DNA of 62,446 nt, counting the filler, from Sluysia triapertura (Eukaryota): NCBI GenBank assembly GCA_046118255.1. It is 5 parts of 5 records of this genome, joined end to end, with 100 filler letters (N's around TTAATTAATTAA, not from the genome) between each part and the next. Parts side by side here need not be neighbours in the genome. Positions count along the whole stretch, not along the records: positions 24,706 to 38,478 come from JBJNIA010020625.1; 4 more parts are not named here. One strand, given 5' to 3'. Below the pieces are notes generated by a model. It made no database searches, had not been told where the DNA came from, and worked only from the letters and a program-made list of their open reading frames with translations. Positions 1 to 62,446 of this stretch are shown piece by piece (the stretch's first letter is position 1; each line of letters opens with the position of its first letter). Made by a program: the position numbers and the translations under genes.

Positions 1-76
1 GTATACACGTAGTAAGAACGTTATGGTCACTCGAATGTTCAACGTGTATACACGTAGTAAACCGGTAAGGGGTTAA
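1..76. mobile_element. Probable right end of a piggyBac-type element (...ACCGGTAAGGGG|TTAA) with a subterminal direct repeat
   Basis: GTATACACGTAGTAA occurs twice (1-15, 46-60) and is followed by GGG + TTAA (73-76), the typical piggyBac end and target. The other end lies outside the window. Confidence 0.4.
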
Positions 77-389
77 CTTAGAAACTGTCATAAATCGATA
101 GTTTATTCGAAACAAAAGATTAATTTAATTAGATTCATGTCGATTGATGGCAGAGTGTACAGATAAAATGTAATAAAAAGTATGGTAAAAAACGACAGTG
201 ACAATAATTTTAACAATGATGATAATAAAATTATGTAAAATATTTGTGATAATTTTAAATACATAAACTTTTAAATATCTAAAACATGAGCTTTCTTTTA
301 ACACATTGATCTACTTTCTCAACATAAAATAAATAAAATTCTTTTCCTTTTGAGTTTCTATTGTTTAGTTTGGTTTGTATAATCTTGAC

Positions 390-1120
390 TTAGAATGTTA
401 AATAATGTTTGTTAAAGGATTGTGAGTTTGAAATGTTTTGGGTTGATTTGAAAATATCTATTTGTGATTTTTAATGTTATGTAATAAGGATAAAGTTGTT
501 TTAAGTAAATTTTTAAATGTATTGGTGATTAAAGGTGTAGATTATAGAAAAAGATGTCAAGACAATGTTTAAAAGAAATGACGATACGAGAATGTTTAGA
601 GAATGTTATTTTGATTAAAACATCTAAAATGGTTTCAAAGTGTTAATTTAATGTTTTCAGTGATGTTAGAGATTGAGTGTTGAGGATTGTAAACTTGAAA
701 TATTTTCAATTGATTTTAAGATGTACATTTGATAGTTTGAGATGTAATTGTGATTCAAACGTTATGAGATCACGAATAAATGTTTTAAAAGAGTTTTTAG
801 ATAAGTATTAAGATTTGGATGTTGGCAGAATATTAATTTACATGTTTTGAGATATGAAAAATGGTTTTAGTGGATCTAAAGAAATAAAATATGAAAAAGG
901 TTTTTAATGGAAAATAGTTAGAATGTTATGGAGTGTGATTTTATGAGAAGTGTGTTGAATTAATTTTTTTAAAGTAAATCTTTGATTATTTTCGGTATTA
1001 AATGTGAATTTAATTTATACTTGTAATGTTGAAAATATTATGAATTATGAAATGTTGTGAAGGTGATTTTGGTGTTTATTTTTTGAAACAAAACCCTAAG
1101 ATATTGGGTTGGTCACCACA
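390..1120 (+). repeat. Dispersed TG-rich repeat family ending ...TTGG(T/C)CA(C/T)CACA; possible solo LTR. Other copies at ~12044-12330 (-) and ~22050-22421 (+)
   Basis: Shared 3' end TTGGTCACCACA / TTGGCCACCACA / TTGGCCATCACA. Shared internal motif TGGATCT(A/G)AA..AAT. The 5' boundary is approximate. Confidence 0.45.
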
Positions 1121-2399
1121 TCCTGATCCTCATTCAACTTCATCGACATTGTCAACATTGCATGACATCCATTACAATTCGTTCTATCTCTTAGACATTA
1201 TAATTGGTGTCAGTTTCAACCACATGATAGTACACTTTATCACATTATAATAAATGATTCAAAAACGAAATCAATACTTAATTTTTATTTATGTTTTGTT
1301 TTTTAATGTCTATAAGACAGATTCGAGGAAACAAAAGACAATACGTAAGGGCGGTTAAATCAATATAAATTAAACAGCATGAATTAAAATAAGCATAAAC
1401 ATTAAACTAAAATGACTAAACAATTGTAAAACAAATTTTGTTCGTAAAAAATCGCAAATTAATTAATTTAAGTCATTATATTGGCACCAAATTGTGATGT
1501 TGTTGAAACAAGATTAGTCCAATTAGAATTGTGTGTGTAAAAATATTAAGGTAATAATTTTTTAAAGCAATTACAAAACATGATGTAATCATCACTGATG
1601 ATTTTGTATCAAGAAGAAATGAGGAAGAAGATTTTAATAATTTAGAAGAGACTGTAGTTTTTACCACTCAAAATTCTTGTGGAATTTAAGTGTCCATTAC
1701 TTAGTACTTTTCAAAATTATGTTTCAAGGCAAGCTTTTCCACATCATAAAATTTTCATGACGCAATAACATCCTCAAAGATACTTATATGGGTTAAGATT
1801 TTAGAATTATTTTGCTTATTATGTTCTGAGAACATTAAATTAATATTAAATTGATAAATTAATTTTATTCGAATATTTACATAGTAAAATAATAAGCACA
1901 TATTTATTATTTAATTTACTTAATTTACATAATTTTTATCAAATATTTTATTTAAAATATCAACAAGATAAAATATATAAATGTTATTGGATGAAACGGG
2001 CAGGATGAATACAAGATATAAAGTTGAATCATATAGGATAAAAACAAAATTATAAGAAATAGATCTAAGATAACAACTTCCTACCTTAATTGTAACATAT
2101 ATACTAGTCGAATTAAGCATCAGAAAATTAATGTCTCGTTAAATTTTCTTGCTATGTAAGTAATATATTCGATAATTGACGGAAATATTGTCATATCCAA
2201 ATCCGGATTGGAAACCATGACACTAATTTTATAGTAAAACAACAAAATAACTTTGATTTCATAAACAACGTATTCATATTGACATGATCAACTTTATATT
2301 TCTCATCATCATTGAAAAAGACTGTGCGTACAGCTAAGTCATTTATGAAATTAATTTCAATATAAAGAATGTCTTTCTTTACATAGTCATCTCTACTTC

Positions 2400-2965
2400 T
2401 GTTAGGTTGTCATCACGACCATCTAGAATCATTCAAAATGCATTAAAATAATCTATAAATGTCTAAAAACACTTTTAAAATGTTTATGTTTTAAAAAGAA
2501 TATTATTTTCCAAAAAGAAATTTTATTTTCCAAAGAAATTTATTTTCCAAAGAAATTTATTTTCCAAAAAAGAAAATTTGCTTATATACATAGAACAGAA
2601 GCTTCTAGAATGCTCTAGAATATTCCATTGATTTTCATTGGCTGATGACTAGTACATAAACTAGCATTAGTTTAATGAAAATCGCCATTTTACAATCGCA
2701 ATTTTTATCAATTTTCAATTCTCAGCAGTTTTGCAGTATTCAGTTATTTTATTAGTCAATTATCCTTTTAAATAAATCAGCACCACCGTTTTTAATCCAC
2801 TCAGTGTATTAGCAATCCAGTTCCAAGTCGTATCGGAAACTTTTGATCAAATTTCCATGAAAGAGTAAATTATTTTATTTTAAAGAGATTTTGACTTTTT
2901 ATAAGCTAATATCATAAAATACACTTAAAATAAAATTTAAATATCATTATTGTAAGATCCCGATT
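2400..2965 (+). mobile_element. Solo-LTR-like repeat, family starting TGTTAGGTTGTCATCAC
   Basis: Collinear homology with 23243-23625 (reverse) and 19832-~20000, including the motifs TTTTCATTGG(C/T)TGATGA, AAACTAGCATTAGTTTAATGA.AATCGCCATTTT and ATTGTAAGA.CCC. Confidence 0.55.
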
Positions 2966-3500
2966 GTAGTGTTCTGTTGATCCTAACCTCTAACACACAC
3001 AACATAAACATCCACTACACTTTACATTAATATATAACAACTTAAATAAATTATAACCTTTTAATTTCTATAATATTATGTAATAAATCATAGCAATCAG
3101 TTACTTTCAATTCGCCAATATCGCTCTACACAAATATATCATCTTAATGTAATTTTTACACCTTCCTTTGTTTCTACTTTTTAAAGTATATTTATGTTCG
3201 TGTTCATAAAAGTTTTGCAAGATCTTCAGAAGTATATATTATAAGTATCGCATGTATATTCGAGTTCATCTTAATCGAAATTACTAGATCGATCAATTTT
3301 TATTTTTTCATCAACAATATATTACGTCAAGTCACAGAATCAATTATATTTTATATTATATTAAGATTCATTTTTTCGTCATTTGTTTTAATATTATTAT
3401 TATTTTTGTTGTTCGAATTTTCACCACAAAGAAATTACGCACAAAGTAGAATTTTAAAATTTATTTCAAAATACATTTTTACAACAGAAATAATTACAAA

Positions 3501-5086
3501 ATGAAGAAGTCAACAAGTAGTTCAGAAAGCTCCCCTAAAGCAAGTTCTGATGATCTAAATAAACCAGTTTCTCCTTTTGGAAAGAAAACTTTCAAAATAG
3601 ATGAAAATAAAAACAATTTAAAGAAAACAGAAAGACCTAAAGTAAACAACCATGAAGTTGATGGTAAGAAGTTTACAATCGATTCATATATTAATAATTC
3701 AGGTGTTAGCTTTGTACATGCAAGAACATCAAATGTGCTGAAAAATTCAAAAGTGTTTGGTATGGAAATTTTCAAAATCTGTTTAGATTTATGGAACAAC
3801 ATTGTCCCAGATTGGTACAGACGAAGTCAAGAGAGTGGTTTTAGTCAATTTACGCAGCATCTCCATGTACTAAGATTTTCCAGACTTAGACGATTTATTA
3901 GTTCAAAAATGGCTAAAGAAACTAGTGATTTTCATGAAGAACCGAATTCATTACTACCTGCACAACTTTCACCTAAGTTTGTTACTAAATGCGTGAAACA
4001 GGGCTTGATATCTGATTATAAATTAAGTGATTTTTGTGTTAAATATGTAGTTCTATTTTTTTATCCATTGAATTTTACTTCCATATATCCTATTAATATA
4101 ATAGATATTCATACTATTGACTCGTGTAAAATTATTGAAAAAGTGAACAGTAACGTTATTGAAAGACTTAACCATAACGTTACTGAAAGAATAAATTATA
4201 TCATTGTTGAAAGATGTAACGTAATTNNNNNNNNNNNNNNNNNNNNNNNNNNNNNNNNNNNNNNNNNNNNNNNNNNNNNNNNNNNNNNNNNNNNNNNNNN
4301 NNNNNNNNNNNNNNNNNNNNNNNNNNTAACTGTAACGTTATTGAAAGACTTAACCATAACGTTACTGAAAGAATAAATTATATCATTGTTGAAAGATGTA
4401 ACGTAATTGAAAGACTTAACTGTAACGTTATTGAAAGACTTAACCATAACGTTACTGAAAGAATAAATTATATCATTGTTGAAAGATGTAACGGAACTGA
4501 AAGACTTAACTGTAACGTTATTGAAAGACTTAGCCATCACGTTACTGAAAGAATCAATTGTATCATTGTTGAAAGAGTAAAAGCACTAATAATAGATATT
4601 GATAGCATTAACTCGTGTAAAATTACGAGACAATCTTTAGTTTATTTTATTCATTTAGATTATAAAGAGATTGATCGCATCATTACTAAAAAGTTACACA
4701 GACAATCTGATGTTTCTGAATGGAGTTTGAAAAATCTCAATACACTTTTTTGTTCTATTAGATCTATAAGTGGTTCAAGTACACAGGATCACGAGAGAAG
4801 ATTTCTCATTGTTGTAATTCACGAATTGTTAGCTTTTATCAACTTTTTATTGCTTAACAATATGATTTTAATGTTTGATGTTTCTAATATTACCTTTTAT
4901 ATACTTGATAAATTTAAAATGGAATATATCATTAGACTTAGTTACATTTTGTTTGAGTTTTTAATAAAAGATAAATTAAATTATTGTAATATTCTGACAG
5001 GCCTTAAGCCAATTTCAGCTTTAATTAAATTTTTAAATTCTAATACTAAATCGTTTATTATTACGCCCCGGCTATTACAGTACTGA
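3501..5086 (+). CDS. Long intronless chimeric ORF, probably continuous across the 4227-4326 gap: unknown N-terminus, peroxiredoxin N-terminal-like fragment, 30-aa tandem repeats, unknown C-terminus
   Basis: ORF 3501 runs into the gap within the repeat. After the gap, the same repeat frame (GTT at 4337) is open and in frame with the 4727-5086 ORF. 3951-4103 encodes [46 protein letters not shown], matching the 2-Cys Prx motif [24 protein letters not shown]. Confidence 0.55.
4131..4580 (+). repeat. 90-bp coding tandem repeat (subunits 24+24+18+24 bp) encoding VIERLNHNVTERINYIIVERCNVIERLNCN
   Basis: The unit starts at 4337, 4427 and 4517. The array is interrupted by the assembly gap. Confidence 0.9.
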
Positions 5087-6536
5087 TATCAATAAATATA
5101 CGGTAATGTAAATATTCACGATATCATAAATCCTAGAACGATAGCTTAATGTATCTCATTAATTTTTCCTTATAATTACCAATAAATAAACAAAACAAAA
5201 AAGATTATCGAAAAAACAGCAACAACGGCCAGATAGTAAATCCAATTTTCAATAACACCATTATCAAAGTCATCAATTCAATATCAATACAAACCAAATT
5301 CCTTTCTTTATGCAGAATAACAGAACGCTTTTCACAATTCTTTGATTATTTATTTTATTGTAGATATTAACAATTTATATATCAATTATTACTAAAAGGG
5401 TTATCATTTTTATTCAGCAACCAAGGTTAGTGAACATTTCATTTGTTCTTTTACGTATGTTATGGATTAAATTTACAATCCTTTATTATTGAGTCTTCTA
5501 TCTTTAATACAGTATTTATGACAATCTCTTCACTTTTAAACAGTATTAACGTTATAAGTCTTTAAAAGCAAAATAAAATTAGGTAAACATTCACAAAATA
5601 CATCTCTTATTAGATCACTAACATTCAATATTGAAATAATATACTCATAATTTCATTGCATATTTCTACTCCATCGACCAGTACCTAATATATTCATTTA
5701 CTAAACCTAGAAAGTATCTTTATCTTTAGGACAAACCTATTCAAGTTGTACTTGCCGTTGGACCTCACTGCGCCGATCAAGACGTAAGATCATCGCTACA
5801 GCAAGCATTTTTGTTTGCGGCGCTCTTGACGAAAAAACTGGTAGGGAATTCGGAATAGTTCTATGAATCCCTTTGATCCAGTTTGAGTAGGCTAAAGAGT
5901 AAGCCACTAGATGACATGATATTTTATCGCCATTTATGTAGCATGTTGTCAAATGATTGGCATACATTGAGGTTTCATTTTCTAATCTTTTATAAAAAAA
6001 TTAATCTCATATCTTGATAAGCATTCAGACTTCTTTTCGACTATGATTAGTGACAAAGAAAAAAATGTCCGATTTCTACCATTAAATTTTAATAAGTTAG
6101 GTATTTTGATTATATTATCAAATTCTAAAACCTTGCACTCAGAAGTTTTTAAAAATTTGTTAACTTTATCAACAATATCTAAGTCCAATGTTTTGATCAT
6201 AATAAATAATTTTTAAATAATCACACAATTACTGTTACTATTCCTGTAATAATTCATAACTAATTGTCATTTATTAATTAATTTGTTTACTTTTATCACT
6301 GTTATTTCATCTAGTATTATTTCTTAATATGATTTATAATTAACTTATATTACGCTTAACTATGAATTCGTAAAACAAAATTCTTAGTTTAATCAATCGT
6401 TAAAATAGGTAATTATCACTGTCGTGAGCTCAAGACAAACACATTCATTACAAATTTAAAGGTAAACAAACTCCAGCACATTCATCATAAATAAAATCTT
6501 AAACACAATTTAATACAAAATATCAAATTATCAAGG

Positions 6537-6663
6537 TACTACTACTACTATCACTATTACTACTACTACTACTACGACTACTACTACCACTATTACTACT
6601 ACTACTACTACCACTATTACTACTACTAGTACTACTACTACTAGTACTACTAATAATAATAAT
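6537..6663. repeat. (TAC)n microsatellite, imperfect
   Basis: Direct inspection. Confidence 0.95.
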
Positions 6664-9600
6664 GTGCAAAACTTGTAATATTAAAATATCGTAATATGTA
6701 ATATGTAATATTTTAAGAATTCATGAAATGTAATTTATGTAATTAAATAAGATATACAAGAAATATATTAAAAATAGTTGTTATAATTATTATTTAACTT
6801 GTATTAGTTTTATTTCCGAACAATTATTATAGTATTTTATTATAGTATAAGTATTATTATTCTTATTATAACATTATTATATTACTAATAGTCAATTAGA
6901 AATATTATTTGTGTAAATAAGGTCAGTGACCTCAAAAAATTACTGTATCACAAAAAAAATTCTATAACTATTTGATTTGTAACACAATAAACTATTTGGC
7001 GTGTCAATGTTAATCATTTTAGAAAATTTTAATCAAGACGTATACACAGAATTTCTATTAACGATTTTTATTAAACGATTTCTATTAAACGATTCATTTT
7101 TAACATAACATTAAAAAATCATTATCGAATGTTGAATTACAATCATTTCTGGAATCATACTTGATGGATCAATCATCACGGGCTAAATTTTGAATATCAA
7201 TATTTATTTAATAGACTAATTGTTAGTTGAATATTTTTGTAAGAAAGAATTTTAAAAAAAATAAACTAAAATATACTTAAAACATTTTAGTAATATTTAA
7301 TTAGTAATATTTATTACATATTTAACAGTAATTAACCTCAGAATTAAAACAATTATCGACTAAAGATAATTTTGATAAACTAATAATAAAAATTTATACT
7401 TAAATTAACACTGTTGATTGATTAACTCAAATCGTTATTAAAAATTTTACGTATTATGGAATTCATATTTGTATGTATCATTTGTTTTTATTATTAAAAT
7501 ATTTATAAATTTGATTACTTATAAATTATATAAATAAGAATTAATAATGTAACATAATATTCATCTATTTATAAATTTATTTATTTCTCAAAATTTTTTA
7601 ATCTTTTAAAAATTCTTACATATACTGGAAGAAAAATTAGATATTAACATTTTTATTATACATATTCTTTTTGAGGATACATTCATAATCTAATCGATAA
7701 TTTAACAGTTCCTTTCGTAGACACATTTATAATTTGATTGATAATTAAACATGTAATAATATTTATTACGTAAATATCTGAGTTTTAAAATATTCTAATT
7801 ATAATATTTAAATTCATTTTATAATTACTATAATATTCACGTTAACTATTAGTTTTATCGTCTCTAAGTTAGCCAAGATCATTTTATTAAATAAATTTTT
7901 TATGTTCAATTTGTGTTTTCATTCTTAATTAATTATTAGAAAGAAGAACCCCAAGGGAGAAAAATAAAATTAAAAATATTTATTTTCACGGACTAGAGCT
8001 GAATTCAAACGTATTAACTCAATAAATAAAATTCAATCTCAAAATAAAATAAAACTTTCTTTCGGGTCACCGAAACGAGTATCCGACTTCATACGTCCAG
8101 ATAGGACGAATATAGTAAATAAGCATAAACAATATCTACAAAACAAGTTTATATTAATTAAGGATTGTGTAAAAAAGTTTGAATTATTAGAAATTGAAAG
8201 TGCATTTCAAATAAATATAGATTATTTAAACATAAAAGTAATATATACATTTTGTAGATTAAATCGCCAGACTAACTTGTAGAAAAAGTATCCCATACAT
8301 AGAGTTACTCCTTCCACAAAGAATTACGTAAACCTTATTAACAGAAGTAATTGACAATTTAATTAACAATTAAAGGAAAGTTATACACTACTCAACTTCT
8401 TAAATTACACAACACTTGATAAATTTTACATTAAAACATAAACTTAAACCTAGATTTTTATAAATTTTAAAATAAAATAAAATCAAACTTTAAGGGCATA
8501 AATTTAACTTAACTTATTTTAATTAACTTAAATTAAAGATTAGATAGAACGGATAGAAATTATGTGAAATTTAAATTTTCAAAATTATTTTAAAATTAGA
8601 TTCTCTGAATATGAAACATAATATTGAGATAATATAAAATTATAATATATATAAAATTACACCAGATCAAGCAAAGCCATTATATTGATAGAAAGTATAG
8701 ACACTAACTTAGAAATTAGCAATAGATGACTCTCCACTTACAAAACTTTAAAGTTTAAGATACATAAAGCATACATAACTATTTGTAAAGCAGAATTGTA
8801 AAGTTTACTTAACTTCATTCAAACTCTTATAATACATAAATAATTTTAATTTTTACAATAATAATAATTTTAAATAATATAATAATAAAAATAAAATTTA
8901 TCATAAAGCTAAACAGCCTGGATTTAGTATGAAAATTATAAGTATAAATGTACTTGTTAATGATTCAGTAATTTGACCTTACAAGGTCAATTATTTAATT
9001 TTGTTAAGTAGCGCTGTATGCGCAGACCATTTATAATTGAATATTTTCACAAGTTTGTAGATATTATAAAACCAGACAATCAACACAATTTTTTGAATAA
9101 TATTTTCACGTTTGTCACGATTTATATATTTTTTCATTGAATAATCATAATTTTTACTTGATAATTTTCAAAAAATAGCGTTCAAAGTTGTAGAATAGAA
9201 TTAGGAAAAAAATTAATTGGAAATTCTACTTTACTTCGACCTTCATACAAGCATAATTATACCGTTGACGATTCAATTAGGATTCTTATTTTATTTTATT
9301 AGTTTATATTGACTAAGTTTTTAGCACATTTAATGTGCTACAAAATATATTAAATTATTTAACATTTTTTAACGCCTGTTTAAAGAGACTAACAAAATTT
9401 CATTAAAAGTATATATTAAAAATTTAGAAATTCTACAAAATATTTTTAAGTTATTGTAATTTTATACTTTAGTATTGATTGATATTTATTCTAAAGTTCT
9501 ATCGTTTATTACAACCCAAACTTTTTAATGGCAAGCGTCCATTATTTTGTAACTCATTTAATAAAGAAATAAATTATGAAGGATTAAATTATATAGTCAA

Positions 9601-9890
9601 CAGTTAAAATCAGTCGTTATTTATTTTTTAATACATAAACATAAACCATCTTCACGCGATATAACGCAAATTGAATGTATCTTTGTCATAACAGTCATAA
9701 TGATGATAACATTGACGCATACATAAAGTAAAATTTAATTTTATTGTTAAAATTACTGTTGTTAACTTATTACTGTTAGTATATCATTGTCATTGTAGTA
9801 TTGTTAATATCTATTCTATTTTTTATCACTTTTTCATATTATTTATTATCATTATTTCATACTTGTTCATTTCATTTTTAATGTTATGTC

Positions 9891-10930
9891 TTGTATCTAT
9901 TCGGCCCAAATCGTTATCGTTGTTACCTCAAGATTAATCATCTTACTATTAATAAGGCATATGGACTATTAAATACTAACAGTGAGAGATCAAGAATTAT
10001 TGATTTAAAAATAAACATTGAAATGTATACAATATATCGTCAACAATTATTATGCAAGAAAGTTTTATCTGACAACTACGCTACATTAAAAGATAGTTAT
10101 AAACAAAATGATAATATAGTCTTATTAATGTCAGCTCCGGGTAGTATTCAGACTCCAGTACCTAAAGGAATAGATAATACATTCCAATCAAAAAAATAAT
10201 AATTTTGAAAATGAAAACGATGAAAATGGAGATGAGGATATAAATAACACCAAAGATTATCAAATTATTACAAAATATAAACAATATCAGGAGCATAAAT
10301 CATCGGTAAAAAATAGGTTACATATTAATTTGGATCAATCTCAAATCGATCAATTAGTAGAACGTAACGATAGAATTCGTGTAAGAGTACCTTTAGTTCG
10401 ACTTTAGTTATTAGTATATCAATTTGCTTTCAAATGTATAGAACCGATATTTTTAAGAAAATTTGAAAATTTACCACAGCTCAAGATTACATTTCTACGT
10501 TCATGAAAGAAGCACGAAATATAGCAGAAGCTATTTATTATACTAACTTAAATCATAATAAATTGAATCATGACGATATTATAAATGTTTGTAAATTAAT
10601 TAAATTTGGATACGATGTTTTGTCAAAACAAGCATTATTGATGAAGCTAAAAATTTATTATAAAAAGGACTTGTGAATAGCAAAGACAATGAAATTGTAG
10701 TGTAAATATAGTTACCAGTCCTTGATCTTTTATCTGATATGCCACACGACGATACAGAAAGAATAAAATTAAAATGGAAAATTTTTTAAAAAATTAATAA
10801 AATATTGCATTAGCAATATTGATCGAGTGATTATTCAAAGGGGTTGTTTCTGGATTTATGAAAACTAAAAATGCTAAGAATAACTATTATATACCAATGT
10901 ATCAAATCATAACCGATTCAGATAAGTTTA
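9891..10930 (+). pseudogene. Decayed intronless ORF of unknown family
   Basis: A 102-aa ORF continues after a frameshift as coding-like text (ENENDENGDEDINN...QIDQLVERNDRIRVRVPLV...MKEARNIAEAIYY), with stops. No recognisable motif. Confidence 0.3.
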
Positions 10931-12785
10931 TTTTTTCAACACTTACATTTCTTAGTTTCTATTACAAATTGTAATTTGTGGTTAACAAAAATTTTTTAAT
11001 TAATTATTAACTAAATAGTTTTGTACTATTGAGAAAATAGCATAATGAATTTCAAGTCTTATTACAATTCACAATGATATAGTTATGCACGCTTATGATG
11101 ATTATGATTACGACGTAGCAATGGTTATAATGATAATAATATCATACATTTGTAAGTACATGTTTAGTATTGTTATCATAGCATTCATCACTGTAATAAT
11201 TATTATCGTATTATTTATTGAGTAGAATATTTATAATTATTATTAATTAAGATTATTATATTATTATAAAGTTAGATAAGGTTAAATTATTTTAATAAAT
11301 GTATTATGGTTGTGCTGAATATCTATTGGAATTGATATAATATGAAAAGTGAGTACGTCCTAAGAAAATTAATGTAAAGTGAAATGTGGTATTTTGGGAT
11401 ATATAATTTTGGATTGCATAACGAAAAGTTACATGAATGTGATGTGTTTAAAATTAAATTTGACCTTTTCAATAATATTGTTCATTATGAACATTGTATT
11501 TGAATGGTTTCAAACTAAAATGCTTTAATAAGTAACGTAAATTTATTGAATCAATTGTAGTTTAAATAGATTACGATTAAAGATTATTCTAGTTATTTCA
11601 TGAGTTACTAAGTGATTATTTGATGTTCATGAGAGAAATTCAGACGTTTTTGAATGCTTCATGATATATCTTAATGTTGTCAAGCTCTGGGTTACGGAAA
11701 TAATTAGATTGGAGAATATTAACTTCGTTTTACTTTGGGGATGCTTATGAACTTGTTCGATTGTAAATCTGTTAGTATATTCGAATTTTAAATTTTAAAT
11801 TTATTGATATTTAAGTTTCTGATATATTCTATTAAAATTTCTTCTACAAATTTATTTATTATTTTTGCTTTTAATTTTTTTTATATTTTTAGAATTAAAA
11901 GCCGCCTTAAGGCCTGGCAAACAAACTTGTGCAAAATTCAATGGGTAAGTTAATTTAATAAAACAAAACAACGTAGAAAATAAACATTTTACCAATCGTA
12001 CTTTTAACAACACCCGAGTAAAAAAGAGTTGGTAAAATATTTATGTGATGGCCAAACTTTCATCAGAAATTTTAATTTGATATACACACACTAATAGTAC
12101 ATTTCATAACATTTCACATTTTAATTCTACCGATTCATTAAAATTTTAGGTAACTTAAAACATTTTAAATTCACAATTTCATAACATTAAAATTATACTT
12201 ACATCGAAAACCATTAAATGTACATTTCAAAGTTAATCCAAAACATCACAAGTTCACAACTTTTTAACATTCAAATCATTTATATTATTCAAAAAAATTA
12301 AATTTACATTTCTAAATCCCGTTCAAAACATTATTGTAATCAACATCTTTAACTACGTTGTTACTTTTTCTTGTATTTCTACTTAAATTCTTTCGATAAG
12401 ATAATAATAATTATTATATTTTATAAAAAAGAAGAAATATTGTATAAGGAAAGAATTTTTTATTTATTATTATTATTAAATTTTATTTTATTATTCATTA
12501 TTACTTATTTTATTTTATATTTATTATTATTAGTTTCATCATTATTATTGTCATTGTTATCTCTTGGTAACACCACCATTAATTGAATTTTTAATTTTAT
12601 GTTCACAGTAAATGTCATTGTGGACAGTATTTTTATAAGTTTAGATTAAATTTCATTACATTGATATAGTTATTGACAGTCACTATTGATTATAATTTTG
12701 TAAATTTAGCAATAAATTGTATTGGCCATCGAATCATTGTTAATTTTTAGTTAAAAATACACATAATATCTCTATCTATCTATAC

Positions 12786-12860
12786 CAGGGCTTCTTAAAC
12801 TTTTTTATATAGCGACCCCCTTCAAGCTTAGGAAATTTTAAACGACCCCCTCCTCCATAT
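12786..12860 (+). mobile_element. 5' end of a hAT (Charlie-like) non-autonomous element, truncated by a gap
   Basis: Begins CAGGGCTTCTTAAACTTTTT...GCGACCCCC, similar to Charlie-type MITE ends. It is preceded by ATCTATAC, resembling the NTCTAGAN target preference. Confidence 0.55.
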
Positions 12861-12960
12861 NNNNNNNNNNNNNNNNNNNNNNNNNNNNNNNNNNNNNNNN
12901 NNNNTTAATTAATTAANNNNNNNNNNNNNNNNNNNNNNNNNNNNNNNNNNNNNNNNNNNN

Positions 12961-15900
12961 GGTTTGGATGATTTGTGTGAGAGAGTGTTTTGTTGTGAGA
13001 TTGTGAAGTGATTGGATGATGAGAGAGTATAAAATAAAGATTTTAAAATTTTTACACACAATAACAATAGTAATATCACAATAGTTAATACAGCAGCAAC
13101 GATGTCAACAAATGAAGATCCATGCACAGGGTAACATTTTTAAGTTTTCATTTATTTATTATTTTATTATTTTATTGAAATAATATAATTAATTTTGCTG
13201 TAATTTTGATAATATTTTGTCAATTCTAGTGAAATTTTTTTAAAGTTTTTTAAAGGTGATTTAATAGAAAATACCAACGTAATTTTTATTAGAATAACAT
13301 CTGATATTTATAATTTTAAACGCCCTTTTAGTGAAAAATCCCAACATAATTTTGGTTAAAATAACATTTGATTTTTAGGTATTTAAAAGATATTTTTAGT
13401 AGAAAATCCCTGCACATTTTTTTGTTAAACCAACATTTGATTTTCAGATATTTAAAAGATATTTTTAGTAGAGAATCCCTGCACAATTTTTGTTAAAATA
13501 ACATTTGATTTTCGATATTTGAGAGACATTTATAGAAGAAAATCCCTGTGTAATTTTTGTTAAAGTTGTATTTGATTTTTCTTTTGACATTTTTTAAGGT
13601 ACTTTTTAGAAATATTCCTACACTATTTAACTTATCAAAATACTAAGTGTTTTATCTTTAGAATTTAGTGTCAAGTCTTCCTTGAAAAGTCATTGTTACT
13701 TAACAACTTTATTGTAAACGTGTTCACTTTTATTTCGTTGGCCTAAAATATTTGAATTACATAATTACCATTAGTTCTTTGATATTAATAGTGTCTGTTG
13801 CGTCACTCCTGGTTGTTGTATTTTTTTAAAGAAATTGTAATATTTTCATTATTATTGTAATTGCTATTTTACTTTTACTATTTTAGTTTCATTTTGTGAA
13901 AACTCATATTATTAATAATAATAACAAATTTTATTTTGGTTTTTATTTAATAGCACATTATTGTTTTTGTTTTGATTTAATTGTCAAGAAATTTAAAGTT
14001 GGTATAATAGTTATTGACATAGTTATAAAAGAAGATTACGATAAAATTATACTTGATATACTATCTATTGAAATTAGTAAGGTTTAAAACGATCAAGATA
14101 ATAATAGTGAATCTTAATAATTCATAAGTTTTAAAGACGCAACATTAATATTATCTGAAAATAGTATTTTAAACTTTCTAGATATTGATAATTTTTTTGC
14201 ATCATCTCTGGTTTCTTTGGATAGATTGTTGTGTCCTTAATATTATTATAAACATTATTGTTAATCTTGTAATTTTAGTCGTTTTTATTATTGTTAAGTG
14301 GAGACTTATAATAGCAAATTGTATTTGATTTTTGTAATCATGAAATTATTGAGTTGTTATTAATTTGATTTAAAAACTTAATCTTTAGGCTAAATAAATA
14401 TTATCAAAATGAAAAAACTAATAATTTATACTTGATATAGTAACGAAATTATTGAGGTTTTGTTTAAGTTAATTAAATTGATATTGATTTATCTTTAATA
14501 ATTTTCAAAGACGCAACAATATTTACAAGCTCAATTTTCGGAGATCAATTTTTATAGCCAGTATCATACCGAAAATTTTAAATACTTAATCTTTAATATT
14601 AGTGACAAAATTCGATTTTAGACTTGGCTTGGCAATATTAATTTTATTTTAGCTTTGATTATTTTTATATTAATTTTTTTAAAATGTTTCATAAATATTT
14701 TATCGTAAATCGCAAAATAAAAAACATAGATCATAATGAGTTAATGATATTTTAACATTTTATAATAAACATAAATTTCTACATCCATTTATTGTTTTAT
14801 TAAATTATGAAAATTATAGAAAATGTAAATCCTGATAAAAATTTATAAAAAAATAAAATCAACTTAATAATTGTTTTAGGATTAGAAATTAAACTATCTC
14901 ATAATTTTTGTTATGTTACATTTGATTAAATTAATTATACTTGTTTTAAATCATTTTTAACCAGTAATTTTTCGCATGATATTTGCATAGGAGCGGCTAT
15001 CACTTATAATAAAATACAAATATGAACACCAAGATAGTTCGATAATAACAATAAACCAATATCAATTTAATTTAGTTAAATAAAATCTCAAATGATTTCC
15101 ACATTTCCTAGATCAAGTATAATTTATCACAAATTTTCTTATTTATTCAACCAAAATATTATGTTCTTAATTCAAATTAATAACAATAAGTAAATAATAT
15201 AATAATTACAAAATCAAATACAAGTCGTTATTATAAGTTTTCGCTTTAATAATAATACAAGTAAACTAAATGAAAAATAACTAAATTTCAAAGTTAATAA
15301 AATTTATGACAATATATGACCAAAAAAATATATCCAAAGAAACCAGAGGTGACGCAACAAATAACAAGAATTAAAATATCAATATCTAAAAAAATGAAAT
15401 CAATAATAATATTTATATCTTGTCTAATAACTCTATTCTAACTTAATAACCAAAACTCTAAAATAATTTGCATGAAGTCTCCCAAAATTCAATTAAAATC
15501 AATAGCTTAAAAGTTGAAATTAAATTAAGATAATAATTAACTTAAAATATATAACTTAAAATATTTCATACTAATTCGGGTAGAAAGCCTCCCAAAAAAT
15601 TCAAATTTATCAATGGCTAAAACTTTCCAAAAAATTATTTTTAATTAAAATCATATAAAATAAAAAAACCTTACCTTAATCATGAATTTTTTTTTGTCTC
15701 TCGTGATTGTTATCCTTTTTTGTTGTGAGTTAAATTTTTAAGTATTCACTTTTAAACCTCTGCAGCGTCCAAACTCACAATCAGGAATTACTCTTACACA
15801 AATCATCAAAGCCTCTTTTCAAGGTTAAAACGACTTTGACATTTATATGGTATGGCCTGTCAAGCGAAATATAAAAATTCGAATAACAGTCAACTCTGAT

Positions 15901-17371
15901 TTTTCTTCTACTCTACTCGATCTATTTTGATTGTTCTGTTTGTTAGTTTGTTCTCATTCCCAAACTAACATTTTCACAGACATTTAAACCTCATTTTCGG
16001 ATTCTCCTACCTCATAGTAATCACTCCATATCCAATTCATCACCGAGTTCATGCAAAGAAATCTTTAATATTGAGCAAAGTCAAGTATTAATTAATTCTT
16101 AATTATGGAAAGTTGAATTTTTTATACTTAGAATGATGTAAATGTAATGAATTGAATATGAGATGGTTGCTATGAGAGAGTAGAATCTAGAAGTGAGTTT
16201 GAAATGTTTGTAGAATGGATTCTTTGAATTAAGAACCTTAAACATTTTCATTAGAAAATTTGGTGCGAAAAATCGAAAATCAATTGAATTCTAACGACTG
16301 AAAATAAATTTATTATTTTTATATTTGTTAATAATATTGTTGATTGTTATTTTTATGTGAGAAGTTTTAAGTAAAATAGATTGAATAGAGTAAAAGAAAA
16401 TAACGGTTGAGATGTTTTGTACCTAATGAATTTGACAGACCGTATCATGTAATTGTGAAAGTTGTTATTGTCGGTCTAATTCTCAAAGAGGTTTTGATGA
16501 TTTGTGTGAGAAAGTGTTTGATTGTGAAACTCAGGATTGATTGGATGATGAGAGAGTATGAAATGAAAAAACAATCACACAATCACACAGTCGGCTAACG
16601 GAGAAATGTTGCGAAGATCCATGATTATGGTAAATTTTTTGTTATTACTTTGTTATTATTATATTGTTATTAATAATAATTTTTTTGGAGATTTTTATTC
16701 AGTTTAGTTAATTTAAAATTCTTTTTTATTTAATTTTTTTCTTAAGGAATTTTAAATATTTAATTCTTATTTGTCAATTTAGCATTTATTAAATAGATAT
16801 TATTTAATTTTTGGGAGACTTCCTTCCCAATTTATTGTGAAGAATTTCAAATATTAAATTATTATTTTTCAATTCAGCTATTATTAAATAGATTTTATTT
16901 AATTTTGGAGACTCCTTGCCAATTTTATCTTATAGTTTTTATGGTTATTGAGATAGAATAGATTAGAATTGTTTGAAAGTATATAAATATTATTATTTTT
17001 AAAATTTTAATTTTTGTTGCGTCAACCCTGGCTTTTTTGGACAAATTATTGTATGCTAAACATTGTTATAAAAGTTGTTGATTTTCTTTTAATTTTAATA
17101 ATTTTTAGATAATTCACTCATATTTTTGTTAAAGCAGAGTTTTACTTCAATAAATCGATTTTGATTTGGTAATTATTATAACATTGAGTTTTTTTATTGA
17201 TTTGAAATGAGGAACATAACTTCTGTTGGGGTTGAATAAATACCATAATTAAATTAATAGAATTTGAGATAATTTGTACTTAATTTAGTTAGTATTGAAA
17301 ATATTAAGATTCCATTTAAGTAAATTAAACTGATTTTGATGTATCGTCATTATAATTTCGAAGACGCAACA
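12961..17371. repeat. Three diverged copies of a ~1.0-1.5 kb repeat in alternating orientation: 12961-14520 (+), ~15040-16060 (-), ~16130-17371 (+)
   Basis: Shared motifs GATGATTTGTGT(G/A)AGA, GATTGGATGATGAGAGAGTAT, GAAGATCCATG, TGTTGCGTCA..C.CTGG and AAGACGCAACA, read on the appropriate strands. Confidence 0.7.
13260..13625 (+). repeat. ~60-bp degenerate minisatellite (TTTTTAGTAGAAAATCCCTGCACA...AACATTTGATTTT), about 6 units
   Basis: GAAAATCCC and AACATTTGATTTT recur at roughly 60-bp period. Confidence 0.75.
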
Positions 17372-18403
17372 TAAGTACAAACTAAAAAAATAAAATATAT
17401 GATATAGAAATTGAAATAAATTCTTGCCTAATCCACATGAATACTCTTAAGATTGAAATAAACTTTAGGGATTATTCCAAGCATCTTTGTACTACAAAAA
17501 ATGTGAATATGCAAAAATAAACAATATGTATTGTAGTGATCTCAAGATTAAAAGACTATAATTGTAAACACAATCGTAAGTAAACATCAACACAGATTAA
17601 CACATTTCTTATAAATAAGATCTTAAACAAACTTCAACACAATCTTACATAAAAATATCAATTCATCAAACAACACGCATAAAACACAATTACAAACACA
17701 ATTTCAAGATCTCTAATCAAAGTATGTTATAGGAATTATTTTGGAATTAATGTCGTTCTTTATTTTAATTTTAATTTTTGTCTATTACTGAATTATTTCA
17801 TGGATGAGCATTGTTTCAAACCCAAATCCTGCCATAAAGAAACTTATAAGTTATGTTGAAGGTTGTCCAGAGGAAGAAGACAAATTGTAGGAAATCTTTA
17901 GTAAATAGGTTAAAGAAAAGTAATCAAATAGAAGAACTTGAAAATTAAAACGTAATTGTATCATTTAAGATAAAATAAAATCTATAATTTATGAAGAAGT
18001 ATTATTTATTGTTTCGGTTTATACTTAAATCAGTGATGATTTACCAGAATAAATTAAATCCATGAAATTTATGTTTGCTTTACTTTTGTTATTTAATGAG
18101 TATTTCCGAAGTAAAATTATAACATTATTGATGTCTTACAGATTTAGTGTTGTTTCACTAAACATTATTAAATGTTTAATGCCTTAAGTATTTATATTAT
18201 TATTAGTAGTATAATTATTATTATCTTTTTATTGTTAGTTTATTATTATTAAAACTATTTAATCATATAGTATTTAAAAAATTAAATTATCAAAAAATCA
18301 ATACCAGCTTGAGAAATTACGACAGCAGTAAAGATTTTACCTTTAGCAATAGAATAAATAAAATTGATATTACTTTGAATTGATAACTATTTGAATTATA
18401 ACC

Positions 18404-19140
18404 ATGAATTTAAAAAGAAAATACAGTAGTATTTCAATTCTTTATGATCATTTATCAAAACCAAAGAATTTTAAACTACTACCTCGTGGTAAGCGTGAAT
18501 TAATGCAACATTTGGAGATTGCAATATTAGTTAAATTTCGTATTGAAATTAATTTTAAAATATTTTTTTATTTGGACATTCATGATTGGCGTTCTTTATG
18601 CGATCAATCTAAGTCATGCAACGATATTGCAAATAGTTGTTTGAGTTGGAAATTGTTCAATTTAAACAATTTTTTCAACAAACCTCAAGGCAATTTCTAT
18701 CAAGCATGAATAACGTCATAAAATTAAGAAACATGAAAATTTTGCATAGAAAGATTTTTCGTAATCAATTAGGTTGTTTGAAAAATCACTTAAAACTACA
18801 TTCGTCCTTTGACTATTCATCTGAATGTTCGTATCCTTTTAAATGTTGCGCTATAAAAAGTTATGTACGTTTGCTAAACTTCGTAGTAAAGTATAGTGTT
18901 AATTAAAGGGTATTTTTGAAACTCTAATCCAATATTGTTTTGAGAATGATTTATGGAAAGAATTGACAATTAAATGTGGAAGAAAGTTCAACTGTTCAGT
19001 TGCCGATCGTTAAGATAGAAATTAGTGTTACCTAACACTATCAACTGCTCAGTGACTCAATAATCGTCCATGGATCCGTTGATGGTATAGTCCTGATCAT
19101 GAAATTTTCTGTAGAGACATGTCGTTAGACCATCTGCTAA
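18404..19140 (+). pseudogene. Decayed intronless ORF (two overlapping frames), unknown family
   Basis: ORFs 18404-18709 and 18637-18906 overlap in a way consistent with a frameshift. No motif recognised. Confidence 0.25.
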
Positions 19141-19831
19141 ACATTTATGTTTGTTTTTATATGTTATTATGGTTTTGCAATTCATTTTTGTTTTTATTCA
19201 TTGGATTTTGAAAATAAATAAAAGATTAATTGATATTTTCGGTTTTTGTTTAAGATAATGATCAAATTGGTTAAGGTTGCATTTAAAAAAGCATCAAGAG
19301 TGCATGTGCTAACGAGTTCAGGTCTTTAGGAATAGATCAGACATTATAAAAGATCTTAAGAGAAGGAAAATTTTTAATCTTTTAACTAATGTTTATTTAT
19401 TAATATGTATAATTTAAAATCCAATTTCAACATAGTTTGTAAAATTGACTTGCATTATGAAGAAATAAATATTTACAGTAATGTGACAGAAAAAAAACTT
19501 TATAATCCATAATACTGTTCGGTTTCAGTTAAAATTTCACTATTATGAAATTACTCTAGCTAAATGCTTTAACAGTCTTACGTCAATTTTAAGTAAAAGG
19601 TGATATCATCTTGACGAGTACACGTTACAACTGAATAGTACTAAACTTAACTCTATGATCCATAATGAGTTTTCTAAGTCATATGAAAGACATAATTAAA
19701 TTTCCAATAAAATCCACTTGTTTTGTATCCATATACTCGAATTAGTAATAATTACCTTTTGTATACGAGTCTATTACTTTGACCGTAACGCATAGACAAC
19801 ATGCTATCTTCTAGTTACTATTTAGTCTACA

Positions 19832-20000
19832 CGTTAGGTTGCCATTACAACCCACTAAAATCTTATTTTCCATAAAAGAAACTCATTTTCTAAAAAAGAA
19901 AATTTTTTTCGAAATATAGAAAAAGAACTTTCCAGAATGTTCTAGAACATTCTAGAGTTACATAGGACTTTGAATGGCTGGTGGCTTATATAAATATCTA
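19832..20000 (+). repeat. Partial copy of the TGTTAGGTTG solo-LTR-like family
   Basis: GTTAGGTTGCCATTACAACCC...TTATTTTCC...CCAGAATGTTCTAGAA matches 2400-2620. Confidence 0.5.
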
Positions 20001-20463
20001 CAGGTAAATCTTTTTGTTTCTACAAATATTTATTTTTGGAGAATTTGGTTTACAAATCTTTATATTTGAGATAAGAGTACCTAATAATTCATATTACATG
20101 ACTACAATATCAATTTTGAGGATAATTTTGGAGTTAAAGGTTCTTGTAGTTTGATCGTTAATAGCAAAGTAAAATTAACATATATTAAATTATAAAAATT
20201 TATTGTGATGTTTGAAAAATAATTGATTAATTTTCTTTTAAAACCTTTTATTTCTATTCTACTATAAAAATCATTAAAAAAATAAAAACAAAATTTTATT
20301 TTGACAAACATGAAATCTAAATTTTATATCAAATATTAATGAAATTTGTGAGTTATGTCTAGTTTTGTCGAAAGTAGGATATATTGGCTAAATTTCTAAT
20401 TGTAGCTTCCTATAAAAAAGTAATAATTATATAACTCATGTTGCGTGGATAACAAAATTATAA

Positions 20464-21140
20464 TTACTTTATGAATAGGATCATTGTCTTCATAGTGTCA
20501 ATGGGCTTGAAAATTTTTAAACTGCCATTGTGATAATATCTACATTTTAGAAATTCCAATAAACCGTCTAATCTTATTTTGTGTTCGACTGCTTGATGTT
20601 GATTAATACTTATTTGAAATATATTGTTGTAGTAAGGACAGTATGTGTCGTATATTATACAAGTACCAGAAATATCCACTCCAGAGGAGAATTGTCCCAC
20701 GCGTTTTGATTAGATAAAATTATATTGGAGATAGGCATGAAACGAGATTGTCCTTTAACATTTACTTTAAAACAATTAACAATATTTAACCATGATGAAA
20801 TCATTTCATTAATCTCTCGATTAATGTTGATAACGAAATAGACGGTCTCTCGACACGACTCCATGTAATCTGTCTGTTCTCAAAATTTTTTAGCTGAACA
20901 ACATTAGAATTTCTCGATTCTTGAATATTCTGTCTTAATACAAGAATTAAATTCTTGATGCTTAATTTGAAACATTAGACCACGATTTGACTTATCATAT
21001 GTAATTATTTTTTTGCAAGACTTTTCTAAATACATAACTTGATTGTACGACGTGTTATGGCATATAAGCTCTAATGCTAATACATTTTCGATATCTTTCA
21101 CCCGTAAATAGTCAAAAAAATTAACGTTATTCTTATACAA
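20464..21140 (-). pseudogene. Decayed intronless ORF broken into three short ORFs, unknown family
   Basis: Three adjacent minus-strand ORFs with complex amino-acid composition, separated by stops and a frameshift. Confidence 0.3.
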
Positions 21141-22121
21141 TTTATCTTCACAAATAGTACCTATGTAAGATCGATTTTTTACAATATGCCTCTAAAACCT
21201 TTCTAACTAAGGAATTGTGACATGTTTTGATTCTTTATAATTAGAGATAATTAGTTGATTTAAACTTTCATTTATAGCACATGGAAGATTTATTGATAAA
21301 TGAATAACATTCATGATTATATCATCACAACTTCTATAAAATCGGTCTAATCTAGTTGTTGAATTGTTATTATTTTGATTACATGGATGTATTTTATTTT
21401 TTCGATTTTTGGATTCTCGAGGTATACTGCATTTTTACCTCTATTTTTCTTTTAAGCCTTTTTATTTCTATCTATTTTTAAACGTACAATAACTATAATT
21501 CTAACACTTAGATATCTGTTAACTGAGTATATATGTTTAGTGTACTTTTCAGTCTTATTAACTATTGTTGAGTAATTAGCAACGATTGGGCATCCAATCA
21601 GAAGAACAAATGTATGTAACAAAAATAGTCATTATTGGATGTCCAATTAACTGGCACATATACATATGAAACTTGCGCGTAGTAACCACCACTAAAATAT
21701 GCCATTTAATGACAGATGATAATTAAAAAGTTTGTATTAAATAATAATGATGGTAATAAATATGATAATAATAATGATAATAAAAATGACTACAATAATA
21801 ATAAAAATTATAATAAAATAAATAAATAAAATAATAATAATATAAAATTATAAAAAGATATAAAGCAAAAATTAAAAAACGCATAAACCTTATCTTTTCT
21901 TTCATAACACAATCTTTTAATTCTAGATAAATGGAATTCTTTTTCTTGAGATAAAATTAAGTAAATCTTTATTTTCTTAAAACATATAAAATTACTTTAA
22001 GAAAATTTTATTTGGATTACAATGGCCTTAATGTTTTGCAAATATGTTAAAGAATGAGTGTGAAAGAATTGTGAACTTGGGATGTTTTGGATTAATTTTA
22101 CATTTATCTTTGATAACTTAA

Positions 22122-22220
22122 GTTGTGGATTGTGATTCTAGTGTTGTGGATTGTGATTCTAGTGTTGTGGATTGTGATTCTAGTGTTGTGGATTGTGATT
22201 CTAGTGTTGTGAAATTGTGA
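22122..22220 (+). repeat. 21-bp tandem repeat GTTGTGGATTGTGATTCTAGT x4 plus a partial unit
   Basis: Four perfect copies, with no spacers. Confidence 0.95.
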
Positions 22221-23242
22221 ATTAAAAAATGTTTTAAAGGAAATTTTAAATGCACATCAATGGTCTGAATGTAAGTATAATTTTAATGACATAAGATTGT
22301 GAATTTAAAATGTAAAAATGTTTTAATGGATCTGAAAAAAATAGAATGTAAAATGTAAGAAAATGTGATATTTCATGTGAAGTGGTATTTTGAATTTTAA
22401 GTGTAAAGATTGGCCACCACAATAAGCGATTCTCCTGTGGAAAAATTTGTTTTACTTATTCCATGTTTTCTTTATAAATTTGTTTCAACCCCGATTTATT
22501 TAGGGTTAAATTTTAATTTAAAATTCTGAAGCATATAAATTTTAATTTTATATTCTTGATCTTTACTTTCTTATCTCTCATATTTGTCTACAGAATAATT
22601 TATTGCTAGTTTTGTGAATATAAATATCGTTTTTTAATCGAATTTTTTTAAAATTTACTAAAGCTTGTTATCAAAAAATCATTTAACGAATGCACTGAAT
22701 TTAACAATAAAGTAAGTAAATTATCGGTTAGGACTCTCAAAGAATAGAAGATACACTACTAGATAGTTAAATTAATCTTAAGATATCAACTTTAATAGTT
22801 ACAGACGCGTCCACTTTACGTCCTAATGATTTTATTGTAACCAATTTTATTTTGCCGTAAGTTAGGAGTTAGAAAAGCCGCAGCATGATCAGTATGATCC
22901 TTTTCCGCAAATAATTTTTAAATATTCTTTAAATAATTTTTAAACGTCTTACAGCAACTTGTAGTTGGCATTTCTGCAGCTTGATAAGTTAACTATATTC
23001 ACTTAAAAAATACGTTTAGTACGTTCCTAATAAATTTTTAACGAGGGTCTTAACTTTAAATAACACAATAAAGTAAAATTCAATTATTTTTTAATTGTAT
23101 TAATGCAAATGTAAAGGTAGAACAGTGAACAATAAAAATAAAATTAAAACTTGAATATTATTTTATTTTCTTATTTTATTATCTTCTTGGGATATTTAAT
23201 CTGTTTTCTTTAATAATTTAAGTGGAAAATTTCCCCTCATTA

Positions 23243-23625
23243 TATCAGGGTTCTTACAATATTAGAATTAACTTTGATTTTACGTGTATTTTAAGATCTT
23301 GACTTATGAAAAATCAAAATCATCTTAAAATAAACAAAATGCCTTCTCATGGAATAAAATAAAATCTTCTTGTGATTATGTTGTGAATTCCAAGTAGATC
23401 TGATAAAATGTTAAAATGTTGACCAAATTAAAGACGGAGCTTATTATTTTCAAAATGGCGATTATCATTAAACTAATGCTAGTTTACAAACTAATCATCA
23501 ACCAATGAAAATTGATGAAATGTTCTAAAAGTGAATTTTCTTTTTTAGATAATAAACAACTTTTAATTGTTTTAGACATTTAAAGCATTTTATGTAATTT
23601 TTAGGGTTGTGATGACAACCTAACA
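23243..23625 (-). mobile_element. Solo-LTR-like element (TGTTAGG...CCTGATA), 383 bp
   Basis: Reverse-complement homologue of 2400-2965. Near-inverted termini. The flanks ATTA/ATAA could be a mutated 4-bp TSD. Confidence 0.55.
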
Positions 23626-24989
23626 ATAACATAAAACACACAATACATTAGGTCAAAAATCCTACTAATTTAATTTGATTAATTTTTTCTTTATATAAAT
23701 CAATTGAAATTATCAAAAGCCGTCATCATCTTTCTTCAATCTAAACTAATTTTGCTTGATTAATTATTAATTGTAATTTTTTCACTTTTCCATATGAAAT
23801 GGAGTACAATAAACCATTATTAATGAATGAACAATTACTTTAGCTGTTTCTTTATTAATAAATTTTCTAATATGTGATATTTTATTTAAATGATATTTAC
23901 ACTTTTTAACAATGCAATTTACATTTTCTTCTATGTTCATTTTAGAATCTATATAACAGCCTATATTTTATAATTTTTGCTTCTCATCCAGAGTCTTACC
24001 ACCTACAATTAATTTTATTTTTATTAATTGCTTTATTTTGTTTCATTTATTTTGGTATTGTATGCGTCGCTGTTATCCTATGAAATCGGAGCAAAAGTGA
24101 AAATAACTTTTATTAATGTGATTTCGACTACGATATACAGTTTATACCTTAGAAGACATGTAACATGCAAAAGAAATATAACCTTCAAAATATTTTTAGT
24201 AATTCATTATTTCTAATTTTTTAAACTAACTTTCTTGTTAAGTGAAGATTATAATTACGAATACTTCATAACTTTATTTTCTATTAACTATATGGGGTTG
24301 AAGGATGACTTTGTTTGCAATTTACAATGATGTAAAATGTTTAGAAGAGTAATTGAGGGCGTGTATTGTTATATAATAGCCGAATGTGTTGAAGAATTTT
24401 AGTCCTATTAACACAATGAACGGAGTTTATATACTTAAATAATTTAAAGTTACACACTGGACAAATTGGGCCATTCATAAGCTTAAATAATAAAGTTTTA
24501 TTTTTGATGATTATATGATCGCCAATAGAATGCATTTCATATTGCGAAAACTTAATTAAAATTTCATAGTTTTTGTATGTTAATTCTTTTATGGTAGAAA
24601 AGTGTNNNNNNNNNNNNNNNNNNNNNNNNNNNNNNNNNNNNNNNNNNNNTTAATTAATTAANNNNNNNNNNNNNNNNNNNNNNNNNNNNNNNNNNNNNNN
24701 NNNNNGTTTTATTATTTTCTCATTAAATTATGTTATTAAATTGTATATTAGTCATCAAGCAATCAAAATCAAGGATGTTCAGAAATTTTGATTTCTTGAT
24801 TTGGAAAATATTATTTTCTATTTTGAAAAATATGTTCAGTGTATGATTGAAATATTATTCTTTATTATTCTAGAAACTTAAACAAATCTTTAGCATAAAC
24901 ATGGGTATTAAGGACCTTTAATCTATTAAAATTAGACTCATAAACAAAACGATAATATTTTAACTGATTTATTATATAATACAACAAAA

Positions 24990-25857
24990 TTGATTATAAA
25001 AATTTTGAGATAAAAATCAAGAATATAAAACATAAAATTTTACGTTTAATAAATAACAAACTTACAGTTACAGATCGATTTAAATTATTATTTGATGAAA
25101 TTATATAAATGTTATTAGATATAAAAGCATTAGAATTAGTTCGCTCTATCATGATTATAGAATGTTCATTTTTGTGATTTAAAAGTATCTCGACTACTAT
25201 CTTCGCTATATTTTCGAACTCAGTAAAGTGGATAATCAGTACCACATTGCTTACTAATGGTATTTGAAAAATTTGATGAATTTCCATGTTTATCGATCTT
25301 GTTTGATGTTCCAGGTGAAGCTGGAGTTGTTGATAATGTATCTTAAGGAATAGAATCATAAATATGTTCATTGCTAAAGTCAGTATTCACTTTTTTTAAT
25401 TAACAAATCCAAATTTGTACTGGATTCGTAGTTACTCCAGGTTTCAAAGCTTTGATCAATTGTATCATTACAGCTAAAATTTAGTTATAGTTTATTTTGA
25501 TTTGATTCATAAACGAATTTAATGTAATTTTCATCGTCATAAATACAATTATCATTAGATTGATTCAATTTTTGAAATATTTCCTGCACAAACACCTCTC
25601 TGTCATTTATAAAGACAGTAGAATCGTTGCATTCGTCTAGCAGCACCTTGATATAATTTTTCAACTATAAATAATTTCTTATCTATTTTATCATTCAATT
25701 CGTAATTGTCATTTTCGCCATTTGTATTATTTGAGATCAAGAAACATTCAGTTGAATTAGCATAAGTCGGTTCATCAAGACCACAATAATCAACCGCTGT
25801 TACACTTTCGTTAAGAGGTGATGTTTTAAAATTATCCATCAAGAATGAAGACTCCAT
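24990..25857 (-). pseudogene. Decayed gene of unknown family (Ser/Asn/Asp-rich)
   Basis: An 84-aa ORF from ATG 25857 continues in shifted frames (DREVFVQEIFQKLNQ..., NEHIYDSIP, STTPASPGTSNK), with stops. Confidence 0.3.
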
Positions 25858-26054
25858 TTTATAAGATCAATAAAATTTTTTTAAATTAAATGAATTACTT
25901 AAACAAAACAAAGTAAAATGAATTAATTATTCTTTTTACTCTATCAACATTTTTGTGCATCTATTTTTTATTTTACATAGACTAACTTTACTGTACAATT
26001 ATATTTATATTATATTATATTTAAAATTATATTTATATTATATTATATTTAAAA

Positions 26055-26363
26055 ATGCCTGTTATATTTTATAAATTTAAGACAAACTCTAAGACAACTC
26101 TAAAACAATTTAAGGAATTAATTGGCAACAATGTTTTAGATTTTGAAGCGAAGTGTGTTTTATCGAGAGTACAAAAACACACTTCAAATCCACTCGCCAT
26201 TTTGCATTCAAATGAATTTAGTAATTTTAAAGAAAATAAACATAGTAAAGATCTGTCTATGATGAAAGAGAAATTGAGTCATTTGCGCGATTATATGAAG
26301 TGTATCAAGTGTAAAAATAATTTCTGTTTTATGTGCATAGATAACTTTGATAATATTAAGTGA
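26055..26363 (+). CDS. Short ORF ending in an IBR/RING2-like Cys motif; possibly a pseudogene
   Basis: MKCIKCKNNFCFMC resembles the C-x2-C-x3-F-C-x2-C half of IBR zinc fingers. Confidence 0.3.
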   Translation: MPVIFYKFKTNSKTTLKQFKELIGNNVLDFEAKCVLSRVQKHTSNPLAILHSNEFSNFKENKHSKDLSMMKEKLSHLRDYMKCIKCKNNFCFMCIDNFDNIK

Positions 26364-26928
26364 ACCACTACACTTTGTATATGTACTTATATATATTCTG
26401 AAATAATATGTTCATTTTTATATTTTTAATAAATTATTAGTTTTAGATGTTGTTTAATTAAATTGAGTAGATTAATAGAAGAAATTTGCAGTTTCGATTG
26501 TTATTTCTGCATGATTTATATCATTTAACTATTTGTACACAATCCTATTAAAACAAGCCTTATTTAAAATCAAAATAAGCGATATTGTTAACACGTTAAG
26601 ATAAATACACTCATGAGTTTCTTTTAAAGCAGTACCGTAAGTATATATTCACATTTACAAACATAAGTTATAATAGGAGTATCCTACAACAGAAACTATT
26701 AAAAATTAATAATTATTTTATAATTCATTATTTTATAATTCATAATTATAAATTTCGTTGTTTTTATTGAAACTGTTTTTATTTATTTCTAAAAACTTCA
26801 AAATTATGGAATATTTGTGATTTTATTACAAATAAATTATTGATATAATCTAAATTTATTATCATTATTATTATTATTAATGTTATTTATATTATTAAAA
26901 TAATAATTATATTTATTGCAAAATTTAG

Positions 26929-27336
26929 CATTTCCATCTTCTCCAAATTTATTTCATTCACAAACTATCAAAACCAATAATTATATTCGAGAAATCCTAA
27001 AAATAATTACCAACAAAAAATTACTTCTTTCTGTTTCTGACTCCGATTCTTCTAGAAGTTTGATTTTAGTTTGCCAAAGTTCACATGGTTACCCAATACC
27101 AGAATTTCAATGGTTTATTAACAATATTCTTTATCACAGTTCACCAGGTGCATTAGCGGATCGTCAACAAGCTTTATACGAATCGCACATACAAATTAAT
27201 TATCAGAATTTAACTGATGGATTAATTATTGAATGCCGTGTCAAAAATGGTGCTTTTAATATAAATAAAAAATCATTCTTTAATTCTGATGATAACAGGA
27301 ATTATTTATCTGAATTTGTAACAATTATGTTTGAAA
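26929..27336 (+). CDS. Internal exon encoding an immunoglobulin C2-type (CD80/nephrin-like) domain of an unidentified cell-surface protein
   Basis: LILVCQSSHGYPIPEFQWF...LIIECRVKN has the Ig Cys, G-x-P-x-P, Trp and C-x-V-x-N pattern. The acceptor TTTAG| and donor |GTTAGT are both phase 1, typical of Ig exons. Confidence 0.7.
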
Positions 27337-28175
27337 GTTAGTTGCTTATTAAATTTCAATACTATTTTAATAATATCTTATTTTAATAATAATAATAATA
27401 ATAATAATTTATTCATTGTCTAATTTTTCCCTTAATCAATTTCCAAAATAAGATATCATTTAATTTACTTTTATATAAAGGACAGTTAATAAAAGTAGTT
27501 AGAAGATTAATTATACATTACTATATTTAGTATAAAACGATATATACAGAAAAATTCATAAGAAAATATTATTAATAACAATAATAACCGTAAAAAGATT
27601 TAAATTAGCATTAACTTGTGTTCATTCAATTTGTGTTAAAGAAATTCAATTTTGAAATAGTTGTAGTACGAGATACACAATCTTATAATCTAAATACAAG
27701 ATTTAACAAATTGTTTAATATGTTTAGATATGTATTTCTGTGTAAATAAGTTTTAATATTTATATTAAACATTTTATTCCAAACAAAATAGTAATAATGA
27801 TAATAGTAATTTATTAGTATATTCTTTATAGTTTGATAATTCCTAATCTCTCACCATAATAAATTACTTCATTGACATGGTTCAATATCATATTTACTTA
27901 ATATATACTCTAAGAATTTTATTTCACTTTTGGAATATACATATTTCTTTTATTTATGATTTCAAAAAAAATGAAAATATTTCAAGAAAATGTGCGAATA
28001 AAACGATTTAAAATAAGTGAGTCCACTTACTAACTTAATGGCCAACCGTTGGATTTGTAATCAATGGTCAAAAAATTTATTTTAATTTAATTCAATAGTT
28101 TATTAATTCAATATTTTATAAGGAGGTTTTTTGAAGATTTTAGGTAATTTAAGTAATTTAAATAATATAATTTGA

Positions 28176-28291
28176 TGATTTTAATACGATTCGATTATAC
28201 GAACCTTTTAGTATGATTTTAATAAGATTCGATTATACGAACCTGTGGATTAATTTTTGATTTTGATTAGATTCTTTATATAGAACCTGTG
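28176..28291 (+). repeat. ~38-bp tandem repeat (GATTTTAATA.GATTCGATTATACGAACCT) x3
   Basis: Two near-identical units and one degenerate unit. Confidence 0.75.
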
Positions 28292-29241
28292 TCTAATTTA
28301 GGTATTTTAATGAATAATTATGACGAAAAAACTTTATATTTTTCACAGATATACAATAGATTAGGTACAAAATTCTAATATATATAAAAAATTCAAATAT
28401 AATATTTATAATATGTTGAAATTGATTATTTTTATGAATAATCTAAAGTAATAAATTTTGACAGTTATTTTAATCTGCTATCAGGAAACGATAGCTAAAA
28501 TTTAAATTGATTTTAAGTAAGATTTTAGATACGCAATATGAAAAATTGCAATAAACTTAAAATGAAAAACTAACGAATATAAAAAATATAGAACGATCCA
28601 AAGTAATTGTAGAATGCCATAGAACTTTAATCTTTCCAGATAAAAATCACTGTTGAAGTGCGAGGATTGGTAAAGAACTGCTGTGGAAAACTTTTAAAAA
28701 TATTTGTAAAACGAAATTTTGTGCAAAAACTTTGTGTGAGATGTCTAAAATAGTTAAAGCTTTTATATGTGATTGAATGACCTTGATGATGTTTTAAACA
28801 ATAAAATTTTTTAAACAATTAAAACAATAAATTTAGTTATAATAATAAAATAATGATTTTAATGATTTTCAAAATAATAATTTAATAAAATAAAATAATA
28901 TCAACAATGATTTCCAAAATAATTAAAACAAAATAATATCAACCTGATTAATTTTCCAGAACGACAAATATATTCCTTTGAATAAATTTAATACATAGAT
29001 CCTTTTGAATCATATTTTATTAAAATTACAAATAAATCCTTTATAAATTCCAAATATTATTAAATCTAATTATTTTAATATATTTACATTTAGTGTCTAA
29101 TCATTTTACTATATATTGATTATTATTTTAATATATATTGATTATTTACATTTAGTGCTTGATATAAACTTTGATACTAGACCTTGATATAAACAAACTT
29201 TAATACTTTACATTTACCTTCCCCTAATAGAAAATTAGTCT

Positions 29242-30993
29242 CTAATTTAAGTTTTTCTTACGGAACAAAAGTAATTTATCGTAATCATCATCAAATGTTA
29301 AATACTCGTCGTCGTTCAGGTCAATATAATCTAAGTTGTCAATAATTGAATCAATGTTATCAAAGTTCTCGTCATAGTGTTCATCGGAGTTCTCATCGTA
29401 ATCTTCATCGTCCAGATCGACTGGGGATGAGGTTGTATATTTTGCCTTCTTATTTTGTGATGAATATGTATTTGGTGATGTGGATCGCCATGCTGTTGTA
29501 GGTTGTTGTTTGATTCTTTCGATACCGTTGCTGATTGATGCTTTTTATTTTGTTGTGCTGATGTTGCTGTCGTTGCTTGATGGTTATTACTTTTTTGTGA
29601 TGAAGTCACTGTTGAATGATGTTCTTTACCTTTTTGTAATGAAGTCTCTGTTGTCGATTGATGTTCTTTACCTTTTCGTGATGAAGTTGCTGTTGTATGA
29701 TGTTCAATATGTATTGTATTTTTATTATGTATGTTGCTTGCATAAGGTATGGGAGTGCTAAAATTATATTTATTGCAACTGTTACTGAGGCAGCACCCTC
29801 TATGTATTAAAGACAAGTCAGCAGATATAGAAGGTGAAGAACAGCGAGATTCATGTTTGTCATTATTACTGTCTGTTTTTGTATCAGAAGTAGTAGTATA
29901 AGATAAAGAATTAGTGTTTTCACGATTCTGCTGTAAAAACATTGGGTCCCTTTTTATTAAAAAATCATATAAATTTATAAATTCCTTGACCAACTGTTGG
30001 CAGGAAGTTTTTGGTGGGAACGGGTATAGTAAGTTTAACACCCTTCTAGTTTTTGTAATAGGATTTAGGGAGGTTTGGGATATTAAATTTGTGCAGTTTA
30101 GATTAATTACCCCCTTTAACCAACCATAGGGAACCTGTAGGGTTTTAATTATCAGTTCTGGGTACGTTGACACCAGAATTTTATCATACAATGCCGCTAG
30201 CCAGAAGTCCCTTATATCTGAAAGGTCCTTGGCGTTATTGAGATGGTCCTCTTTCAGACCATGATCCACTGTCAAAAAATTTTTTATACGAATGCGGGGT
30301 CTTAAAAGCGCCTCTCCATGGAATAACTTATGATAAGGCATAAAACACATTCGGAGAATGTGGTGCCTATCATCAAAACCTAATGCAAATTGGGCGGAAA
30401 TGAATATGAAGTCCCACACACGACATTGGTGTTTCTGAGTCGTGTGAATAAGTCAAACCCTCCTGTCAGTTATACATATTCATCTTATCCTCATGATATA
30501 TTAGCGGACGTTTTTTAAAGTCAATAGCTTTCTCTGTTTGGGCCAGGAGTACCGCAAAAGTTGCAGGTAACTCTGTTGTCTCTATGCGGATGGTGCAAGA
30601 TGAGCTGTGGTTAGATATTAATACCGAAGAGTATCCCTGTATTCTTGATAACAATGGGATGCCTTCTATGGTGATTATTACCTTAAGTGTGCCCCTAGCG
30701 GCCGCAATAATTATTGGTCTGTTATTAAATGAAAATCCCCTTAACTGATTTACGCATACGTGCGATTGAATATGGTCTATTTTAAATAAATGTGTGATGA
30801 ACTTATCGTCCAATTCACACTTTAAAATGTTAGGGGTAGTATTCGAATTTATAAAGTGACAGGGTGTTTGGTTGTTACCGCAGAATCGGTCAATCCCGTT
30901 GTAGAAAGATATAATATTATTTATGACGCGTGCTTGTGTTCTTTGTTGTGACGTATTGTTATTTGGTGGTATGTTGGTATTTGTTTGAGACAA
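29242..30993 (-). pseudogene. Frameshifted intronless gene: unknown N-terminal domain, DEDDh (REXO4/ISG20-like) exonuclease-fold domain lacking catalytic residues, low-complexity linker, acidic tail
   Basis: RPRIRIKNFLTVDHGLKEDHLNNAKDLSDIRDFWLAALYDKILV aligns by eye with the REXO4-type KPxxxVxDYRTxVSGIxxEHLxxxxxxxxVQxxVxxLLxGRILVGH. The ExoI DxE position reads SAQ. ORFs 30466-30993 and 29331-30419, plus the acidic frame ending at 29242, are collinear with the paralogue at 35750-36999. Confidence 0.6.
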
Positions 30994-31127
30994 TCGTTAT
31001 TTATTCTGAATAATAGTAAAGGTGTGAAGACTTTTAAGGATCGAAAGTATTTTATCTTTAGTTTTTTATGTATTGATTTATTTAAATACCCTATATATTT
31101 TATGAAAATAAAAAAAAATTAAATGAC

Positions 31128-31592
31128 CTAAAAAGAATAATTATATTTCTTTTTTAAGAAAGGATTTTCCACTTTACTTTTTTCGTACAATCCTACCTTC
31201 TTATACAGACGACGTATCTGTCTACGACGTCGATTATGCCTCTGGGATTTGTTCAAACCAGGAGGATAATTTGAAGGAGGTATTGGTATTTTATGTGTAT
31301 TAGCCTTTTTTCTTAACATTGGGTTATGTATGATAACCTCCTGCACCTGAATATGCTGATCGTGCAGATAATGAGGTATCCTCTCTAATAAGTATGAATA
31401 TTGGAATAATCCTTTATAATATGTGTGAACTTCTACTGATGTTCTACACATTGGGCAACTCATAAAATCTGTGGTAGTGTGATGGAAAAGAGTAAGAATG
31501 CACTTAAAATGAAATTTGTGTGAGCATGGGTATGTATTTATGTAGTGTTTGTGAATTGAGTGCTGACAAATTGGGCAGCGATGAAAATACAT
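31128..31592 (-). CDS. RING-H2 (C3H2C3) zinc-finger protein with a basic C-terminus, intronless
   Basis: CPIC...PCSHKFHFKC...CPMCR, followed by RHNRRRRQIRRLYKK (NLS-like). Intact ATG-to-stop ORF of 154 aa. Confidence 0.8.
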   Translation of the reverse strand: MYFHRCPICQHSIHKHYINTYPCSHKFHFKCILTLFHHTTTDFMSCPMCRTSVEVHTYYKGLFQYSYLLERIPHYLHDQHIQVQEVIIHNPMLRKKANTHKIPIPPSNYPPGLNKSQRHNRRRRQIRRLYKKVGLYEKSKVENPFLKKKYNYSF

Positions 31593-33783
31593 ATTCTAAA
31601 AATGAAAAATTACGTATTCTAAAAAATGAAAAACAAAAATATAATATAGCAATAATATTTTAGTTAATTAATTAATTAGCAAAGTGATATAGTTATAAAC
31701 CTAGTAATGTACAATGCTATAGTGCTATGAAAAGTAGTAAACAGTATTAATAAGTTAGGTGACCTGCTGGACAGAACATAACCGTCGACAGCTATCACTC
31801 GTAACTTTTTATATATGCTGTTTAATCCTATACTTTAATTCTATGTCACTACTCTTAAAAAGGTTTGCAAACATTTCTTAAGAAAGTTATGTATGAAGAT
31901 TACTAACTAATTAAAATAGTTATCGTTAGTTATCAAACTAACAATATTAAAAAGAAATAGTCGGTGCTGTTGAAAATTGAAAATTCTCCAAAAATGTATT
32001 AATTTCTCTTTTCCAAGATAGATTAGCTTATCCAAAGATTTGAAGAGCAACTTTTGCGTGTAAGATTTGAAAATAACTTGTGTATTACTTTTGAAACATG
32101 TGACTTTATTTATATATTTCTTAATGACCTTGACTTATAAATTTTAAGTATTTAAAGAAAAGAAAATTTTGTTTAGAATTTATTATTTTATTTCTTAATA
32201 ATTCTTTTTAATAACGATAATAATAACAAAAAATCGATTATAATTTTATAAATTATTTTTAGGTACAATATATTTGCACACATTGACATTCATTAACATA
32301 ATGTATTTTATTATTAAATTTATTTTTAGGTACACACAACATAAAATTATTAAATTTGTTTTTAGAAACGTAAGATGTTTGTTTAAGTTATTATTTTTGA
32401 CATTGACGATACAATAATAATTAAACAATAAGTTGTAAATATCCCAATTCAAACAAATATAAACATTTATATAAACGTCCACAATAAAAACAAATTTTGT
32501 ATAAACGTTCTTACACTTGTCATAAAATAAAAGGAATGATACAACAATTATTGTTATCGATTTCAGTTCAATATTATAATAATATTAAATTAATTATTAT
32601 CAATTTTATTAAATCGATACGTGTATAAAGTTTTTAAATTAATTTATGTTATTTTTGATTGTCTAAAATTTGTCTAAATATAACTAAATGAAAAGAGTTA
32701 AGTATAAATTTAACTATCTTTATTAAAATGATAATAATAATAACTAAATTAATTTTAAACTAACGACGATGATATAAAGAATAATCAGAAATTTTTCTGA
32801 GGAAATATATATAATAATAAATTTGAATTTTATCAAAAGTTTGGAACCAAATTGTAGTGAACTCCAATTCTATACATCACAAACACATTTCATACTCATA
32901 AATTGAATGCTAAACAAGTTACTCAGTTCATTCAAAATATAAACGCAGGCATAATGCATAATTATCATAAGTTATGTTTAGTATTACAATAATTTCTATG
33001 GCTACATAATGATCACTCTCAGCGCAATAATAATTATTAACATTATCATACTAAACTGCGTAATAATTCTTTTTATTATCGTTATCATTATAATTTTTAT
33101 TATTGTCTCAATTGTTTTCCTCTTTTATCCTCTCCTTTTTGTATGTCTTAGTTTCTTTACTGCATGTGTATGGTATATTTACATTCAACATTTCAATGTC
33201 AAGAGTTATTTAATTTTGTCAATTATCATCAATTATTTTTTAAAGGATATTGATATTATTTGCTATTTTTTGTATGTTAAATGAATTTATTTTTAATTCA
33301 TTATTTGCCAATGCTCAATGATGTGTTTGTTAGAAAGTTACCCGATCCGCATATTAATTCACTATTTATTGTGAGTATTTTTCTAAAAACAATTAAATGT
33401 AAATGTGCTCATTTATATGAGGAAATGAATTAATATGTATGCTATTATGAATAGCTATTAATGTGAATAGCAACTATCTTAACTATTAATAAATATTTTC
33501 AATTTTTATGAAAAAGAATTTGAAAACATTTACAAAAATCTTTCGAAAAGAACCCTTTAGAACGAATCTGAAATTATAAAACAAAATAATAATTAGAAAT
33601 TAATATTACAGATTTTATTTGGTAACAAAATTTTAGTGTAAAATTATACTATAAATGAGCACTTCATGGTTAATTGGCTTCTGCATGATCATAGTATTAA
33701 TACGTCGTTCTATTAGTAATGTATATCAAGTAAAAAAGTAACGAAACAAGTTTATACGATACATTTACATTAAGATTGCATAG

Positions 33784-34026
33784 TTATTTAATGCATTAAA
33801 CTGTTATATAAACGCATCTGATGGGAAAAGATTATTCATAAACATCATTAAATACGAATCTAATTGTTCTAATAACAGAATACAATATTTAACATTGACA
33901 GGTAAGTCAATTTTATGTGATTTAGATAATGATTTATTTGATGAATATGAAAGAACCAATTATATTAATAGTAATGCATCGTATGAAAGTACAAACATGT
34001 CCTATATTTTAATACTGATTGATACA

Positions 34027-34030
<4 letters not shown>
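33784..34030 (+). CDS. Possible CUB-domain-like exon or fragment
   Basis: NCYINASDGKRLFINIIKYESNCSNNRIQYLTLT weakly resembles the CUB pattern C-x-(W/Y)-x-I-x-A-x2-G-x-R-I. A GTAAG donor lies at 33902. Confidence 0.25.

Positions 34031-34058
<28 letters not shown>
34029..34058. repeat. (AT)n microsatellite
   Basis: Direct inspection. Confidence 0.95.
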
Positions 34059-34061
<3 letters not shown>

Positions 34062-35749
34062 ATTCTTATCGTGTTATTTTTGTTTTATAATGTAAAATTA
34101 ATCTTCTTTGGGGTTAAATTGTTAGTGTGAAAAATTTTCTTTGTTTAAAAGGGCCGAAATTGTTTACTAATTCGGTTAATTCTAATAAATTTAAATTAAA
34201 TGATTTAAAAATTTACAAAGTAACTGACTTAATATTTGTTGACATTAATTCTATAAACAAATATTGAATGATATACAGCGATTAAAGTGTTCACAATCAA
34301 AAATATTTTAAAATAACTTGTCCAAAAGTTTTTTTCAAAATTATTCAAAGAAATAATTTAGCTATTCAACACTTATAAAATTCTGTTTTTTTATACTGTT
34401 ATGTCTATACTTGATATACTAATTTATGTCACCAAGTCATTGACTTTAACTTAAACTAAAGTACAACACCTATTTAGCGGTTCACTTTAAATAATAATAA
34501 TAATAATAATAACTGTTTTATTATATTGATTCGTTTTTTACAAATTTTATAATTAAAATATTACATAATATTTTTAAATTACTTAATGTTAAATTATACT
34601 AAATTATAAATTACATAATATTTTTATTAATACTATTCACATATAACCAAATTATGCTTTTACATTATCATTGTGGATTTAAATATAAAGAACTCACTTT
34701 GCTCATTGTTTCCAAGAAATAATTTAAAATCATTGTCCTAATTGTGAATTCTATTTTTGTTATTCATGGCCAGAATGAATATTACAAGTTAGAAATTTAC
34801 GATTTTCCGAATTGAAAGGATCAATTAACCAATACTTAGTCTTTATAGCGAAATCTCGAACAGAATTTTCCTGAATGAAACAACGAATGTTCTTGAATCG
34901 AGTATGAACTACAATGTTCCTCTCGAAGAGAATAAACTTAACGAGAGTTTAACTTTAAAGTTGTTTTTACAATTTTAGAGCTATTTATGTCAGTTAGAAT
35001 AACTAAGATATTCTACGACATAATAAAATTTTCCTTTTTATTACAATATTAATGAAAAATAAAATTTACATTATTAGCTTTTTATTATGATTTTATTATC
35101 TAAATTTATTGCTACTCATTTCTTTTAAATTAAAAAACATTTATAAGTTCCCTATATTCATTAAAATATTTACACCTTTACAATAGAGAGAAATAATACG
35201 ATATTAAAATTTAAAAGCATTATGATAGACAAAAATTATTCTAAATTGAAATATAATAATCATTAAAAATACATTGTAATTTATTAAACTAAATTAATAT
35301 ATTAAATTAATAAACTAAATTTATTAAACTGAATATTAATATTATATTCAGATTGGGCACTATGACAAATTTAAAGATGCGCAAAATTCAAAAGTTAAGT
35401 TAAATATTACGCGGTACCTGACGGTACTAATCTTAAAGTATTAAACTAACGGTAAACGTTAAACTTTTAAAAATTGAAATTGTGTAAACTTGAGAAAATT
35501 ACTATTGTAAATTGTGTGTTAAAATCATTATCTGAAATATTGTTCTGGAAATGACCTTGATGAAATAATTTAGTTAAACAAAATTTAATAATTTACAAAA
35601 ATTAAAATAATAAAATATCTTACATTCAAATAAAATCCGAATTAACATGATAAAAATTTCAATAGAATTAATATCAAAATAATCAATAAATATTAGATAT
35701 TATAAAATACACTATATTCTTAAATACATTCATGACATGCCGGAACAAC

Positions 35750-36999
35750 AAAATTAGTCTCTAATTTTAAAAATATCAAAAAGTCAATAAAATTATTCAC
35801 GCAAAAAATTGTCCATTCTCTAGTTTGGCACTCAGTTAACCATTCTTTCGGGTCTTCGTCTTACTCTTCCGCATCATCTAGATCTACAGAAGGTTCTGTT
35901 CTTTTTTCTTCGTAGTTTCGCCATCAATTTGTCATTATGTGATATGTTCAATTTACTTTTTTGCTTTTGTGTAGTATTGGAGTTGCAAAGTTAAATGGGT
36001 TTTTATTATTTGTGCAGGATATGTTTTGTGTAAGATCTTGTGATGAAAAAGATGATGAAGGTATAAGACTTTCTATTTTAGTATTACTGGTAAAGCTTAC
36101 CGTCTTTCGCACTTTGGATGTTAAATACAGATATCGAGTCCTTAGCGTGATGTTCGCAAGTAAAATATTTATGAGGGAAACTGTATAACAATTGCAAAAC
36201 CCTCCCAGCCCTACTAACAGGACTTAGTGCGAATGAAAATTAAGGTTGATCACATCTAACCAATCATACGGAATCTTAAATCTGGATAGAAATATACCAG
36301 AACTTTGTTATACAAAGAGCCAAGCCAAAAGTTTCTTATATCGTCAATATCTTTGGCGTTTCTTAAATTTTCCTCTTTTAGCCCATGGTCAACAGTCAAA
36401 AAATTCTTAATTTTTGATCATTGGGCGGATTGACTCAGTTGAATGAAATGCTTGATGATAAAGCATTAATCAAATGCTTATTATTTGGTGTCTGTCAAAG
36501 CCCAGAACTAATTGCGCGGATGCGAATATCAAATTAGTTTTTATAACAAAGAGATCTCAAGTGTGTAAGTGAAAGTCACACGTACTTTCCTTTTGTACAA
36601 AAATCTAAATCAGATGTATATAAAAGTGGATGTTTCTTTGTATCTGACTTTTCTCCTGAGCAAATAAGACAGCAAAAGTTGAAGGTAATTCATTTCCATC
36701 TACATAAATTCCGCATTTATTCGAAGCAATTGTGATATACAGAAAAGAAAAGCTCTTTAATTGCACTTGTAATGGAGTAAAATCTATATTCATGGTAATT
36801 CTAAGATTCTCCCTAACCGCTGCTCTTAACCTATTGTTATCGGGTATCTTTTGAGTGTATTGACCACCAATGGTGGTCCTAAGTTACTTATAAGAAAAAT
36901 GTGAGTGTTTTGTGTCGTGTTAAATTTGGAAAATGTGATGTGCGTGTCATTTTGACCACAGAATCGGTAAATACCGTTATAGAATGCGGATATCTTCAT
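35750..36999 (-). pseudogene. Second, more decayed paralogue of the DEDDh-like gene at 29242-30993
   Basis: Collinear matches: FYNGIYRFCG/FYNGIDRFCG, ELPSTFAVLFAQ/ELPATFAVLLAQ, FASAQLVLGFD/FISAQFALGFD, IKNFLTVDHGLKEENLRNAKDIDDIRNFWL, NFATPI/NFSTPI, VDLDD, and the 3' motif AAATTAGTCTCTAATTT. Confidence 0.75.
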
Positions 37000-38578
37000 G
37001 ATTTGACATTTTCTAAATAAAATTATACATTTTATAAGAAAAAAGAAAAGATTATACAACATGGTTTAAAAGAAAAAATGTATATAAAATGATTTAATCG
37101 TTAGTTTATTTAATATTCTTCTTAATTTAATTATGAGATAGCTTATATAATTTAGGAATACTTTCTGTCTTATTGTAATAACAGGTTAAAATACGTAGGA
37201 TCCCAATTAAATAGGATCTTCATAAATGAATTTTAATTTTAAACTAACAAAATACGAATAATTTTGAATTTGTAACTATGTAATTTTAATACTGTCGTAC
37301 GAATTAATTTAATCAACCACGAAAACAATTTAATAACTTATATTAAGACAAATTATACCAAACTTTTAAAATTACATATAATAAGGATATATAAATTTTT
37401 CAAAAATTAAGAACTTTGAAGTAATTAATATTTAGATAGAAATTCAATTTTGGATTAATTTTACTTCAACCCTTTAAACTTAACTAAATGAAAGGATTTT
37501 AAGTGAAAATTTACATCAACTTAAAGTGAATTAACTAACGGATTATTTATGTCAGCACAGAGGATTATTTGTTTCCACTGAAAATTCTAGATATTTGTTC
37601 TCGCTACCACAATAAAAATTTTATGTTGTGTTATTATATTATGTGAATTTTTATGAAATGTTGCGTATTTATATATGTTTTAGGTCAAGGCCATTATATT
37701 TGATTTGTTTTAAACAAAGTCAAAGTAATCTGTTTTGTTATTAAAATAATCGGTTTGAATGAATTAAATTAATGTTTAAATTAAAAAAATTATTGATTAA
37801 AACAAAAATACACACAATAAATCAATAGTTTACAAAAATAAAATTAATATATTAATTATAAAAGTAGAATTGTAGTTAAAAAATAAATAATGGAATTGTA
37901 TGTAAAATTAGTTATATAATATTGTATATAATATTATTATATGTAATAATAATAATGTATGTAATATTAGTTATAAAAATAGAAGTCTATAATATGTTTG
38001 TTGACAGAGAAATAAAATAATGTCTTTATGAAACGAGTGGAGTGTTGAAAACAAACCAAAATAAAGTTTCACCAAATACTGAAATAATTATATACGATTC
38101 GTAAAAGTAAAATATTGATGTGGTTTTATAGTCTTATCATAATTGATTTGTAACATAATATACATTTGTAAATATATTCTGCAAAATTTAAAACTATCTA
38201 AATACTTAAAGATTATGTTTTGAATTAATTTAAAATAAGTTTTAATATAGTTAATATAAATTCAAAATTTAGTAACCAGTTTTAAATTGAAATTAAATAA
38301 ATAATCATTTTAAGTTAAAACTATGTTAAACTGAGATTGAATAAAACTTAATTAAAAATTAGTAACATTATTCTCGAATAAAATTAACTTAAACTAAAGA
38401 TTTGTTGGGATTGCCCAACTTTGGATTAAGAGACGAGTAAAAGACATAGAATTACAAATGAAGGAAGAATTAATGAGANNNNNNNNNNNNNNNNNNNNNN
38501 NNNNNNNNNNNNNNNNNNNNNNTTAATTAATTAANNNNNNNNNNNNNNNNNNNNNNNNNNNNNNNNNNNNNNNNNNNN

Positions 38579-38805
38579 ATTTGACACATAAAATGGCTTT
38601 CAAAGTTTCAACACTTAATTTTGATTTTTCTGATGTCCACACTTGATTTACTGTAAAAAAACGCAAAACAAATTGAAGGATTCTTAGAACGCAAAACAAT
38701 GATTTTCATAAATAAAAAATTTAACTTAATTCCAAAGTCGGAACTTTTGAAAATCGTCACGGGACGCGGGACAAATTGGGAAAAGCGGGACGTCTGGTCA
38801 CCTTA
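38579..38805 (+). mobile_element. Terminus of a hAT-Tip100-like MITE; the other end is in the gap
   Basis: Ends CGGGACGTCTGGTCACCTTA (reverse complement TAAGGTGACCAGACGTCCCG) with repeated CGGGAC subterminal motifs, matching Tip100-type TAGGGTGACCAGA ends. Confidence 0.65.
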
Positions 38806-41800
38806 TATTAAAAACAATATTCGAGTATGTTTAGATGTTCTTAAAATAAAATTATTAACATTAAAAAATTTTTCTTAGGACAAATAATATTTGCTTATTG
38901 CAAATACTCATACCAGTAAGTTAGATGAATATCGGCTTGCAATCATGTGAAGCCTGAATGTACTGATTGGGGTAGATCCCTTTGGATTTTATTATTCTAG
39001 TTTATTGGTAAAGCGAATTGTTCGAATTGGCAACCTGCTTATTTTACAATAACAAAATTCAAAATCTAATGATAACATGTTGTGGACAATTATGTTTTTT
39101 ATTGTATTTTCAATATTTGCGTTTGTGATCTGGAAATGAAGAAGAGTGAATCAGTCATGGTTGGATTAATATGCGCTGAAAAATTATGATGATACTGATA
39201 TTAATCGTCAAATCATATTGAATTTTTCGATATTTAAATGTTGATATTGTAATAGTATATTCAATTTTAATGGAGGATTATAAGTTATAGTTTGACTACA
39301 AAATAGATCTGATCGTAGTATGTTTAGTGTTAACTTGAATTGAAAGAATTATTCGAAATAGTAAAACTGAAATTATTTTGTTCATTTTTATAAATAAAAG
39401 GATAATCATTATCGCGCACGGGACTGCTTTTATTAAATTTCACTAATTCATATAGACATCAGCCTTTATTCGACCAAGAATTCTTCGTACAATTCAATCT
39501 TTATTAACTAAATCCAAAATTTTTAACAAGTTTATAAATCATTCATTTCAAATTTTTAACCTCATAAAATTTTTTAACATAGATTCTTAATATTTAAACA
39601 AGATAAAAATAATTTTTTTATTTTAAAATTTTTTAATTCTGACAATTGATAGGCATTCAATGGCTTCATTCTGCTATTATAACAAAAAATATTCTATACT
39701 TAATTTGAGAACTTTTTCGACATGATTAATATAATTAGAATTAATGAATGGAACAGATTTTAATTCATATATTTTACAGAACAATATGTAACAACAATAC
39801 CTAAGTGCCATGATGGCGTTTGTAACACATGATCAAAAAGTTCAATGCATTTTGAGATATTCAAATGTAGCTTTACATGAGTCTTGATAACCTCTAAGGT
39901 ATTTATCGGACTAATGGTGTCGATAATAATAACATTAATAATATTCACGTTTTAGAAAAGTGAAAATCTAGTAGCGATAACAAGTGAAACAATTAGATTA
40001 AATTTATTTAAAATTTTTTTAATAACGTTTAATGTTTAATAACGTTATTAATTGAAAAGGTAATTTAGAGTTATTTAATATTTTTATAAATTTACTATTT
40101 TAAAAATTAATGATTGGTAGTGGAAGTAAGGGAATATGTATGATGGTATATCTTATGATGTGTTTAAGATGCCGTTTTTTTGTGTATGTAAGTGATGTAC
40201 GTGACACAATATAATCGTGGTAAATGGTTGAACTACCACAGCTAGTTTATTAAAATGCAACCGTGAAAGCGTTTAATATGGAATACGATATTTTGTATTT
40301 GTGTGCATTTGGATTTTAAAATATGGCTATGTTTACAATTTAAAAAGTGAAAAGTCATTATCATAGGACAGGATTTGTGAAATTTATTGTCATAAGACAA
40401 GGCTTTGAAATCGTTTTCATGTTTAAAGGGCGTAGTATTCTTTAATTTCCACTCTAAAACCGTTTCTTTTTCAAAAGCAGACAAAAAGAATTATAAAATA
40501 AAAAGCAATTATTAAAGCTTTTAGAATATATAACGAAATAATTCTTTGTGATTATATGATGAAATGATTTTAAAAATGCTAACATTTTTCGAAATTTCAG
40601 AGTTTTGTACTAATAATTATGTTTATTATGCTGTTTTGAGTTCATTAGGTCACCAAGTTGTCGCGATAAAATTACAAGATTTTGACAATGATAAATTTTT
40701 TCAGTTTGTGCTTCACCATGACATTGAGGCATTCTTCCGATAGGGGCTCTAGTTCAGCAGTAATACAGCCGCACAATATTACCATTCTAGGAATATTAAC
40801 TATTATATTTAGTTATAAACGCATATTTTGAATACATTTACTACATACTCATTGAATTGATTCTGCAAGTAACATACACTTTCCTCGTTCTTACTGCGAC
40901 TTCAGCGGTCAATGAATATTTATTATTAAACGGAATTCACTTCAAATTCGGCAAATTATTAAAGCCAGTAAAAGAGAAATTTTACTAGAAATTGTACAAG
41001 AGTGTAATGCCTTGATTTATAGTCTTTATATAATTACTGTCATGTATTAAGCAAATTAAAAATTAAATTTCATTTGTTAATTCTGATTGGTTACTAATTT
41101 GTATACAAAAACAAAATGATTTCAAATGCAAATTTTAAGTCAAGAATATTTCATATGTCCACTGGTACGTTTAATTATTTGTTTTAACTTATTTTTAGTG
41201 AAATCTCTGGAAAATGTATCTTACAAACATTTTTATAACAAATTAGCATATTTCAAAACATTCAAGAAATTCATCCTCAAAGATCATAGAAGATAAGTTT
41301 GAAAATAATAGGTAATTTTTAATAAATTTAATTAATTTTCAGACTTAACATAACAAGATAAAATTATCTACAAGTTACAAATTATCTACAGCAGTCAAGG
41401 TCACTTATACCACAACGGCAAACAATTACATATTAATAACCATTTCATTGTCACAACATCCAATTCTATCCACATCAAATGATAATAAAAGTAAGTTGCA
41501 CATATTAAAGAAATAGTAGTATGGTCATAGTATTAATACAACTTCAGATTTTGGTAGATGTTATTAAACTAAGTTTAAATGTTAATGACGAAAAACAGAA
41601 GCTTATAAAAACACCCATTAGTTTTGAAGAAAAATTAAATACGAAATTAAATCAAAGTAATCGGGTACAAAAGCCTAAAGGTGGAAAGACAAATAATTTA
41701 TCTCAATGAAAAACCAAACAGACAAGCATATGTGGAGTGATCTAAAGTTATAATATGAACATTTCTCAAAAATATATATTCAAAATGTCTAATAAAAATT

Positions 41801-42149
41801 AAAAATTTTTAAAAATAAATTTTAGATACCATTTGTTTTATCGCATTAAGAAATTATTTAAAGCATTTTTTCAAAAGATAAACAGCAATTGAACAAAGAA
41901 ATCTATTATTGATTTCAAATGTGAAAACATTAAAGATGATGAAGATTGGCACGAGGAGCTCCATCTAGTTCTTCGATTTTGTTTAACAATGATGTAACAA
42001 TAAACACTCAAAGTTTTAAAAATGTAAATATAAATATTCAAGTCTGCTAAGAACGATATTTTAAAAATAGATTTATTCTATCAAAAAATTCAAATTAATG
42101 ATTTTCCACATTCTGCGGTCATTGATGTGCTACAAAGATAAATGAAACA

Positions 42150-42940
42150 TTCACAGGATTTAATGTATGATAGACAAATTAATTTTCTACAAGATTCTGA
42201 ATTTGAGTTACGCATTTTCTTTCTTTATCCATTCAAGAAAATGGTGTCAAATTGAATTGTCATTGGCTTATTACTAGTTTATTAGAATTACTGGTTGATT
42301 ATGTTTATTTAGTGATAAATAATGTTCATGCACCGAATCTTTGAATGTATGTGGTAAATTAAAACGTAATTAATATTTCAAGTTTATTTTTCAAAAATTT
42401 AAAACAATAAGTGACGGAACGAAATTTATATAGTTATTTGTTCTCTTGACAATAGTGATTTCGAAGTGTTGGATCACTAAAATTATCGTTTAATATTAAT
42501 AAATTAATTAATCAAAATAAGGTTTCAATAATAATGCAATTTCTGAAAATTGCAAAAGAAAAAGTAGCCATGTTTTTGACTTTGCATTAATATGGATTAA
42601 TTTGGATGTTATTTATAACAAATTTTTGATTATGATGCAAATCATATTTCCTGGAAATTGATGCAAAATCCGAGTTTATGTTAAATGACAATTCATAGTT
42701 GACTAAGTCCATCGTATTTTAAATGTGTCAAATGATAGATCATTGCAATTATATGTTAAAGTATACAGCTTTAGCTTGGGTATTGTTTCATAGTACTCCT
42801 AATCCTTTAATAGCCTTTTCAGTCAAGAAGATGGGTCGATTAATGATCATTAATCTGAACAAATTTGAAAATGAAACAACAGATAACATTTCAAGTTTTA
42901 CTGCACATCAAATTTATATTCAATTATCGAATCGGTGACA
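42150..42940 (+). pseudogene. Decayed fragment resembling the PROPPIN WD40 family (WIPI3/WIPI4, ATG18-like)
   Basis: NPLIAFSVKKMGRLMIINL...SFTAHQ resembles WIPI4 LLVFPGHKCGSLQLVDL...INAHQ. Upstream ELRIFFLYPFKK resembles GVRIYNVEPL. Many stops. Confidence 0.35.
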
Positions 42941-45900
42941 CAGTTGTTAGAGGTAATATTAAAGCTAACAATTTAAACACTGATACCATGAAATTGCTAA
43001 ATCTTCTTATTTTATTGAACTTTTGAATGTTAATTAAAAGTGTTTTTACTTTTGTCTTTCAGTTTCAGGTTAAGCGTGTGTAATAATTCTCAAGTATTAA
43101 TTCATACATAACAAATAAAAAGTTAGACGCCTAAACAGACATATTTAGTAGTTGGCAATTTTCTGGTACTATCACGAAATATTTTTACTTTCATTTGGTA
43201 GTTATTAGAAAAATATCAGATAAACCACACAAACCTTATATTGTATAAAATGTGCAAAACCAAAAAAGATAATTATTTTATTTATTTCACAATAGCTGTT
43301 ATAAAATCTAACATTAAATTTATTATTATTAAATTAAATATTATTTGACTTTCTTTAGATATTTTACATAAAAATTAGAATGCAAATAAAAAATTTGCAA
43401 TACATTCGAAATTAGAAATAAAATTATTGTTTTAAATAATTCATTTATTGAATGAGACAACAATGACGCCACCGAAATTTTCACGACCCATACGTTGACC
43501 TATTGTGTAATCTAAATAAAGGATATTCCGTTTATTTATTCTTAAGCAAAATAATAATAAATTCTGTTTATATAGTATATTTAGACATTACATATTACAA
43601 GGAAGATGTATATGTTCGGTCTAATTAGTGTTACATTTGTTTACGTGGCACTTTTTTATATTATTTAACAATTTAAATATATATTGTAATTATGAATTTA
43701 TTAAAACTATATCACCATCATTTGTTATTTACAATGGCTTTGAATTGTGTTTAATTGATCACGATAGGAACCACTTTTTTTGTTTTTTATTTGTTGGTTC
43801 ATGTAACTATCGTAAGTAATTTTTTTATTACGAATTCATAAATTGTGTTGTTGATCTTTAAAAATTTATATAGGCTTTATTATTGAGAAACTTAATCAAT
43901 ATTATCATCAGCTAAAATTAGTTGTAACACATTTAGATGAAATAGATTTTAAATTAGCAAACAATTATGTAGAAAATTCTAAATTAGTTAATTTAGTTTC
44001 TTTTTATTGGAAAGTATCTTGATGCAGTACCAATTGAATTAGATCAGCGATAGCAGTAAGAATTTAAAAAATTATGACAAGCACCATGTTTTGAAATAGT
44101 TACTTAATCAGTTTACTAATTTGAGTATAAATTGTATACATTTTAAAAATTTCACTGTACATTTTTGTACATTAATTATTGATATATTTTATAAAATTCA
44201 AATGAGTCTGAATACTGTTTTATATTTTATAGATTTTATATATGCTTGTAATGAACTCTTGATCTCTGGTAATCTAAACTTTAAAAATATTCTTTAAATT
44301 TGACTAGAGGTACCATCTTTGTTTATGTAAATTTTTTTAATAATGAGCTCTGTAAGTAATATCTATTCTTCCTTTATCTGGAAGTAATAATTCGAATACT
44401 CGAAAAAAATACTTAAAACTTTTTACTCCAAAGTTTTTTATTTAGGTTTCTATTGTATTCCTGATTTTTTGTAATAAAATGTTCCGTCCTAGTCACGACT
44501 ATCACTCAATTTAATTTTACTGGTTCTAATATCAACTCCTTTACTTTAGTAAAATAATATAATAAATGACACTAAAAATTTATTAAATCAATTTTAAATT
44601 AATACAAAATATTATAAATTTATTATTATTTTAATCATCTAAGACTCTATTAACCTTTGAGTATTCTGGAAACCTTGATAAGCATCTAAGATCTTCGAGT
44701 AATATTAGATTGGTATATCCTTGAGACTATTATAAACGTTATTGTTAATCTCGTTATTTTAATCATTTTTAGTACTGCTTAATAGCGATTTATAATAATA
44801 CTAATTTGTAATTGATTTTTATTTAACCAGTAAATTATTGTGTTATTGATTTTATTTCCAAAAGCTTAATTTTGGGTGAATAATTATATATATTAAATAA
44901 GAGAATTATTTGATCTAGTGAATACTTGAGATTCTTTTTAAACTACTGGAATTAATATTGATTTATTATAGTTAATAATTTTTAAAGACGCAATAATAAT
45001 TTTTTGATCGGATAATTTTGTAATCATTTTTAAAATGCATAATTCATTTATGTGGATCATTATTCTAATTTAACGTCAAGTAAACCATAATAAAATATTT
45101 TAAACAAATAAAAATAAACAATTTGTTAATGAATAATAGTCGTAATGTTTTTAATAAAGATGTTTAAAAAATCTGAGTACTTATGTCTTATTTCAGTGGA
45201 ATAATATAAAGTTTCAACAAATGCAACATATCATTAAGCATACATAAATTATTTAAAATGTTTATTATTTATATGAATTATATATAAATTCTCGCATTTT
45301 TGGTAACGTTTGAATTATAGATTTAATGTTTTCTATGACACGAAACGTTCACAATATTACGTTTTTCAAATATTAACAAATTTTAATTCATTAATGTTGT
45401 GTTTAAATTTGAAACTCTATTCTTAATTGTTTAACATTACTTATGAATGTTAAGTTTAATTAATTTTCAAGTTTCGGATTACATTTTTAATTACGATCTT
45501 TTTACAGGATTACTCATAGCTAATTGATCATTAATTTCAAATAAATGAGCATCATTAACATCATTTTGATCTGAGAATTAAAACAAGGTATTCCATAATA
45601 TACTTCGTTTCTTGTCATTTTTGACGACGTAAAAAGCCACTAATATCATTTATACGCATATAACACAAGTTAGGATTAATTATTGGTTAATCCAAGCTAA
45701 TATTTTGAAACTTCAGTTGAATTTGACAAATGTCAGTTTCAGGTACCCACACTAATACAATAATATTAATCACACTGACGTTAATAGTAATAATGATAAT
45801 AGTACTAATAATAATTCTGGTGGTGATCGTAATGGCAATTATAACAATGCCAGTAATAATTTGGTCTGAATGTTTTAAATTTGGAGATTAATAAGATATG

Positions 45901-46543
45901 GTAAAATGTGTTAAATGTTTTACAGATCCGTGAAAGACTCATAAGGTGAAATAGATGTAGTGTAATCATGGGTGTGGTATATGCTGTTTTGTCACGATAA
46001 AATCGTCGGTAGTGGTTATAATTATAAATATTTATTTCGATCATTGGAAACCAATGCTGTTATTTAATGTCTGAAATAATAAAGTTGTTGAAAAATTGTG
46101 AAACACAATGACTACAAGAAAATGTATGAGGATGAAATTGATGATGCAGTCAATAAAAGTGATTTATTGCATGTAATAGAATATTTTTAATGAGTTGTTT
46201 TTAATTTTGGTGTATTGTTAAGATTAGAACGCTTAGGGCGTTTAAGAAATAAAATAAATATTAGCTTAACGTTTAATAAGTCAAGAATTTGCTGTTGGCC
46301 TAAACAATTGATTATGTCACTTAAGGTCGTGCGTGTACGAATATTGTAAGCATAGTTAATTTCGAATAAATTCACTCAAATTAAATTATCATAATCATAA
46401 ATATGTATAAAAATTTAAAATTTCAAAAAATTACAATCCTTATAATTGTTATGCATAAAGATTATTATCCTAACTGACAATGAATTTCAAAGCACGGTAA
46501 TGATGTTAATTTTGCCAATAATAATGATGATAGTAATGTTTAA

Positions 46544-46646
46544 CTCATAACTGGCCGCTAAAAATTCTTAATCGACTGTTTGATGGCAACACAAATAAAG
46601 TTATTCTGTCAAAAAACGTACTACTACGTCAGTGGCCACTAATGAG
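46544..46646. mobile_element. 103-bp piggyBac-type MITE with TTAA target duplication
   Basis: TTAA|CTCATAACTGGCCGCT ... AGTGGCCACTAATGAG|TTAA. TIRs match 13/16. Confidence 0.7.
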
Positions 46647-47360
46647 TTAAGATGATATTAATAATGACAATTGTAATAAAATGATAGCAATGATAATGTT
46701 TTTATAGTAAGTAGTAAATCTATTACTATTTAAAAAATTTTAATGAATTATTGTGAAAATTCTGAATATTTTTTACAAGTAATAATATTATATGTGAAAT
46801 GGTAGTAAGGGTTTTGAATGACTATTGTTTATAATAAATGCCGTATATTATTTTTGTTTTAGTCGTACAAATTTCATTGATTTGTTAAAATCATGCAAAA
46901 CAATTACAATTCTAGAGAAATGCGCACAATATTGTACAAACTTTCAAAATAATAAAATAAAATAAAGATAAATTACTTCATAAACCATCACACATCATTT
47001 CGCACTATATGCACAATCATATTTCGAATAAAACAGTAAAACACCTAATAATTACAAGATTCTTATTTTGTAATAATTTCACCTTATTTTGAATCCTAAG
47101 TCCATTTAATGCTAATAAGAAAATGATTAAGGTGAAAGTTGCAATTACACTGACCATCTGGAGAATAAATTTTATTGTTTCATCATGGGTTGCTTGAATT
47201 AAACGATTAATATATGATTATTAGATTTATATAGTGCGCATGTTTAACTTTTCAAGTAACTAATTCCACTGAATTTTTTTTTCATTTTCAACACTGTATT
47301 ATATTTAAATGTTAGTGTTTTATGGAAACACGTTTATTTAATCGATTGGTATAGTTTGCA

Positions 47361-47361
<1 letters not shown>

Positions 47362-47426
<65 letters not shown>
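47362..47426. repeat. (ATT)n microsatellite
   Basis: Direct inspection. Confidence 0.95.
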
Positions 47427-47427
<1 letters not shown>

Positions 47428-47483
47428 AAATTTATATAAAACGATTAATTTAAAAGTATGAAGTTTGATTTATTCCTTTTCAG

Positions 47484-49757
47484 GTGCATTTATTGGATTT
47501 ACGACTATTGGTGATTATAAGCGTTTGTGTAATCGAGCTAAAAAAATTCTAGATAAAGAAATTCAAGATTATCGAGAAAATTCTAAAAATGCTACAGTAG
47601 CTGGGGACAATAAAAGTGTTCCGGTTTCCGAAGAAACTGATATCACTGGTTCGCTAATAGATTTTTATTGCAATATCATAAAAATGTTACATAATAGAGT
47701 GATTAAGTAGAAAAGTTATCACTACATTCATTGACAAATTTCATTTAAGTGAAATTTCAAACTAACATGAAAAATATTTAGTTTTCTCTTTCAGTAAGTG
47801 AAAAGGATCGAATTGCTAGAAACAAAAGTTAGGAAATAATTTCAAAAATCTTGTTTATCCATTAAAATTTTCGGAACTTAATAAATGATAAATGGCTTCA
47901 TGATATTCGTATTAATATTTCTTTGAATTAATAATTCGGTACGTCAAAATCTTAACTTCTTAATTTCATTTTTATTATCTGCAGATCAGTTCCTAATGTA
48001 AAATATGAAGAAATTTTAGACTATCTAATTTAAGTTCCTCTTTTAATCTCGAAAAGTAAAATAGACGATTACTTTACTAAAATTTATTTACAATAATACA
48101 ATTCCTTAAAATAAAATTAATTTAATAACGAATAAAACAATTTATTCGTAAAAATTTTGGCATACTTTTTGTACAGTGAAAACAACTCCTTATATACTAA
48201 TTTTTTCTGTTTTTCGTGCTACTCTTCAATTTTATTTTACTAACCATTATTATTCTAGCCAGACATTATTTTACTGGCCATCCGTTTCATTTTATTTAGT
48301 ATACAATTCATTCAAAATGTTTCATTTTAGTACTGGCCATGTGTACATTCTATTTATTCTTCTAAATATATGCACAAATAATATTTAATATATACCGATT
48401 TAAGTTACGTTATTACTATTACTATTTGCTATTAATCTTTACCAGAAACTACTTTCAATAATCAGTAACTTGTCATTATAGATTTTATTTATCTAGTTTT
48501 AATAATTTTACTTTTTTACATTTTTTAATTGCAATCTTGTTTTTTTTCAACTTGTTAATGTGAAAAATTAATATGTTAAATTATTAAATTAAACTGTTAA
48601 TTCGTCACGACAGTTAAATTTATTATATAGTTATATATATTATATATATTTCTATAGTTAGGTGATTCTGATATTTGTTTTATTGTTATAATATAGTTCA
48701 TTTATACAGTCAAACGTATTGGTTTGGTTTAATTTGTGCTTGCTAGTCCTTTCGCTTAACACGTTGCCGCAAAGTGCAGCTGTAGCGCCAATTTGTGTTA
48801 ACTTGAAGGCAAATGACGGCTGTAGCCGACAAAAATATTTCCATTAATAAAAACGGACCATAATGAACACAGTGTTTACTAGTGTGCATCAATGCAGTGT
48901 CCCAATCAACAAAAAAATAACATTCTACTTAACAGATAAGAGTTTTCCTCAAAAAATTTTGAAAATTCGTGATAATTTTAGTTTTTAGACATGCAAATTT
49001 GCTTAAATAATTTGCTTCAAATAATTTTTAAAAAGTGCGTTTTGGGGCAAGATGGGGAAAATAGTTTACGTCAACGTGTTAATATGATATTTTTATTTCT
49101 TGGGGTGCTGTTGTCCAATTCGTAAATTTCTAAGTATAGTGAGTTGAATTTTATTTTTTCATGCTATGTTTATTTTATTTGATTAAATAGGTTGTATTTT
49201 AAAATGCAGTATATCATTTTGAGAATTAGGAAGTATTCAGGAAAAATATTGGGATTTATAATCAATATTATGCCAAAAGAAAAGTGTTTAATCTTCATTT
49301 GTGGAAATTAACTTCAATTTAATTTAATTTTGTAATTATTCATTGCCTTTAGAAGTATAAGACTTATAATTTTTGATGTTAATTTATTATAATTATTACC
49401 ACAGTAAAACATTTGCATATAATTTATATAAAAAACTTGATTTTTAAAATCATAAAAATACATATTACCAACATCATTTAGAATGCATTACTGAAACTAG
49501 ATATATCAACACAACCAATTATTTTTATTTAAATCAATATTTACAAAATTTCGAATGTCACAAGGAAAATAAAGGAGAAAAATTTAACGTGTTTTTTTTA
49601 TAAAAAATATTAAATTAGAAAAACAGCTGACGTTTAATACTTTTAATTTATTGGTTTTGTTTATGTAATATATTTATTAAAATATTGAGATTATCTTTTA
49701 AGATAAATAATTCAAATTCAATTTAATTTTTTCAGAAAATATACCATCTGTACCTGT

Positions 49758-49792
<35 letters not shown>

Positions 49793-50568
49793 TTACATCA
49801 GTAACAGAATCTGTAGTAGTATCTTCTAATCAACCATCAGTAAAAATGTCAACTGAATATCTATCAACAGATTTTCTTTCTCCACTTGACATAGAACATT
49901 CTTTCAAACAAGTTACGGAGCAAAATGTAATATATCAGTCGCAACCTAATGTTCCTTTACAAACACAACCTACTGTTCCTTTACAGGCACAGCCTAATAT
50001 TCCTTTACAAACACAACCTAATATTCCTTTACAAACACAACCTAATATTCCTTTACAAACACAACCTATTGTTTCTTTACAATCTCAACCTCAAGTTGCC
50101 ATACAGCCTGTGCAAACCACTCCAATTCAACATATATCATCACAAATTCCAGCACAGTGCCTTAATAATGCACCCATAGTAACTCCTTCTATTCAACCAT
50201 CAACTATTGAAAAGGTTATTAGTTTTTATACTACTACTACTACTAATAATAATCATAATCATATTAATAATCCAAATCATGAAAACTTATGTTACATTTA
50301 ATTTTTTTAATTGTTTTGTCGATACGTAACGTTTGTAAAGATTTAAAACTTGTAATGTTAGCATGCGTGAATTTTCATTATTAAACTTTTTCTAACAGCT
50401 GTAAATATGTATTCATGTAAATTATTATATTAAAGTTTTATTTTTGTTAATTGATAATAATTTTATATATGGTAGATTTCTACGAATGCAAACATTGAAA
50501 TTGATGTCAATAAATCAGAAGATACTCTCTTATTTATGCAACAAACTGAGTCTATAGATCAGCTATTG
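47484..50568 (+). CDS. Three internal exons (47484-47648, 49736-50214, 50476-50568) of an unidentified gene with a poly-Thr tract and QPNIPLQ heptad repeats; partial
   Basis: Canonical AG/GT sites with compatible phases (1, then 0) join into one open frame: GAFIGFTTIGDYKRLCNRAKK...ENIPSVPVTTTT...QPNIPLQT...EK-ISTNANIEID...QLL. Confidence 0.6.
48760..49078. mobile_element. 319-bp piggyBac-type MITE with TTAA target duplication (intronic)
   Basis: TTAA|CACGTTGCCGCAAA ... TTTACGTCAACGTG|TTAA. TIRs match 12/14. An internal repeat GCTGTAGC occurs twice. Confidence 0.75.
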
Positions 50569-51151
50569 GTAAGTTGTTTGTTTTAAAATGTGTCATTTTT
50601 TCATGTTAATTTTATATTGATTATATTTTAAAAGAAACATTAACATTTTATAATCGCTTTAGATANNNNNNNNNNNNNNNNNNNNNNNNNNNNNNNNNNN
50701 NNNNNNNNNTTAATTAATTAANNNNNNNNNNNNNNNNNNNNNNNNNNNNNNNNNNNNNNNNNNNNTAATAATAATAACAATAATATATTTCTTAATATTA
50801 ATATTAAACATGTATTATACGAAACTAATACAAATATAATGTATTATTAAACAAATTGATTAACAGTACCAAAATCGAAATTAAGTATAATTTATCTAAA
50901 GTTTTATTGGAAAATATTTTTCTATGTAAAAGTTAATTATAACTTATTTGTTGAAATTAATTATATTTTTTAAAAGCATAATATCTTTGACGAATCAGTT
51001 TCAATACTAAAGAGATCAAACATTTTCAATTAATTTTAATTGAATATCAAACCCTGTTTCATAAAATATTGGCTCCTAATTAGATAAATTATACTTAATA
51101 GAAACTTAAATATTAAGAATATTCATATAGTTTAAAACATGCTAAATACTT

Positions 51152-54100
51152 TTAACTGGATATATAATTTTCAGCTTGAAATATATGATACAAGCCTTCT
51201 AAACAATCTGTTACTTCGATCATCGGATTGTCAAGTTCCGATGCTCTTTGAAAGTCACGGTGACAATAATTTGGTGCATCTTTTTTAGTATTGTTTGGTT
51301 TATAAACTCCAGTTTGTACAAGTATAGCTTAATAAAAATGTATTTCACAAAATGAAAATTGATAACATTTAATTTAATACTGTACTTACAATAATGTTTA
51401 TTTTATGGATAAACAATGTACCAAAAGAATTTTAAAATTATTAGAAATAAAGTGAATAAGATGAATTTACGAATATCAAAATATTTTTTATTATTTTATT
51501 TATTCAATGCATGATTAAAAATTTGTATTAAAAAATTAAAAGTAAATAGCAATACCCATTTTTATATTGTTAAATCTATAATATTTATTGATGTTGAAAT
51601 AGAATTCACATTTAAAAGTTGTCATGTTTTCGGTCTTGAGCGCTTGCGTGTTTTAAAAAAGTTTTGAATGTACCATAATTTTCAGAAATGTCACATATAT
51701 TATCCAGAAAACTAACATTCGATCTGTTTGGCAGTTTGAGGAAGAAATTCCGCTTCTTCTGGTACCACTCTCGATGAAGACATAGCCGCTTGATGACGCA
51801 GTCGAGTACGTTCTTCTTTAGTCATTTCTTTTCCTCCTGACATTCTTCGAAATCGCTTTAGATAATTATTGTACAAATTCGCTCCCAGAATATCAACAGC
51901 TGGATTATCACTAATGGATTAATTATACATTAATACAAAAACAATGACATAAATTTGTAGATCTGTCATTACATATTTTAAAATGGCATTGTGAATTTAA
52001 TTTCGAATAAATTAATTATTAATCGCTGTTGTGATATTACTGTTTTTTAATTTGCAAATATTCAAATGGTAAATTTTTATGTTTTTGTTCATAAAAGCAC
52101 GTGTTTTAAGATCACTGTATTATTGTTTGTGCTTATATAGAATTCAACTTTTAAGGTCAAATTTGTGTTATCGACTACTGCTTGGATACTACTTTCGAAA
52201 AGCTGCTTTGTAAACGAAAATAAAATCAGAATGAATTATAGCAGCATTCATATAAAAGAACAGATAACCCTTATAAATATAAGCCTATATGAAAATATGA
52301 AAATGGGATTAATAAATAAGTGAAATTAATTATTACTCAAGTATAAAAATATAACATTTATATTTATTTATTTAATATTGATAATTCACAATTTATGTGA
52401 ATCTTTGGTGTTCAGGTAGATGTTTTCACTTTTAGGAAGTATACTTTCATAATAAATTATTACATAACGAGATTACACACATGCACATATTTCTATTATA
52501 CATGAGTTTTTGCCAGTACATTAGTTACATATATGCTGAAATACCTCGATTTATAAAAGTTTTAAGAAAAATAAAATTGAAGTTTATAGTTAGGTTGATA
52601 GTCCAATTTATAATTTTTGTTTTTAAATTTTGTTGTACAGATTATTCGCAATCTACAAGTTGCTTATATATACATTTTAATTTAAATTAAAGCATGCATT
52701 AAATTTATGCTACTTTTATAATCGGATGACCAATCACAATCCAGTATTGTAATTTCTCATTACTTTGTTCAGGCAATGGTGTACAAAGAATTTTATATAT
52801 GATTAAACATCAAGATTGCAAACATTCTGCATTTTTGATTTTATTTTTAAATACATAAAAAGGTTAAAATTGTAATTACCCAAAGAAATAAAGAGTTTTT
52901 ATAGGCGAATTTATATTCATTCGTTGTGCAACTTTTGATATCGTATGTTCTGCATATCGAAATGTGATTTCTGACGGTTTCCCAATTAAAGCAGTATATA
53001 CAAGTTCATGACCAGTAATTTTCTAAAGAATGACAAAAATAAAGCATTATTAATTAAACTGAATAAAAATTATAACGAAGACATTACCTTAAATTTATAT
53101 TTTGTTTCATTAATTAATAATTAATAACATAAATATACAGTTCGAGCATTTTTATTAAAGATTTTATGTATTTAATTTTTAAATTTATTTAACCTTAATT
53201 ATGATATGGAAGTAAAAGTACAAAAATGTAAAATGTAATAACTTATTACAATGATTATGTTTCACATTGTGATATAACTTTGTTATAGTCCTTAAATGTT
53301 ATAATTTCTATGATATAAGAAAAGTTTAATGTTTCTTTTAAAACTACCGAAATATTCTTTTGAAATTACTAAAACATATTAGTAAATATAGAAACACCCA
53401 AATAATAGAAAAAGGAATTGTAAACTTAACAGATCAATTTCGTTATGGAAAATCTAGATCTAGTAATTCGCAAGCATTTCTCTAGCACTGATTATCATGA
53501 AGTTATATGGATATAACAAAGACTATTAATTAACAATAAATAATAATAGTAATTAATAAATTAAATGAATTTATCTTAAGTATTATACAATAGCTATGCT
53601 TATGTTTATCATAAATTTGGCTCCCAATAAGCTAAATAATTACAAATTTTTACAATCTATATATCGAGTTAAATTCATATAACGCAAATCTCAAATAAAA
53701 ATAATGATACTTATAAATTAATATCTAACCTTAAATAAATATTCGAGGCATAATAAGAAAGCTCCGTGACCAAACCTGAAATAATCATAAATTAATAATA
53801 TTTGATAAGATATTTTTTAATTATGAAGTAAATTATTCAGATTTATTCTATTTGTATAAAGCGTTGTCCACATGAAATAAATATCAATATAATGTGCAGT
53901 TCATTCTATTAATTATCGTGCATTTTTACACTTTGTAACATGATGCCCCTATCTTTACTAAGCGAACGCGTCATAAATTTATACTGATTTTTCTTTAAAA
54001 AGTTAAATTTTTAAAATTCGTAAAATATTGCCGGATTCTTACGCAAAATGTGCGGACGTTTAAGTGTTAAGTAATACGGTATAAAAGATTGAAGCTATCC

Positions 54101-56919
54101 TTATTTAGCGTACTATATTTGTTGTTAAATTATATTCTTTAGAAGATTTTCCATAATTCACAGATGTGAAAAACAGGACAATTTGAAATATCTTTACAAT
54201 GTTATATAAAAAGAACGGTCTGTTTTGAATAAGACGTTAATAACAAAATATAACATAAATTACATTCTGGAATATTAATTTTTGATTGTTATAGAACAAA
54301 TTTATCATAATTTACAGAAATGTTAAACAATTTATAAATAATTTCTAAATAATTTATAGAAAAGGTAAACCAGACCTATATTTCTGAAATTAGTAAAGAC
54401 TAATAATAAAATTACAAGAAATTAAATATTACTGTATTTTTTTTAGGAAAAACTCCACAAATTTAACCGTTTGGTACTTCATTTTTGATAATTTTCAAAA
54501 CACAAAGAAATCTGTGGTAATAAAAATTTTAAATTTAAATCTGGGTAGGTCGACTGCTGATCGTTACACACAATATTAAAGAAAAGTTAATGAAATTCGC
54601 ATTTAAAGAAAGTAAACCTTGAATGAATTGTCTGAAGACAAACTCTTACATTAGTTTCAAATCACAAATACATAACACTTTACTGAATATTGAAATAACA
54701 CAAAACAGCAATCCTGAGTTAAATTTAGCTTCTAGTGAATTTGTAATCCAAATATCTTCAAAAGAATAATCTGCTTTGTTAGCTTTCGTAGTTATGCAAA
54801 AAATAATACCTACATGTTTATTTATTTATTCTTGAAAATATTCCATAGAATGATTTTCATCTATTAAAAAATTGTTGGAATTATATTTCTATATGCCGGG
54901 TTGCAACAGATTCATACATACCTAGGCATAACGGCTTCAGCCATAAATACTAAATCCATATTACAAGCAATAATAGGTAGATGCTTTTCAGGCAACTTTT
55001 CTGGAGCACGATTCGGTAGTCCACCTGTAACCAGTAAATCAATAAGAAGTTGTAAATACGATTCCCAATTTTTCGGTTCACCCAATAAAATGATAGCTTA
55101 AATTAAAATAAAATATAATTTTAATTTATTTATTACCTTCAAGTTTTTCCATTCCATATTCAACATATCCTTTAGCCTTAAAACAAATAAATAAAAATAA
55201 CTAATAAACTTACGACAGTTCTACGATTATCATGGTCAACCATGTCTAACAACGGGTAAGCTTTTTTTACATCATCAAGAGTAAATACTTTTTTAAATCC
55301 TAATCTAAAAATATTAAAATATTTGTGAAACAATTACTCAGTTGCTATTTGAACTACACAATCTTGACCAACAAATAATACGTTTTTATCGTGCCAGTGT
55401 GTAAAAACTTTCAATGGGCTCGGTGCATGAATGACTTGATCAGGATCAATCTATGAAATATTAAAATTATTTTCAAGAATTACTTTAATGTTAAACCATT
55501 TCGAGATCAGTTTAGCTTTCGTATCTGTTAAGTGGCATGCATTTGTCAAAAAGGCAACTGGAACCTTTAATTCTCCAAATTCATCTTTGATTAGATCAAA
55601 TAATTTAATTGCTGGATCTAAAGGATGTAAGCCCCTTGCCAAAACACCATCAATATCAAATAATAAACCAAATGTAGGCTGCAGAAAACAAAATTAAAAC
55701 TAATATAAATATGATTTATATTTTTATCATAAAATTTATGGTATAATGTAAGTACCTAGTTAATTTATATCGCAGTAAAAGTCAGATGTTATTTTAGAGA
55801 ATAATAAATTTTTAGTCACAAAAGATCATGAATTATAATTAATAATATGAAATTAATTCTTATGTAGTACTTATTATTTTACTGTAGAGCGAAATTAATA
55901 CTTATAACACAAATTTTTGCATGAGGATTTAAGTCTTAATTTAACATTTAACATAATCTGTCATGTGATTTTAAGATATGTTTTGTTTAAGATTCCGTGA
56001 AAATTTTTAGAATATACAATTATTTAGGTATCCTTAAAATTACCAAAAATGTAATAAAATAATATAATAAAGATGCTTAAAGTATTGATTTTAAGAAAAC
56101 CGTTTACTTGCTTATATTGGAAACTAATACTTTTTTTTCATTCTACAATCGAATTATAATCTTCTTTTAGTTATTGATAAATTCTGATTAGATGCAATTA
56201 GTTTATTTATTGTTCGATAAATAAATTGTTTAAAACATTTTTACAAACATACAAAACATTGAATCCACCAAATATATCAAAATTCCTCAACTTTTTACAA
56301 ATGTGTTGAAATTTAAAAAAATTATACACTCTTTTGTAATACCTTATTTTTTAATTATTTTATTCAAAAATTCAACTAAAAATTGTGTGGCTATTGAAAT
56401 TTTAACTTTGCCGTTTCATATAGGAAGAAAACAATTCATAGTATTATTTATTATTATTCATATATTATTTATAGAATATATTTTATTTGTGAATATTTTG
56501 TTTAATCAATTATTGGTCAATATCTAAGTACTAAACAAAATGCAATAATAAAAAAACCTTTATTTAAACCATTCAGAATGAATTTTACCCTTAAACTCTT
56601 AGATTTTTGAATTGTGGAGAAATATAGGTTAAAATAACTTCAATAAAATTTAACATTTACAAAATAGTTAGCAATAAATTATAAAACTAAATGGAATCAA
56701 ATTTAAAATTTATAAGTTATTTCCAATTGACATAAAACCTAATCAATTTTTGAGTACATTATTAATGTATATTTTTTTCGAACACGTGCATAAAATAAAT
56801 TATAAACAAAATATAGTACATATATTATTTCTTACTTCTTTAACACTATTCCTTTTTTCATAGACAAAGCTAGAATTAAATTGATCTCGCGATTCATCAT
56901 TTATTTGTTCGTCTGTCAT
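51152..56919 (-). CDS. HDHD5: HAD-superfamily subfamily IIA hydrolase, CECR5/HDHD5 family. Exons: 56919-56836, 55678-55484, 55450-55338, 55304-55214, 55176-55137, 55096-54922, 53775-53730, 53022-52880, 51910-51717, 51327-51152
   Basis: The spliced frame contains FGLLFDIDGVL (motif I), VAFLTN (motif II), [27 protein letters not shown], IGKPS (motif III), GDNPAVDILGAN (motif IV) and SILVQTGVY. All introns are GT-AG with consistent phase. The first exon is inferred from ATG, GTAAG donor and phase. Confidence 0.9.
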
Positions 56920-58174
56920 AATTAATTTTCTAATAAAGATTGAAACTATTCACAAGTTTATTATACAGTTTATTAACAAATCACACTTGAGAAATTATAA
57001 CATTCAAGGAAATCCGTCAAGACAATTTTAAACTTTGTAAACATACAAAATAAAAATTCTGTAACAAATAAATTGATTGACACTTCAAAATTAATCGTAT
57101 TTGTTTCATGCTAATAGTAACTATTGAATTTATAACAAAAAATTATAAAACCGATAAACAAGTAATTATTGTATCATAAACCATTTAAGTGATTTATTAG
57201 GTTCCGACGATGATGATGTTATTTATGACCTTATTAAATACATGAAGTGTTAATATATTTTGATTTTCGCACGGAAATTCAAAATATAACTTGATGATTC
57301 TATTATAATGATGTTACATTTTTTTTGGAGTTCGACCTTTAAATAAACAATAAGTAAATTGAAGTTATGATTAATTTTTTTGTTATCATTCGAATAGAAA
57401 TATTTCGAAGTTAATTTAACATTTCAACTGTAATCAAGAATCAAACATCGCTAATGCATATAATGTTCTGATACCGTATGTCCTTAAACTTTCATATGTA
57501 GCACCTAGTAATTGTGATGGTTTATATTTATAGAATTTTTGAAGTTTTGACAATTATTAAGACAAATTGTCATCCAATATCCTGATGATGGTTAATTCAA
57601 ATTAATATTTTTTATTTAGTTTTCTATTAAATAATATAACTAATGATTCGTTTAAAATTAATAACTAAATGATAACAATATTTCGATTTACTTTTTTTCA
57701 AGTAATTTATTATTTATCTAAACAAAAATTCAAAACTACTGATTATCTGTAACATAGAATATTTGGAAGTAGATAGAAATTTCCGCCTTAAACCTATCCC
57801 ACCTTCCGGGAGGGTTCCGATTAGGTACCTCATTGAATGGTTTTTATTATGGATTGGATTAGAGCATTCTGATTGGTCAAATGAGTATCTTATTAAATTT
57901 GGTTTATTGGATTAGAATGAGTTTTAATTTTTATTTGTTGTTCATAAATTGGATATAGATTTTTAAGAGGGATGATAGTATTATGTAAAATAGGACAACC
58001 CCCTACTTTTCTTTATATACAAACAATTTATTTTACAACAAATTAATTACACAATATAATAAATAAACATGAATAAATTATTATTTATTTATAATTTCCA
58101 TTTTTAGTATATTTTTAACTACTACATTGCATTTAGCCAAATAAATAAATAAATGTTTTATTTAAGAGACTGTA

Positions 58175-58680
58175 CAGCGTTTTGTATAACGTATTGTTCC
58201 TGAGTTTTTCAATACCTCTACACACCTTTTTGTCATCGAATTAATAACTGTATTTACAATTTTTATTTCAATATTGCATTTTGTAACTCAAAAAAGGGAA
58301 AGTAAAGCACGTGTTGCCAAAAAGTTAAACAGATCAAGATATGCGAAATCCAATTGTTTGGATAATAGTTATAAAAAGCAATGGAAACAAACGGGCCTTT
58401 CTAATCGGCAAAAAAGGAGTTTAATAAGGTACGCGAAAAATGCAACATTGTATACAACTCGTATAATGTCAGATTTATAGCTAAACTGCAGTATGGAGAA
58501 TATTAAACATTAGTGGTGAGGTCGAATTTATTTAGATGCTTGCTAAACCTCCACTTACTGATGCTCATAAAATAGCAAGAATTAACTTTGCCAAAAATCA
58601 TATTAATAACCATATTGAATGGACCAAGATAATGTTCTCAGATGAGAATAAATTTAATTTGGATGATCCTGATGGTTATA
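58175..58680 (+). mobile_element. Truncated, decayed Tc1/mariner (Tc3-like) transposase
   Basis: KPPLTDAHKIARINFAKNH...WTKIMFSDENKFNLDDPDG matches the Tc3/Tc1 first-Asp motif FSDEKKFNLDGPDG. The upstream HTH-like region is GLSNRQKRSLIR. Possible TA|CAG left end at 58173-58177. Confidence 0.85.
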
Positions 58681-60122
58681 TTGTGAAAATTTATGTTTAG
58701 TTACAACATAATGTGAAACGTGAGTCCCTACGATCATGGAATTATACAATTAAGGGCTAGTCCGTAAGTTTTAGCAAAAGAAAGTTAATTGTGGAGGTTT
58801 ATTTTTTTTATTATTGTGGTAAATCCTCAAATTTGATAATTTAACTTCAATTAATTCCTTAAAATGAGTAATATTTAGTAATTTAGGATTTCGTGCTATT
58901 TTTCGACCGTATAATTGTAAACGGTGTTCCTTATTAAAATCATTGGATGATCAAATCACAATTTTCAATACCTTAATGTATGTTAATAACAAAAGTAATA
59001 CAGGAATAAAATAAAATTACAATGATTATAATACAAAATAACATTAATATATAACCTTTAACTTTTTGTAAAAATTTTAATTTGCCAAACTGAATTAAAA
59101 GTTCTGCCAGAAAATCTACAAAAATATATTAAGTCAAAATTTACGACCTATTAAAATAGGTATAACTTAATAACAAATATTAACGATAAATTATTAATGA
59201 AGATGAGGGGTTATCTTGAAAGCAAAACATTGTCCGTTAATATATCTGTCGAAGAAAATTGTTAGTTAAGAAAGTCGAGCAGAAGATTCGAGCAGAATTT
59301 AGTTAAGAGTCGTTTTCCGAATTGAAAAATTATGAGAATGAAAGATCGTATAAAATTGTTGTGCTTTTATTCTAAAAGTCATATGATTTTATACTATTTT
59401 TAGCATGACCTTGAAGAATGTTGGAATTAAAAATATAGAAAAACATTACAATTATTTAGCATTTTTAAACAAATAAATAATTATTATAAAATATATAATA
59501 TAAATCCTGTTCAAACATTACAATTATTTTAAATTAGCTTTTTTAAACAAACAAATTAGTTTAACAAATTATTTTTATTATTTAAATTTCATTACAAATT
59601 ACTAAAACATTTATTGATTTTTAATAGGTTATTGATTCATATTGATTGAACATATTGTATTGGCACACATATTGAATTGAACTTATTGACAGTTATAAAT
59701 AATATGGGCATCATCTGAAAGTTTCAAAAGAAATATTTTCTAAGAGAATTTGTGGTTGAGTATCAGTTATTGTATGGGCTGCCTTAATTATTATACAAAG
59801 CTAGCTTTACGTGTGGTTTCATCAACTCTTAATGGTGACAAGTACTATGATTTAATAAAAGAAGTAGTAGTAAGTCAAACTTCGAGAAAATCTGACATTA
59901 TGCAAAATGTAAACAATATTATACTCTTCTTAAAAATTGTTATATGCAGTAAACATTTTTTGGTAACGTAATTATAACTAGCCATTTTGAATGTAATATT
60001 TTTTTGTGTTTTCAATTTTAAATATTTATATTCTACCGCTGAATGACAAACACTGTCTACCCGCTGTTTTATAATTTATTCATCAAGGAAGTCTATTCAT
60101 CAATTTGTTAGACTTCGTAAAA

Positions 60123-60194
60123 TGGACTAACCGCGGATCGAACTGGGGACCTTCGCTGCGCAGTTCGAAAACTCTACCACTGAGCTATCAGCCC
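60123..60194 (-). ncRNA. tRNA-derived 72-nt module (Ala/Cys-like pseudo-tRNA) inside the 3' LTR
   Basis: GGGCTGA TAGCTCAGTGGTAGAG...GTTCGATCC...TTAGTCCA carries an A-box and B-box, and the acceptor stem pairs. The anticodon arm is non-canonical. Confidence 0.7.
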
Positions 60195-60361
60195 CGCATA
60201 ACAATTACATTACATTTTACCAAATGGCACTTTAGGCCTTTTACCCCAACATATCTCACCCAATTCAATTATGTTTGTCGTCAAACATCATATAAATCAT
60301 TTAACTCATCATCAGAAGAGTATTCGATATGTGGGCTCACTAAATGTTAGACTTCGTAAAG

Positions 60362-60433
60362 TGGACTAACCGGGGATAGAATCCGGGATCTTAGCTGCGC
60401 AGTTCGAATGCTTTACCACTGAGCTATCAGCCC
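60362..60433 (-). ncRNA. tRNA-derived 72-nt module (Ala/Cys-like pseudo-tRNA) inside the 5' LTR
   Basis: GGGCTGATAGCTCAGTGGTAAAGCATTCGAACTGCGCAGCTAAGATCCCGGATTCTATCCCCGGTTAGTCCA. Acceptor, D and T arms are recognisable. Confidence 0.7.
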
Positions 60434-62446
60434 CGTCTAACAATTTCATTTTATTATAGTCAATTTTACCAAATGGCGCTTTAGGCCTTTTTACCCCAAC
60501 AAATTTATTCATCAATTAACAAGTATTATATTATATTGCAGTTAAAAATTCAATAATGATTTTATCTGCAAAATGATAGTCACGAATAATATTAATGAAT
60601 TTACTGAGATTATTAACCTTATAATCTTGTTAATGAAATTTTAGTTAGTATTTTGTATTTAACTTATTTAAATATTTAAAAAGTTTGTAAAAAAAATTCT
60701 AGTTGATTTTGTCTTCACAAACTTAAAGTTGCGGTAAACCTAAATATAAAAATTTTTTCATATTGTCCTTTTTTGCACAGTTAAATCGACCAAAGTAAAT
60801 GTTGACGTATACTTGATAAAGTTCCACTTTCGATAATGTATTTAGGTAGTCTTTTGATCAATGTAATTTCTAATATAAGCATAGAACAAGATTGTTTAGA
60901 CATTAGCTTTAGATTACTTGAGACCGCGCTTTTCTCTTCAAGTTATTTCACCTGACCAAACTTTTTTCAGTAAGCTAGCAGTATAAGATTTTAAATGTAT
61001 AAATCTTACGAAAATTGTAATTAGTGGGAATCGAGTTCTGCGACGGGATGGCGTTACTGTTTGACGAAAATGAATAAAATGAATATATACCGCTTCCAAG
61101 TAAAATATCTCAGTGATATTGAGACCCAAGAATGTATATGCGTGATTGTTAGTTTTGTTTCAACTCGCCGAGGTATATGGTTTAAAGATAAAATGTTATT
61201 AACCAGAAAAAAGTGTACATCTTTTTAGACTGCTTCTATCGTTATGCTTTTGTCTTTTTATATTAGTTTTTAAGTAAAGAAATTTAAAATAAAATTGAGC
61301 GATGTAATTGCACATTTTTATTACTGTTTAAGGCAAATGTACATATATAGATTACACAAATTTTTTATTACTTCATTAAAGCAAATATTTTGATTTTTAT
61401 TATTAATATTATCGAATTCGATTTATGAATTGCTATTTATTATGATGGATTCTTTTAAAAGTATTTATTATATTAAAATGGCTGAAGAAAATGTGAGTTC
61501 TCCCGTGATTTAAGATTTACACACTTAAGGTCCTATTCACATGGTTTAAGATCAATATTCAATTTACAGAACGTTTGTAGGTCACTCAAAGACTTATCAA
61601 TTATTAATCAATCAGTATTAGAATTTTATCGTAGATTTCTAATTATTTGACCTTCTTTTTAAATTGAGGTTAAAATACACTATGTTTACCCTATTTTAAA
61701 TTGGAGTTCAAAAGTTTATTATTATTTTAAATGATTTTAGTTATCGTCCTGATATTTTAGACCTTTTTAAATTAAAGTTCAAAGCACTGCATATTATAGG
61801 GATCAATGAAAAAAACAATTTTTATTAAGTTAATGACTTTTATTCACATTAATAATAATGATATAAAAATTGAACTAAAATTAGTTAGTGAAAGATGAAT
61901 AAAGATTCAGGGAGGCTTAAATTCTTTAAATATGTTAGTTTAGATTTGGTCTAAATTACAGAAGTCGTTAATAACAATAGAATACTTAATCCTTTATTTA
62001 TAATTTACTTGAATTGTCATTATTCGTTGCAATGGTATATAACTTCATTGAATCGTTGTCACTATTCGCTATTTTTAACTGTACCTTCTATATTATTTTT
62101 ATACGGGTGATAGACCTTATCAATTTTTTTATTTCAATTATTTTTAAGGTTGTTGTTACACCCAAATTATTTTTTTACAGGCGTCACTTTCATTTTTATA
62201 CATTATTATTATTGTTGGGATTAGTGAAAGGCAAAGGTAGATCTAAAGGTTCAAGATTCAGGATAACAGATAAGGGTTTATGATGAATTGTAATGATATA
62301 GTCGATATGATATAATGATATGAGATACTCGAATCAAGATAAGGTAATGAAAGTACAAAGAAATAACCGTTTATAAGGTTTTGTTTGTCGAAGTGTTAAA
62401 GTACATTTGTTAATTAACTTAATTAAAAATTATTTAATTTGATAAC

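Follow-up and report, generated by a model that had tools for sequence, protein, structure and literature searches.

A repeated RING-H2 and dead DEDDh-like nuclease gene pair in Sluysia triapertura, possibly accessory cargo of an unclassified DNA transposon

In the passages of the cited sources that concern accessory genes, KolobokD transposons carry an accessory DEDDh exonuclease gene (PMC9587614), P and piggyBac transposons also occur with an accessory DEDDh exonuclease (PMC3627910, citing Kapitonov et al.), and bdelloid LTR retrotransposons and Terminons have a DEDDy ORF3 with spliced messages (PMC5408684, PMC6431247, PMC5718144). Other proteins have the fold without its chemistry. Maelstrom and EXD1 have a DEDD fold without the catalytic acids and are described as nucleic-acid binders (PMC5408684), and PML-PXL, an exonuclease fold without the catalytic residues, is likewise described as a nucleic-acid binder (PMC13659232). 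Maelstrom has the conserved residues EHHCHC (PMC2628886). As far as these passages describe them, the transposon-borne DEDD genes encode active nucleases, and the known dead ones serve the host.

The window, by which we mean the whole stretch of 62,446 nucleotides from Sluysia triapertura that was analysed, contains on its minus strand a block (29242-31592) with a RING-H2 gene followed by a broken second gene in the same orientation, which we call gene 2 (Table 1). This block is a broken copy of a repeated two-gene cassette, and we lean, with modest confidence, towards reading the cassette as accessory cargo of a DNA transposon that is unclassified and would have its transposase elsewhere. The sequence-only reading had described two tightly packed, co-oriented, intron-free genes in a G+C-rich segment, and the packing, orientation and composition all stand: gene 2 starts 131 nt downstream of the RING ORF, and the G+C of the block is 0.349 versus 0.209 and 0.214 in its two flanks, exceeding all 517 other segments of the same size (mean 0.242, sd 0.018, maximum 0.284). 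The absence of introns holds for the coding parts only; an acceptor-like site lies 2-9 nt upstream of the start of each ORF (RING and gene 2), so that splicing of the message within its 5' leader is possible. Five window proteins had no entry in the protein collection searched.

Table 1. Coordinates of the features in and around the block. X1 is a public run of the same organism; copy 2 is a second copy of gene 2.
Feature	Position	Strand	Evidence or remark
Most highly repeated block, promoter-like	31610-31850	-	X1 bin depth 15,192; 54,711 at 31793
TATA-like TATATAAA	31815-31808	-	Upstream of RING
Two tandem splice-acceptor-like sites directly before RING ATG	31595-31635	-	11-12/14 pyrimidines
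RING-H2 (C3H2C3) gene, complete, 154 aa	31592-31128	-	ORF and Pfam
Spacer between RING gene and gene 2, AT-rich, 131 nt	30997-31127	-	Ends in acceptor-like site at 31005
Gene 2 frame pieces	30996-30466, 30452-29331, 29544-29242	-	ORF analysis
N-terminal domain of gene 2	30466-30996	-	E 6e-07 to P0001; ends at in-frame TGA
DEDDh-like pseudo-exonuclease domain	29958-30413	-	Profile alignments; ExoI S-A-Q, ExoII Asp replaced by Ile
H/Q/T/S/K repeats, 42 nt = 14 residues, 3-4 copies	29529-29705	-	
Last frame of gene 2 with acidic tail, 23 D/E in 48 residues	29242-29544	-	
17-nt palindrome at gene 2 end	29232-29248	.	Identical in copy 2, 35751-35767
Second highly repeated block	27978-28431	.	X1 depth 13,386, loose ends at 28025
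Copy 2 of gene 2, older, more decayed, no RING gene	35750-37012	-	66% nt identity
Dispersed repeat families	14193-17353 and 44706-45001; 638-896, 12093-12311, 22028-22372; 2616-2961, 23248-23527		

The rest of the window is made up of short pieces, about the size of exons, that carry domains of animal type (Ig, IBR, CRM1, HAD), and judged from this stretch the host genome is AT-rich and animal-like. An exon of a HAD hydrolase (Hydrolase_6) at 55693-55420 (-) is followed by a 33-nt GT-AG intron, a sign of very short introns in this genome. Close to the cassette on its downstream side, and on the opposite strand, are an IBR-like piece (26025-26363, +) and an Ig-like piece (26907-27341, +). Exportin-1 (CRM1)-like fragments at 3450-5086 (+), broken by a 90-nt/30-nt tandem repeat and a gap, look like a decayed or rearranged copy. 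Short dispersed repeats with 67-87% identity fall into at least three families, and the N-run gaps (12861-12960, 24606-24705, 38479-38578 and 50666-50765) contain a 12-letter all-frame stop linker that gives artefactual repeats. The 9-mer TCAAGGTCA, which we take to be a nuclear-receptor-type site, occurs five times in the window (28778, 32125, 35552, 41395 and 59406); two of these sites are 200-450 nt downstream of the two gene 2 copies and one is upstream of the RING gene.

The zinc ligands of the RING protein (C6, C9, C23, H25, H28, C31, C46 and C49) form a C3H2C3 pattern with RING spacing, and the ORF matches Pfam zf-RING_2 at E 2.1e-07 (31.5 bits versus a cut-off of 27.3). Trp is usual after the sixth RING ligand, and in this ORF the residue at that place is Leu. 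The basic tail of the protein has 10 K/R in 22 residues, and none of five candidate relatives was confirmed. The block at 31610-31850, within which X1 contigs have loose ends at 31840/31844, is a likely promoter, lying upstream of the RING gene and containing the TATA-like sequence. Between it and the ATG, the tandem acceptor-like sites, whose chance occurrence within 20 nt is about 0.01 and which coincide with a 24-nt duplication, are predicted to be either the acceptor of a 5' leader intron or a trans-splice site. In one relative of gene 2 described below (P0007), the extra first residues resemble a translated pyrimidine tract, which would place an acceptor before its ATG, as far as can be told from protein letters.

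Gene 2 spans 30996-29245 (-) and comprises 584 codons in three reading-frame pieces, in line with the roughly 580 codons proposed earlier. The three frameshifts proposed at the same time have to be revised, because the lesions are a missing ATG, an in-frame TGA (30468-30466) and two changes of frame, one near 30430 and the other near 29510. A third frame shift is possible at the very end of the gene, where copy 2 reads on in another frame. The palindrome at this end is kept letter for letter although the two copies of gene 2 are only 66% alike. Introns were tried and rejected as the cause of the breaks: there are 1 and 5 GT-AG candidates (20-130 nt), with weak sites or coding-like G+C (0.34-0.39 for the coding-like ones versus 0.15 in a host intron), and the candidate at the first break would delete residues that are conserved in copy 2. 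Since the bridging candidates are weak and coding-like, we regard the breaks as true lesions.

Relatives of the gene 2 protein are few. A phmmer search of 1.84 billion representatives gave four matches, three of which are true relatives (P0001 at E 2.9e-17, P0002 and P0003), while P0004 (E 5.7e-4), a bacterial CARDB repeat protein, was dropped as a chance match; a profile search added a further cluster, P0005-7. So small a number of relatives among 1.84 billion representatives is the kind of patchy spread that is typical of mobile genes. A word search among proteins of 336-2000 aa confirmed none of 316 candidates, and relatives were absent from scans of viral contigs, metagenome contigs and prokaryote genomes, from a phage search and from PHROGs. 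The relatives sit on contigs of 0.7-2.9 kb. The intact ones, P0001 (365 aa) and P0005-7 (586-612 aa), show 22-29% identity and have a single ORF for the N-domain and the nuclease-like domain, and P0005-7 also have an acidic tail. A profile made from the N-terminal part of the relatives alone ranked the N-domain of the window first among 1801 frames (E 5e-4), and this, together with the one-ORF layout of the relatives, bears out the earlier reconstruction of gene 2 as a single gene. The N-domain itself had no usable ESM Atlas match and no Pfam or PDB match, and it is not a duplicate of the nuclease domain (hhalign probability 0.1). As judged by these searches, gene 2 defines a rare and new protein family that combines a new N-domain with a pseudo-nuclease.

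Homology of the second domain to the RNase T/DnaQ-type DEDDh fold is supported by profile comparison. The family profile matched the PolC exonuclease in the PDB (2p1j, E 1.1e-4), ISG20L2 (7yw5, E 0.008) and SDN1 (E 0.013), in agreement with the REXO4/ISG20-like assignment made before, and an ESM Atlas search of the domain ranked RNase_T clusters first (0.92, 170 shared features). Single-sequence searches of Pfam and the PDB with the exonuclease piece gave no DEDDh match. The DEDDh fold that had been anticipated thus rests on the profile and ESM Atlas matches and not on structure models, which were poor (pLDDT 38 and 34). Their order of strands and helices fits DEDDh, and the low-confidence model compares with ISG20 at Z 3.1 and rmsd 6.9 over 81 aligned residues; Foldseek with these models had no match at E 0.001 in the PDB and viral libraries, which at this confidence is no evidence against the fold.

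Active DEDDh nucleases of the REXO4/ISG20 type need D-x-E, D and H-x4-D. In the alignments, the ExoI site reads S-A-Q where SDN1 has D-C-E, as had been noted from the sequence, and the replacement extends through the family, with S-A-Q in both window copies, A-V-Q in P0001 and A-S-R in P0003 and P0005-7 (P0002 does not cover ExoI). The ExoII Asp is Ile in the first window copy, P0001 and P0002, and Gln in P0003 and P0005-7. No match aligned as far as the ExoIII region, and the family alignment has no conserved His or Asp column there; its only invariant columns are P, R, D, D, V and P. The proposed loss of the catalytic acids is therefore confirmed for ExoI and ExoII in every member that covers those sites, which argues that the dead site is a family trait and not decay, and the loss, common to proteins only 22-36% alike, is old.

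Arenavirus genomes code for a RING protein as well as for a DEDDh domain, and the sixth-ranked ESM Atlas match was an arenavirus nucleoprotein cluster (0.90), so we considered whether the block might be a relic of an arenavirus-like nucleoprotein with its exonuclease domain beside a Z-like RING, copied into DNA and amplified. We think this very improbable, given that this cluster shares 124 of 256 features, fewer than the RNase_T matches do, that none of eight family members matches Pfam Arena_nucleocap or Arena_ncap_C at E 10, that the profile matches are PolC, ISG20L2 and SDN1 and not the nucleoprotein, and that conserved promoter-like DNA lies upstream.

Two findings go beyond the sequence-only reading: the older copy 2 at about 37010-35750, and a high copy number. 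Copy 2 is 6 kb from the block in the same orientation and is single-copy and identical in X1. Its lack of a RING gene means that the link between the two genes, which is present in the block, is not obligatory. X1 matches the unique DNA of the window, copy 2 included, without differences at depth 9-24 (about 13, for the eight long unique contigs listed). Over 29794-32063, in contrast, summed X1 contig depth is 2,195-15,192, compared with a median of 259 and a maximum of 925 in 20 bins outside 27978-32063 and 37966-38400; such a sum of unitig depths does not give a copy number, and even when divided by 31 for overlapping contigs it is still about 5-37 times the unique depth, suggesting tens to hundreds of copies. 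These copies are diverged: among 6,648 placed X1 records, 554, 1171, 2140 and 2783 have a likeness of 99% or more, 95-99%, 90-95% and under 90%, respectively. In the frame of the N-domain, 16 of 21 differences between copies are synonymous versus 22% expected (P 1.5e-7) and 14 of the 21 fall at third positions, these 21 coming from the best-supported 40 of 1,392 differences. Many diverged copies are kept under purifying selection. Relative to the window copy, much of the placed X1 depth has a RING linker of another length with the frame kept, and about four fifths of it differs from the window copy at the tail break, which in so large a share indicates that the tail break is not general to the family. 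Taken together, the depth, the synonymous excess and these variants suggest that the family is alive or recently was, and that the window holds a damaged member.

The second repeated block (27978-28431) contains a 6-bp hairpin (28014-28029) beside T-rich DNA and tandem repeats of 38-44 nt, and on its sequence it is a candidate downstream end; X1 depth between 28432 and 29793 is 501-1274, near background, so this block may instead be a separate repeat. A third highly repeated block, with an X1 depth of 14,622, lies at 37966-38400, next to the gap at 38479; near 38404-38419 there is a 6-bp hairpin. The three depth peaks (31610-31850, 27978-28431 and 37966-38400) are mutually dissimilar. Repetition is higher in the blocks on either side than in the middle, a pattern that would resemble the one left by short derivatives of DNA transposons. 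At the putative ends of the window copy, searches for LTRs, for terminal inverted and subterminal repeats and for a target duplication gave nothing; the two repeated blocks share no direct repeat, and RT is absent from the window. The 141 frames of the window compared with Pfam include no transposase, integrase, polymerase, capsid or other viral core gene. A search for a Helitron-type partner found no G+C-containing 11-14-mer at a plausible end within 28200-38478, and Rfam on 27500-38600 gave three chance matches and no ribozyme. The many copies under purifying selection fit the proposed mobile-element accessory module; the expected termini, target duplication and linked transposase, integrase, polymerase or capsid genes were not found in the window.

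That element ends were not found in the window would also be expected if the cassette were a lineage-specific expansion of host genes by birth and death, such as a defence or effector module that binds RNA and was multiplied through local duplication or retroposition, with both window copies dead. Two copies of different age 6 kb apart in one orientation, the purifying selection between copies, and a TATA-like box and acceptor-like sites such as host genes have are all compatible with this, and vertebrate PML pairs a RING with a pseudo-exonuclease in host defence (PMC13659232). However, the coding parts are intronless and 10-14 points above the flanks in G+C, whereas the host-like hydrolase gene has its 33-nt intron; repetition is higher in the non-coding blocks than in the genes, and relatives are very rare and distant. 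We therefore consider a host expansion unlikely.

Intronless genes of foreign composition that lie close together in one orientation, with copies that diverged under selection as a replicating lineage would, could also be read as pieces of an endogenous DNA virus (or of a large virus-like element such as a Polinton) that integrated repeatedly, with the RING and the dead nuclease as counter-defence genes. Pieces of X2, a run labelled as another organism, are 83-99% alike over the cassette, and none of those listed fall in the unique flanks, which would suit a virus; X2 depth over the cassette is only 0.3-1% of that of X1, as trace carry-over would also give, and the X2 signal fits either its own copies or trace carry-over of DNA from the X1 organism. 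The RING has a weak and generic match to the herpesviral ICP0-type RING (E 0.0017). Against this, the block has no other gene, the window has no viral core gene, and the viral-contig scans, phage search and viral fold search were all empty, so that we regard a viral origin as quite improbable.

Returning to the cassette as transposon cargo, we can outline how it might act. By analogy, gene 2 likely works like the pseudo-nucleases Maelstrom, EXD1 and PML-PXL; PML also has a RING. One upstream promoter would drive a message whose leader is spliced to either ORF. The dead nuclease fold, with its invariant Pro-Arg and a basic strand, might bind transcripts or DNA ends without cutting them, and the acidic tail could contact basic proteins of chromatin or RNPs and so recruit partners. 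The RING protein would reach the nucleus by means of its basic tail, ubiquitinate a host factor and so mark it for removal, and together the two proteins would shield the transcripts and DNA ends of the element from host silencing and degradation. Within the explanation as a whole, such an anti-silencing role is possible but doubtful. If it is true, a dead DEDDh family beside a RING would be a candidate silencing suppressor encoded by an element in animals, and to our knowledge few element-encoded suppressors of silencing are known there. A bolder version, that this is a new kind of invertebrate element or virus in which a RING and an ancient dead DEDDh protein form a counter-silencing pair, found across distant hosts and still moving between species, seems to us unlikely. 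If the copies are instead a host expansion, they would represent a new pseudo-nuclease family of modest interest. The new family has intact natural members that are ready for structure and binding work.

Based on the passages cited above, the cassette resembles KolobokD, P and piggyBac in having a DEDDh-fold gene as non-transposase cargo of a repeated element in invertebrates. The genes of those transposons are TREX-, ERI1- or exuperantia-like and are proposed to degrade DNA ends, whereas the acids have been lost in the cassette, which also differs in its N-domain and RING and in that no transposase, TIR or TTAA duplication was found in the window. Like ORF3 of the bdelloid elements, gene 2 is an accessory ORF with an exonuclease fold, a separate unit with a spliced message (only predicted for the cassette), but ORF3 is described as DEDDy, with intact residues, and tied to RT elements, and neither LTR nor RT was found in the window. 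A hairpin beside T-rich DNA at a candidate downstream end is also a feature of Helitron2/HLE2, in which captured cargo is common (PMC11417382, PMC3627910); unlike these, the cassette shows no short asymmetric paired terminal repeats, and RING and DEDDh are not among the domains named in the section of those sources that was consulted.

In the literature searched, whose scope lay outside Repbase reports, supplements and most subscription papers, we found no account of the gene 2 family or of a cassette of a RING and a dead DEDDh gene. Among proteins with the fold, gene 2 resembles REXO4/ISG20/ISG20L2, SDN1 and PolC in a profile match that runs from ExoI to just past ExoII, and differs from them in that the D and E of ExoI and the D of ExoII are replaced and in its flanking domains. 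Unlike Maelstrom, the family has no conserved Cys/His motif and no Pfam match, and unlike PML-PXL, the RING is in a separate gene and the cassette is multi-copy, not a single host gene. On the residues compared here, gene 2 is neither an active REXO4/ISG20 nuclease nor a Maelstrom protein, and DEDD accessory genes as such are already known in transposons.
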